A stretch of DNA of 62,600 nt, filler included, from Fonticula-like sp. SCN 57-25 (GCA_001724245.1; 12 parts of 12 records of this genome joined end to end with filler, not necessarily neighbours in it), one strand, 5' to 3'; shown: positions 1 through 62,600, numbered from the whole stretch's first letter. Notes: generated by a model from the sequence alone, not told the origin. Numbers and translations are program-made.

Positions 1-1546
1 ACGCACCTCTGACCAATGTGAAACTGGTTGTTGCGGCCGTTATGCCCAACATCGTGCGCCAGCGCCGCGATAAGCAGAGCAAAAATGTCTTGATAGTTTA
101 AAAATTGCGCCGCGCCGCCGACCTCGAGCTGCAGGAACAAAAACTGCGCCGCGTCGACCGCGTGGGTAAAGTTGTGGTACGGGATATCCGAATTGTACTC
201 CTTTGCAATGTTGGCCAAAAAGCTGCGCATCACGCGCTCGTCGACCTTGTACCGCTCGAGCAAGTTAAAGTGGACAAACATTGCGACGCAGAGGTCCATG
301 ATTTCCGAGCTGGCGTGCAGCACCGGGTCAAACGTCCACTCGCACAGGATGGTCAAGAGGCGCTCCCTGTGCGACACCTCGACCTCGTCGAGCAGCTGCA
401 CGATGCGGTCGGGCTCCAGCTGCATCGCCGACGTCGTCAGCGACTTGTCCTTTGAGCTGCTGTCCATCACGCTCAGCTGCGACAGCAGCCAGTCGCGCGT
501 CTGCGAGTCCATGTTGGTCGCCGAGTTGGACATGTAATAGTTGGGCAGCGTGTTGAGCGACTCAAAGGAAAGGTCCTCGAGAAGGTGAGTCACGTCGCGG
601 ATCGCGTCAATTGAGACGGTCTGGGAGGAGACAGAGTCGCGCAGGACGCGCAGCGCGTGCTGGAGCGGGCTTTCTAAAATCTACAAAAGAGCAGAAAAGG
701 CATGAGAAACAGCCTGGGAAAGGGAGCGGGGGCGTGCCTGGACACCCGACTCGCCGCCAAAAGTGGACGGCGGCGGCGGTGGGGGGCGTGACCGCGTTGG
801 GCGCATCATTGAATTCGTGTACGAATGGCTCCGGCCGCCCCTGCGTGGCACGTGTAAGACGAGATCCAAAGGGGAAAAAAAGAGGCGTACGCTTGGGCGC
901 GAGCGGCGGGCGAGGGATCCTGCGCAGCAGGGGCGTCGGTCTCCTTGGCGTCGGCCGCTTTCCTAAACTGCGACAGCTCGATCAGATTGCGGATGCGGAA
1001 GCCGACGGCGGGCAAATCCGCCGGCAATGTGATAACGTCCACGGCGCCGTAGGGGAGATCGGACAGGGCTCGCTTTGTTACAACTGTGCCAGCACGTATG
1101 AGGCCGCCGCCACTGAAGCTGACAAGTATAAATGAGAGAGCGCACCTGCGAGGACGACGTGCTTGCAGCTGCGCTTGAGCGCGATCGGCATCAAAGCGGC
1201 ATCGACAAGGACCACATCGTAAGCAGACGAATTTTCATTGTATTCCTCGGACGAAACATCGGCAAAATCAGAAACCACACAGACTATTAACCAACGGAAA
1301 ATATTTAGCTTCCATTCCCATTCGAGCGGTACTAGTGCGCACAAGTCAAGTTGGACGGGACCACGATGGTCTGAAACGTCTCGGCAATAGACTTGCTGAC
1401 CGTCACTACGAGAACGGCGCTTGTATTCTCGAGCCGATGAACTAAAGATCGCGATCGCGCGTCAGATATGGACAGATCGTCAGTGCCCGGCACGTACTGA
1501 CAGACGAGTCGCGCCGCTTGCGCATGAACTGCGCGAGGCGCTGCAT
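1..1546 (-). CDS. Class I cyclic-nucleotide phosphodiesterase with N-terminal degenerate receiver domain (RegA-like architecture); multi-exon, 3' end truncated by the window edge
   Basis: Minus-strand translation of ~1-680 (not in ORF track) gives IPYHNFTHAVD and IAALAHDVGHNGRNNQF, the PDEase_I metal-binding motifs. Upstream exons give AVLVVTV..YDVVLVD..VVLAVVT..GAVDVITLP (receiver-like). GT-AG introns; probable ATG at 1546. Confidence 0.88.
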
Positions 1547-1951
1547 GGCCGCCTGCCCCCCGCGATCTCGCTGCGTCGGGCTTTTCACACAACAAGCCTG
1601 CCGCAGGCGTGTGGCCGATCGTACCGGGAAATTTAGCACGCGTCCCCTGTTATGTGATTGTAGATCGATTGATCAACTGATCTCTCTTGTTATTGTGAGA
1701 TTGCGACCGGGAAAGAGAGATTGCCTTGGTATTTTTGGCGCAAGAATCGACGAGTATTGACTTTATATATGAGAATTACACGAGGGCAACATTCCACACG
1801 CGCATATGATGAGCAGAGAAAGAGGGTCTCAAAGATGTGAATTAAGGGGGAGAAGTATGATAGAGAAAGACGAAAACACTGCGGCTTGTAATACAATAAC
1901 ATGAACGAATGCAGGATGCTGAACGCAAAAACGATGAGAAGCGCGTCTGGC

Positions 1952-4703
1952 TTACTCGGCGCCGGTGCTCGCGGCGTCGCTCGTCACGTGCTGAATGATG
2001 GGGCGCTCCTCGCTGACCGCGCGCTTTGAGCGCGACCGCTGCAGCGACGGGAACTTTGAGCGCTTCCCCTCGCTGCCGGTGCCCGACGACGACGCGCCCG
2101 GCGGCGGCGACGGGTCCTTGGCGTCGCTCGCCTCGGCCGACCCCGCCGCGGGCTTGGCGGCAGCGCGCACTTTTCTCGACGCGGCGAGCGCCGTCGATTG
2201 GAACTCAAACTCGTCGTGGCGGTAGCGGTACAGCGCAGCGCGGTCGTCCTTGAACGAGCTCGTGTTGAGCGCGCGGTAAATGCCGAGGCGCAGCAGGATG
2301 CCGGCAAGCTCGATGGCCGCCTTGCGCGAGTACTGCGGCTGCAGCAGCAGGATGCAGTCGACAACATCCGTGCCCGAGAAACTGCCGGGGCACGAGTCAG
2401 TACAGTACGTTTATACTTCGCCCGACGCGCACCTCTTGCGGAAGGTCTTGAGGCGGCCGGTCATTGTGCGCGTCTGGCGGTCCGTCACCGGCAGCGCCTG
2501 AGTAAAGTGCGTCAAAAAGATCGTCCACGTGGCGTGGTCCTCCTTGGACAGGACATTCACCTTGGCATTGGAGCTGAGCGCGGCGACCAATGACAGGCGG
2601 CCAATGCTAAAGATAATGTCAGTTTGGGCGGAAAATGCACGGTAAGGCGTACCGAATGAGCGGCTCGGGCGCGGCGGGCGCCGGCGTGACGGACGCGCGG
2701 CGCTTTGACCCCGGCGACGACTGCGTCGGAAGGCCGAGCTTGTCTTTGCTGCTGACCGACTCAGCGGGCTCGACCGACTCTGTCGACGCGGACATTTGCC
2801 CTTCGGCCTCCTCCTTGCGGCGCAAAAAGCCAAAGAGGCCCGTCTTGCTAAACATGCCGCCGCTGCTCTTGCGGACCGCCGGCGGCGACGCGCCAATGCC
2901 GGCGTGCACGATGGGCGCGGGCGCCTCTGCAACCGACGTCGTCGACGTGGCCGCCGTCGCGGGCTGCGCGTCGGCCGCCTGCGAGTGCCTGAGCGGCGAC
3001 GCCGGCGGCGGCGACACGACCACCGCGGCGGGCTTTGTGGGCGACTGCGTGAGCGCCTCGTCGCGGCCGTCGTTCAAAAAGAGCGTGATGGCGTTCTCGA
3101 CGTCGCCGTTCGCCTGCGTGAGGAACTTGCGCAGCGTGTCCTGGTTGACAAAGTAGAGGACGTCCTGCAGGCGCTGCAGCTTGGTCTCTTCAGAGTCGGC
3201 GTTGAGGTAGCCGAGAAGGTCCAGGCCGCCCTGATCGGGCGTGATGGCGCTCACGGGCACGCCATTGTGCGGCTCGGACGCCTTGCCAAAGTCGGCGACC
3301 GACGGCGTCCACGGCGCGGCGAGCGAGATGAGCGCGCGCGGCTCCAGGTCGTCGGGGATGACCACGGCGGGAACCAATACGGGCGTCGAGCCGGCGCCAC
3401 GCGGCGAGACAGACGCGAGCGGCGGGACAGTCGAGACAGTCACGGACAGCGAGGGGCGATCCGTCGGCGACATCGGCGACGACGGCATCGAAGCAGTGTC
3501 GGGCGCGACCGCGGCGGACTCTTCGATGAGGCGGTCGCTGTCGAGCACGATGGCGTCCAAGACGGGGACGATCTGCGCGTCGGGCTCCATGGGGGCCTCA
3601 ATAGGCTCGGAGGACTCTTTCAAAACAATACCGTCGTCAGTCTCAGAGTAGATGAGGCCGGTGAGCGTCCGGTACAGCTCGCTGGACAAAGGGTCAGCAT
3701 GGAAAAGTAAGGAAAAGGAGGAAAGGAACAAAATAAAACAAAAAAAAAACAAAAAAAACCATAAAACAAAAAGGGAAATGTACCAGAAAACGTCAACGAC
3801 TGAGCGCAGTGACGGGCGGTTGTCGGGCGTGTCGTCGCAGCACTGCCCGGCGATGACAAGCAGCTGCTCGGGGCAGTCGGCCTCGGCGTGCTGGCGGATC
3901 TCGGCGGGGTCTATCCCAAAGCCGGGAATAATGCGCTTGAAAACGACCGTGCTCGGCGCCTTGCGGGCTAGCAGCTCGCACAGTACGAGGCCGTAGCTGA
4001 ACGTGTCGACGCGCTCGTCATAGTCGAGACAAAACATGATCTCGGGCGCCTCGAAAAACTCGGAGCCGCAAAAGGTGTTCATCTTGTGCGACGTGGCGCC
4101 TACTTCGCGCGCAAAGCCAAAGTCACAGAGCTTGACGCGACGGTATTGATCGAGCAGTACGTTTTCCGTCTTGACATCGCGGTGCACAATGTTCTTGTCG
4201 TGCAGGTACTGGAGCGCCGACGCCATCTGGATAGCCATCGACACGCGCTCGTGCCACGGCGGGCAGTTGCGCTTCAGATACTGGTGGAGATCACCTCCGT
4301 CTACAAACTCGGTCACAATGAAGAGCTCGCTGCCGTGCATCGCAATGCCCTGCGAAACAGCCAGTCAGCAGAGAAATACGGCCGCGCGCAACGTACAATA
4401 AACTTTAGCACGTGGGGATGCCGAACAGAGGCAAGGATACCAACCTCCCTCTTGAAATAGGCGTCGCGGTCTAGCATCATCTCCGCATGCGCGTCATTGT
4501 CTTGCGAGATCTTTTTGATGGCCACCTCGACGTTGTCATGCTGGCCACGATAGACCGAGCCGAATTGACCCTACAAGGCGCGTAAGCAACCGAAATTGAA
4601 CCCGCCGCCTCTGTGACACCCAGGCCACCAAAGCAGATCGCTGACGTACCCTTCCAAGCAATTTACCAAAACTGAGGTTCTCGTAGATCAGCAGGTGCTC
4701 CAT
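1952..4703 (-). CDS. TKL-group (TESK/LIMK-like) protein kinase with CUE-like and C-terminal DEP domains; multi-exon
   Basis: Spliced GRGQFGSV, VAIK, HRDVKTEN, DFG, CGSEFFEAPE. KLQRLQDVLYFVNQDTLRKFLTQANGDVENAITLFL is CUE-like. After the intron at ~2382-2432, KTFRKSFSGTDVVDCIL..SRKAAIELAGILLRLGIY..FKDDRAALYRY is DEP-like. Confidence 0.85.
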
Positions 4704-4982
4704 GGCGGTGACCACCACTCTGCAGCAGCCAGGGTCCAGGAAACCCACCAAACCACTTTGCGCTATTTTTGGTTATGATTGATTGATGAAAAGGAGCCAA
4801 GTGAACAAAAGAATGCCATATAAACAGAACAAAGACGATCACTCTTGAGACGATTTGTGCATGGTTCATCACTCGATGCTCTCATGAATTAATGCATTGA
4901 CGTTGCGGTACAAGAGTATGGATACAGGAAAGTACTACATGGGTGGCGAATGAAAGAAGTGGCAAGAGAACGATGAAAAGAC

Positions 4983-5067
4983 CTAGGCGGCCTTTTCGTT
5001 GGACGAGGACCGAGCCCGATATGCCTTTGCGATCAACGAGAACCAGTAGAGGTTGAGCCCGAGGTGC
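4983..5067 (-). CDS. 3' end fragment of a probable TLC-domain (TRAM/LAG1/CLN8) membrane protein
   Basis: Translates as HLGLNLYWFSLIAKAYRARSSSNEKAA*; LNLYWF.LI.K matches the last helix of TLC domains. Only 28 codons are visible. Confidence 0.5.
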
Positions 5068-5167
5068 NNNNNNNNNNNNNNNNNNNNNNNNNNNNNNNNN
5101 NNNNNNNNNNNTTAATTAATTAANNNNNNNNNNNNNNNNNNNNNNNNNNNNNNNNNNNNNNNNNNNN
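5068..5167. other. Artificial contig spacer (N44 + TTAATTAATTAA + N44), first of 11
   Basis: Identical 100-nt spacers also at 10234, 15384, 20530, 25672, 30813, 36358, 42164, 47285, 52391 and 57496. The linker carries stops in all six frames. Confidence 0.99.
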
Positions 5168-5563
5168 CGCTTGCTGCAAAGCTGCAGCAAGCCTCGCTAT
5201 TGGTGCGCTGATTGTATACTCGATCCGGATTGGTCCAGTTCGATTCAGGGTGGCGAGATGAGACACTGATGAGATGCCTCGCCGAATGGTATTACTCGAG
5301 AGAGGGTTGCCCGTGCACGAAATTGCCAACACTATAGTGGCTAAATGTTGCACTCTTATCAATTCCTGCGTCGCGAGAGTAATGTTCTGATTCATTAAAG
5401 GTGAAGACAAACGATGCACCCCAATATGATGCACAGGGCTGCATGATGAAAAACGTTTGTGATGGGTTAATATATTGCACGAGTTAAATGCGTATGACAT
5501 AAACGATATAATACAAAAATCACAACAAACAGCTCCTTGAGCCCGTCAGCACACTGCCAAAAA

Positions 5564-7518
5564 TCACCCAAGCGGCTTCGCAAACGGGGTCTCAGTCAAA
5601 AGCTCCCTGTCAGCCACAAAGTCACAGTAGTAGTAGGCACCGCTCGTGCAGGGAATCGAGCGATCCCACGGATTGTACGAGCGGTACGGGTTCGTCGTGA
5701 TTGACGACAGGCGTTGGTGAGGCAGGCACTCCTGCACCAAAGGGCAATCGGGGCCCTGTCCATTCCAGCCGTTTCCGGGGTTACCAGCAGGCGGCACCGT
5801 AACTGGCGCGAGCTCGTACTCGACAGCATAGTCCCAGGGGCGCTCCTCAATGTCCCGCCCAAGCATGAGCATGCGGTTAACAGGGTTCACGTACACGTAT
5901 TCAAGCGTGAGAGGGTGGAATAGGGCGACGCGATTCTCGAGCGAAGGGTGATTGACCAATATGACGTCTGTGAAGCCAGGACTTTCAGTCGAGACGGCCA
6001 TCAAGTGATTGACCCCGTTTTCGGCAATAACTACCATCTTCATGTCATAGCCATTTAAATAGGTATCCTCATTCCAATCCGAAAGGGTGCTCATCCTTAC
6101 GGCTGCATGTCCGTACTCGTGGCCATACGAGGTCATCTTGGTCAAAAACACGTCGGTACCAAACTCATTCACACTGCAGCGATCCACCTGCTCTTCCAGC
6201 GTGGCGTTATTGTACCCGGCAAAGAGATACGTCGCCGAGTCTCGTTCAAGAGTCGAGCAAGGTACAGTGGCATAGTTGGTTGTTGACATGCGCGAGCCAA
6301 AGTGAGCAAGCGGCTCGTACACGCCATCAACGGGGAAGGAAAACTGCACCATATTGTTCACAATGTAGTCTGTATCGTTAAAGTGCGTGCAAGAAAAAGG
6401 GTCCAGTTCCCACGTTTTATAGCAGTAGCTATAAACGTATTCTCGCGCCATTTGCGTCACCATGATGTCCATGAATGCCATGCGCTCCTCGAGGTCGGGG
6501 AGCTCGCCAGGTGCAAACATGTACTGCAACGTTTCCGAGACCGGAATCACCTCCTCGTCAAGCACTTGCAAAGCGCCATCAAGCGTCTCGAGGACAGCGT
6601 CCAGATACTGTTTGCACCCAACTCCAGCGGTCATCCCGCGTAGGCAGTGACCCAAATCCAACATTATAAGGCTGTCACCGCCTAGCAGTTCAACTGTAAA
6701 TTTCCGCCCTGCTGTCTGGCTCCTAGTTGCAAGGTCCCAGTAAGGCACCGCCTCCGGGTCGCCGTCATAAAAGTTTAGAGCAGCGTAGAGGTAGTTGACG
6801 GCGGCGTCGAGAATTTCAGACTTGGCCTTTTCCGGAGTATCATCCTCGCTGCCGGGCCGGCTCAGCGGGTAGTCCCCAATCATTACTTGTACCATAAACC
6901 CGCGCGTTTCCGAGAGCACAAAATGGGTACCAGCCCAATATCCTTCAAAAAAATTTTCGTAGGCAAACCTGACGTCCGGGTCTTTCGGATCCACACCGAT
7001 CGGCAGCTCCGCGGCTTCCCTTCGCAGAGGCTCCGCCCAGCGTTCGGGCGTGTTGTACGCTTCAGGCCGCAGATCGCCGCGACAGAGGTTAATGCGAAAA
7101 GCAGCAAAGCCATAATGGCCGCCCTTGTTGGCGAGCGCCTGCATTACCGAGTCACCCCCGGGAGCCCGGCCGATCGTGAAGCCGTCGGGCTTGGCCTTGA
7201 CGTCCTTGAACGGGTAGGTTGTCCACATGTCTTCCTCGTTCGTGTGGTACTGCGAAATCCATTCTACCTGCCCGTCCAGAGGTGTCAAGTCGACGAACCC
7301 GTCCGCGTAAGCGGATCCGTTCTCCGACACGAGCGAGGGATAGGATACGCTGTAAACCCAGTGCTTATGGTGCTCTGACCAGACTGGCCGACCCCGGCAA
7401 AATTCTCCTTGGAGCAGTCGATGTTTAAAGATAGCGGAAGGCTGGCTACCGGCAAGGCACTGGCCACCACCACCACAGAGCACAGCGTGAAAACCGCCAG
7501 CACCCAGGGGCTCCCCAT
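5564..7518 (-). CDS. Secreted protein of about 630 aa with an HExxH motif and Cys-rich C-terminus; family unknown
   Basis: Signal-peptide exon MGSPWVLAVFTLCSVVVVA (ATG 7518) joins the 639-codon ORF through a plausible 53-nt GT-AG intron. Motif GHEYGHA. Confidence 0.7.
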
Positions 7519-8019
7519 TTTCAGGCCGTTGTTAGGGCGTCGTTCGTGGTCGTACGTGGCAACGCAGCAACACATGCGGATCGCCCAATCACCACAGGGA
7601 TCTCATACGGAAAGGAATCGGTAATGCTGACTGTTGTTTACCGATCTCCTTATTTGCATGATGAAAGGCCGCGGGTTGGTCGATGGCTAAATTGCTTTGA
7701 TTTGATTGGCCGATTCTAAATTGGCCTCGTTGCGGCTTTTGGTCCAGTCGTCCGGTCGGTTCACTACGGCGCTGCACCACAATAACAAGGCCCCCGAAAG
7801 GGTACGCCACGCACACGAGACGCGCGAGCCCGCACCAACGGGCCCACGCGACCCTGTATCGCAGTATTTTCTCACCGCCTTGCTTTTGTTTGCGCGCTCG
7901 TAGGTATTCGCCGCACTTGCGCTGTACGCGTTGTAGCTGTTTCCGGGCGGGTCGATTGGGACGCCGGAAGAAGGAAAAAAAAGAAGACCGAGGCCGACCT
8001 CTCGGAAGGCGCTTGCAGT

Positions 8020-10233
8020 ATGAGCACGCTGAGCCTGGACGGCGGTTCGGTCGCCATGCTGTCCGACGCGGCGAGCGACGGGCCGCGGGCGATCAGGAGC
8101 GCATCGGTAGGCGGCTCGCTGCCGATGACGATCAAGCGCAACAACTTTAACATCACGCCGCTTAATTTGGAGCAGTCGACGAGCTGGACGCCGCCAAAGT
8201 CGCCGCATACGGTGCAGGGTGTGGAGACGCTGACGTCAATTTTGAGGTCGACGACGCTCAATGACGCGCTGGCGCACCTGAGCACGACGCAGCGGTCGGT
8301 AGCGACGCCATCGAGCAAAGGCGTGGGCGACTACATTTACCAAAAGGACTTGGGCGAAGGGACGACGGGCAAGGTGCGCCTGGCGATGCACGCGGCCACG
8401 CGGCAGCTCTACGCCATAAAGTGCGTTGAAAAGTGCGCCATCACGGGGCTGGCAAGCGCCGAGCGGTTACTGCGCGAGATCCTCTTTGTCAAGCTGCTGG
8501 ACCACCCAAACATTGCGCGGCTGTACGAGGTGATCGACACGCCAAACCAGATTTTCATGGTCCTCGAGTACGCGAGCGGCGGCGAGCTGTTTGACTATAT
8601 CGTGACGCACCAGCGCGTCAAGGAGCGCGAGGCGCGCCGCTTCTTCCGTCAAATCATTTCTGCCCTGCAATACTGCCACTCAAACATGGTTATCCACCGC
8701 GACCTCAAGCCGGAGAACCTCTTGCTAGACGAGAACCTCAACATTAAGATTATCGATTTTGGATTCGCTAATGTCACCAAGCCCGGGCGCCTCTTGGAGA
8801 CGTTTTGCGGCTCGCCCGCGTACGCCGCGCCCGAGATGATTGCGGGCCAAAAGTACGCGGGCGCCGAGGTGGACATTTGGAGCATTGGCGTCATCCTTTA
8901 CGCGCTCATCTGCGGGTACCTCCCCTTTGACGACGAGAACAACGCGCGCCTCTTCAAGCTCATCCTCGAGGCCGAGTACTCGTTCCCGGACTTTGTGTCC
9001 GAGGGCGCCAAAGACCTTATCTCGCGGCTGCTGCGCATCGACCCCAAGGACCGCCTCACACTCGAGCAGGTGCGCCAGCACTCGTGGGTGAACGAGGGGT
9101 ACCCGGCGCTCGTGCCGTTCTTCCAGTCGACCGTGACGAGCGAGGGCGCCCTCGAGGAGGACCTCGTCCAGGACATGCTCGCATTCGGGTACAGCAAGGC
9201 GGACATCCAGGCGGCGCTCGCGGCGCCCGAAAAGCACCCGCACGCTGTCGCGGCGCTGCGCCTCCTCAAGGAGCACAAGGAGCGCTCGGCGCCCGCCAAG
9301 GCGGCGCAGGCAGACCAGCAGCTCGGCGCGGCTGGCGACGACGCGCAGGCGGCCTTGCTCGGCCTCGTCGCGTCCACTTCTTCGTCGTCCATCGCGTCGA
9401 CCATGTCGGGCTCGTCGGGCGACTTTGAGCCGACCGAGCAAGGCGAGCCGTCCAGCTCAGCAGACGCCAAGACGCCGGTGCACTCGTTCCCGTCGCCGCG
9501 GTCCGTCGGCTCGCAGATTGCCAATGCTGCCGCGGCTGCGGCTGCTGCTGCTGCGGCGCGTCGCGGCGGGCGGCGGTCCAAGCGCGGGTCCGATGCGGGC
9601 TTTCAGTATGCCATGATGACGGTGGAGCAGCAGAATCGTCTCAACACGATCAGCGAGCTGGAAATGTCTGACTTTGACGCTGCTGGTGGGCGCGACATGC
9701 CGCCGGACGTGCTGCAGTATCTCAAGGCGCGCGGCCGCCGCCACTCTGAGCAGCCCTCGCTCGCCGGCCACAACTTTCCGCTGCTTCACTCGAACAATTC
9801 GCGCCGGCGCCGCGGCAACACGCACTCGCCGTACGGCTTCCCGCTTGCGGGCGACGCCGCCAAGGCGCCCTCTTCGCCGCTCCCAACGCAGGGCTCGCCG
9901 CTGCAGTTTTCATCAACGACCCTGGCGCAGGCGCCGGCGCCGTACGCGCCACTCGGGTCACCCTCGTCGGACGCGTGGGCGACATTCACGCGCGGCGCCG
10001 ATGCGTCGGCCGAGCAGGCGCAGCAGAGCTCGTTCCCGTCGCAGCCGCAGACGGCGCCCGTCACACCGTCGGGGCCGCTGAGCGGGTTGCACGCGCCGGC
10101 TGCGCAGAACGTTGCGCTGCAAGCGCAGCAGATGCCGCTTCAGCAGCAGCAGCAGATGCTCAATGTACTTTACCAGCGCCTGCAGCAGGAGCAGCAGCAG
10201 CAGATGCACACGCAGGTGCAGCAGCGCCAGCAG
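8020..10233 (+). CDS. CAMKL (SNF1/MARK-like) Ser/Thr kinase with UBA-like region and Q-rich tail; 3' truncated
   Basis: GEGTTGKV, HRDLKPEN, DFG, TFCGSPAYAAPE, EVDIWSIGVILY..GYLPFDD in a long ORF. Confidence 0.93.
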
Positions 10234-10333
10234 NNNNNNNNNNNNNNNNNNNNNNNNNNNNNNNNNNNNNNNNNNNNTTAATTAATTAANNNNNNNNNNN
10301 NNNNNNNNNNNNNNNNNNNNNNNNNNNNNNNNN

Positions 10334-12375
10334 GACTCGCTGCGAGGCGTGTGGCTCGTGCAGACCTGCAAAAAGTGCTCCTCTTCGCCGACGCTGAACG
10401 GAACGCGCAGAAGATCGGCAATGAAAACGTCCGATACGCCTTTAAATAAGCATGGTTAGCATTCCGCACTTCATTCACCAGCTGGGCTCGTACCTCCCTC
10501 GGCGACGGCCTGGAGGATGACGCTCAAGAGCTGCCCCGCCTCGTCGTCGTGCTTGCGCTGGACAGCGAGCGCCGCGTGGTAGAGCTTATTGGCCATGAGC
10601 CTGCGCACGAGCCCCGCGAGCTCGCCGATGACTACGCCTTCGTCGGCGTCCTCCATCCACGGCGCGGTGGTGCCGGCAAGCACGAGCGTGTTGAGCGCGT
10701 CCTGCGGCGACGCCATGCCCGAAAGGAGCGCGGCCTGGAAGGGGACGGCCTGCGGGTGCACCAGCGCCGAGACGGCGGCCTGTGCGTCGGCGCCGTTGTC
10801 GAGCGCCCAGTAAGCGTCGATGAGTCGCGCGTGGCCGGTCGGCACGCTCAGGCCGTCGTGCAGCCTCAGCGAGTCGAGAGAATTCTGCACCTCGTCGTAC
10901 TTTTCCAGGTCGCAGAGCATGTAGTAGAGGAGGAGCGTGCGCTGGAGCGTGTCGGGTGCCTGGGCAAAGATGTCCTCGGGGTGGTCCGGCGGGTACGACG
11001 GACGCTGCAGGCCCTCAAAGGGGATCCGGTCAAACAAAAGGTCCACAAAAAGGCGACCGCCGCGAGCTCGCCGCCTGTCCTCGGTGGCGTGCACAAAGTC
11101 GGCGCGCGTGTACAGCTCGCGTAGGCGCACAAACATCGCCTGAACATTGACCGCCTGCGAGGGCTGGTGCGACACCGCCTTGACCGGGTCCGTGCGCAGG
11201 CTGTCGGCGTGCAGCGTGAAGCGCGACAGCCGCGCACCGACGACCGCGAGGTGGGTCGCGAGCACGGCGCTCGGGAGCTGCTGAGCAACTTCGCCGACAA
11301 GCGCCGGCTCCTTGGTGACCGAAAAGGTGCGCACGTCCGACTCGTTCGTCTGCTTGTTATTGTGCGACACAACGAGCGTGGTCCCCAGCGGCGTCGAGTG
11401 GCAGCTCAGGTCGGCAAACCGCCACGCAGTCGACATGGCCGACCCGCTGTGCGCCCACTGCGACGCGAGCGAGGGGCGGCCAGACTCGACGCCGGCGTAC
11501 AGAGCGACGGTCGTGCTCCCCTGCGAGCCGAGACCGTGCGAGTGGGTGCCGCGAACAACGGCAAGACTGCCGCCGTGCACGCTGGCGGCCCGCAGAACAG
11601 CGCCGCCAAGCTTGCCGGGAGCAAGCTCCGCCAACAACGCAAACTGGTCATTTGTTACTTGGAGAATGGAGACGTAGCCATCGCCGTGGCCAACAACGAA
11701 AAAGATGCCGCGGCCATGCCCACCGTGGATAACACTCAGCGCGGTGACCGGGCCGTGCGACTGCGCGTCATACGTGACGAGGGGATCGCCCGACGAGGGA
11801 TCCGCCACAAAGCACACCTGGCCCCGCCCAGTGCCGAGCAGTAGACAGTCGTGGAAACGGGTCCCGGTAATCACCTACAGCGTGTCAGTAGTGGAATACT
11901 CTAATACAAGGGCGTACGCGCTCGGGGAACGTGAACATTGTGGTGATGCGGTCGCCGTGGAGGCGAAGCGGGTCGATTGGCGCCGTATCCTCAAAGGACG
12001 AGAGCTTGTAGTACACAACACGAGAAGCAAGCGCGCTTTTAAGCGCCATCGCCATATATACAACTCCATTCTTAAGCGTCATCGGCGCGACGTGCTCGAG
12101 CTGCACGTCCTCCTCGCTGTGCTCCAAGGCCGCGAGCTTGCCAACGTCAATCTCGGCAAGCAGCGCGCGCTGGCACGAGCGCCTCTCCCACACCATCACC
12201 TTTTCACTATTCAATGCGTTAGCCACAGCATAGCGCCGCAAAGTGGACTGCGGGCGCACTTTGAAAACGACCAGAACCACACGGGCGGGCCAGCGATGCC
12301 GCCGCCGACCACGTCGGACAGGGCTGCCGCATCCGCGCCGAGCCGGTGGCCACGAAAAAGAGCGGTTTTCAGCAT
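10334..12375 (-). CDS. ELYS/AHCTF1-like nucleoporin (beta-propeller plus ELYS domain); 3' truncated
   Basis: Motifs GGRLFVDLL, SYPP, LLYYMLCD, AYWALDN and, in the next exon, DLLRVPFSVGEEEHF fit the ELYS helical domain. Start codon approximate. Confidence 0.65.
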
Positions 12376-12805
12376 GGCAAACACCCAATTTAAGCGTGCT
12401 TAGCGTTGCGACAAAGCGCTCCCTTTCTCCTTGGCGTCGGCTGGCTCTTACAGTTGCGCGGTAGGCTTACACCAGTCACCACCAGGCAATTGAGCGCAAA
12501 AACGAAGTGCAGCGTCGGTTTGGCAGGTCTAGGTCGGTTTGGGTCGGTTTCCGGACGGGTATGATCAGACCACGTCAGAACCACGTGGACGTGACTACCA
12601 TTGAAACGGCGCCAGTCCCGGATTGAACCTGTTCAGCTCCGGGCGACGGCGATCCCGCAGCACTTGCAAGCGCCGCGTACCCTTCCGCATACATAGAGCG
12701 GGGTTACGCTAAAAAGGGACGTTTTTGTGTTTCTACTCGCTTTGTTTCGGTTTCCCTTGGTGCCAAGGGGGTCTTTTGTCTACAGTCTCTCCCTAGTCAC
12801 CCGCG

Positions 12806-15034
12806 ATGTCGGCCCCGTCGACCCCGCCCGCCGCTGGCTCGGCCAAATCCTCGACGAACCCGTCGCCGTCAGCGGAGCCGTCGTTGCGTCCTTTAGATAA
12901 GAAAAGGCACATCTTTACAGAGCGCCCCTTTGGGCTGGAGATGGGCGTCCGGCGGCAGACCTTGGACGCAGGCGCCCGTCACTCGGCAACCGAAGTCGGA
13001 GGCGACCACTCTCCGGTGGAGCTGCGCACGCGCTCCTTGTCGCTCACAGATGTCAACCGTGAGAGTTTAATGAGCGTGCGTTTCATCTTTGCCCTTTGCT
13101 CTCGTTCTCGTGGTGCGTGGCTGACTCGCCGCATTTTGTTTTCGATTAGCATCACAAAAAGAGTTTTGCGAACCAGAATGAGGACATGCCGGTGGTCGGC
13201 ACAAAAATCGACGAGCATCACGTCAACTACATGCTCATGTATGATATGTTGAGTGGAATCCGTGTAACAGTGCGCGACATCGCTGCCTCATGTACCACAT
13301 CCTGACGCGTTTTATAGTTGTCCCGCTGCCATGCAAAGGCGCCACGCCCCCTCACGCCCTTGGATTTCTCAAGCGCCCACAAGCTGGCCTTTGATATGTA
13401 CGCATGCCCCGTCTTCTTTATATTGTTTGACCGCGCGCTCATTTTCTTCCTCGCGTTCCAGTGCCGGGAATGAGCTTTTGCCGTACTCAAAGTACGATTT
13501 CAAGTTTAAGGATTATGCTCCGTGGGTGTTTAGAAGTCTTCGCGAGTCGTTCAATATCGACGCTGCGGACTACCTGGTCTCTTTAACGGGAAAATACATG
13601 CTCTCGGAGCTTGGCTCGCCCGGGAAAAGCGGCTCGTTCTTTTACTTTTCGGCCGACTATCGTTTCATCATCAAGACAATTAGCCACACGGAGCACAAGT
13701 TTTTCCGCAAAATTCTGCGCGACTACCACGACGTACGTTTCACTTTGATATCCCGCTCGCTGCTCACGGTTCTTGGCGTCTGCAGTACGTTCGGAGCCAA
13801 CCCAATACGCTCCTTGCGCGCTTTTACGGCCTGTACCGCGTCAAGCTGCCGCACGGCCGCAAGGTCCACTTTGTCGTAATGGGCAACGTCTTCCCGCCAA
13901 ACAGGGACATTCACGAGACGTACGACCTGAAGGGCTCGACCGTCGGGCGCTACAGCGAGCCCAAGCCGGACGGGACGATGCGCGTCATGAAGGACCTTAA
14001 CTTTTTGGAGCGGCACAAGAAGCTGCGGCTGGGTCCGGAGAAGCGCAAGCTCTTTTTGGAGCAGATCGAAAAGGACGCGCACTTTCTCGCGAACCACAAT
14101 ATCATGGACTATAGCCTGCTGCTCGGCATCCACGACCTTACGCGAGGCAACACAGAGGACATCCGTAATCGCCAGCTGTCCATTTTTGAGGTGCGCCGCC
14201 GCTCAACCAATATTTTTGCGGCCACTGACCGTCATTTTGCAGCCGAACCGCGTCGCATCGGCGGTCAAGGACACGGTGACAAAGACGCAGCGCAAGGCGC
14301 TGAAAAAGGCCATCAAGGGCGGCGAGGCGGTCGGCCTCGAGTCCACTTCGACGCGCCTCTCCGAAAGCTCGCCTGAAGAGTACGCTTACTGATTTTGGTT
14401 GATTCTTGATGCTTACGTTGTTTTTCACAGGCGCAAGGGCTGCATTTTCTACCAGGACGACGGCGGCTTTATCGCGACTGACAAGAATGACCAGGAGCTG
14501 AATGAGATCTACCACATGGGCGTGATTGACATTCTGACGCCGTTCAACTGGCTCAAGCGTGTGGAGAACAAGGTCCGCTCGATGCAGCACGACCCTGAAA
14601 AGATCTCGGCGGTGGAGCCGCGCCTGTACGCGTCCCGCTTTGTGAGCTTCCTCGTCGACGGCGTTGCGGCGCACGTGACGACGCCGCGCAACAAGCGCAA
14701 GGACAGCAAGGGGCGCTCGGAGAGCAGCGACTCGATGCCCGACATTCCCCTTTCCGTCCTGCCGACGTCCCAGGTATCCATCCCGTCGGCGTCGTCGCAG
14801 CTATCTGTGCGGTCATCAGAGGCGCTTCCCAAAGCCGCCGCCGCTGCGGATGCCGACAACAATGCCCCTGCTGCTCCTGCTGCTGCCGTACACAATGACG
14901 CGACACAGACCGACGAGAGCACGCCGACAATCACCTCGCGAGTCGCTGACGCGGTGCCGTCCGAGGCGGCGCCGACGCAAAACGAGAATGAATCGCTAGA
15001 CGCGGTGCCGAGTGTACTGACATTAACAGTTTAA
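12806..15034 (+). CDS. MSS4: Phosphatidylinositol-4-phosphate 5-kinase, fungal Mss4-type; multi-exon
   Basis: [89 protein letters not shown]. Confidence 0.93.
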
Positions 15035-15319
15035 ATGAGCGCCGCCTTTTTGTTTCTTACACCTTTTTAATGATTTCGTCAAGTGCCTTGCACGGCTATA
15101 CATACACGGGGGTCAATCTGCTTATTCGCGTGTCGCGCGTTCCGTATTATTTTCCATGTCAGCATGTACTCATCTCTTTTGCTATATTTCCCCAACAATG
15201 ACGGCAATGTCTTTTGATCAACTGTGTGCGTCCAATTTAAGAAACTTTGTCTATTTATTAGAGCGTCCTATTAGACAGAAATTTCTGTCCACAAACTATC
15301 TACACTTTGATTTGCCTCC

Positions 15320-15383
15320 CTACATGTACATGTCGTCGTAGTGCGGGCCCGGCGGCTCCATGTGGTCCGGGTCCGGATCCCCG
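15320..15383 (-). CDS. PSMF1: 3' end of proteasome regulator PI31 (PSMF1-like)
   Basis: Translates as GDPDPDHMEPPGPHYDDMYM*, matching the PI31 C-terminus (PDH..PPG..DDMYx, HbYX motif). Not in ORF track. Confidence 0.75.
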
Positions 15384-15483
15384 NNNNNNNNNNNNNNNNN
15401 NNNNNNNNNNNNNNNNNNNNNNNNNNNTTAATTAATTAANNNNNNNNNNNNNNNNNNNNNNNNNNNNNNNNNNNNNNNNNNNN

Positions 15484-15837
15484 CGCAATGTCTTCCACGT
15501 GGACCAGTCGCTCTTCACCGGGTGGACCATCTTTGCGCTCGGCGTCGCGCAGGTCGCTGTTCTCCTCCTCCAGGAGGTGCTCGGCCCGCGGTTCTCCCTC
15601 CTCTCTGGCTCGTCCGCGTCCTCGTACCAGTACCGGCGAAAGGGGATTGTCGACCCCGAGGCGACCCTTCCGGCCATCCGCGACTCCAACTGCGTCGTGT
15701 GCCTCGCAGACGTCAACGTGAGGGAGGACTACATGCTCACGCCGTGCAACCACATTTTCCACCCGGCGTGCCTCGAGCAGTGCATGCGGTACCGGTTAGA
15801 GTGTCCAACATGCCGAGCGCCCTTGCCCGAGATGTAG
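15484..15837 (+). CDS. 3' end of a membrane-bound RING-H2 E3 ligase (Tul1/Dsc1-like)
   Basis: TM helix with QVAVLLLQEVLGPRF, then CVVC..YMLTPCNHIFHPACLEQ..LECPTCRAPLP. Confidence 0.8.
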   Translation, partial: RNVFHVDQSLFTGWTIFALGVAQVAVLLLQEVLGPRFSLLSGSSASSYQYRRKGIVDPEATLPAIRDSNCVVCLADVNVREDYMLTPCNHIFHPACLEQCMRYRLECPTCRAPLPEM

Positions 15838-16112
15838 CACGGCGCTCATTTTAGTGTTTTATTTGTAAATAGTCTCGCGTATTGTACCTTTCCAACACAT
15901 GTTTTGGGGCATTTTTGTAACACTTCATTGGTTGCAATCCAAAAATAACATAACTAAACCTAAGAAGAATGAACAAAAGTGTACGACAGCAAGTTCCTTA
16001 ATTGCAGATCAGAAAAAAAGCACGCGGTGCTTCTCGCTTTCGCAGAGGCCTAACGACCCTGCAAACGAGACACGCCAATATCGCACAATCACATAGATGA
16101 ATCAACCCACAC

Positions 16113-18032
<1,920 letters not shown>

Positions 18033-18196
18033 TTGTGCTCTGTCTACCTGCCGCTTAGGCCTTTGGCTGCCAAGAAGCGTTCTGCAAAAGGACGACGACA
18101 AGAGCCGAAAGTCTGCTGCGCTGACCTGGCGGGGCCGACGAAACGGATTTGATGACCATCAACAAAAATCGCCGCTCATGGTCGTCAGTGTAGAAA

Positions 18197-18206
18197 GCGC
18201 GGGAAA
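18197..18206. promoter_or_regulatory. E2F-consensus motif (GCGCGGGAAA) in the short divergent DYRK/DNA2 intergenic region
   Basis: Reverse complement TTTCCCGCGC matches TTTSSCGC and lies directly before the probable DNA2 ATG. Function is inferred. Confidence 0.4.
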
Positions 18207-18207
18207 T

Positions 18208-20529
18208 ATGAAAGGGGTCGGTGGCGGCGGCGGTGCGGGCGGCCGCGCTGGCGACGCCGGGAAGAACCCGTGGCCGACGCTACAGGCGTTTCTGTCAAAG
18301 GCGAGGACGACAGCGAGTTCAGTAGAGGAGAAGGCCGAGGACGTGAAAGATCCGGGGGATGTGGCAAGAAAGGACGCGGAATCGAGGCAGGCAAAGCAGA
18401 ACCCGTTTCGCGTTGTCAAGCGCTCGCGATCGCCCGAGCCTGATCCGCACGGGGACACTGCTCATGGGCAAGGGGGCAGTCAAGACAAGTCACAGTCCGC
18501 CTCTCAAAAGTCGACCAGTTTTGCCAAGCACGAGCTGAAGGGGCTCACGTCAGCAGACTTTAACTTTACGCTGACGCCCGACGACGACGCCATCCCGGCC
18601 GCAACGCCGCAGGCCGTCCCCGCCAAGGCGCCATTAGTTGAACAAGCGCCGCCGGTTATCACCGAACCAAAGGAGGCGGTTGCACCGGAAGATCCGCTTG
18701 ATCTGTTCGAGTTGGACGACTCTCTCCTCAGTGACGATATTCCTCCCGAGGAGCCAACCCGGCGGCTCATTGCCGGCACCTCTGCTTTGCGATACGAGCG
18801 ATTCCTGGTGCTGCAGGTACAGTACGGGGAAGGCACGGGGCAATTCCGCGAAAAGGTTCTTCGGCTATTTCAGGAAGCATCGCAGCGCGAGTCGATCGTG
18901 TACCTTCGCGGCGACTGGTACAATGTCCCTGTCCAGGTGGGCGACAGCGTGCACGTCGTCGGTGTGTTTAGCCAAGGGCGATGCGTCATTGACAATGCCA
19001 ACAATCTACTAATCCATCATCCGGACACGCTTGTAACGAGTAAACTCCTTTCCGAGTCATTCTCCTGCTTGCGGCGAACGGTCGTCAACGAACGGTTCCG
19101 GTTTCAGACGACCATGCCTGCTCTTGTCGTGCTCGGTTCAATCGTGCGCACATAGAATTATTTTTGGTTGCCATTAACCCTTTCTGTCAGTTTCACGATC
19201 TTGTCGAAGTGGCGCTCGCCCACGGTGACTTTAGCGAGGAATTTCTGAACCGCAACATTGAAGAGATGCTGGTGAGACACATTGAGGGTCTCGCGCTGGC
19301 GGACAAGCACGAGGAGGATGCGCGGATTCATCTACGCGAGCACTTGCCCGCCATCCGCAACTGGGCAGGCGCCTTCTTGGGCGACGTTCCGAACGTGCGG
19401 CGTCGCTGCCGTGCCTCAGCGTGACTGACGACTGGCGCTAGGCTGCCCTTCAAGTGGACCGCAACGTCGCCGACGCGGCTATCCATACGACCGCGTGTGC
19501 CACGCGAATTGTAGATATCGAGGAGAATGTGTGGTCGCCCGCGTTTGGCATCAAAGGCAAAATCGACGCGACGGTCGAAATCAAGGTGCGCCGCAGCTGA
19601 TGCCTCGCGGCCTCCTAACCCTTTTCTAGATTCACCGCAAGCGTGTCGGTGCTGCACCCATCCCGGACGAGGTTGTACTTGCGCCGCTCGAGTTCAAAAG
19701 CGGCCGCGCGGAACAAACGTCCGCTCACCGCGCGCAGGTGATCCTCTACTGCTTGCTCATGTCGGAGCGCTACGGTGCGCTTCTACCTCGCCGTGTACCG
19801 CTCTCTGACTCACCCGTGAAGGAACCGATATTGAGAATGGCCTTTTGTGCTACTTAAAGTCAGGGGCGACCCACCTTGTCCCGCTATTGTGGCCCGAGTT
19901 GCGCGCCATTGTGATGCAGCGGAACCGCGTGGCGGCCTCGTTGACCCCCCGCACGCCGCTGCCCGACATGCTGCGCAGCCCGCAGCAGTGCGAGCGCTGC
20001 AGCGTAGCGGACGCGTGCATGCTGCTGCACCGCGCACTGGAGAACGGGACAGCGCAGAGCAGCGGCGCGGCGACACTCTTTGACTCGCGTGCTGGTCACT
20101 TGACACAGACGCAGATGGACTTTATCAACCACTGGATCCAGCTGATTGACCTCGAGCAGGGCGACATGACGCGCCTTCGAAAGGAGATTTGGTGCATGTC
20201 GGCGCCCGACAGGGAGGCGATGGGCACGTGCATTGGAAGCCTCGTCGCCTGCGAGACGCCGAGCCTCACCCCGAGCGCCGGCAACCACCACGTCATTGCG
20301 TTCAAGCGCGTCGCGCAGAGCCAACAGCCCGTGTCGAAGCGCGGCTCGGCTGCTCAGATGGTCGTGGTACGTATTGATAAAGCTATAAAATAATGTATCT
20401 CATGCTGCTCTTGTAGGGCGACCCGATCGTCGTATCGTCAGAGCACGGCCATTTTGCTTTGGCCGTCGGTTTTGTGCGCGAGCTCGGCGTCGAGACGGTT
20501 TCCGTCACGGTCGACCGGCCGCTGCGCTC
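18208..20529 (+). CDS. DNA2: DNA2 nuclease/helicase; multi-exon, 3' truncated
   Basis: [71 protein letters not shown] (Fe-S cysteines), WIQLIDLE. Confidence 0.92.
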
Positions 20530-22031
20530 NNNNNNNNNNNNNNNNNNNNNNNNNNNNNNNNNNNNNNNNNNNNTTAATTAATTAANNNNNNNNNNNNNNN
20601 NNNNNNNNNNNNNNNNNNNNNNNNNNNNNGATGCGGCAGCACCATCGCTGCCTCCTCTGCCTTACTGAACTGCGCCAAGCTCAAGGAAGATGTCAACGAC
20701 ATTCTCATCCCGTTTATCTAAGGCGGCGTGCCCTTATACCAACACGCCCTAAGTTCTGTGGAAGTCGGCCTGTCACTCGCTCTTGCGTCCCTTCGCCGCC
20801 CTCGTCCAGTCATCGGCTTCCATGAGAATTCTTATTGCTGGACCGGGCGCCGTCACAAGTTTTGTTTGCTTGTTCCCATTTGAATTCCGTTTGCTTTGTT
20901 GTGGAGCGCAAAACATCGGAGCTCGCCTTTTAAATAGGCCGTGCGCTCGTTTTTGAACCTGATGCGGATGCAGATCTTGACTGATGTTATCTTGACTGAT
21001 GTTTACTCTTTTTTATATGTGCGGCTACTGTGGAGCTTGTTCCTTGCATTGCGCACTGTATAATACAACATTTTATATTATCCTATTCTCGTGGCTCTAG
21101 TATACTGCACTCTTCTTTGAAATGTTGCATTGCACGGCATGGGTGCCATATAGTTTGAAGTCTATTCCCCGCTCAATTACCTTAAATCAAAAGTGAATAC
21201 AAAGCATGACATTGTGCTGTGCAAGTATGTGACACTACCATTCATGATTCATCGGGGCTGGGCACATGCTCCCGTATGACGTTATGCGCCGTTCGAAACA
21301 GGACACTCCTCCCCCCCTGCGGTCCCCCTTTTCCATTGTAGCGCTACGACCTGAATCGCCATGTCAAGGAACCAAATTATCTCTCCGTGTCCTTCAATCC
21401 TCTCTATTACATTAGTCTCGTTGGAAGCCTGGAGGCTGGGGCGCGCCACCTGTGGATGCGCAAACCGCGGCCGGCGGGTGGCGAAAAAGGGTGCCCAATG
21501 CGGCGCGATTGCCAGGAATAGACTAGTTACACAACACATAATCGTAGCTCGTAGCTCAAACTATCGAATGCCTTACGTCAGCAGGCCATGAGTGGCATAC
21601 CGCGCTCGGCATGCCGCTGTAAATTTTACATCACTAACCATCGATGCTAGAGAACGCTCAAGCAGCTCAGGAAGTAGCCCCCGCTGCCCCGTCCCAAAAA
21701 AATAACCAAGGGAAAAAATAAACATCATTTGAGCTTTACTATAGTTGGCAACTTTATACTGTGTCACGGACTCGCGGCGCGGGCCGCGCGGCGCGGTGGC
21801 CGACTGGCCGTGACTTGCGTCCGATGTCGGTCAGTTTCAAACCAACATCAACTTTTTTTTTGTTTTGTTTTTTTGAAGGTTTTTTGACACCTGTCGATCC
21901 TGTCGGGCTGTCAGTTTGCCTCGAGCTCTTTCCAAGTTCTGTTTTCAACCTTTTCAACGTAGGAAGAGTGCGAAAGAGGAGCAAATTGTGTGGCCTGTGT
22001 TGTACCCTGTTGCAACCTGATTTCTGAGTTG

Positions 22032-24384
22032 ATGGCAGATCAGATTGAAAATTCGGAAGATCCCCACGGTGCGCGCACTTGGCCACTTGCTGTTCTGCCC
22101 CATCGTCGTGGACTAACCCTGTGAATATCAATTAGTGGCTTTGACGCGTTTGTGCGAGGCTGCCAGGAACGGCGTCGTCGAGGAGGTGAGGCATCATGCG
22201 GACCTTGTAAACAATGTGAATGAGTTGTGCGCGTTGTCTTTTCAAGCCGATTGGTCCGCTGCAGCGCTTCATTACGCTGCTGGCGCTGGGCATGTGGAAG
22301 CGGTGAAGATGATTTGTGAGTTGCCAGGAGTCGATCTCAATCAACTCGACAGCAACCGTAAGACGCCGCTTGTCGTGGCGGCTGGTAACGGGCACCATGC
22401 GGTGGTGGAGGCTCTCTTGGCTGAGTCGCGCGCGGATCCCAATCTGGCTCAATCGGCCGTTTCAACTCCACTCATTGCAGCCGCTGTAGGTGGCCATCTA
22501 GACGCCGTTCGCGTGCTTCTTGGTGACGCGCGTGTAGAGGCCAACCAGGCGCGTGATGACGGTGCTACACCGCTTTTCATGGCTGCTCATGAGGGGCGCA
22601 CGGATGTCGTTCGCATGCTTTTGGATGATTCGCGCGTGAACCCCAACAAGGTGATGAGCAATAGGGGGACACCGCTTGTCGCCGCCGCTCAAAACGGGCA
22701 CGCGGATGTTGTTCGATTGCTTCTCGGCAACCCGCAAGTGGATCCAAATCTGGCAGAATTTGGTTTTACACCACTTTTCTGGGCCGCACATAACGAGCAC
22801 GCCGATGCCGTTCGCATGCTTTTGGATGATTCGCGCGTGAACCCCAACATGGCGCCGAACTCAGGGAGCACACCGCTTCACATGGCCGTTAAAAATGGGC
22901 GCGCAGATATTGTTAGATTGCTTCTCGACAACACGCAAGTGGATCCCAATCTGACAGATTATTGTGGTACACCGCTTCTCATGGCCGTTGAAGACGGGCA
23001 CGCGGATGTCGCTCGCATTCTTTTGGATGATTCGCGCGTGAACCCCAACGAGGCGCCGAAAAAAGAAAGGAGCACACCGCTTCTCATCGCCGCTCAAAAT
23101 GGGCGCGCGGATATTGTTAGATTGCTTCTCGACAACCCGCAGGTGGATCCAAATCAGGCAAATGTATATAATTCTACACCGCTTTTCGAGGCAGCTCGAA
23201 GCGGGCACGCGGATGTCGCTCGCATTCTTTTGGATGATTCGCGCGTGAATTCCAACAAGGCGGTGAATGAAAGCAGGACACCGCTTTTCATCGCCGCTCA
23301 AAAGGGGCGCGCGGATATTGTTAGACTGCTTCTCGACAACCCGCAAGTGGATCCAAATCTGGCAGATATGAACTATGCTACACCGCTTTTCACAGCCGCT
23401 CAAAACGGGCTCGTGGATGTTGTTCGCTTGCTTCTCGACAACCCGCAAGTGGATCCAAATCTGGCAAATTTTAACGATGCTACACCGCTTTTCGTGGCCG
23501 CTCGAAACAGGCACGCGGATGTTGTTCGATTGCTTTTGGATGATTCGCGCGTGAACCCCAACAAGGCGATTAAGTCAAGGAGCACACCGCTTTTCATGGC
23601 CGCTTCAAACGGACACGCGAGTGTTGTTAGATTGCTTCTCGACAACTCGCAGGTGGATCCAAACCTGGCGCGTGATGACGGTGCTTCGCCGCTATTCGCG
23701 GCTGCTCAAAACGGGCACGCGGATGTTGTTCGATTGCTACTCGACAACCCGCGAGTGGATCCAAGCTTGGCGGCAGACGATGGTGCTTCACCGCTTTTCA
23801 TGGCCGCTCAAGAAGGGTATGTGGATGTCGTTCGCATGCTTTTGGATGAATCGCGCGTGAACCCCAACAAGGCGATGGATGATGGGAGGACACCGCTTTT
23901 CATGGCCGCTCAAGAGGGGCATGCCGATACTGTTCGATTGCTTTTTGAGAATCCTCAAGTGGACCTCAACCAGGCAGCTAATAACTGTGCCACGCCGCTT
24001 TTGGTGGCCGTTGAATTGGGACACGTCGATGTAGTGCGCCTGCTTTTAGGCGATCCGCGCTTGAATCCCAACCAGGCTAGAAATGATGGTGCTACACCGC
24101 TTACCCTGGCTAACGGCAAGGCCGACATAGAACGCCTGCTTTTAAGTGATCCGCGCATAGACGTTAATTTTGTTGGGGCTCCTACGGCTGAAGTGCTCAA
24201 GAAGCCTATCGCTGAAGTGCTCAAGAAGCCTTGTCCCGAATTCGAGTTTGTTACAGTAGAGAGTTGGCGAAAACAAGCGACATCAGCAAAATCGCGCGCG
24301 AAACAATGCGAACGTGGATGTGATGCAATACCGGCTTCTCGTAAAGACAAATGTTCCGAATGTACCTGTGGATGTCGACCCTGA
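22032..24384 (+). CDS. Ankyrin-repeat protein (about 18-19 repeats) with short Cys-rich tail
   Basis: Short first exon (ATG 22032, intron 22069-22135 with CTAAC branch point), then repeated TPLFxAAxxGHADVVRLLL units. Confidence 0.93.
22450..24170 (+). repeat. ~99-105 bp coding tandem repeats of two mostly alternating types (LLDDSRVNPN / LLDNPQVDPN)
   Basis: Near-identical DNA blocks such as TTGGATGATTCGCGCGTGAACCCCAAC and CTTCTCGACAACCCGCAAGTGGATCCAAAT recur many times. Confidence 0.9.
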
Positions 24385-24641
24385 TGTCGTCGACAAATCT
24401 GGCGTTGCCCACAGCATCTCTCTCCCAAAACACGCGAAACACGCGCCGCAGACTCCAGCTCTGCAGCGCCATTCTTGGATACTTCGATCTGATTGGCCGC
24501 CATCGTTTCTGATCATGATCACGATCAAGATCATGCTCATCAAATTTGACCGTACCATCTGCCATCATCATGTCACCATGGGGCGCCGCCTGAGTGCATC
24601 CGCGACGAAGCACGCACCTCAAGGCCCGAGCGCAAGGAAGC

Positions 24642-25671
24642 ATGGACACGGGTGCGTTGACAAGGGAGGAGGTGCTTCGACGGCTTGAAATTGTCGAGCG
24701 GGAGAATAAGGCCATACAAGAGCAATTTGATGCTCTTGGTACGCATCGCTGCCGATTCGCTGGACGTTGCCGTTTGCTCACATATACGCCGGTAGTTGTC
24801 TCGGCTCTGAAGGAGAGGAAGGCCGAACAAGAGCAGTTTGATGCTCTTGGTACGCATCGCTGCCGATTCGCTGGACGTTGCCGTTTGCTCACGTGTACGC
24901 CGGTAGCTTCCTCGATTCTGAACGAGAAGAATGCCACACAAGAGCAATTTGAAGCTCTTGGTACGCATCGCTGCGACATTGCCGTTTGCTCACGTGTACG
25001 CCGGTAGCTTCCTTGCTTCTGAACGAGACGAAGGCCGCGCAAGAGCGACTTGAAGCTATTGGTACGCGTCGCCGCCGATTCGCTGGACGTGGCCTTTTAC
25101 TCACCAGTACGCCGGTAGCTGTCTCGGTTCTGGACGGGCTACCGAAACTCGGACAGCAGACCTACTCGAAATCCAACGCATCCGTCAATACGGCACACGC
25201 CACTGCGATGATCCGAGAACGCACCTTCAATCTGCTGGGAGAGGATCAGTACACGGTCCATCGCACGGATATGTCGAGGATTTGGACCGACGCTAAGGGC
25301 CGCCAGACCAGTCTCGAGTACTCCACTGAGGTTATCCAGTTTGTGCAATATGTGCTGCGTGATTTTGTCGACGCCCTTCCCGCGCTGCGCAGCAAGCATG
25401 TGCGTGTTGCGCCGCAGTTCAGTGCCTTTGGGGCGAGAACCAACATGCTGGTGCTGACGTCCGTCGGCGTTCCTGTTGGCGTGGTGGCGGTCAACATACC
25501 TCATAAAGGCATCCTGCACAGCGAGGGGGTGGCCGTGCAGCTGTTGGACTACATGAAGCAGATGCGGTCGTTTTATGGGCTGCGCGACGTGTTTGGCATT
25601 GCGACCACGTATGAGGAGTGGCGCGTGTTCTGGCTCCAGGACTGCGACGAAGCGGCCAAGAACACTGTGGT
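24642..25671 (+). CDS. Crinkler-like protein: repeated helical N-terminus plus degenerate restriction-endonuclease-like domain; 3' truncated
   Basis: YSTEVIQFVQYVLRD, VPVGVVAVNIP, QLLDYMKQMRSFYG..VFGIATTYEEWRVFWL recall PD-(D/E)xK domains of protist CRN-type proteins. Four GT-AG introns at the 5' end. Confidence 0.6.
24700..25135 (+). repeat. Four tandem ~111-bp units, each a 54-nt exon plus a 57-nt intron
   Basis: GTACGC...CCGGTAG introns at 24739-24795, 24850-24906, 24961-25007 and 25062-25118, separated by 54-nt segments. Confidence 0.9.
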
Positions 25672-25771
25672 NNNNNNNNNNNNNNNNNNNNNNNNNNNNN
25701 NNNNNNNNNNNNNNNTTAATTAATTAANNNNNNNNNNNNNNNNNNNNNNNNNNNNNNNNNNNNNNNNNNNN

Positions 25772-27819
25772 GATTAAGAGGCTGCTGGCGTGCATTGACG
25801 AGCAGGTGATTCCGGCGGATTTGGTGGAGATGTTGGATGAGCCTGTGGGGCAGTTTTATGATGGGTGTCTCGTGGTGGAGGTGAGGAATTATAGGGGGGG
25901 GAGTGGAGTGGAGGTGAGGAGAGGGTTGTTGAGGCCGACGCAAGAGTCGATATATGCGGATTTGCATGTTTTGAATGCTCAATCGGGAGGTGCGAAAAAT
26001 CTAGTTTTTGTTACTTGTTTGGCTTGTTTTTGGTGCTTTTTGGTGTGTTTTGATACATGATTTGTTGTGTTTTGCTTGTTTTTTGTTGTTTGTTTGCATG
26101 TTTTTTGAGGTTATTTTTCCATTGTTGCTTGAATTGTTACTTGTGCTGCTTCTGATATTGTGACATTGTGATTTGTTCTTTTTCTTCTCCTTTCTGACAT
26201 TTCCCTTAGGCCGCTGGTCCTTGCCGCACTTTCTCGAGCTAGAGCGACGCATTCTCCTCCACACCGCCGACCCCCTCTGCCTCGACCCCTCCGTCAACGT
26301 CTCCCTCGTCCTCAACGCCGTCAACTACAACCGCGGCAAGGCGCACGTGCCGCTTCGCCGCCGCCATGCGGCCCCGCCCGCGACATTCCCGCCGCCGCCC
26401 ACGACGTTTCCCACGTGGAAGCCAAAGGAGAAATTCCTGCCAAAGTTTGCGCTGCTCAGCTTTCTCGAGCAGAAGCGCGCGGAAAATCCGGACACGTTTC
26501 CGGATTCGAGCCGCCTGCTCGTCCTCGGCGCGGTCAATAATGCAATGTCTGCTTCTAATGTGGCGTCGGCGGCGCCAGCAGCAGCAAGTGCGGGTGGTTC
26601 AGTGGCGAATGTGAGCGCCGCCGAGCCAGCAAAGAAGAGCGCGCCGCGCCGCGCGCAGTACAGCGAAGTGGCGAGCGTGCGCGGCTTTCCTATCCTGCCG
26701 ACGTACGCGCAGACGGAAATTTCGCTGCTGCGGCGGACGCGCTCGCGCGTGCTGCGCTATGAGAGCGCAGAGCTCAAGGTGGCGATCACGGCAGAGTTTT
26801 TCCGCGTGGCGGGGTCGCCGACGCCGCGCACGAGCAATGAAGTCGTGCTGAGAATTGCGCGGCAGGGCGACCACGGCGGGTCGAGTGGCGACGCGATGCG
26901 GTTCTTTGTGGGTGACGAGCTGTCGGCGAGCCAGTACGCGGTCAAGCTCGAGGATAGATTGGTAAAGTATGAGGGGTTTGTGTGCAAGCAGGACTCGGCG
27001 CTCAAGGAAGGCGGCGGCGCGGCGGGCGGCGCAGCGCATATCCAGGTGCACGGCGCGCAGGCGCAGGCGCAGGCGGCTGCTGCGGCAGCGGCGGCGGCGG
27101 CGCAGATGCGAAAGGGGCCGGCCATGGGGGCGCCCGCTGCCGCCGCGGCCGCCGCGGCGGGCATGAAGGGGCGGCCGGGCCAGATGCCGCCGCACGCCGC
27201 GGCAGCAGCGCAGGGCAAGCCAATGATGGGCGGCGCGATTCCGGCGGGGCGCATGCCAAAGGGCGCCGCGCCGCAGCAGCAGCAGCTTGCACACGCGCAG
27301 GAGATGCAGATGGCGGCGGGTCGCCCCGCGGCCGGCATGATGCAGGCGCCGAGCCCCGGCCGCCCGTCGATGCTCGGCATGGCCGCGGCCACGCAGATCT
27401 ACGGCGCGCGGCCGGCGGCGGGCGCGGCGCAGGCGGCGGCGCGGCCGGGCATGCACGCCATGCAGCAGGGCGACGCGGCGGCGGCGGCGGCGACGGTCAA
27501 CCCGATGGCGCTGATGGGCCGGCCGGGCGCGTACCCCGCGCAGCAGCAGCAGCAGCAGAGGCCCGTCGGCGGGATGGTGTCGGCGCGCATGATGCTCGTG
27601 AACCAGATGCAGCAGCAGCAGCAGCAGCAGGCGGCGGCGGCGGCGCAGGCGGGTGGCCGGCCGGGGATGGCGCAGCAGCAGCAGCAGATGACGCAGCAGC
27701 AGATGACGCAGATGCAGATGCAGCACCAGCAGCAGCAGATGGCCGTGAGGGCGGCGGCGGCGCAGGCGGCGGGGTCGCCGAGGCCGGCTGGGCAGCAGCA
27801 GCAGCAGCAGAGGCAGTAG
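25772..27819 (+). CDS. SPT20: SAGA subunit Spt20-like with Q/A/M-rich tail; 5' truncated
   Basis: IPADLVEML..FYDGCLVVEVRNYR..LLRPTQESIYAD and LELERRILLHTADPLCLDP (Spt20 domain). Intron ~25990-26209. Confidence 0.85.
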
Positions 27820-28076
27820 CGCGAATTTTTCAGATTGATGATCATCTTTTTTGGTTCTTTCTGTATGTTTTGTGTACAACGTTCATGTTAATATACTATT
27901 GATGACACTGAAAATGGGTATTTGGAGAGGAAAAGTTCTTGATAAGCATTGACTAAAGTATCATTATTGAACAGGTATTAAACATGGAATGACTAAAATA
28001 TGGACAAAGAGTATCAAAAAAGAGGGCAGCGCAGCGACCGGATGACAATGAATTGCCCCGCCCTGTTCATCACACT

Positions 28077-29920
28077 TCAGATGCGCGTGACATCACGTCC
28101 AAAGATCCACGTGAGGAACCAGTACATCGGAATAAGAATCTTATTCTTCATGCTGACCGTCTGCGTAAAGTACGCCGAGCGCCACAAGAGCCACGCGGCG
28201 CGCCCGCTCGTGCTGCCCGCCTCGGACGCGTCCACAAGCGCAGTCCAGTTGCCGAGGTACGCCATCGAAGCAAGGTGGTTGTACTTGAACGGCGCAGAAG
28301 CAGCGCCGTCTACGCCGCCCGCCTCGCCTTCCTTGGCGCGCCGGTTCATTTCTGCCGTGCAATGTGAGCAAATGTACGCACTTTTTAAGAATTAGGCGGG
28401 AAAATGCGCACCTCTGGCGAGATAAGCGCCCTGCTGCGACGCGACCTGCGCCGTGGCGGCGAGCGGCCCGCCCTTGATGCTCGCGGCGTCGCCGAGCGCG
28501 TACACGTTTGGCACGACGCTGCCGTTGGCGTCGAGGAGGCGCAGGCTGCCGTCGACGAGCGCGCGGCCGGCCTTGTCCTTGCCGGCGCCGAGCGAGCGCA
28601 CGAGCGGTACTGGCTCGACGCCGGTCGCCCACACAAGCAAGCCATATTCAAGCTGGGCAAACGTACCGTCAGCAAAGGTTAAATTGGGGCGAAATGGTAT
28701 GAAATTGGGATGAAATGGGCCAAAAATGAACCAAGATGGGACAAAAATGGGCAAAAAACATCAAAAAAAACGTACACGAGTGCCGTCGCTGAGTATCACG
28801 TGGTCTGCTTCGACGCCCTTGACGGCAACGCGGCTCTTGATGGCGACGCCGCCCTTGTTAAACTTTTTCATGGCATAGTCGCTGAGGGACTTGTTGAAGC
28901 CGCCGAGGATGCGGTCGCTCGCCTCGACGAGTGTGATGCGCACGCGGCTGCCAAGACGAGTGTACTGACGGCGGAGATCATCATGAATAAAGTCATACAC
29001 TAGAGGGGAAAAGTCGGGGTAAGTGAAAGAAAATAGAGTCATTTGCTTTTAAGAATGAACCAGATACCATAAGAGTCTGCAGGAATGATGCACAAATGAT
29101 AAGGAAATTTCGCGATAAATAACACAAATATTCACACGAGACACGTAGCTCAACATTATATTATACATGTAATTGCGTACACTCTCCGGCGAATTCGACG
29201 CCTGTTGGCCCACCACCGACCACCACAAAGTGCAGCAGCTTGTCTATCTGCTCCACCGTCATGCCCGGCTGGTGCGCCATCTCAAAGCCTGCATCGAGTC
29301 AGCGATCAAATAAAAAGAGCACGTGCGTACAGTCAATGATGCGCTGCCGAATGCGCCGCGCGTGGCTGATTTCCTTGAGGAACATGGCGTGCTCCTTGAC
29401 GCCCGGGATCCCAAAGGTGTTGGAGTTGGCGCCCGCGGCCACCACGAGATGATCGTACGGCAGTGTGAACGATGCCGACGCCTCGTTCTTGTCGCCGTAC
29501 GCCCACGTGCACGTCAGCTCCTTGCGATCGAGATCGATTGAGTTACACTTTGCTTGGTAGTAGTCGATGTCGGATCGCAATGATCGAAGCGATTCGGCCA
29601 CACTAGGGATCATGTCAGGGGGATCGCGGAGGATCAGATGGAGCGCACCAGCGATGCTCGATGGTGCCGACGGCCGTGCCCGCGAGCAGCGGCGTAAAGA
29701 CAAAGTGGTTGCGCGGGCTGACCACGACAACCTCGTGCTCTTGCGTCCTGATGTGGCGCAGGAGGGAGAAGGCGCCCCAGCCTGATCCGACCACCACGAG
29801 CCGGCCTGGAATCGCGATTGGATCTCAGCCATCACAACAACAGAGAGAGGCAGGCGTACCACGGGGCTTAACTACAGACACAATGCTGCGTCGCACTATG
29901 GTATTGCTTGCTGCGTTCAT
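28077..29920 (-). CDS. Type II (alternative) NADH dehydrogenase; multi-exon, start approximate
   Basis: [85 protein letters not shown]. Confidence 0.92.
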
Positions 29921-30258
29921 GCTGGCGCGTGCTACAAGACGATGGAGGCAGCAGATGTATAAACTGCACCGAAACGTGATCGCAATGCTTGCACAACTGA
30001 TTCGTCAGCTGGCAACCCTGTGGCATGCATGTGGAACACCCTGTCACAGGCGTGCCAGGACGGATTCGTTCTTTTAACAACAAAAACACCACCTCAAGGG
30101 CCATCGGCGCTAGACGGGCGTGTTGTTGTTGCGGTGATTTGAGCGAGGCCAGGAAGAAGTGGAGTAGAGAGGGGGAATTTTGATAGAGGAAACGGAGCGA
30201 CTGTGTGCCGCTTTGTTTTTTTTTTCGTTTTTACCGTCCCCTTTTGAATCACTCGACG

Positions 30259-30812
30259 ATGGCGGCGCCACCCACCATGTTGAGCAACGGTGCGTAAACT
30301 GTCGTGATGAGCGCGCGGCATGAACTTTTTCGTGCCTTATTTTACGTTTATATTGCGTGATATATTCAGTTTTTGTTATCCTCTTTATTCCTTTTTGTTG
30401 CGCTGCGTTTCCTGACACGCTTCTTTCCTCCAGTCGTTGCTCTTGAGGCGACTCTGACTCCCTGCGACGATCAACCGCTGATCGAAGGATGGACGTCCTT
30501 TGTGCGCTACTCCACCCCCTCTGCCGACTTTGCGGACGAGCGCGCCTACCTCACTGACCGCGCCGACCTCATCGGCGACGACCTTCGCATGATTGCCATG
30601 CTGGATCGCAACCAGGTCGCCGGCGAAGGCGTCCTGTCCATCATCTACTCGTACCGCGGCGTGTCGCGCGCCATCCCGCTGCAGACCGACGACAGCGTCG
30701 ACAAGACTGAGGTCAGCGAGAAGAGATACGAAGTCCTGCGCCCCGAGGTGCTCAAGATGAAGCAGCTGATGGCCTTTCAGGAAAAGTCCGCGGCCCTCAT
30801 CGTCGATGTACG
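30259..30812 (+). CDS. CYFIP: CYFIP/Sra1 (WAVE regulatory complex subunit), N-terminal part
   Basis: LSNVVALE..DDQPLIEG..FADERAY, IYSYRGVSRAIP, EVLRPEVLKMKQLMAFQ align with the CYFIP N-terminus. Confidence 0.8.
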
Positions 30813-30912
30813 NNNNNNNNNNNNNNNNNNNNNNNNNNNNNNNNNNNNNNNNNNNNTTAATTAATTAANNNNNNNNNNNNNNNNNNNNNNNNNNNNNNNN
30901 NNNNNNNNNNNN

Positions 30913-31781
30913 GATTGCTGACGCGATCTACTACACGCTGACGACGCTCGCGGGCGCGCAGACGCTCGGTGAAGAGTACTGCGAGATTGTGCAGACGAGC
31001 GCGGGGACGCGCGCGTTGCCGGGGTTTGCGAGGAGACTGGCGCTCGTCATGCTGCAGACGGTCGGGCCCTACGCTGCGACAAAGTTGTACGGGAGGGCGG
31101 TGGCCAGGGCGGCGGCGGCGGACCCCCAGGAGGGAGAAGGCGAGAGCAGGACGGTGGCGTGGATGCGCGCGGCAAAGAATATTGTGCAGGACGAAGTGCC
31201 GCTCGTGCACCTCGCCGTTTTTTACTTTGTGGGGACATACTACTCGATAGCCAAGCGTCTCACGCAGACAACATATGTACGAAAGAAAATTGAGCTGTGT
31301 TCCTTTGATTTTATGTCGTTATTTGATGATATGTATCTTATTTTTTCCTTTTTCACCTTTTGATTCTGATTGATTTCGATTCTAGATACTTTCGCGGGAT
31401 CTTGCCCCTGGCGAGGAGCGGCCAAAGTACACGTCGCTCGGCGTTCTTCTCGCTCTCCAGCTGCTCTTTCGTGCCCGGACGGCGGTCTTGGACGCACTTG
31501 AATTGTCGCGCGAAGCCCCGAAAGAGGCCCCCGACGCGGGAGAGTCCAACAGCGTCATGCCGGCAGAGGAGGATGCAGATGAGCCAGTCGACCCGACCGA
31601 GGACGATCCGCAGCGAAAGTGCTCGCTCTGTCTGAGCACGCGAAAGTCGAGCGCGGCGACGCAGTGCGGGCACCTGTTCTGCTGGGAGTGCATCTGCGAG
31701 TGGTGCAACAGCAAGGCAGAGTGCCCGCTGTGCCGCCAGGCAATCACCTTGTCGAGAATTCTGCCACTGTACAACTTTTAA
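30913..31781 (+). CDS. PEX10: Peroxin 10; 5' truncated
   Basis: YYTLTTLAGAQTLGEEYCEIVQ, HLAVFYFVGTYYSIAKRLT, C3HC4 RING CGHLFCWECICEW..ECPLCRQ. Confidence 0.92.
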
Positions 31782-32356
31782 AATAATTTAATGTATTAAT
31801 AGAGGACCATGTGCCACGGGAAGCATTGAAATAAATAGCTCAATGAGCCGTTTGGCTTGCTTTAATACTTGCTCCATAATTGACAACAACCAGGGGTAAG
31901 TCGCATGTCCACAATGATCGTGCCGATCTACCGCGGCAGGTAAAACCCAAGTCCACTTTACCTTATCTATGCCGATGGCGACGTCACCCCGCAACGGTCG
32001 CGCTTCGTCATCCACTTCTGCCGTGTTGTTCCAAATGTTCTACGTCCGCGTCACCCCCGGTCTCGCCTCGTCGGCGTCATCCATGCAAATATTCGACCCC
32101 GGATTCCACCCCGAACCACGTGCGACGTAGTTCGACTCAACTGTTGTCGTCTCTGCGCAAAGCCAATGAGCGTAGAATTTCTATAAATGGGCAAAAGTGG
32201 GATGCTAAGGGCCAATCAGATTGCGTCGATAAGGGTCGCGGCCGCTTGGCCACGCGGTCGCGAAGAGCCTTTAAAAAGGCCGCGTGGGCTCCTTTTCTTT
32301 CACAGTGTGCCTGCCCTCTTTTCGTTGCCCAGATCAGATCTTTTTTTTGTCTGAAC

Positions 32357-35300
32357 ATGCCTGGCCCGATCAAGGAAGTTGCAGCTACCGCTACCAGCAC
32401 TGGCTCCGTATGTCTCTCCCCCGCATTGCCCGCATTTGTTCTGACGCTTTATCCTCTTTTTTTTTGCTAATCTTAGCCCAAGGGAAAGGCTACGCCCGCC
32501 AAGGCTGCCGCCCCGGCTGCTGAGGCCCCGGCCACCGCCGGTGCCGCTACCGGCAACCTCAAGGCCAAGGCTGAGGAGGTTGTGAAGGCCCTTGCCGCCC
32601 CCACTGAGGAGGCCCGCAAGGAGGCCGCCGTTGCCGCCGCCAAGTTCCTTAAGAACGAGGCCGGTCTCGCTGCCATCTTTGAGCTCGGCATGGACAAGGC
32701 CCTCATGGAGGCCGCTGAGCACAAGAAGTCGGCTGAGGCTCGCCAGGGCGCCATGGAGTTCCTCCTCGCGTTCCTTGCCGAGTTCGGCCAGGCCGCTGAG
32801 CCTTTTATGCTCAAGATGCTCCCGGTCGTCTTCACCACCGTCAGCGACAAGAGCAAGAACGTCGCCACCGTTGCCGAGGCCGTCATTGACGCCTTCCGCA
32901 AGTTCACGGCCTCGCGCCCGAACACCGCCATTCCCCTCCTCGACGTTGTCTTTGAGGGCTTCCAGAACGGCAAGTGGCAGTCGAAGAACGCTGCTCTCCA
33001 GCTCCTCCTCGCCCTTGTCGGCACTGCCCCCGTGCAGATCTGGCACCGCATGCCCGAGATCGTCCCCCTCATGACCGATCTCATGTGGGACACCCGCGCT
33101 GAGGTCGCCCAGTCGGCCCTCGAGTGCCTGACTGCCTGCCTCAACATTATCAACAACAAGGATCTTACCCCCTTCATCCCGGCCCTTGTTGCTGCCCTCC
33201 GCGACCCCACCATGGTCAGCGAGACCGTCCAGCAGCTCGCCTCGACGACCTTCGTCCAGACCGTGTCGCGTGCTGCCCTCTCGGGTGTCGTGCCGCTCCT
33301 CCTCCGTGGTCTCCGCGAGTCCACCTCGGTCCGCCGTCAGTCGGCCAAGATTGCCTCCAACATGTGCAAGCTCGTCGAGAAGCCCAGCGAGGCTGCGCCT
33401 TTCCTCCCCCAGCTCACCCCCGCCCTCACCAAGGCTGTTGCTGAGCTCGCCGATCCCGAGGCCCGTGAGGTTTGCGAGCAGGCTATTGCCCAGCTCGAGC
33501 GCATCAAGACCGCCGCCGCCTCCGAGCGCAAGACCGCCGACAAGCAGGCCATTCTTGAGCGCCTCCACGTCATCTTCCTCGAGAAGAAGATCAACCTCGA
33601 CGGTGCCATGGTCGCCCTCGTCGTCGACTATGTCGCCCACGTCACGACCCTCCTCACCGCCATGGACGACTTTGATGCGTCCCACTGGGAGCGCAACGTT
33701 GTGCCGTACCTCGCCCCCATCACCTCGGAGGCCGCCGCCATTGCTGAGGCCACCCGCGTCTTCTTCGAGGCCGCCGCCGTCGTCAAGGAGGAGGTCGACC
33801 AGGATGATGATGCTGAGGAGCTCTGCAACTGCCACTTCACCCTCGCTTATGGTGACAAGATCCTGCTCCACAACGCCGACATGAAGCTCCTCCGCGGTCG
33901 CCGCTATGGTCTTCTCGGTGCCAACGACTCTGGTAAGTCGACGCTCATGCGCGCCATTGCCAACGGCCAGGTCGACGGCTTCCCGCCGGCCAACGAGGTC
34001 ACGACCGTTTTCGTCGAGGCCGATATTCAGGGCGAGATGTCTCACCTTTCCTGCATGGAGTACATTCTTGCCGACGAGCGCATCCGCAAGTGCGGCGCTC
34101 CCCGCGAGAAGGTCGCTGAGGTCCTCTCGACCGTCGGCTTCACCCCCCAGATGCAGTCGAACGGTGTGACCACCCTTTCCGGTGGTTGGCGCATGAAGCT
34201 CGCGCTTGCGCGTGCTATGCTTCAGAACGCCGATATTCTGCTGCTCGACGAGCCCACTAACCACTTGGACGTCATCAACGTTGCCTGGGTGCAGAACTAC
34301 CTCAACAGCCTCACCAACGTGACCTCGATCATTGTGTCTCACGACTCGAACCTCCTCAACAACTGCTGCACGCACATTCTCCAGATTGCTGACCTCAAGC
34401 TCAACATCTACCGCGGCAACCTTTCCTCGTTCGTCGAGAAGCACCCCGAGGCCCGCACCTACTTTGACTTCAAGGCCACCAAGATGCGCTTCAAGTTCCC
34501 CCAGCCCGGATTCCTCCAGGGCATCAAGACCAAGGGTAAGGCCCTCATGAAGATGACTGACTGCTCGTACACCTACCCGACCAACACCAAGCCGACGATC
34601 TCGAAGATTACCGTCCAGGTCTCGCTCTCGTCGCGTGTCGCCTGCGTCGGTGTTAACGGTGCCGGCAAGTCGACCATGATCAAGCTCCTCACCGGTGAGC
34701 TCGAGCCCCAGACTGGTGTCGTCTGGAAGCACAGCGGTTGCCGTGTCGCCTACGTCGCCCAGCACGCCTTCCACCACATTGAGAACCACCTCACCAAGAC
34801 CCCCAACGAGTACATCCGTTGGCGTTACGAAGGCGGTGATGACCGCGAGGGTCTCGAGAAGGTGACTGTCGTCGAGACTGCTGAGGACATTGCCAAGCTC
34901 CAGACCCCCTTCATGTGGGACATCACCAACGAGGAGGGCGTTGTCATCCGCAAGGAGAAGCGCACGATCGAGCAGCTCACTGGTGCCCGCCGCCTTGTCA
35001 ACAAGGAGTTTGCCTATGAGGTCCAGTGGGTTGGCATGCTCATGGCCGACAACTCGTACGTGCCCCGCAAGCGCCTCGAGCAGCTCGGCGTTGAGAAGCA
35101 GCTGAACCGCATCGATGACGTCTGCCAGTCCAAGGAGGGTCTGTACCAGCGCCCCCTTACCCAGAACAACGTCGAGAAGCACCTCGAGGACTTTGGTCTC
35201 CACCGCGAGTATGGTTCGCACACCCGCATGGCCGCCCTCTCTGGCGGTCACAAGGTCAAGGTCGTGCTTGCCGCCGCCATGTGGAACCAGCCCCATATCC

Positions 35301-35674
35301 TCATTCTTGACGAGCCTACCAACTACCTCGATCGCGACTCGCTCGGTGCCCTCGCCTCGGCCATCCGTGACTTTGAGGGTGGTGTTGTCATGATTACCCA
35401 CAACAATGAGTTCTGCTCGCAGCTCTGCCCCGAGACGTGGGTGCTCGAGAACGGCCTGCTTGACTGCCGCGGCGACGCTGACTGGATGAACCAGCAGGCC
35501 AGCGAGAAGGTCGAGTTCGTCGCCCTCGAGACGATGACTGACGCGCTTGGCAACACGAGCAAGGTTAAGCAGCCCAAGAAGGTCCTCACCCGCAAGGAGC
35601 GCATCCAGCGCGACAAGCGCCGCGCCGCCAAGATTGCCAACGGCGAGGAGCTCAGCTCGGACGATGACGAATAG
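32357..35674 (+). CDS. eEF3: Translation elongation factor 3 (HEAT repeats plus two ABC domains with chromo-like insert)
   Basis: HEAT region (QLASTTFVQTV), ELCNCHFTLAYG, two Walker A motifs, LSGGW/LSGGH, basic-acidic tail. Intron 32408-32476. Strongly biased codon usage. Confidence 0.93.
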
Positions 35675-35821
35675 ACGGCGCGCCTCTGAAAAGAGTGCAA
35701 AAATTTGAAAATGGACAAAAAAGAATGGTTGAAGCTTTTTGCGCATTTCAAGTTCACTTTTATTTTGATGCCTTTTTGGAGTCGTTTATGTTGATTCGCT
35801 GTTTTCCACTTGCTTTTGTAT

Positions 35822-36357
35822 TTAAATGAGTGCTGGCTCCGGTGCGCGTTGCCTGCGCGCCTCGCTCATCATTTCGTTCTTATTAATAAAGAATAGCCAT
35901 TAAAATTACTTGCCATTGAAAACCGCAACACTTGAAAAGGGAAATTGAAAACCGCAACACTTGAAAAGGGAAAGGGATACAGAAAACAGTTGATTGGTGC
36001 ATGTTTGCCATATTGACAGATGAGAAAGTAATGATTTGGCTTGCCTGATATATGGATTCATGTGCATTTGCCATATTGTGAGGCCTACAGGCTGTGCGAA
36101 AGAGAACCATAATGGTAATTTGATGCAGTTAATGTGTAATAAGGCGCACAAAGTGTACAGTATTGGAATGGTACTCTAAATACTCTATTACTCTAGTGCA
36201 TTTACAACTGGAATCACTGGAAGGTTCTAACATCAAAAACAACATAAAACTGTACTACGCGCTGCAATTTCTAAACACTTTTCAAAATTCACTACTCTGA
36301 AATGTGCACCTGGAAAGCCGCGTCGCCGATCCTCTTCCTCCTGACGCAGTCGTAGTA
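35822..36357 (-). CDS. Possible 3' end of an unidentified gene (two exons around a ~430-nt AT-rich intron)
   Basis: YYDCVRRKRIGDAAFQ|GT...AG|NEMMSEARRQRAPEPALI* splices in frame. No family recognised. Confidence 0.3.
35915..35972. repeat. Exact 29-bp tandem duplication
   Basis: ATTGAAAACCGCAACACTTGAAAAGGGAA occurs twice in a row. Confidence 0.9.
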
Positions 36358-36457
36358 NNNNNNNNNNNNNNNNNNNNNNNNNNNNNNNNNNNNNNNNNNN
36401 NTTAATTAATTAANNNNNNNNNNNNNNNNNNNNNNNNNNNNNNNNNNNNNNNNNNNN

Positions 36458-36778
36458 GCGCACTACAAGCTGAGTGATGACAGCGCATTTGCCCCGCCAC
36501 GTGACAGTGTTCTGTCATGGGACGAACCGCAAACTGCAAACTGGATCAAGTCACTTGGAGATCACTATGGGTGTTTGTCTGATGCTGGCTGGCACGGTGC
36601 TGCCCTATGTTCACTTTCGCCCATGCGTGTAATTGAGGCTGGCAAGGGAGCATTGAAGGCAATGGACGCAGCAAAGTTCATTGGAATGGTTCGTCAGATG
36701 CGAAAGGAAACTGACGGTGACAAGGACGAATGGGTGGCCAAGTGGAGTGGGACGACTCCCATTGACAACCAGGCCTAG
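36458..36778 (+). CDS. WD40-coiled-coil-SAM-SAM family, copy 1 (3' end only)
   Basis: Highly similar to the C-terminus of copy 2 (DAGWHGAALCSLSP...KWSGT.PID.QA*). Confidence 0.85.
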   Translation, partial: AHYKLSDDSAFAPPRDSVLSWDEPQTANWIKSLGDHYGCLSDAGWHGAALCSLSPMRVIEAGKGALKAMDAAKFIGMVRQMRKETDGDKDEWVAKWSGTTPIDNQA

Positions 36779-37609
36779 TATTCTTTTCATTTTATTTTGT
36801 TTCTTTGTAGACACGTGTCTACTACTATTCCACTTTCCCTTTCAATACATATTTTCTTCCTCTTCTCTTCCTTAAGTATTTATTCATGACATTGTGCTCT
36901 TGGATTACTATTCCCGCCATGGATACACTGCTCTCCCTTCTTGTCATACAAAATTGACTCTGTCCGCCGGCAATGCCACTATGTGGACGGCGTCGCATGA
37001 TGGTCATGGCCTTTGGTTGCGCGGGTCTCGGTGATGCCACGCGCGCGGCGGCGATCACGAGCGGACCATCGGCATCTTGGCGCGAGGTGCGATGTTGCCG
37101 ACGCGCATCGCGGAGCGCAGATCAGATCACTGCAGCCGTGAAGTATAGCGACAAGCAATAGTCTGGCCATACAACGATGATGTGGCGGTCCTCACCTTGG
37201 CAATCGGGCCGCGAATGCTCCACTCATTTGCAGCTGATTTGCTGCGGTCACTCGGCAGTCTGCGGTTTACAATATGCGCACTCACCAACAATTGGCAATC
37301 AACAATGCACGGCAAATTTGCTCTGCCTGTATCATACTGGTAAATGGCAAAACTGGCGGCGTGCTGGCAATCACCGGTCACCACTGGAGATCGTGGCCGG
37401 ACCAGGCCCGGATGCCCGGATGCCCGCGGAATGCGGGCGCCGCTCCCAATCACGTGATCAATTAGCGACTCCACGTGGCCGACTTTGCAGGGCGCCAACA
37501 AGAAGCTGGCAAGCGGGCCAGGAGCGACCGAGCGAGTGTCTGTCTGCCGCGCACGAGTGGGCATCAGTTGTGGTTGTAGGAAGTGAAAGAGGAAAGAGTG
37601 GTGGACGCA

Positions 37610-39706
37610 ATGGCGAATCAACTGGTGAAGAAGACGGCTATTAAACCCCACACGAATCACGTACGACTGTGTTTCCCACTCGTGATGTGCTGCTGGTCTG
37701 ACGCCATTTGTGATTTCAGGTGTACGCGTGTGCATTATCCCCTGATGGCGCTTCGGTGGCAACTGGTAGTGAAGACAATTCACTGTGCATCACCAATATT
37801 GCCACGCAGGCAAAGGTGTACGCAGTGCAGCGTAATAAATTTGTACGCTCCTTGCTATCCTCTCTTATTGGACTCTTTTAGACTTTTGTTTTGACCATCG
37901 TGTAAGATGTATGATGTGGCGTGGTCGCCCGACGGGACGCGTCTTGTCGGCGTGACATGGAGTGGCGAAGTCATCCAAGTCACAGACAACAATGCGCACT
38001 CGACCGTGTACAAGATCGACAAACCTGTATGCATCATGTTGGCCGCTCCTTTCTTTACTTATTGCTGTCTAGTTGAGTGGATGCGCGTTCAGTCCTCGCG
38101 GGATCCTTGCCGTCGGTGGAGATGATATAGCAGTGACACTCTTGGATCCATCCAACAACTATGCACTCATTCAAACATTGACTGGATTGTCTAATAGGGT
38201 GCGTTAGTGAATGATTACTTGCTGTTGCTCACAATTAGTTATACAGGTGTGGCGTGTTACCTTTTCCCCCGATGGGAATCTGCTTGTCGCGGGATGCTAC
38301 GATGGCCACATGTACATTTATAAACTGTCCAATGGCAGGTGGGCACAAGTATCAGTGAACGAGCATCATTCTGAGAGGGTATTGATATTTATCTTGATAC
38401 TACTACTTACTACTTTGTAAATTGTCACCAGATCTTGTCTCTGTGCTTCAGTCCCTCTGGCCGCATGCTATTGGCCACGAGCGTTGACAGGACTGCTTCC
38501 ATTTGGAATGTTACATCACTAACCACGTGGCCATCTACTCCTCACGTGACACTCAATGGGCACACGGAACAAGTCAGAGGGGGCGCTTTTCTCGGAGACG
38601 AGTCGCACGTGATCACTGGGTCAATCGATAAATCCCTCCGAATTTGGCGCACTTCTGATGGAGCTCAAACTGCAATCTACCAATGTGGTGGTCCCGTATG
38701 TGTCTCATTTGTACCTATTTGTGCTTACCTATGGGCTTATGCAGGCGCGTTCACTGTCGTATCACGCTGAGTCTGGCAACATTATTGTTGGTCTTGATGG
38801 TCACGTGGAAATGTGGCAAACTGATCCTTATAATGCCCTTCCCGCCCACGTGTGCGTCCGCGAGCGACTTGCGGAAGCGCAGGCACAAGCCAAGGATATT
38901 GGGACATCAATTGAAAATTTCGACAGTGGAATACGTCAGCAAATGTCACGTGAACAGGAATTGAAGTGCTCGATTACCGACCTCGAGGCTAAATGTGCGG
39001 GCATATATGATCTTCATACTATAGTACTAACGTGTATCTAGTGGCGAGTGAGAAAAAAGCACTTGAGGAACTGCAAACTCCCGAGTATATTGTACAGTCA
39101 CGTGACCTGACCAAGCTGGTGGAGCGCCACAATGCTTTGCTTGGCATCATCAATGTCTGCACGCAGACACTTGACAGTTTGACAGACTGCCTGAAGACTT
39201 CTGGACTAGAGGACCTCCGCGGCGACGCCTTTAACGAGTGGCTTTGTGACATTGGCATGTGCAAACTGCAAACTACCCTTAAGGACATTTATGGCGCAAC
39301 ATTGAACATGTTTCACGTCGACAATGTGATGGAGTTTGGTGTGTCATTTAAAGATGCCGCTGCAGTTCAACTGCGTGCCTACATTGCGCACTACAAGCTG
39401 AGCGATGACAGCGCATTTGCTCCGCCACGTGACAGTGTTATGTCATGGGACGAATCGCAAACTGCAAACTGGATCAAGTCACTAGAAGCTCCATATTCTT
39501 CTCTTGCTGATGCTGGCTGGCATGGAGCCGCTCTATGTTCACTTTCGCCGACGCGCGTGGTCGAGGCGGGTAAGGGAAAGCTCAAAGCACCGGATGCAGT
39601 AAAGTTTATTGGAATGGTTCGTCAAATGCGAAAGGAAACTGACATTGACAAGGACGAATGGGTGTCAAAGTGGAGTGGGACGGTGCCAATTGATCTTCAA
39701 GCCTAG
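37610..39706 (+). CDS. WD40 (7 blades)-coiled-coil-tandem SAM-like protein, copy 2 (complete, 8 exons)
   Basis: Exons 37610-37660, 37720-37842, 37907-38026, 38073-38198, 38247-38378, 38432-38695, 38745-38994 and 39042-39706 splice in frame at GT-AG. SPDG/GH..WD motifs. SAM-like EWLCDIG..IYGATL and SWDESQTANWI..WHGAAL. Confidence 0.88.
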
Positions 39707-40556
39707 TATTTTATTAATTTTCGTTGTGTTTCACTGTTAACATTTATGTGCCTTTTCAAATTTCAGTTTACCTTTCAATACTTATTCACTGTACTTCTTC
39801 TTGTCTTCCCATAATAATTGATGTGCTCTTGGATTACTATTTCCACCACTGATATAGTGTTGACTGCTCTCCCTTTTTGTAATACAAAGTCGACTCTGTC
39901 TGCCGTCCAATGCGTCCATGCCATTCTGTGGACGGCGTCACATGATGGACATGGCCTTTGTTTGCAAGGGTCTCGGTGATCCCACGCGCAACGATGACGA
40001 TCACGAGCGGACCATCGGCATCATGGCGCGAGGAGCGATGTTGCCGGCGCGCATCACGGCGCGCAGTTCAGATCACTGCAGCCGTGTATCATAGTGGCAA
40101 GCAATAGTCTGGCCATAAAACAATGATGTGGTGACCTCAAGTAGCGGCCGTCACCTTGGCAATCGAGCCGCGAATGCTCCGCTACTCATTTGCTGCGGAT
40201 ACTGGGCCGTCTGCGGTTTACATTAGGCGCACTGGCCAATTGGCAATCAACAATGCACGGCAAATTGGCTCTGCCTGTACTGGTGAGTGGCAAAACTGGC
40301 GGCGTGCTGGCAATCGCCGGTCAGCATTGGAGATCGTGGCCGGATCAAGCCCGGATGCGCGCGGATGGCTGCCAGGCTGCCGCCGCTCGCCCCAATCACG
40401 TGATCAATTTGCGTCTCTACGTGGCCGACTTTGCAGGGGCGCCAACAAGAAGCTGGCAAGCCAGCCAGGAGCGACCGAGCGATTGTCTGTCTGCCGCGCG
40501 TGAGTTGGTAGCAGTTGAGATTATTGGAAGAGCAAGCGAGAAAAGTGCTGGGCGCA

Positions 40557-42163
40557 ATGGCGAATCAACTGGTGAAGAAGACGACTATTCAAACGCACTC
40601 GAGTCACGTACGACTTTGTTACCCCCGCTCGCGAATCGGCGAATGTTGCTGATGCAGCGATGCTATGGTGTATTCAGGCGTGGAGGTGTCCGATTTCTCC
40701 CGACGGCACTTTGGTGGCAACTGGAAGTCAAGACAAGACACTCTGCATCACCAACATTGCCACGCAGGCAAAGGTGTACACTGTGCGGTGCGATAATATT
40801 GTACGCGGCTTGCCGTCCTCTTTTTTTTTTAATCTCTTTTCTGCTGACCATCGTGTAAGGTGTGGGATGTCGTGTGGTCGCACGACGGGACGCGTCTTGT
40901 CGGCGTGACTCAGAGTGGCAGTGTTGTACAAGTCACAAACAACAATGCGCACGCGACCGTGCACAAGATCAACACATATGTACGCATCACGTTTGCCTCT
41001 CTTTGCTCTGGCTCATCCCTTGTCTAGTTGTATGGATGCGCGTTCAGTCCCAGTGGGATCCTTGCCATCGGCGGAGCTGACCAAGCAGTGACACTCTTGG
41101 ATTCATCCAAAAACTATTCAGTCATTCAAACATTCACCGGGTTAGTTCATTATGTGCGTACATGAAGAATTCATTCTTTTATTGCTCACAGTGTGGGATA
41201 CAAGGTGCGCTGTCTCGCCTTTTCCCCCGATGGGAATCTTCTTGTCGCGGGATGCCAAGATGGCCATATGTACATTTATGGACTGACCAATGGCAAGTGG
41301 GCGCAAGTATCAGCTATCAGGCATCATTCTAGTCACGTATGATATTCGCCTTTATTTTCTCATTTCTAATGATACTAGATTCGTTCACTCTGCTTCAGCC
41401 CCTCTGGCCGCATGCTATTGGCCACAAGTAGTGACATGGCTGCTTCCATCTGGAATGTTCCATTTAATTTCACATGGCCATCCACTCCTCACATNTGACA
41501 CTCAAGGGGCACCAGAATCAAGTCTTTGGTGGTGCCTTTCTCGGCGACGAATCGCACGTGATCACTGGGTCGACAGATTGTACCCTTCGCATTTGGCGCA
41601 CCTCTGATGGAGTGCAAACTGCAAACTATCAATGTGGTGGATCCGTATGTGTCACTTGCTGGTCTATTTTTAGCACTCATCCTAGCTCCTCCTCAGGTGA
41701 CGTCATTGTCGTATCATGCTGAGTCTGGCACGATCGCAGCTGGACTAGCTGGCCACGTGGAAATGTGGCAAACTGCTCCCTTTAAAGCTCTTCCCGCCCA
41801 TGTGTGCGTACGCGAGCGATTGGCGGAAGCACAGGCACAGGCCAATGGTATCCAAGCATCACTTGACAAGGCTTATAGTGGATTGCGTCAGCAAATGTCA
41901 CGTGATTTGACCAAGCTGATGGAGCGCCATGATGCTTTACTTGGCATCATTCATGTCTGCACGCAGACACTTGACAGTTTGACAGATTGCTTGTATGTGT
42001 CCGGATTGGAGGACCTTCGTGGTGCCGCCTTTAAGGAATGGCTATGCGACATTGGAATGAGCAAACTGCAAACTGCGTTCAAGGACATTAATGGCGCTAC
42101 TTTGACGATGCTCAATGTGGACAGTGTGATGGAGTATGACGTCACCTTTAACGATGCCGCTGC
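40557..42163 (+). CDS. WD40-coiled-coil-SAM family, copy 3 (3' truncated)
   Basis: Same exon layout as copy 2. The single N at 41495 is a probable scaffold join. Lacks 35 codons and one intron relative to copy 2. Confidence 0.8.
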
Positions 42164-42757
42164 NNNNNNNNNNNNNNNNNNNNNNNNNNNNNNNNNNNNN
42201 NNNNNNNTTAATTAATTAANNNNNNNNNNNNNNNNNNNNNNNNNNNNNNNNNNNNNNNNNNNNTGTACAAAGTATGGAATGACCATATGGACCGTACTCT
42301 GTAGCTGGTATGGATACATGACCCGCACTGCCTATGAACTGGAAGGAATTAGGCGCGACCAGTGAGGCGCTTTGCCCGAGTGTGGGCAGCAACACGAATA
42401 CGGCGCCAACCCGCTCATGAATAGAATGGCCGCAAAAGGCTATTTGCGGCATTGTGCAGTGCTGCAGTTGGACGCACATCGCGTGCCGTAATTTTACCAC
42501 CACAAGGGATGATTCCAATGGGCGAAAAAGTGCTTCGTCGCCGGCTGACGGACGGCTAAAGCGCGAGAAAAGGTACAATGACAATCGTGTCTACTCTTAA
42601 AGCGTGAAAAGAAGAGCTTGTCTGCTACATAAGCCGCTTAAAAATAAGTACTTTTCCCGCTGTGCGTCCAACATCGCGATTCGACACTCGAAAGATAGTC
42701 AAAGTTTATGTACAGCAGTAATACAATGGATCGCCAACGAAATAACAGCAGAAATAT

Positions 42758-43008
42758 CTATGTCCTTTTCAACGCCGCCGCCTCGCTACGCAGCTCCTTG
42801 ATGACAGCGGCGAGCGCCTCAGGATTCACGCCCTGATCCAGCAGCTGGCTGCACAGCGAGAGCGACTCGCGATCGAGCCCCGTCTTCAAAAGCGACGACA
42901 TTTCATAAATGACTACACGGCCGTTAATAAGAGCGCTTCGGGGAGAATACGGCGCGCACTGTCGAGCGCCTCGCGAGGAAGCTCGGGCTGATCCCCCAAC
43001 GACGACAT
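42758..43008 (-). CDS. MZT1: MOZART1 (gamma-tubulin complex subunit)
   Basis: Two exons give REALDIIYEMSSLLKTGLDRESLSLCSQLLDQGVNPEALAAVIKELR. Not in ORF track. Confidence 0.93.
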
Positions 43009-43907
43009 GGCCGCGACGGTTTTGGCGCGAATCGGGCGAAACCGTCGTTTGATTGGACGATAAATGATTTATGAGACATAATATTGAACGCGTTGTGGCC
43101 CCGTTTTTGAATAAAAGACTATGTAAAGTTGAAACAGACGAAATAATTCAATAAATGTCAGCTATCAGTCCATAAAGTTTCATTCTTAAAATATGAGAAT
43201 TGGTCGATGTGACCATTTTTCATGTTGCTATTAAACGTGTTCATCCACTATGTTGCAATGTATTTCCTGTCGTATTTCTGTTTGTTATCATAACGTTTTC
43301 TGCTCATCTTTTGACCAGGGCTTTATCAAAAGGCAAAAAAGTGCCTATAGTGTCTAACATGTTCACTGAACTCTAATGGAACTGCTAATTCACGGCTTTG
43401 ATTATATTCCCACATCAAATTATTCATATTAGTTTCTTTGGAAAACAGCAGTATTATTGAAGCGACGCGCACGTAGCGCTCAACACAGAATCTGATTCAA
43501 ATCCGATATAACGAGCGGGACAATGCCAATGACAGAGTACAATTACATTTTCTCACGAACAAACACTCGAGCGTGAAAAAGTCTCACATGAAACGCGAGG
43601 GGTCTAGCACCGAAAAAACAATAGGAAATCAACCGGCATTGGGAATCAAGTGAGCCCATTGAAGCGGACGATGATTGCCGCCTGTCTGCGACGACGAAAC
43701 AACGAAAGAAAAAACAACAAAAAAAAACAGCGGGAACGACAACAGAGACAAGGCAGCGAAAGCCGCGGCCGACCAGCGCGGGCGACACGCGTCTCTGCAA
43801 AAAGCGGGTAAAAATGTAAGTAGTCTCGCTGCAACGCGCGTCTCGACACTATTAAAAAACAGCCATCATCATCGTGATCAATCATTAAAGGCATCCATCT
43901 CACTTTT

Positions 43908-46212
43908 TCACGCAAACTGGTGCTGCGAGCGGGGCACCGGACTGTGACTGTGCGGCGCCGCCTGCTGCGCGTACTCGTCGGGCACCGACCTCGTCCTCTT
44001 GTGCCTCTTCCACTTTGTCTCCTGCGGCGCCGCCTGCTTCCCCTTGAGGCAGTGCGGGCACCGCCGCGCGGCGTCGCTCACGGGCGACAGCGGCACGCTG
44101 CACTGGTCGGCGGAATTCGCCTTCCTGTACGCGCGGCCGTTATTGAGAATCATCTGCGTCCCGGCATTGATGAGCGCCGGCGCAAACGCCTCGAGGTTCT
44201 TGACAGTGCACCAAAGACCCGCGCGGGCGATCAGCTCGACGTCGGCCGCGTCGAGCGGCGCGAGGCAGTCGGCGCCGACGAGCACCGCCACGAGCACAGG
44301 TGAGCCGCACAGCAGGCTCATCAGGTTTCCGGCGATGCGCCGCGTAGGGCTGTCGGCGGCATTCACAAAGCGCTGAGCGAGCACCTTGGCGGCGCCGCGG
44401 CCCGCCACGCGAAGAATGTTGACCGGCGAGTCCTGAACGAGGTTGAACAAGAGGCTGACGAGGAAGCGGTCCTCGACGGGCGACGACTGCGACGCGGGGC
44501 GGCCGCACGCATCAAGCACAGCGTCAAGCAAAATTGTGTCCTGCGATACTTGTGCAAATACGTCGCGGCAGCTCGCCATGTTGGCGAGCGCGAGCGCGCC
44601 GTACATCTTGTGCGCGTTCGAGCCGGGGACGGAAATCAGCGACGTCAACGACGAAATAAGTGCGCGGTGGTTGGCGTGCGCAGACGCGACGCACGAGGCC
44701 GTCAAAAAGCAGTTGGCGAGCACGAGCGCGACGCTCGAGTGCAGGCCGACGTGGTACGGGTGACGCGCAATCTTGAAAAAGCCGCCGCTCTCGCGCGCGT
44801 CGGCGGGAACAAAGACGCTGCGCTGCTGCGCAGGGCGGCTGCTGTTGACGGGGCTCGGCGCGGCCAGCGGCGTCGACACAATCACAGGGGCGCTCACCGC
44901 CGCCGCCACCGCCGCAGCGGGGCTGCTGCACATGGACGACGACAGCGACGGCGTCGAGACATCCATCGGCGCAGCGGGCATCGCAGCCGCCGCAGCAGCA
45001 GCGCCATTCGAGGCAGCGGCAAACGGCGCGGCCGCGGACATATTAACGTCACCAGCGCCGCCGCCGAGCAGCGCCGAAAGCGGCGCGGCCACCGTCGGCG
45101 TCGGCATCGCAATGGCGACCGGCGGCGGAATAAACTGCGCCACCTGCGGGGCAGCGCCGACGGGCAGCAGCGCGGGCGACACCGCCTGCTGCTGCGACGG
45201 GTTGGATCGCGTGCGCGTGATGGACGCCGGGTCGGGCGCGGAGCACTCGACGCACCGCGTGAGCGCGCGCATGAACGCCGCGTCCTGGATGACAGAGAGG
45301 CGAAGCGTGCCGAGGTGAGCTGTCGTTGGGTCGTGGTGCAAAAGCAGCCCGAGCGTGCGGACGGCCTCCACGACGGCGCGCACGCGCAGGTCGAGGCGGT
45401 AGCGCAGCGGAAAGTCGGCGTTGACAAAGAGGTCTGGCGAGGCGGCCTCGCGGATGATAAAGCCGCGGACGCCCGCGAGCGCGCCGAGCTCGATCAGCTT
45501 GTTGGGGTTGCACTCGGTCTGCGAGAGCACGCCAATGTACTGCAGCGCGTAGATGCGGTCCTCGATGCGGAGGTCCTCGCGGCGCCATACGCGCATCACC
45601 TGGCTCACCGTCGTCGCGCGCAGCGTCTGGCGAGCGGTGCGGAACACGGGAGAGTCGGGCTGAAGGACGGCGGCCTGGGCAATGTTGGAAAGGGCCCACG
45701 CGCAGATGGACAGCGCGTGCGACGGGTGCTCCTGGTTGTTGCGCATGTTGTGCGCGACAAGAAGGAAGGAGAGGACGCGCTCAGACTCGATCTGCGCCAT
45801 CGTCTCCTCATTGAGGGCATCAGAGCAGACATACGCGAGCAGATACGCGGCCGCGATCGTGATCTGCGAGGGGGTCGAGGGGGACTCTACAAGCCCGACA
45901 AGGTAGCGCAGCGGGGAAAAGGTGCGCGTCTTGAGGCGAAGGATGTGGCCAACAACGACCGACACGAGATGTACATCGGTCGTATTGTGGCTGACGCGCG
46001 CAAGCTCGACAAGGGGGATGCCGGCATCGCGTGGCGGCGGCCCGGCAAGAGGGGCGGCGGCGGCGGTGGCGGTGGAAGAAGAAGAAGAAGGTGTAGTGGA
46101 TGGCGGTTTCACTTCGAATGCCCTGTGAATCAGGGCAACAAGCGTGCGCCTAGACGAGAACGTCAGCATGGGGGCATGGCCAAGATCACACCGCGTACCC
46201 TAATTCGGACAT
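43908..46212 (-). CDS. Armadillo/HEAT-like helical repeat protein with low-complexity insert; ends approximate
   Basis: 753-codon ORF with ARM-like units (AWALSNIA, GALALANMA, LLFNLV, LIELGAL). Small upstream exon with an ATG at 46212. Confidence 0.6.
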
Positions 46213-46851
46213 CAGCTAAAAGAGACGCTCGCGATGCGCGGAAATGTCCCTGGAGGCTGAAAGTCCTTTTCAAAGACGACTTTCTTGGTTGAGGCGGATG
46301 CGCGGAGCCGACGGGGCTGGCACGTCGAGGTCACCACGGGAGCGATGGTAGGCAACACCAAGAGCAATCGCAGAACAATGCCAGACAACACAATGCGAGG
46401 CACAACCGGAAAACCAACTAACTAGCGTGAACGGGATCCCTTCCCGTGCGCGCAGTCGGTCTTCTCAAGCGCTGCCCCTGCTACCCGATAGGGTGACAGA
46501 ACACAACGAGGCCAACGACGAGGCCAACTAAAAAGTTTGGAAAGGCGGCCCTCTAGGTGCGCACAGTCCAAGCCTGCTCAACGACTAGCGAGACGCACAG
46601 AGGCAGAGAGAGGCAGTCGGGCAGCGAACAAAACACCCGGCAGAGGCACGGCGCGGATCCCGGTGGTGATGCGCGGCGGGCGGGGCCAACTTTTACCGCG
46701 CCCTCTAAACCGTTCCTAGTTCTTCCGGGGGGGACGTTTCACTGGTCGTTCTGGCGCCCAATGAAACAAGGATAAAGGCCCCACTGGCCCCCCGAACCAC
46801 TCTTGGGGGGCCGGATTCGGGCACCCCACTTCGGCCCTCGATTCAAAAACC

Positions 46852-46859
46852 AAAAAAAA
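46852..46859 (-). terminator. RNA polymerase III terminator (T8)
   Basis: T-run about 10 nt downstream of the tRNA-Ser 3' end. Confidence 0.7.
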
Positions 46860-46869
46860 GAAGAAATGG

Positions 46870-46951
46870 CGTCGCCTGCAGGATTCGAACCTGCGCGTGC
46901 AGAACACACAGAATTAGCAGTCCTGCCCCTTAACCACTCGGGCAAAGCGAC
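46870..46951 (-). tRNA. tRNA-Ser(GCT)
   Basis: Acceptor GTCGCTT/AGGCGAC with discriminator G, D-arm CCCGAGTGGTTAAGGG, anticodon arm CAGGA-CTGCTAA-TTCTG, long variable arm, T-arm GCAGG-TTCGAAT-CCTGC. Confidence 0.95.
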
Positions 46952-47057
46952 GAAAGCGATTGGAAAAGAATGGTCTTTGTACCTTGCCACTGAAGAGAGG
47001 TGGTCGACTTTTGACTCGCTTTTGTTGGGGCTTTGTCGGTCTCCCCGCGTCGTCCGA

Positions 47058-47284
47058 ATGGCGTCACTGGCCAGCAATCGGCGGTCGTTCCTGCGGCTGC
47101 GCAATCCTTTTTCGGGAGGGCGCACGCGGAACATCCTGCTGCTCCTAGGATGCCTCGCCTATGCATCCGTGACGCTGGGGCTCTTTTCACTTCGGCCCCT
47201 GGCCAACGAAGGTGAGAACGCGAATATCAATCTCGGCTCCAAGCCCAATGTGCTGACAATACCGACGCGCCTGCCGATCGAGGT
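47058..47284 (+). CDS. N-terminus of a probable type II membrane protein; truncated
   Basis: Basic N-terminus followed by one hydrophobic helix (ILLLLGCLAYASVTLGLFSL). Confidence 0.4.
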
Positions 47285-47610
47285 NNNNNNNNNNNNNNNN
47301 NNNNNNNNNNNNNNNNNNNNNNNNNNNNTTAATTAATTAANNNNNNNNNNNNNNNNNNNNNNNNNNNNNNNNNNNNNNNNNNNNCGCGCCGAAACTAGCC
47401 ACTAGGCCGACTTGCGGGGCCTGCGACAAGCGCGTCAATCAGGGGATATTGCGTGATCGGAGATGCGCGATAGAGTGTGCCGGGCTACGATCCAAAGCGC
47501 TTTGAACGAATGCTGGTCACGCGCCCGTCGCATTCGTCGAGCAGAGAACCCACCGAATTCCGCCCGTGCGCGGAACTGCCATTTGCGATCAGGAAACGTC
47601 TAGGGAGACC

Positions 47611-48384
47611 ATGGTCATGACGATCCGCGTTGTTGTCTGGGGCGAAAACGTCCACGAGCAGGAGAATGAAGTCGTCCGGAAGATCTATCCGGAAGGCATG
47701 CACACCACGATCGCCAAGGGCCTAGCCGAAGATCCGGTCATCAAGGTTTCAACCGCCACGCTGCAGGATCCCGAGCACGGCCTGACCGAGGAGCGCCTGG
47801 CCGAAACCGACGTGCTGTTCTGGTGGGGCCACAAGGCGCACGACGATGTTTCGGATGCAATTGTTGCGCGCGTAAAGTGGCACGTTGTTTCCCGCGGAAT
47901 GGGTCTGATCGTGCTGCACAGCGCTCACTTCTCGAAACTGTTCAAGTCCCTCATGGGCACCAGCTGCGACTTGAAGTGGCGCGAACAGGAGCCCAATGGC
48001 GAAATGGAGCGTGTTTGGGTTGTTCAACCGACGCACCCGATTGTGGCGGGAATGAACACTGAGTACTTTGAGCTCCGCGAGGAAATGTATGGAGAGTTCT
48101 TTGACGTTCCGACCCCTGATGATCTTGTGCTCCTTTCCTGGTTCCAAGGTGGTGAACTGTTCCGCAGTGGACTCACCTACAATCGTGGTTTGGGAAAGAT
48201 TTTCTATTTCAGACCGGGTCACGAAAGCTTTGGCACCTATTACAATGAAAATGTGTTACGTATCATTGCAAATGCTGTACAATGGGCTGCTCCATTGTCT
48301 ACCGGGGGAAGAGGAGCAACTGTGAAACCCTTCTACGGTAACCAAAAGATACCAGTGAATGATTTGACTACTACACCCCAGTAG
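47611..48384 (+). CDS. thuA: ThuA-family trehalose utilization protein (bacterial-type, intronless)
   Basis: [67 protein letters not shown]. Shine-Dalgarno-like AGGGAG at 47602-47607. Confidence 0.92.
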
Positions 48385-48439
48385 TTGTACATCCATCCCC
48401 TTTATTTTATCTCTCTCTAGTCAAATAGTTGGTTTTTTT

Positions 48440-49839
48440 TTACACAGGTGCCAAATACATTTCAATAAACCTAATAAAGATGGATTGGAGTGCATTAATT
48501 GTTGGCCAATGTAATGCTGCCCAATCATCATCGTAACGATGCCATACGTCTGGAAATGGTGCTGTACACACAATTTTCAATAGAGTCAGCTATTATTTGC
48601 TTCCCATCCACTGATACAGTCACAATACACACACATTTACACTTTCATCTCCCATTCACACACACATCCACACATCCACACATCCACACATCACTTATAT
48701 CTACTCGCACACATCCACCACCACTTCCACCATTTCCACATACACGGTATTATGTGCAATACTGGCACCCCTCGAACAAAGAAGGGTACATGATCATCTT
48801 CTATGAGTGCATTCACACGACTGCGCGAGAAGAAGGCATAACGTGTGGAGAACTGTGTATTGAGCTGGGCCTCCGCATCTGCTAGCATGTTATACAAGTG
48901 GTCCACGTTTCTCTGAAAGTGCAGTTCGTAATTGTAAAATTTTGTACCAGCAGTGCCAATCAAGTCCAACAGCACAAACAGCGAGATGCTAGATAGCCTA
49001 TTCTCACGCTCCCACTGCTGGGCCAGTGCCCTCGCACCGTACAGCGAATCTTCAGCACTCCAGTTCTCAATAGCCTCTTCGCCATCAAAGAAGACCAACT
49101 GTATCTCACTCACACGCACACGTCTCCCACCCTCATCCCGTTGCACTGCACTCGCATTGAGGAGGAGCACAGGGATCTGCTCAGCCAGATGCAGCAGCAT
49201 TGCACAGGGAACCGCGCTATCGGTGGCCCCCAGGAACACAAAATCAAAAATCTTGCTGTCATAGTGACACGCAAGTAACAGTCTTCGGGACGTCTCTCTG
49301 CTCTCGTTTGGGTGGTGGAGACCATACGTGGCGATAATGTTGCGAAACACGACGGGACCCTGGAACCTCGGCACCCTCTGGTACTCGTGCTCCACGGTTT
49401 CCACGCGCCAGCCGAACAGTGCGAGCATGCGTTCGAGGTATCTGCGCGTCTGGTCGTGCCCCTGGGAGTGAATGGTGCGCGGGCCAAAGGAGAGCAGCGT
49501 GTGCGTGTGGTTCATGACGCTGAAATTTGAGGAGTGAAATGAGGGGAGTGGCGGTTTGATGGGATTGCGTCTCGAAGCATTGGATACATGCCACACGAAA
49601 ACTGCACCAAGTGTGACAAGAAGGGCTGCAAGACCAGTTGCAACTATTGCTGTGAGAATGGCGCCCCAGGTTCCACATGCACTCTTCTTGTTATCCAGAA
49701 ATTTACTTCTCCCGGTAGTGCTGGTGGTGCTGTTGGCACTTTGACTTGTCCCCTCTTCCTCTTGATCCCGTCTCCGTTTTACAAGTTGTTTAGATGAAAC
49801 CATGGACTCGTCTTCCTCTTCTTCTTCAGTTGTGCGCAT
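48440..49839 (-). CDS. Glutaminyl-peptide cyclotransferase (M28 family), membrane-anchored isoQC type
   Basis: TM anchor, LACHYDSK, GATDSAVPCAM, FFDGEEA, DSLYGAR, LLDLIG, IEDDHVPF. Last exon PFPDVWH after an intron at ~48562-48745. Confidence 0.92.
48661..48692. repeat. (CACACATC)4 microsatellite in an intron
   Basis: Read directly from the sequence. Confidence 0.85.
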
Positions 49840-50366
49840 TCAACAAGAGTTGACAAACTCTCTACGGGATCTCTTACAATCGCGTGTTTCGGTTGATTTG
49901 ATTCAATTCAATTCAATTTCCTTTTGTTTTGGAACTTGTGTTATTCAGCGTAGAAAAACTCGTTTTATGCTAGGTTCAACTGATCATGAACCTGATACCT
50001 ATTGTAACACAGCAGAAAGTGTTCATGGGTACTGATTTACGAAAGATAAAGAACTACGAGGAATCAACAAGATAAAACACTTGTCCAAGTAGATTAGGCA
50101 CAAGGAATTTTGGGGTTCCCTTCTGGATTCTCTTTCAAACGCAATCCAAATCAGTAGATCTAACCATCATTGTTTATTTTGTAGGTAATTGCTAATTACC
50201 TTCCAATTGCTTTGATAGTTTGGGTTGTGGATAAGTACAATTGTGGTAGCTGTTCTACCAAACCTTATGCAAGAGTAATCAATTTGGTTGAAGTTTGTTG
50301 GAAAATTGATTCTCAGTTTGCTCCCAAATTGCGAAAATGAAAAATTAAGTAGTGTTGGAATTCGTT

Positions 50367-51986
50367 TCAGAACGGCCTAAAGATATTTGGTTTCTCTTTC
50401 AATGGAGAAACAAGTGGCGGAGATTCAGCTTCATAATTACTAGCAGTGATAAAGGTGGAGCTACTTTGAGAAGCAACTCCAACTGCACTATTACTGACAG
50501 GTTGGAATTCGTCAAAATCGTCTGTGAAGTGTTCTTCGCCCACTGTACTCTGTATTTGTTTGTTTGGGGTGATGGGTGGAGTTTGTTGTTTAGATGAGCG
50601 ACTCTTTGGTGAACTCTTTGTTGATAAAGAGCTCACACTTTTCCTTTGGTTATTCGTTGGTTTCTTCTGTGAAGTAGTAGGTGGCTGATTCTCATCCTTA
50701 TTTCTTGTTGCTTTGTTGTGTAATGGTTTCCCAATGTTCACTTGGTCATTCTGCTGCTGCTGTTTCTTCATCTCGGTTTGAATGGAACTGACCTCTGCCT
50801 TCATCTTTTTGAGTGCAGCTTGTTTTGACTTTGTCTCCACATCAATTCTCTTCTTTAAATCATTTATCAATGTATCTTTTTCGTCAATCTCTTGCTTCAA
50901 CTTATTCAACAATGCAATATTATCCAGATTCAAATTAACACTCTTGAGTGCCTGTTCGTATTTGTCGCATCGATGTAACGATTTCATAACCTTATCATTG
51001 CTTTTGTCCAATTCCAGTTTCATCTCAATCAATTTTTCTTTATTTTGTTGATACCGCGTTTTGAGTGACCTGTAATCAGCGGAAATTTGATCAATCGTTT
51101 TATCTTGACCCACATTCATCTTTTCTAAGGACTTAGCTTGTTCTCTTACAGTGTTACGAAGAGAGATATTTTCAGCTTGAACCTGATCGACTTCTCTCTT
51201 CTTCTCTTTGAGTAAATTTTCGAGAGTAACAATCTTGTCGATGTTGTTTGACATATACAATTGCCGTTTGAGTTGTTCATTTTGTTTTTTTAGTGAATCA
51301 ATTTGTTTCTGCACACTCTTTTCTTTATCATTAACTGGTTGTCGTTTTGGTATACCAGCTTTACTAGCTACTTTTACACCTTTGGAATATAATTGCTGGT
51401 CTACCAATTTGTTGAGCTCCATTAGTTGATCCTTCAACACAGAATTCGCTTTCTTCAGCTTTTCTATTTGCTCCTTGTCACTTTGAGAATAATGATTCAG
51501 AGGGCCGTCGTTATTATCCACTGGATGTTTATGCAAATAAGTGTCAAAAGAGATCTCTGTAATTTGAGGAGAATGATGATTGTGCACAGAAACCAGTTCG
51601 CTCTGATTAAAATTTTGTTGCTCATTTTGTTGATACTGATCGAAAAGTTCTTGCTGAGAGTGGTTTTGGTTCACACTTGCGGTATCTCCTTGTTCAACAG
51701 GCTGTTCATCTTGGAGACCCTCGTGATAGAAATCATGTATCTTGTGGGCCTCATCCTGTTGGGAATTGTGATCCACGTGTCCAAACTCTTCCTCTTGGAA
51801 GGGAGTTCCTAATGCGTCATCTCGCCTCTCTTCAAGCTCATTGTACGAATAGAACCCCTCATCGTACTCTTGCTCTGCGTCTGGTTCAACCTGCTGAAAT
51901 CTATATTTGTTCTCTTGGTTGGATTCTCCCTGGGCGAACATTTTGGGGTCCTCTGTATAATCGTCAAATACATCATCGCTGTCCAT
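50367..51986 (-). CDS. Intronless coiled-coil protein with acidic N-terminus; function unknown
   Basis: Long AT-rich ORF with K/E/Q heptad pattern; first ATG (MDSDDVF) at 51986. Confidence 0.75.
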   Translation of the reverse strand: MDSDDVFDDYTEDPKMFAQGESNQENKYRFQQVEPDAEQEYDEGFYSYNELEERRDDALGTPFQEEEFGHVDHNSQQDEAHKIHDFYHEGLQDEQPVEQGDTASVNQNHSQQELFDQYQQNEQQNFNQSELVSVHNHHSPQITEISFDTYLHKHPVDNNDGPLNHYSQSDKEQIEKLKKANSVLKDQLMELNKLVDQQLYSKGVKVASKAGIPKRQPVNDKEKSVQKQIDSLKKQNEQLKRQLYMSNNIDKIVTLENLLKEKKREVDQVQAENISLRNTVREQAKSLEKMNVGQDKTIDQISADYRSLKTRYQQNKEKLIEMKLELDKSNDKVMKSLHRCDKYEQALKSVNLNLDNIALLNKLKQEIDEKDTLINDLKKRIDVETKSKQAALKKMKAEVSSIQTEMKKQQQQNDQVNIGKPLHNKATRNKDENQPPTTSQKKPTNNQRKSVSSLSTKSSPKSRSSKQQTPPITPNKQIQSTVGEEHFTDDFDEFQPVSNSAVGVASQSSSTFITASNYEAESPPLVSPLKEKPNIFRPF

Positions 51987-52226
51987 TTCCTTGGTTGTGA
52001 AGGTTGTTGGCGCCAACAAAAACAAACAAACAGTAGGTTCAGGTACTGGTTTTGGCGCCAACTAGGACAGAAAATTGGGAAAAGTTGGTTCACTGTGAAA
52101 CTGTGTTCCCAGGCAGCACCAAAGTGTTTGTGAAGAAAACAAACCACACCTGCCAAGTAAGGAAATTGCAAAAAGAAAACAACATCTGTTTATTTTACAC
52201 TCCGTGCATAACTGCAGAACCAATTG

Positions 52227-52390
52227 TTAGTTATTTACAACATTGTTCTTCAAAATAATGTCCTTAACGTTGTCAAAGACGTTCTTAATGTTGTCAGTGT
52301 CAGTTGCGCAGGTGACGTGACAGTAAATGGTTTTTCCGTCCTCACGATTGAGAGCCAAGAAGGTCTGCTTGATGTACTTGAGTGCATTGT
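52227..52390 (-). CDS. 3' end of a heterotrimeric G-protein alpha subunit
   Basis: [39 protein letters not shown] contains the G5 TCAT motif. Not in ORF track. Confidence 0.93.
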
Positions 52391-52490
52391 NNNNNNNNNN
52401 NNNNNNNNNNNNNNNNNNNNNNNNNNNNNNNNNNTTAATTAATTAANNNNNNNNNNNNNNNNNNNNNNNNNNNNNNNNNNNNNNNNNNNN

Positions 52491-53414
52491 CCCGTCATAT
52501 GCCTTGCCATTGAGTGTTGCGCTCGACTCGCCGCCCGCGACGCGCACGCGAATAAACGGCGGCGGTTCCCAAAAAGGCCCCAAGTCGGCAACCCCAAAGC
52601 CAATCATATTCGAGTACGCGGCCGCCATACTCTCTTCTGACCGCTTGAGGCGCATGAGGACGGCCGCGATGGCCGCCACGATGACGCACGCGGCGAGCAC
52701 AATGCTCGTCGTGAGGATGACTGGGCCGGGGGCCGAGCGGCGAACGTCGGGCTCGTACTGTGGCGAAGCAGAGACGACGGCGCGCGCGGTCGTGTTGCCG
52801 GGCGTCGATACGTGCAAAAGAAGCATGCCCGACGAGAGGCGGTCAATTGAGACGCGCGCGTAGTTGACGATCGACGAGTAGTGCGATGTGCCGAGCCAAG
52901 TAAAGCCGGTTGCGCCTTGGAGATCAGTAAAAGTGATATTGGGAGAGGCGAGCCATGCGGTGCTGTTGAGTAAAACGGCCGACAGCTCAACGGGAACCTA
53001 AAGTGCGTTAGCAAGAGTAGTGTGATGCTAACGGTGTACGATTGAGGAGACGGTAAAGATGACCGACGTGGACGCGTTGTGCACCATCGACATGTCAAAC
53101 AAGGCGAATACATCCCGTCGACCAAGGGATACGCTAAAGTTGCTTGCGGCATCCAGCACGGCAACGGCCCAGTCGGCGCAAAAGGCGCGGTTGGGCGAGA
53201 GCATTGGAGGGCAGCTCGCCGACGTCCCATTCGTCTCTGGCAACGGGGCACACGCGCCATCAACGGGGCAGTACCCGCACATTGACGAAGCCGACGTGCA
53301 CGCCGCGCATGACCACTCGGCCGCACCGCATGTCTCGCTATCTGATGACGCCACCGCGGCTATAAGCGCGCCCAGCAATAAAAAGATAAAAACAGGCCGC
53401 GTCGGGGCTGCCAT
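52491..53414 (-). CDS. Type I membrane protein with PSI-like Cys-rich domain; 3' truncated
   Basis: Signal peptide, C..SCAAC..CGYC..GAC, and a later TM helix followed by RLKR. Confidence 0.6.
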
Positions 53415-53525
53415 GGCGCGCGGACGGGGCACGGGGGCGGTAAACAAGCAAGGCAAACGCTGACCAGTTCTCATCCACGTGGCCGTTCCGGTATAACGAT
53501 TTCCCGCCAAACGCGCGTCGAAAGG

Positions 53526-54693
53526 ATGTCGGCGGCGCTGTTGGCGGCGTGCGTGCAGGCCAAGCTCGGCGAGCTGCCGCACAGCCTCGGCTCGAACAAT
53601 GCAATGTTTCTAGAGTATGTGATGACGATGCTGGCGAACGGAAAGGGGCCGGATGATGTGTCCAGCAAGCTCGATGTGTTCCTTGGCGGGAGCGCGGCCG
53701 AATTTAGCGAGTGGTACGCGCGGGCGCCAACATCTTTCGCGGACCTGAATTTTGGCGCTCTTTCTTTACAGGCTGTTTTCTACAAAGGCTCACCTTGACG
53801 CGGGCGAGTTTTTCGCCGTGGCGCGGACGATGCGCCAGCCACCCGCCCTTCTCCTCGATCGCGGGGCCGACCTTACCATCGAGCCAAAAATCGAGCCCAC
53901 GGTGATCATCAAGCTCGAAGACGCCCTTGATCTATCTCACTCGTCGCCCGCGCCGGCCGCGCGCTCTTCGTCGCGCTCGGCTGCGGCGGACGAGTCGCCC
54001 GGCCAGCGCATCCTCTCGTCGATCCTTCGTCCGACGCCCAAGAAGACACGTCGGCAGCGCCGTCATCACGACATTGACATGGACGCCCACTCCAATATCA
54101 AGGACGAAGAGGAGGAAGAAGAGGACGTGCTCGGTCACCGTACGCCGCAGCAGCAGCGCCGGTCGCGTTCCGAGCGGTTCGGCCGCGCCGCCCGCGAGCT
54201 GATCACCCCTGGCCGCTCGCCCATCTTTGCGCGCCTGGCGCCCGTGCAGTCGCCGCTCGCGGCCATCCAGAATCAGCGCCTGCGCGCGTCTGCGCCGGGC
54301 CGCGCGGCCGCCAAGCGCTGCAAATTTTTTCCGCAGTGCGCGCGGTTAGACTGCCCTTACAGCCACCCATACATCGTCTGCAGGTGCGAAATTGTGACTT
54401 TTTGTTGCTTTTTGCGGCTTTTTTTCGGCTCTTTTTGAGACTTTTCGCTCCACTTTTACTGACTTTACACTCTAAGGTTCTTTCCTGCGTGCACGAGCGG
54501 CGAGCAGTGCCCTTTCGTTCACCCCGACGCCGACGGCGTGTACCAGAACGCGCCTCCGCCAATGGCGCGCATCAATGCGCCGTGCTGGTTTGGTGAGACG
54601 TGCCTGCGGCCCGACTGCAAGTTTGTGCACGAGACAGACATTATCCACCGCGCCACGGCGGTGCAGGCGGCGCGCGGGACGAACGGCGAGTAA
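53526..54693 (+). CDS. PWI-like N-terminal domain plus CCCH zinc fingers (Nab2/ZC3H14-like RNA-binding protein)
   Basis: EYVMTMLANGK..VSSKLDVFLG..AEFSEW. Fingers CKFFPQC...CPYSHP, CRFFPAC...CPFVHP, CWFGETC.RPDCKFVH. Confidence 0.8.
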
Positions 54694-54861
54694 AGTGATA
54701 TACGATTAATCAAGTATATTTGAATATTTATCATTGTATTATGCACTGCTAATGAAATTCGGCCATGATTTTCGAAGCAATAATGAATTTTACTTGCTCA
54801 AATTGAGAAAAAGTATTATTTGTTACACATAATTATCATAAAGAAAGTGTAGCCAACATTC

Positions 54862-55779
54862 CTACTCGGCCTTGTTGGCGTCCTCTTCGGCCTCGATTCT
54901 TTCCTTCTTTGCCCTCTTTTCCGCCTTTACCAGCAATTCCTCGTCGATCACCTTCACAGCGAGGTGCGCCGCCGCCGCCTGCATGAGCCCGTAAAGGCAA
55001 AAACTAATGACGGGCATGTCGATGACGAGCGCGAGCGGCAGCGTAAAGCCGCACAGCAGCATCCAGTGCTTCTTGTACATTGTGCGGTAGTCGCTAAAAG
55101 CGGGCTTGAGCCGCGCAAAGGCGGGCTCGAGCAGCTCGCGGAGCAGCGAGTGCGCGAGGCCAAAGTACTGCAGCATGGGCGTGAGCAGCACGGGGAAGAA
55201 AAAGGAAAGCGCGACGAGCGCGATCACGGTGCGCTTGGGGAACCAACGGTAGAGAAGAAGGGCGTTGGCAACGTACGGCGCGAGCGATCCCAGCAGAAGC
55301 ATCCGCGCCAGTACGTACAGGCACGCGTACGCGGCGTAGCGGAGGTAGCGCTTCACGAGAGCGCGGAGGTTCTCGCCAAAGGACCGCGATGGCAGCGCAG
55401 TGATGCGCTCCGCCATGGTGTGATCGACGATGCGAAGGCTGTCGAGAAAGAGGCGCTCGAGCACATCCCACCAGACAGTCTGCAGCAGAAAGAGCGCAAA
55501 AACAGACGACATGAGGATGGCGGACCGCGCGTGGTCGTCAAAGTTGTGGTCGATCTCGTCGATGCCGCCGCCGCCGCCCCAAAAGAGCTGCAGGAACAGC
55601 TGGCCAATGATGCGCCCGATGGCCTCTACCACTGCCCACGACATGAACAGGGATATCGACACGGCGCCGATCACCACGAGGCGCGCGAGCGACTGCTGGT
55701 ACGTCGAGAATACCTGCGGCGACCGCAGCGCCGTAAGGACGCCCCGCTGGGCGACCATGACGCCTTCGAGGACCTCCAT
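54862..55779 (-). CDS. Multi-pass membrane protein (possibly EI24/UsgS-like)
   Basis: 305-aa ORF with about 5-6 hydrophobic helices; family is tentative. Confidence 0.65.
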   Translation of the reverse strand: MEVLEGVMVAQRGVLTALRSPQVFSTYQQSLARLVVIGAVSISLFMSWAVVEAIGRIIGQLFLQLFWGGGGGIDEIDHNFDDHARSAILMSSVFALFLLQTVWWDVLERLFLDSLRIVDHTMAERITALPSRSFGENLRALVKRYLRYAAYACLYVLARMLLLGSLAPYVANALLLYRWFPKRTVIALVALSFFFPVLLTPMLQYFGLAHSLLRELLEPAFARLKPAFSDYRTMYKKHWMLLCGFTLPLALVIDMPVISFCLYGLMQAAAAHLAVKVIDEELLVKAEKRAKKERIEAEEDANKAE

Positions 55780-55966
55780 GGTGGCGGCTCCCGCGGGAAA
55801 AACAATGATGTGTCAGCGTTTGTCTTTTGATTGGATGAGATTTGCCTAACCGGGAACAGCGTGTGTCAGCATATCCATATTGATTGGTCCACACAAATCG
55901 TTGCTCAGTCACCAGTCACTCCTTGCCAGCCGCGGCCAGCTGAATCGAGCGCCCGCGGCCCGCAAC

Positions 55967-57190
55967 ATGAACAACCCCAGTGGTGAAGAGTGTGTGGCGT
56001 CGAGCCCAAGTGGACACGCCCCAGTAAGAGTGTCTGAGCCGGGAATCCAATTTTATGGAGAGCAGTTTCATCGCGCTATTAGCGTCGCACTTTTCCCCTG
56101 CAAAGTGAGCTTGGACAACGCGACGCATCCCCTGCAAAAGCACCTTGAACGCTTCAAAAACAAGAAGAACTCCGAGGAGCGGGAGGGCAACTGCACGGAG
56201 AAGATGGAATTTTTTAAAAGGGTGGAGGAGGCGCGCAACAATCTCTTTGCTTTACTCGGACTGCAGGAAGAGCAGCGTGAATTGGAGAATCGCGAGACGC
56301 ACAACGAGGAGTCAAAGATCGACAAGGAGAAAGAGAAATGCCAGCTTAAAAACAAGATAGAGCAATTGAAGAAGAAGTACCCACAGCAACTTGAAATCCA
56401 AGAACTGGAGAAAGCTCAACGTTTGATGAGCGCGTTCCCGACCTTTCTGAAAGACTACCACAACGGACTAGCCACGGGCCACTTATTTGCACAAACGCAT
56501 GCGCTCGCTGGCTCGGAAAAACGATTGCTTGCCAAGTTTGTGCGCGAATGTTTGCTGTACGACGCGGGTCTGAGAAACCTTAATCAGAGGGCGAAGCGTG
56601 ACACGGCGAGTGAGAAGACGATTGCTTTTTTGATTCGCCAAGGAAAGCCCGACAAAGCTCATGAAAACACGACTGACCTGCACATCAAAGCTTTCCTCGA
56701 GCAGGCCGACCTTCAGAACGGCAAAATTATCTTGTTTGGTGATAATTATCGACCTGATACTACGCTATCACCGGAACGTTTGGAGGAGCGCTGCAAGTTG
56801 GCGCGGCAACTTGAAGAACTAAAGGGCCACATTAGCCATGATTACACTGAACATGGACTTGGGCGCAACCTAAAAATAGATGAACAAGCCATCAAGGACC
56901 TTTTAGGGGATAGGATAGGCTTGTATCTTGAAGAAGGATGGGAAAAGGTTTTTGAAAAGATGACGTCGTACCAGCGATGCTTCCTCTGTTGGACTATTAT
57001 CTGCTCGTTTTGCAACATCACAGATGTGTATGGCGTGCTGTCAGGAGGGCTTCACGCAATCAACCTCGTTGATGGCGTTACAGTACATTGCTGGTTTAAA
57101 GGCTTGACTATTAACGAAAACGACATCTTTCGCCACAAGGAATATCAGTGGGCGCTAAACTTGCAGGGAAAATGTTACACATTGAAATGA
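55967..57190 (+). CDS. Intronless orphan protein with N-terminal coiled coil
   Basis: Uninterrupted ORF of about 400 codons, lower GC than its neighbours; no family recognised. Confidence 0.65.
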   Translation: MNNPSGEECVASSPSGHAPVRVSEPGIQFYGEQFHRAISVALFPCKVSLDNATHPLQKHLERFKNKKNSEEREGNCTEKMEFFKRVEEARNNLFALLGLQEEQRELENRETHNEESKIDKEKEKCQLKNKIEQLKKKYPQQLEIQELEKAQRLMSAFPTFLKDYHNGLATGHLFAQTHALAGSEKRLLAKFVRECLLYDAGLRNLNQRAKRDTASEKTIAFLIRQGKPDKAHENTTDLHIKAFLEQADLQNGKIILFGDNYRPDTTLSPERLEERCKLARQLEELKGHISHDYTEHGLGRNLKIDEQAIKDLLGDRIGLYLEEGWEKVFEKMTSYQRCFLCWTIICSFCNITDVYGVLSGGLHAINLVDGVTVHCWFKGLTINENDIFRHKEYQWALNLQGKCYTLK

Positions 57191-57595
57191 AAAGGAAGGC
57201 GATGTTGTATTGCGGTAAATTGTCTCTGCTGTTTGGTTTAAATTGACTGTAAATGCTCTAATGTAAAATTGTCTTATATATTGGGAGAAATCAAAGACCA
57301 GGACAGTTACGCTCAAATGTCTAGTTTCAGTGCCCTTGTCTGATTTTCTTCTTTTCATACTCGCCCTTTTATCCCCAAAAAATAACCTCTTTTCCTTGAC
57401 AAAAAAGCTCAAATGTCTATTGGCAGCGCACTTTCGACTGCTTTCCGCGGTGGAATGAATGCTTCGCGCTCCCCTCTACAAAACCTCTGTGTCATNNNNN
57501 NNNNNNNNNNNNNNNNNNNNNNNNNNNNNNNNNNNNNNNTTAATTAATTAANNNNNNNNNNNNNNNNNNNNNNNNNNNNNNNNNNNNNNNNNNNN

Positions 57596-59169
57596 GGAGG
57601 TGAGCAGGTTGGACTCGAGCTTTTCAAAGCCAAACGACTGGATAAGCGTCGGAAGGTAGAACGAAATCGCATACGTCGGCGTCACTAAAGCAGAAGAGGT
57701 TAAAAAGAGAAATGAATCGAAAATGTACTTGAATCAATGTACAATGGTAGGCAAAAGGGTGAAAAAGAACGATAAAGAAACGAAATACCATACAACAAAC
57801 ACTCGGAAAACACAATAAATAGCCATGAAACAGCGACAAAACAGCGATAAAACAGCGACAAAAAAACAAAAATCATTCTAAAACATCAATTTACACCAAA
57901 AACAATCACCTTCTTCTCCTCCCCATTCATCTCAGCGTACCGACACAAAAAAGCATGACGGCAAACCCCCACACCTTCACCGACAGGAACGTATCCTTAA
58001 TAGCCGCCATATCAATCTTTGAGTGATTCCCAGTATTCTGCATATGCGTCAGACGCGACGTGGCAAACGCGCGCTCCTGCGGCGTGAGCCACTTTGCCGT
58101 CGCGGCAAAGTCCGGCAGCATGAACCACGTGAGCACGCCAAACAAGACCGACGGAATTCCCTCAATCAAAAAGAGCCACTGCCACGCTTCGAACGGCTCG
58201 ACGTTTTCCATCTGCAGGATGCCGTATGCGAGGAGGCCGCCAAAGGCGCCGGCGAGGGCAGAGGAGCAGTAAAAGAGCGCGATGCGCAGGCCTTGCTCGC
58301 TGCGCTGGTACCAAAAGGTGAGGTAAAAGACGATGCCGGGGAAGAAGCCGGCTTCGGCAATGCCGAGGAAGAGGCGGACGAGGAGGAGGTGGTAGTACTC
58401 GGAGATGACCACCATGCAGCAGGAGCAGATGCCCCACGCGATCACAATGCATCCGATCCTAGTGCAAACAGTCTGTCAGAGGGGGTAAAGTGATCGCGGT
58501 AAAATGGGGAATGGCGAATCTGGCGAGAAAGTATGCAATGGGGCATCACGCAATACAATCATAAAAGCACAATAGTATCCAAAGAAGCAAAGCAGACAGG
58601 CAATGCTGCACGAAAAGCAGGCGTACCACACGCGCGGGGGGACCTTTTTGAGGACGAGGTTGGAGGGGATCTCAAAGAGAATGTAGCCAATGTAAAAGAT
58701 GCCGACCGCCATACTGTACTGGATGGCGGTGAGGCCAAGCGCCTCCTGAAGATCCTGCTTCACATTACCTAGCACGGCGCCGATCAGATCCCGCTCTGCA
58801 TCCCGCGCGGACGCGCTGGTCCACGCGTGCAAAAGCAAGCGTACTAATGTTGCTGCGATCGAGGAACGAAAGCAGGTACAGCCACGAGACAAACGGCAAG
58901 ATCTTCCAGTCTAACGCCCCAGTTAGCCACAACAGCTCACAAGCCGCCACGCGCACCGATCTTGCGGACCAAAGCCGCCTCATCGACCTTGCTTTTGTCC
59001 GCCATGTTTGGAGCCCCTGCACACGCCGCGGCAAACTGTTGTGGACTCAGGGGTGGATTTGGGGGCAGACTTTTCAACCAATCAAAAAAATCAGACATTC
59101 GATGTCATCAATGTCAGCAAACAGTCCAGCATCGTCGTAGTCCGGCTTTTCCTCTACGCCAGGCGCCAT
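57596..59169 (-). CDS. MFS anion:cation symporter (allantoate/Tna1-like permease); multi-exon, 3' truncated
   Basis: LDWKILP..YLLSFLDRSNI, FYIGYILFEIPSNL, RLFLGIAEAGFFPG, WY.RSE..RIA.FY, AWQWLFLIEG. Confidence 0.92.
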
Positions 59170-59359
59170 GGCGACCATACGTGTGGAGTGGAAGCTGAAA
59201 GGAACATGTGATGGTAGTCTTTTTCCAGCCGACTCGACATGGGCGCATGTCCGCAGGTATATTAACAGCAGTTTTGGCGACGAAGAAAAGCCCGGCACCA
59301 ACAACATCCGCGTACGCATTTTTCGTGCGCGATTTGGCCGTTGACTGACATTTTCGGGC

Positions 59360-61233
59360 GCGAAAAGCTTGTCCTTCATACCACTGGTGAATTGGACGAA
59401 GACGTGTCTAGCAACCAGGACGTTGACTATTGTGAAGAAATATTCGAGACTTTAGCCAGGAGCGATCTCAAGACTGCTTTTCTGACGGTTACGATCAAGA
59501 CCGGTGATCTAAAGAGTACGTAGGTGCAAATCCTTTATCCGCCTTCTGACGACTAGGAACCAGACACTATTGAAAACCGCGAAAAAGAATATCAAGCCAT
59601 GGGGTTGAGGCTAATAGAATTATTTAATGCTATAACCCTGGAGCACGAAAAACACATGCATAAAAGCATGCTGAGGCATATTGAGTCCGTCTGCGAAGCC
59701 CGTTTTAACAACTCTGGTACGTTCATTTACTATTGCTAGCATTTTCTTACTGTTCTGTAGGCCATCGGACTTTGCGGACAGTGCCGCAGTCGTCCACCGA
59801 TCGGGAATCATTTTCGAAATCATTCAACACCTCTACCTCGAACCATGAAGACCGGTCCCTTTCTTCCGACGATGCCATTATGCTCGACCCCACTTTCTGG
59901 GGGTGGCCTAGGCAGCCCGACAACACTGTGACCTGCGATTGGACTTTGGAAGTCGAGGTCACGCTAGAGAAGGGCCTTTCTAGTCCGATAATCCTTTCGC
60001 TCCAATCTTTCCTTGGCGATTCTTATGAAATTCGTAACACGTCTGCCGAATACGGCAGCACGTTGTTTAAATCGAAACTACCCGATATGCTCGTTTACAA
60101 AAAGCCAGATGGACATGCCAATGCGGGATGGGAAAAAGTATTGGCTTCAGAGGACCCTTTGATTTTTATTGCTGACAAGAAGAAGAATTGTTATCGCAAG
60201 ATTAAAGCGAACGATATGCTGCTTGCGCATCTACTCTCTGCCAAGCAAGCAATGCCAAACAAACGCACATTAGGTATTCTCATTTTTTCCGACGTGGCCG
60301 TTGCGTATCAGTTTTTCGGTCCTTTGCTTGTGCGTGCGTATTTTCACTTTCAAGACGTGGATACGGCGGCTCAACGACTGTTTGAACTCATTCATCATGG
60401 CTTTCTGCTCGACGTGCCTGGTCCCGAATCGAGCCTTCGAATTGGCTCGTTTGGCATTGTTCAGTGCATGAAGGAGGGGGACATTTCCTATGCCCGCAAG
60501 GTTGGCTACAAGGGACCCAACCAACTTGAGCATGAGCGGGCGGTCCTCGAAGACCTCAGGGATCTAGGCCCCAATATCCCGCAACTATTCATGTCAAAGG
60601 TTTGTCTATATCTTTACAAGGATCTTTTGCTCACCTTTGTGTTAGAATGATGGGGTCGAAGCTCATGGCGCGACACGTGTATTTGCGCACCGCCTTGACA
60701 TCACGCCTTGGGGTGAGAAAGTTTGTTCGCAGCATTTGACCAACGATACTTTAAAGTCGCTTGTTCACACACTCAAGGCTGTTCACGAAAAGGGCTGGGT
60801 TCATTGTGATATCCGTCGTGCAAACATGGTTTTCGCAAACGGTCAAATTGTGCTGGTCGACTGGGGTTGTGCCGCCAAGATGGGAGAAGAGTCCGGGTGG
60901 GCTGGAAGCGTCGGGACGATCGACGCTGATACGTTCTCTGCGATGAGATCCAAGAAAGACGTCGTTCGCACTGCTGCCATTGACTTGCATTGTCTTTTGT
61001 GCACCTGTCTCCTGTTGAAATTGCCAGTGGAATTTCAGTATTACGTGTCTGTTCTGACGACTTCTGGCAATTTGCGAACATTGCTTGGTGGTCTCTGGGA
61101 AACAATTTTCTTTTTTACAAAAGCAAAAGACGCCGTGCAGTTTGCTTCAAAGGGTAATTACGACGAGCTATTGGCAGAACTCGAAAAACTTATCGCAGCC
61201 GACTATGGTTTTCTGCAGTTTTGGCAATTATGA
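59360..61233 (+). CDS. Crinkler-like protein: restriction-endonuclease-like domain plus C-terminal atypical kinase; multi-exon, start uncertain
   Basis: LPDMLVY..FIADKK (PD-(D/E)xK-like), IGSFGIV, ARK, EHER.VL, ITPWG, HCDIRRANMV, LVDWG. Introns near 59717-59760 and 60600-60646. Confidence 0.7.
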
Positions 61234-61627
61234 CTGAAAAATTTATTTGATACGTAGTGTCTATTTGGCCGGTAATGAGGAATGAATTTTGAGTGGTTCG
61301 AGAGTGTGGAAAATCAGTCAAAATTAATCAATATATGGATAGACGAACGAATAAAAAGTGTAGAAGTAGTGCTCAAATGACCGATAATGCGAATCAAACC
61401 TTAAAAGGGGAGTTTTACGGCGTAGTAATTTTTTAGAGAGCATCTGAGCAGTCGCACCGACTGATGAATAGACGAAAGTAATGAGGAGAAAGCAGTCGCT
61501 TGAGTGCATCGATCTGACTGTAGCTCGGAAAGGTCCTTGTCCGGGGTGGAGTCCGGAGTGTCACTATGTGGAGTCGGTGACTCGGTGCGAGTCCGTGCGA
61601 CGGTGCGCTCCCAGTGCGGTCGCCGCA

Positions 61628-62194
61628 ATGGCTTTCCGATTCGCTCGTGCGCAAACGGCCGAGTTTGACGAGTCAAGCTGGCGGGCTGCGCGTATTTGGC
61701 TCAGGGAAAGTGGACTAAGTGTTCGCCAAATTTGCACCTGGTTTCAAGTTCCTTTTTCGTTGTCGTTCTACAAGATCATGCGCTCAGAACAATACTTGCC
61801 CCGACGAAGCTCAAGCCTCTCTCGCATGCTCTGCGAGCGCGCGATTCGCCTTCATAAGGAGAACGCCGAGATTCCTTGCAAAAGTGATCTACTAGGCGAC
61901 CTAGATGTTGCACCCCAAGCTTCAGAACAGCTCGACACTTTTCTTGAATCCAGCCTCCAAACCTTGGACGATCTCAAGAATTCTAAAAATGAGTCGGCGA
62001 CCGACAATGCAACGGTCTCTTGGCAACTTGATGAAAGCGGTTCTTTTATCAGCGTAACCTTTTTTTTTCGAGATGTCGATCCCCGCGACCAGCAGAGCTT
62101 TAAGCAGGCCATTTCTTCCATTCAAAGTAACCCAGCCTTCGCCTCCCTGAAAGTTTCTGCCGAATTTGTAACCACCGTCAATCTGACAGGGTGA
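61628..62194 (+). CDS. Hypothetical protein, possible N-terminal HTH
   Basis: ORF of about 188 codons from ATG 61628; LRESGLSVRQICTWFQV is weakly HTH-like. Confidence 0.4.
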   Translation: MAFRFARAQTAEFDESSWRAARIWLRESGLSVRQICTWFQVPFSLSFYKIMRSEQYLPRRSSSLSRMLCERAIRLHKENAEIPCKSDLLGDLDVAPQASEQLDTFLESSLQTLDDLKNSKNESATDNATVSWQLDESGSFISVTFFFRDVDPRDQQSFKQAISSIQSNPAFASLKVSAEFVTTVNLTG

Positions 62195-62600
62195 GGTCTT
62201 GCCAGTTGACACTTGGCATTACTTTGCCGGAGGTTCTACGCTTACATTTGCTTGTCAGACGAATAGGCTCACAGGGTTTACAAATTATATTCTTACTTTT
62301 CAAGGCTTTCTTTCGGTATCAAATTCCAGTAATTATTGAAAATATATTAAATATACGTAAGCATACCGTCCTTTAGGACTCTAAAACGCGCGTCTTTTGA
62401 TACAATGCAATAGCTGTAAAAGTCATCACCTTTTTTGATTGTTTGCTGACCATCACCGTTCCCTTTGATGACCATGAGACGCGATTTTTCATGGTCATCA
62501 TCGGATTCGTCTGTCACCGCTGGCCGGCCGGTGGAAACATGGCGATGCCCCATGGTCACACGCTTGTGACGCAAAAGGAGGACGCTGCGGATCTCTACTT

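What the first reader, a model, noticed from the sequence alone, without database searches (positions are those of the whole stretch)
57689..57940. Long introns consist of sense-strand T-tracts phased at ~10-11 bp (PATC-like)
Seen: in this MFS intron, top-strand A-runs start near 57702, 57710, 57720, 57732, 57743, 57753, 57762, 57774, 57783, 57797, 57807, 57817, 57828, 57838, 57849, 57860, 57868, 57880, 57888 and 57898. That is about one per helical turn for 200 bp, with mostly non-repetitive spacers. Unrelated genes on other contigs show the same pattern, always T on the sense strand, while ordinary 40-70 nt introns show no such extended pattern. Known: periodic An/Tn clusters occur in C. elegans introns and counter silencing, and phased A-tracts bend DNA and affect nucleosomes. 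Inference: a second intron class with a DNA-structural or chromatin role in a non-nematode microbial eukaryote.
Basis: partly seen in the sequence, partly recalled or inferred. Interest (0 to 1): 0.72.

Follow-up and report, generated by a model that had tools for sequence, protein, structure and literature searches.

The report
Helically phased T-tract arrays in introns
Several longer introns of an uncultured microbial eukaryote carry rows of short T-runs spaced one DNA helical turn apart, a pattern best known from nematode worms, but what it does here is untested.

Summary
Positions 57685-57940 are a real 256-nt intron of a minus-strand MFS transporter gene: 8 of 8 homologues align straight across it. 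17 of the 20 listed positions start an A-run of 3 or more. The Fourier peak is at 10.5 bp (AA: 0 of 1000 dinucleotide shuffles reach it).

The title over-generalises. Only 5 of 13 long introns, on 4 of 12 contigs, are individually strong. However, 9 of 13 peak at 10.1-10.95 bp, and the pooled period is 10.65 bp (10.55-10.90). T is on the sense strand in 7 of 7 intronic chains. Exons show nothing. Short introns hold too few T-runs to test.

The arrays are local degenerate minisatellites. Neighbouring 10-11-bp units resemble each other, but units differ between introns and there is no shared element. A related strain differs by indels of about one unit and keeps the periodicity.

My best reading (0.5): unit duplication in T-rich introns, constrained to the DNA helical repeat. 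This resembles C. elegans PATCs but is T-only, shorter and slower in period. Curvature and any chromatin role are inferred. There is no RNA data, no chromatin data and no whole genome.

The parts
57685..57940 (-). Target: 256-nt spliceosomal intron of an MFS transporter gene (donor GTACGC at 57940, acceptor TTTAG at 57685)
   Evidence: 8 of 8 homologues align contiguously across it; splice sites and flanking coding scores; MFS_1 Pfam hits in the flanking ORFs
57702..57902 (-). Array of about 19 oligo-T tracts on the sense strand (A-runs on the + strand), period 10.5-10.65 bp
   Evidence: retained in a related strain's allele
57817..57863 (-). Best-preserved tandem units inside the array (11-bp unit, 3.3 copies, 92% matches; also read as a 22-bp unit)
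   Evidence: TRF; a related strain lacks 12 nt here
57941..58458 (-). Upstream MFS exon
57596..57684 (-). Downstream MFS exon (runs off the contig end)
25914..26209 (+). 296-nt intron with a phased T-tract array (about 26001-26115), period about 10.95 bp
   Evidence: Boundaries come from my own heuristic gene model only; the donor score is weak
28653..28775 (-). 123-nt intron of a type II NADH dehydrogenase gene, almost entirely a phased T-tract array, period 10.5 bp
   Evidence: the Pyr_redox_2 profile is contiguous across it (226 then 224)
54384..54476 (+). 93-nt intron of a CCCH zinc-finger gene; 7 T-tracts fill the space between donor and branch site, period about 10.75 bp
   Evidence: The frame check is my own reading; the automatic model gave 54336-54497 instead
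670..890 (-). 221-nt intron upstream of a phosphodiesterase exon; 5-tract phased array at 676-722 next to the acceptor
   Evidence: Boundaries are heuristic
55439..55525 (-). 87-nt intron with a weak signal from only 3 tracts
   Evidence: (p_band 0/500), but normalised power is only 6.5
29000..29180 (-). 181-nt intron of the same NADH dehydrogenase gene; marginal periodicity, one 4-tract chain
   Evidence: (p 0.046)
35689..35777 (.). Unassigned DNA just after the EF3 stop codon: four phased A-tracts followed by phased T-tracts

Best explanation
The region is a genuine intron. About 200 nt of it is an array of oligo-T tracts on the sense strand, alternating with G/C-rich spacers and spaced one DNA helical turn apart.

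The same kind of array sits in at least four other introns on three other contigs. I read these arrays as degenerate, fast-turning-over minisatellites. A unit of T-tract plus spacer, 10-11 bp long, is duplicated and lost locally by slippage inside introns that are already T-rich on the sense strand.

Arrays whose unit length matches the double-helix repeat are the ones that arise or persist. The constraint therefore acts on the DNA rather than on the RNA. It could be selection for intrinsically bent, torsion-responsive or nucleosome-organising DNA inside transcribed genes. It could equally be a mutation process that depends on helical phase. This works like the periodic A/T clusters (PATCs) of C. 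elegans.

Shown here: the phasing, its period, the strand rule, the enrichment in introns, the similarity between neighbouring units, the absence of a shared family, and unit-sized indels between strains.

Inferred: the helical-phase constraint, any curvature, and any chromatin or supercoiling role.
For: 1. Phasing beats composition.
- Target AA peak at 10.5 bp: 0 of 1000 shuffles reach it.
- Pooled TTT-TTT distances in 13 long introns peak at 10-11 (z 6.6), 21-22 (5.8), 32 (4.6) and 43 (3.7).
- Chains of 4 or more phased runs: 9 observed against 1.0 expected, maximum 4 in 100 shuffles.

2. The period is the helical one, and only that one.
- In an unbiased scan of periods 5-20 bp, the 4 loci with normalised power of 14 or more all peak at 10.25-11.5 (P about 2.5e-5).
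- 9 of 13 long introns peak at 10.10-10.95 (P about 1e-5).
- Pooled period 10.65, bootstrap interval 10.55-10.90.

3. Different units, same period.
- TRF consensus units differ between introns.
- blastn between the 13 long introns finds only three T-rich matches of 13-16 nt, and nothing elsewhere in the window.

4. Growth by duplication.
- Adjacent units are visibly alike.
- Non-T identity at lag 11 has z 2.7-2.8 in two introns.
- A related strain's allele has deletions summing to 11 nt and a separate 12-nt deletion. It still peaks at 10.40 bp with power 19.5, against 15.6 for the reference.

5. Location and controls.
- 7 of the 9 chains lie in introns, which make up about 3.4 kb of roughly 60 kb.
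- Exon cores show no signal.
- 26.7 kb of metagenome loci carrying an MFS relative have 0 of 49 strong windows at 10-11 bp.

6. No sign of an RNA-structure role: fold z-scores are +1.68 and -0.30.

7. Precedent. PATCs are intronic 10-bp A/T-tract arrays. A 2026 preprint derives them from minisatellites remodelled under transcription (10.64898/2026.08.08.743475; abstract and sections 5, 6 and 13 read).
Against: - 8 of 13 long introns are not individually significant.
- Outside the stretches that TRF calls arrays, periodicity is weak or absent: the target's left flank gives p 0.036, and the other five flanks tested give p 0.13-0.43.
- Tandem arrays of other unit lengths (7, 8, 12 bp) are also enriched over shuffles in non-exon DNA: 27 observed against 6.3 expected. 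For periods 10/11/21/22 the figures are 12 against 2.3. Duplication as such is therefore not specific to this period.
- Slippage by whole units keeps the phase automatically, so the strain comparison does not show selection.
- Of 12 substitutions between the strains in the intron, 4 fall in A-runs, and A-runs cover about 31% of it. This is my own count. The tracts are not visibly protected.
- The strict sense-strand rule and the intron enrichment would also fit an RNA-level cause.
- The anti-phase of G/C against T is nearly forced by composition and adds nothing.
- The sample is about 60 kb from a metagenome bin, and the intron models are my own heuristics.
- No physical measurement of any kind was available.
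Confidence: 0.5

Rival explanations
1. Neutral minisatellites. T-rich introns slip between neighbouring T-runs, and the resulting 10-11-bp unit arrays have no helical meaning and no function. The match to the helical repeat comes from the typical spacing of T-runs at this composition.
For: - Degenerate tandem units.
- Unit-sized indels between strains.
- Tandem arrays of many unit lengths are enriched in non-exon DNA.
- No excess conservation of the tracts: 4 of 12 substitutions fall in runs that cover 31% of the sequence (my own count).
- Periodicity fades outside the arrays.
Against: - All 4 of the strongest loci, and 9 of 13 long introns, share one narrow period, although their units are unrelated.
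- Shuffles that keep local composition and dinucleotides do not reproduce the chains.
- In two arrays (25914, 54336) the T-tracts are phased while the spacers show no lag-10/11 identity.
Confidence: 0.27
2. RNA-level element. The U-tracts in the pre-mRNA are binding sites for a U-rich-binding splicing or packaging protein that coats long introns at a fixed step. The match to the DNA helical repeat is a coincidence.
For: - T on the sense strand in 7 of 7 intronic chains.
- Strong enrichment in introns.
- Arrays fill the space between donor and branch site.
- The intron RNA is no more structured than its shuffles, so it would be accessible.
Against: - The period equals the DNA helical repeat within 0.15 bp.
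- Phased tracts also occur in unassigned DNA, including A-tracts on the sense strand just after the EF3 stop codon.
- 8 of 13 long introns do without strong arrays.
- No branch-site-like motif is enriched in the units: 0 exact against 0.43 expected, and 7 against 9.3 with one mismatch.
Confidence: 0.13
3. One mobile element or introner-like family that carries an internal 10-11-bp repeat and has inserted into several genes.
For: A known precedent is that PATC signal in C. elegans maps to Helitron minisatellites (preprint section 5). Introner families are known in some algae and fungi (recalled, not read here).
Against: No similarity between the 13 long introns beyond T-rich matches of 13-16 nt, and no copies elsewhere in the window. 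Units differ between arrays. Only about 60 kb was sampled.
Confidence: 0.04
4. Chance, or an assembly artefact of low-complexity sequence.
Against: The shuffle tests and the unbiased scan. Independent runs hold contigs that cross the same intron.
Confidence: 0.02

Closest known systems
Periodic An/Tn clusters (PATCs, 'hyperperiodic DNA') of Caenorhabditis elegans
   Same: Both are short A/T homopolymer tracts phased at about one helical turn. Both lie mainly in introns of protein-coding genes and turn over fast. A 2026 preprint links PATCs to minisatellite ancestry and to transcription. Sources read: PMC4947018 passages, PMC1474062 passages, and preprint 10.64898/2026.08.08.743475 abstract plus sections 5, 6 and 13.
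   Different: - Here the tracts are T only, on the sense strand, with no A-to-T cross phasing.
- Arrays span 40-200 bp, not hundreds of bp to kilobases.
- The period is 10.65 bp (10.55-10.90), against the roughly 10 bp reported in those papers.
- There is no shared parent element.
- The host is a microbial eukaryote of unresolved lineage.
- The official PATC score could not be run.
- PMC4947018 states that most genomes outside nematodes lack comparable PATC frequencies.
Degenerate minisatellites (cryptically simple sequence)
   Same: Head-to-tail units with partial similarity (69-94% matches over 2-4.7 copies), and copy-number differences between strains.
   Different: Independent arrays with unrelated units converge on one unit length, equal to the helical repeat. 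In two arrays only the T-tracts are periodic, not the spacers.
Phased A-tract bent DNA (kinetoplast minicircles and similar short bent segments)
   Same: Homopolymer A/T tracts in helical phase separated by G/C-rich spacers. This is the classical recipe for intrinsic curvature. The comparison with trypanosome DNA is made in the abstract of PMC1474062 (listing).
   Different: These arrays lie inside nuclear spliceosomal introns and follow the strand of transcription. Curvature was not measured or modelled here.
Introner and introner-like elements
   Same: They account for unusually long or numerous introns in some microbial eukaryotes (recalled; a search listing only).
   Different: The defining multi-copy sequence family is absent in this sample.
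About 11-bp A/T periodicity of bacterial genomes
   Same: A period slightly above 10.5 bp, usually read as matching negatively supercoiled DNA (abstract of PMC4132750).
   Different: That is a weak genome-wide bias found in coding DNA too. Here the signal comes from discrete strong arrays confined to non-coding DNA of a eukaryote.

Membership tests
PATC (C. elegans periodic An/Tn clusters) | A/T homopolymer tracts phased at about 10 bp | tested here: met
   Phasing is significant. The period is 10.65 bp (10.55-10.90), somewhat longer than the roughly 10 bp stated in the papers read.
PATC (C. elegans periodic An/Tn clusters) | Both A-runs and T-runs take part in the same phased cluster | tested here: not met
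   All 7 intronic chains are T on the sense strand. There is no AAA-to-TTT or TTT-to-AAA phasing at 10-11 bp in unassigned DNA. Long introns hold 3 A-runs of 4 or more in 2213 nt.
PATC (C. elegans periodic An/Tn clusters) | Extended clusters (hundreds of bp to kb) that make up a sizeable fraction of the genome | tested here: inconclusive
   Arrays span about 40-200 bp in 5 of 13 long introns. Only about 60 kb is available and no genome is held.
PATC (C. elegans periodic An/Tn clusters) | A score above threshold in the published PATC algorithm | not testable with these tools
   The algorithm and its thresholds were not on hand. Fourier and distance-histogram tests were used instead.
PATC (C. 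elegans periodic An/Tn clusters) | Protects genes from silencing; intrinsic curvature measured | not testable with these tools
   The organism is uncultured. No chromatin data were available, and no physical assay was possible.
Minisatellite / tandem repeat | Head-to-tail copies of a unit with sequence similarity beyond composition | tested here: met
   TRF arrays with periods 10/11/21/22 occur in the periodic introns. Arrays of these periods are enriched over shuffles, 12 against 2.3. Lag-11 identity of non-T bases has z 2.7-2.8 in 2 of 4 tested and is absent in the other 2.
Introner / transposon-derived intron family | Many near-identical copies in different genes | tested here: not met
   blastn among the 13 long introns and against the whole window finds only T-rich matches of 13-16 nt. 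The sample is small.
Spliceosomal intron (for the target itself) | GT..AG boundaries, frame continuity, and homologues contiguous across the gap | tested here: met
   (8 of 8 homologues). There is no RNA evidence of splicing.

The most novel reading that the evidence does not exclude
A unicellular eukaryote has independently evolved a PATC-like system. Helically phased oligo-T arrays grow by unit duplication in introns. They are kept because their period, slightly above 10.5 bp, makes the DNA bend or writhe under the negative supercoiling left behind RNA polymerase. That would organise or exclude nucleosomes and keep the host genes active. If so, sequence-encoded DNA mechanics in introns would be a recurrent solution across eukaryotes, not a nematode or metazoan peculiarity.
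Probability: 0.2. Interest if true: 0.8.

Novelty: new variant of a known kind. Interest (0 to 1): 0.55.

Why it matters
Phased A/T-tract arrays in introns are so far a well-studied feature of Caenorhabditis. The papers I read put comparable signals outside nematodes at 'most genomes do not' (PMC4947018), or discuss only Metazoa: the 2026 preprint contains no mention of 'fungi' or 'protist'. My searches listed no description of such arrays in introns of a microbial eukaryote.

If the pattern holds genome-wide, this organism gives an independent, compact test case. Its introns are short and its arrays are discrete, so one can ask whether helical-phase arrays arise from mutation alone or are kept for a mechanical or chromatin function.

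It also matters in practice. These arrays explain why some introns in an otherwise short-intron genome are long, and they could confuse gene prediction.

Tried and rejected
- Whole genome: none is held.
- RNA evidence: no RNA holder is listed among 17 runs, so splicing and expression could not be checked.
- Orthologous introns: the one metagenome scan returned 4 loci with an MFS relative at 53-54% identity, read there as an almost uninterrupted frame. It gave no orthologous intron and served only as a negative control.
- More DNA from relatives: EF3 scans of viral contigs found nothing. The genome-contig scan found one bacterial ABC protein at 25% identity.
- Taxonomy: the Atlas gave only EF3 clusters of mixed taxa. 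The best named EF3 hits are 50-57% identical (marine protist transcriptomes, a diatom, a prasinophyte), and unnamed relatives reach 68-71%. The best named MFS hits are fungi at about 50%. The lineage stays unresolved.
- Duplicated branch-site units as the source of the 10-11-nt unit: not supported.
- RNA secondary structure: none beyond shuffles.
- One repeat family: rejected.
- G/C in anti-phase with T: true but nearly forced by composition, so I did not use it.
- Automatic gene parse: it over-predicted tiny exons. I kept only introns with good flanking coding scores (26), plus 11 added by inspection, which are less certain.
- Earlier findings of this scan: nothing relevant.
- The supplements of the bioRxiv preprint and Table S4 of PMC4947018 (PATC content of other genomes) were not seen. 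They could name microbial genomes with PATC-like signal.

Full report
**Setting.** The window is not one locus. It is 12 contigs of about 5 kb joined by N spacers. No whole genome is held. The DNA comes from a metagenome: one run holds 98% of the target contig's sampled words, and 15 others hold parts. The genes are eukaryotic: EF3, protein kinases, PIP5K, Dna2, Pex2/12, MOZART1 and a lebercilin-like protein. The lineage is unresolved. The best named EF3 relatives are 50-57% identical (marine protists, a diatom, a prasinophyte), and unnamed ones reach 68-71%. The best named MFS relatives are fungi at about 50%.

**The target is an intron.** On the minus strand a donor GTACGC sits at 57940 and an acceptor TTTAG at 57685. 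Both fit the consensus I derived from 26 confident introns, GT[AG]CG[CT] with a CTGAC/CTAAC branch site. The flanking frames carry MFS_1 hits. Eight of eight full-length homologues align up to about 57936-57969 and resume at about 57679-57715, with no residues missing.

**The observation.** 17 of the 20 listed positions start an A-run of 3 or more, and three are only AA. The Fourier peak is at 10.5 bp for A, AA, AAA and run starts. For AA, 0 of 1000 dinucleotide shuffles reach it in the 9.5-11.5 band and 1 of 1000 at any period.

**Is it general?** I built a crude gene model from a codon log-odds score trained on Pfam-supported frames plus splice-site matrices. I kept 26 introns with good flanks and added 11 by inspection. 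That gave 13 long introns (87-296 nt) and 23 short ones (42-76 nt).
- Two more periodic introns are independently supported. The Pyr_redox_2 profile runs on across 28653-28775 and 29000-29180. A CCCH finger starts right after 54476.
- Per intron, normalised power exceeds 15 in 5 of 13: 670-890, 25914-26209, 28653-28775, 54384-54476 and 57685-57940. The other 8 reach at most 6.7 (shuffle tests).
- Even so, 9 of 13 have their peak between 10.10 and 10.95 bp, against about 1.9 expected (P about 1e-5).
- Pooled TTT-TTT distances peak at 10-11, 21-22, 32 and 43 nt (z 6.6, 5.8, 4.6, 3.7). Without the five introns that stood out (25914, 28653, 54384, 55439, 57685) a weak echo remains (z 2-3).
- The pooled period is 10.65 bp, with a bootstrap interval over introns of 10.55-10.90.

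**Unbiased scan.** I scanned 105-bp windows over all contigs for periods of 5-20 bp. Fifteen separate loci reach normalised power 10. The four above 14 all peak at 10.25-11.5 bp, and all four are introns. The weaker ones scatter over 6-19 bp, as noise would (P about 2.5e-5). Chains of 4 or more same-letter runs spaced 9-12 bp number 9, against 1.0 expected. Seven lie in curated introns, all with T on the sense strand.

**Other sequence classes.**
- Exon cores (30 kb) show nothing.
- The 27 kb of unassigned DNA shows a weaker same-strand peak (z 5.2 at 10, 2.9 at 22-23) and no A-to-T cross phasing. Some of that DNA may be unannotated introns.
- One clear non-intron case lies just after the EF3 stop codon: four A-tracts followed by T-tracts.
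- Loci from another organism that carry an MFS relative have 0 of 49 strong windows at 10-11 bp.
- Short introns are not T-rich (29% T, 0.92 T-runs of 4 or more per 100 nt, against 40% and 2.76 in long ones). They are too short to test.

**What the arrays are made of.** TRF calls short degenerate arrays with periods 10, 11, 21 or 22 in exactly these introns, each with a different consensus unit. Cutting the sequences at each T-run shows neighbouring units that resemble each other. Non-T bases show excess identity at lag 11 in 28653 and 57685 (z 2.7-2.8), but not in 25914 or 54336. Outside the TRF stretches the periodicity is weak (p 0.036) or absent. That test is partly circular, because TRF at this threshold detects phased T-runs as repeats. 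There is no sequence family: between introns only T-rich matches of 13-16 nt appear, and nothing elsewhere in the window. In three of the five introns, what remains after removing the array is about the size of a short intron. This is my reading. The arrays look like the material that made these introns long.

**Turnover.** Contigs from other metagenomes cross the intron. One 287-nt contig of run X6 differs from the window by 12 substitutions and 31 gap letters within the intron, but by only 1 substitution in 106 nt of exon. Its gaps include deletions that sum to 11 nt at 57778-57796 and a 12-nt deletion in the 11-bp tandem units. Applying these differences in a script gives an allele that still peaks at 10.40 bp with power 19.5, against 15.6 for the reference. 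Whole-unit slippage would do this without selection. Four of the 12 substitutions fall in A-runs that cover 31% of the region, so there is no sign that tracts are protected (my own count).

**Mechanism.** Duplication alone does not explain why unrelated units share one length. Tandem arrays of other lengths are also enriched in non-exon DNA, but none forms a strong T-tract array. The shared length equals the DNA helical repeat, which points to the double helix rather than to the RNA.

The strand rule follows from the general T over A skew of long introns (40% against 17%). An RNA-level reading, with U-tract binding proteins, still fits the intron enrichment and the strand rule, and I cannot exclude it. 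I found no RNA structure and no branch-site-like units.

By analogy with PATCs I favour a DNA-mechanical constraint. A 2026 preprint reports that PATCs arise from minisatellites in transcribed genes and bend DNA. Nothing here measures bending, nucleosomes or expression.

**Comparison and novelty.** Against PATCs the arrays match in phasing, intron location and rapid turnover. They differ in four ways: T-only composition, shorter arrays, a period of 10.65 rather than about 10 bp, and the lack of a parent element. The published PATC score could not be run. One PATC paper states that most non-nematode genomes lack comparable signal. The preprint surveys Metazoa only. Five literature searches listed no report for introns of microbial eukaryotes. 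The unseen supplements could change that.

I rate it a new variant of a known kind and solid as an observation. It is limited by sample size and by the absence of functional data.

Noticed in passing
window-wide (26 confident introns, e.g. 2607-2652, 53714-53771, 58459-58626): The splice donor consensus is an unusual GT[AG]CG[CT] (GTACGC or GTGCGC), with a CTGAC/CTAAC branch site 10-25 nt before the AG. This could help place the organism and tune gene prediction.
   Followed up: partly
24702-25136: A 111-bp tandem repeat (4.0 copies, 82% matches) whose unit holds donor-like GTACGC motifs. My parse read it as repeated 54-nt exons separated by short introns, that is, a tandemly duplicated exon-intron module.
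   Followed up: no
22117-24381 (+): A 755-aa ankyrin-repeat frame with 102/204/306-bp DNA periodicity over about 1.5 kb.
   Followed up: no
35689-35777: Directly after the EF3 stop codon there are four A-tracts about 10 bp apart, followed by T-tracts at similar spacing. This is a phased array outside any modelled intron, and the first half has A on the EF3 sense strand.
   Followed up: partly
49740-52061: A 2-kb stretch of only 37% G+C overlaps a 564-aa open frame (50370-52061, minus) with a weak lebercilin-like hit. Its codon usage does not fit the model trained on the other contigs. It may be a different organism in the bin, or an atypical gene.
   Followed up: no
36458-42163 (contig 8): Coding scores are low under the same codon model. 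WD40 hits and identical intron ends (TGACCATCGTGTAAG at about 37906 and 40859) suggest a duplicated gene segment.
   Followed up: no
58459-58626: The neighbouring 168-nt MFS intron is exactly 56 codons long and was crossed by single tblastn alignments. A prokaryote-style gene caller would therefore translate it. It is not significantly periodic.
   Followed up: partly
61576: A contig of run X2 lacks 11 nt here relative to the window. This is another helical-turn-sized indel, in a region I did not model.
   Followed up: no
3682-3783 (-): This 102-nt intron inside a kinase gene is 61% T with nearly continuous T-runs and no stop codon in frame. It is read through as part of a 581-aa open frame. 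Its periodicity is not significant, perhaps because T has filled the spacers.
   Followed up: partly
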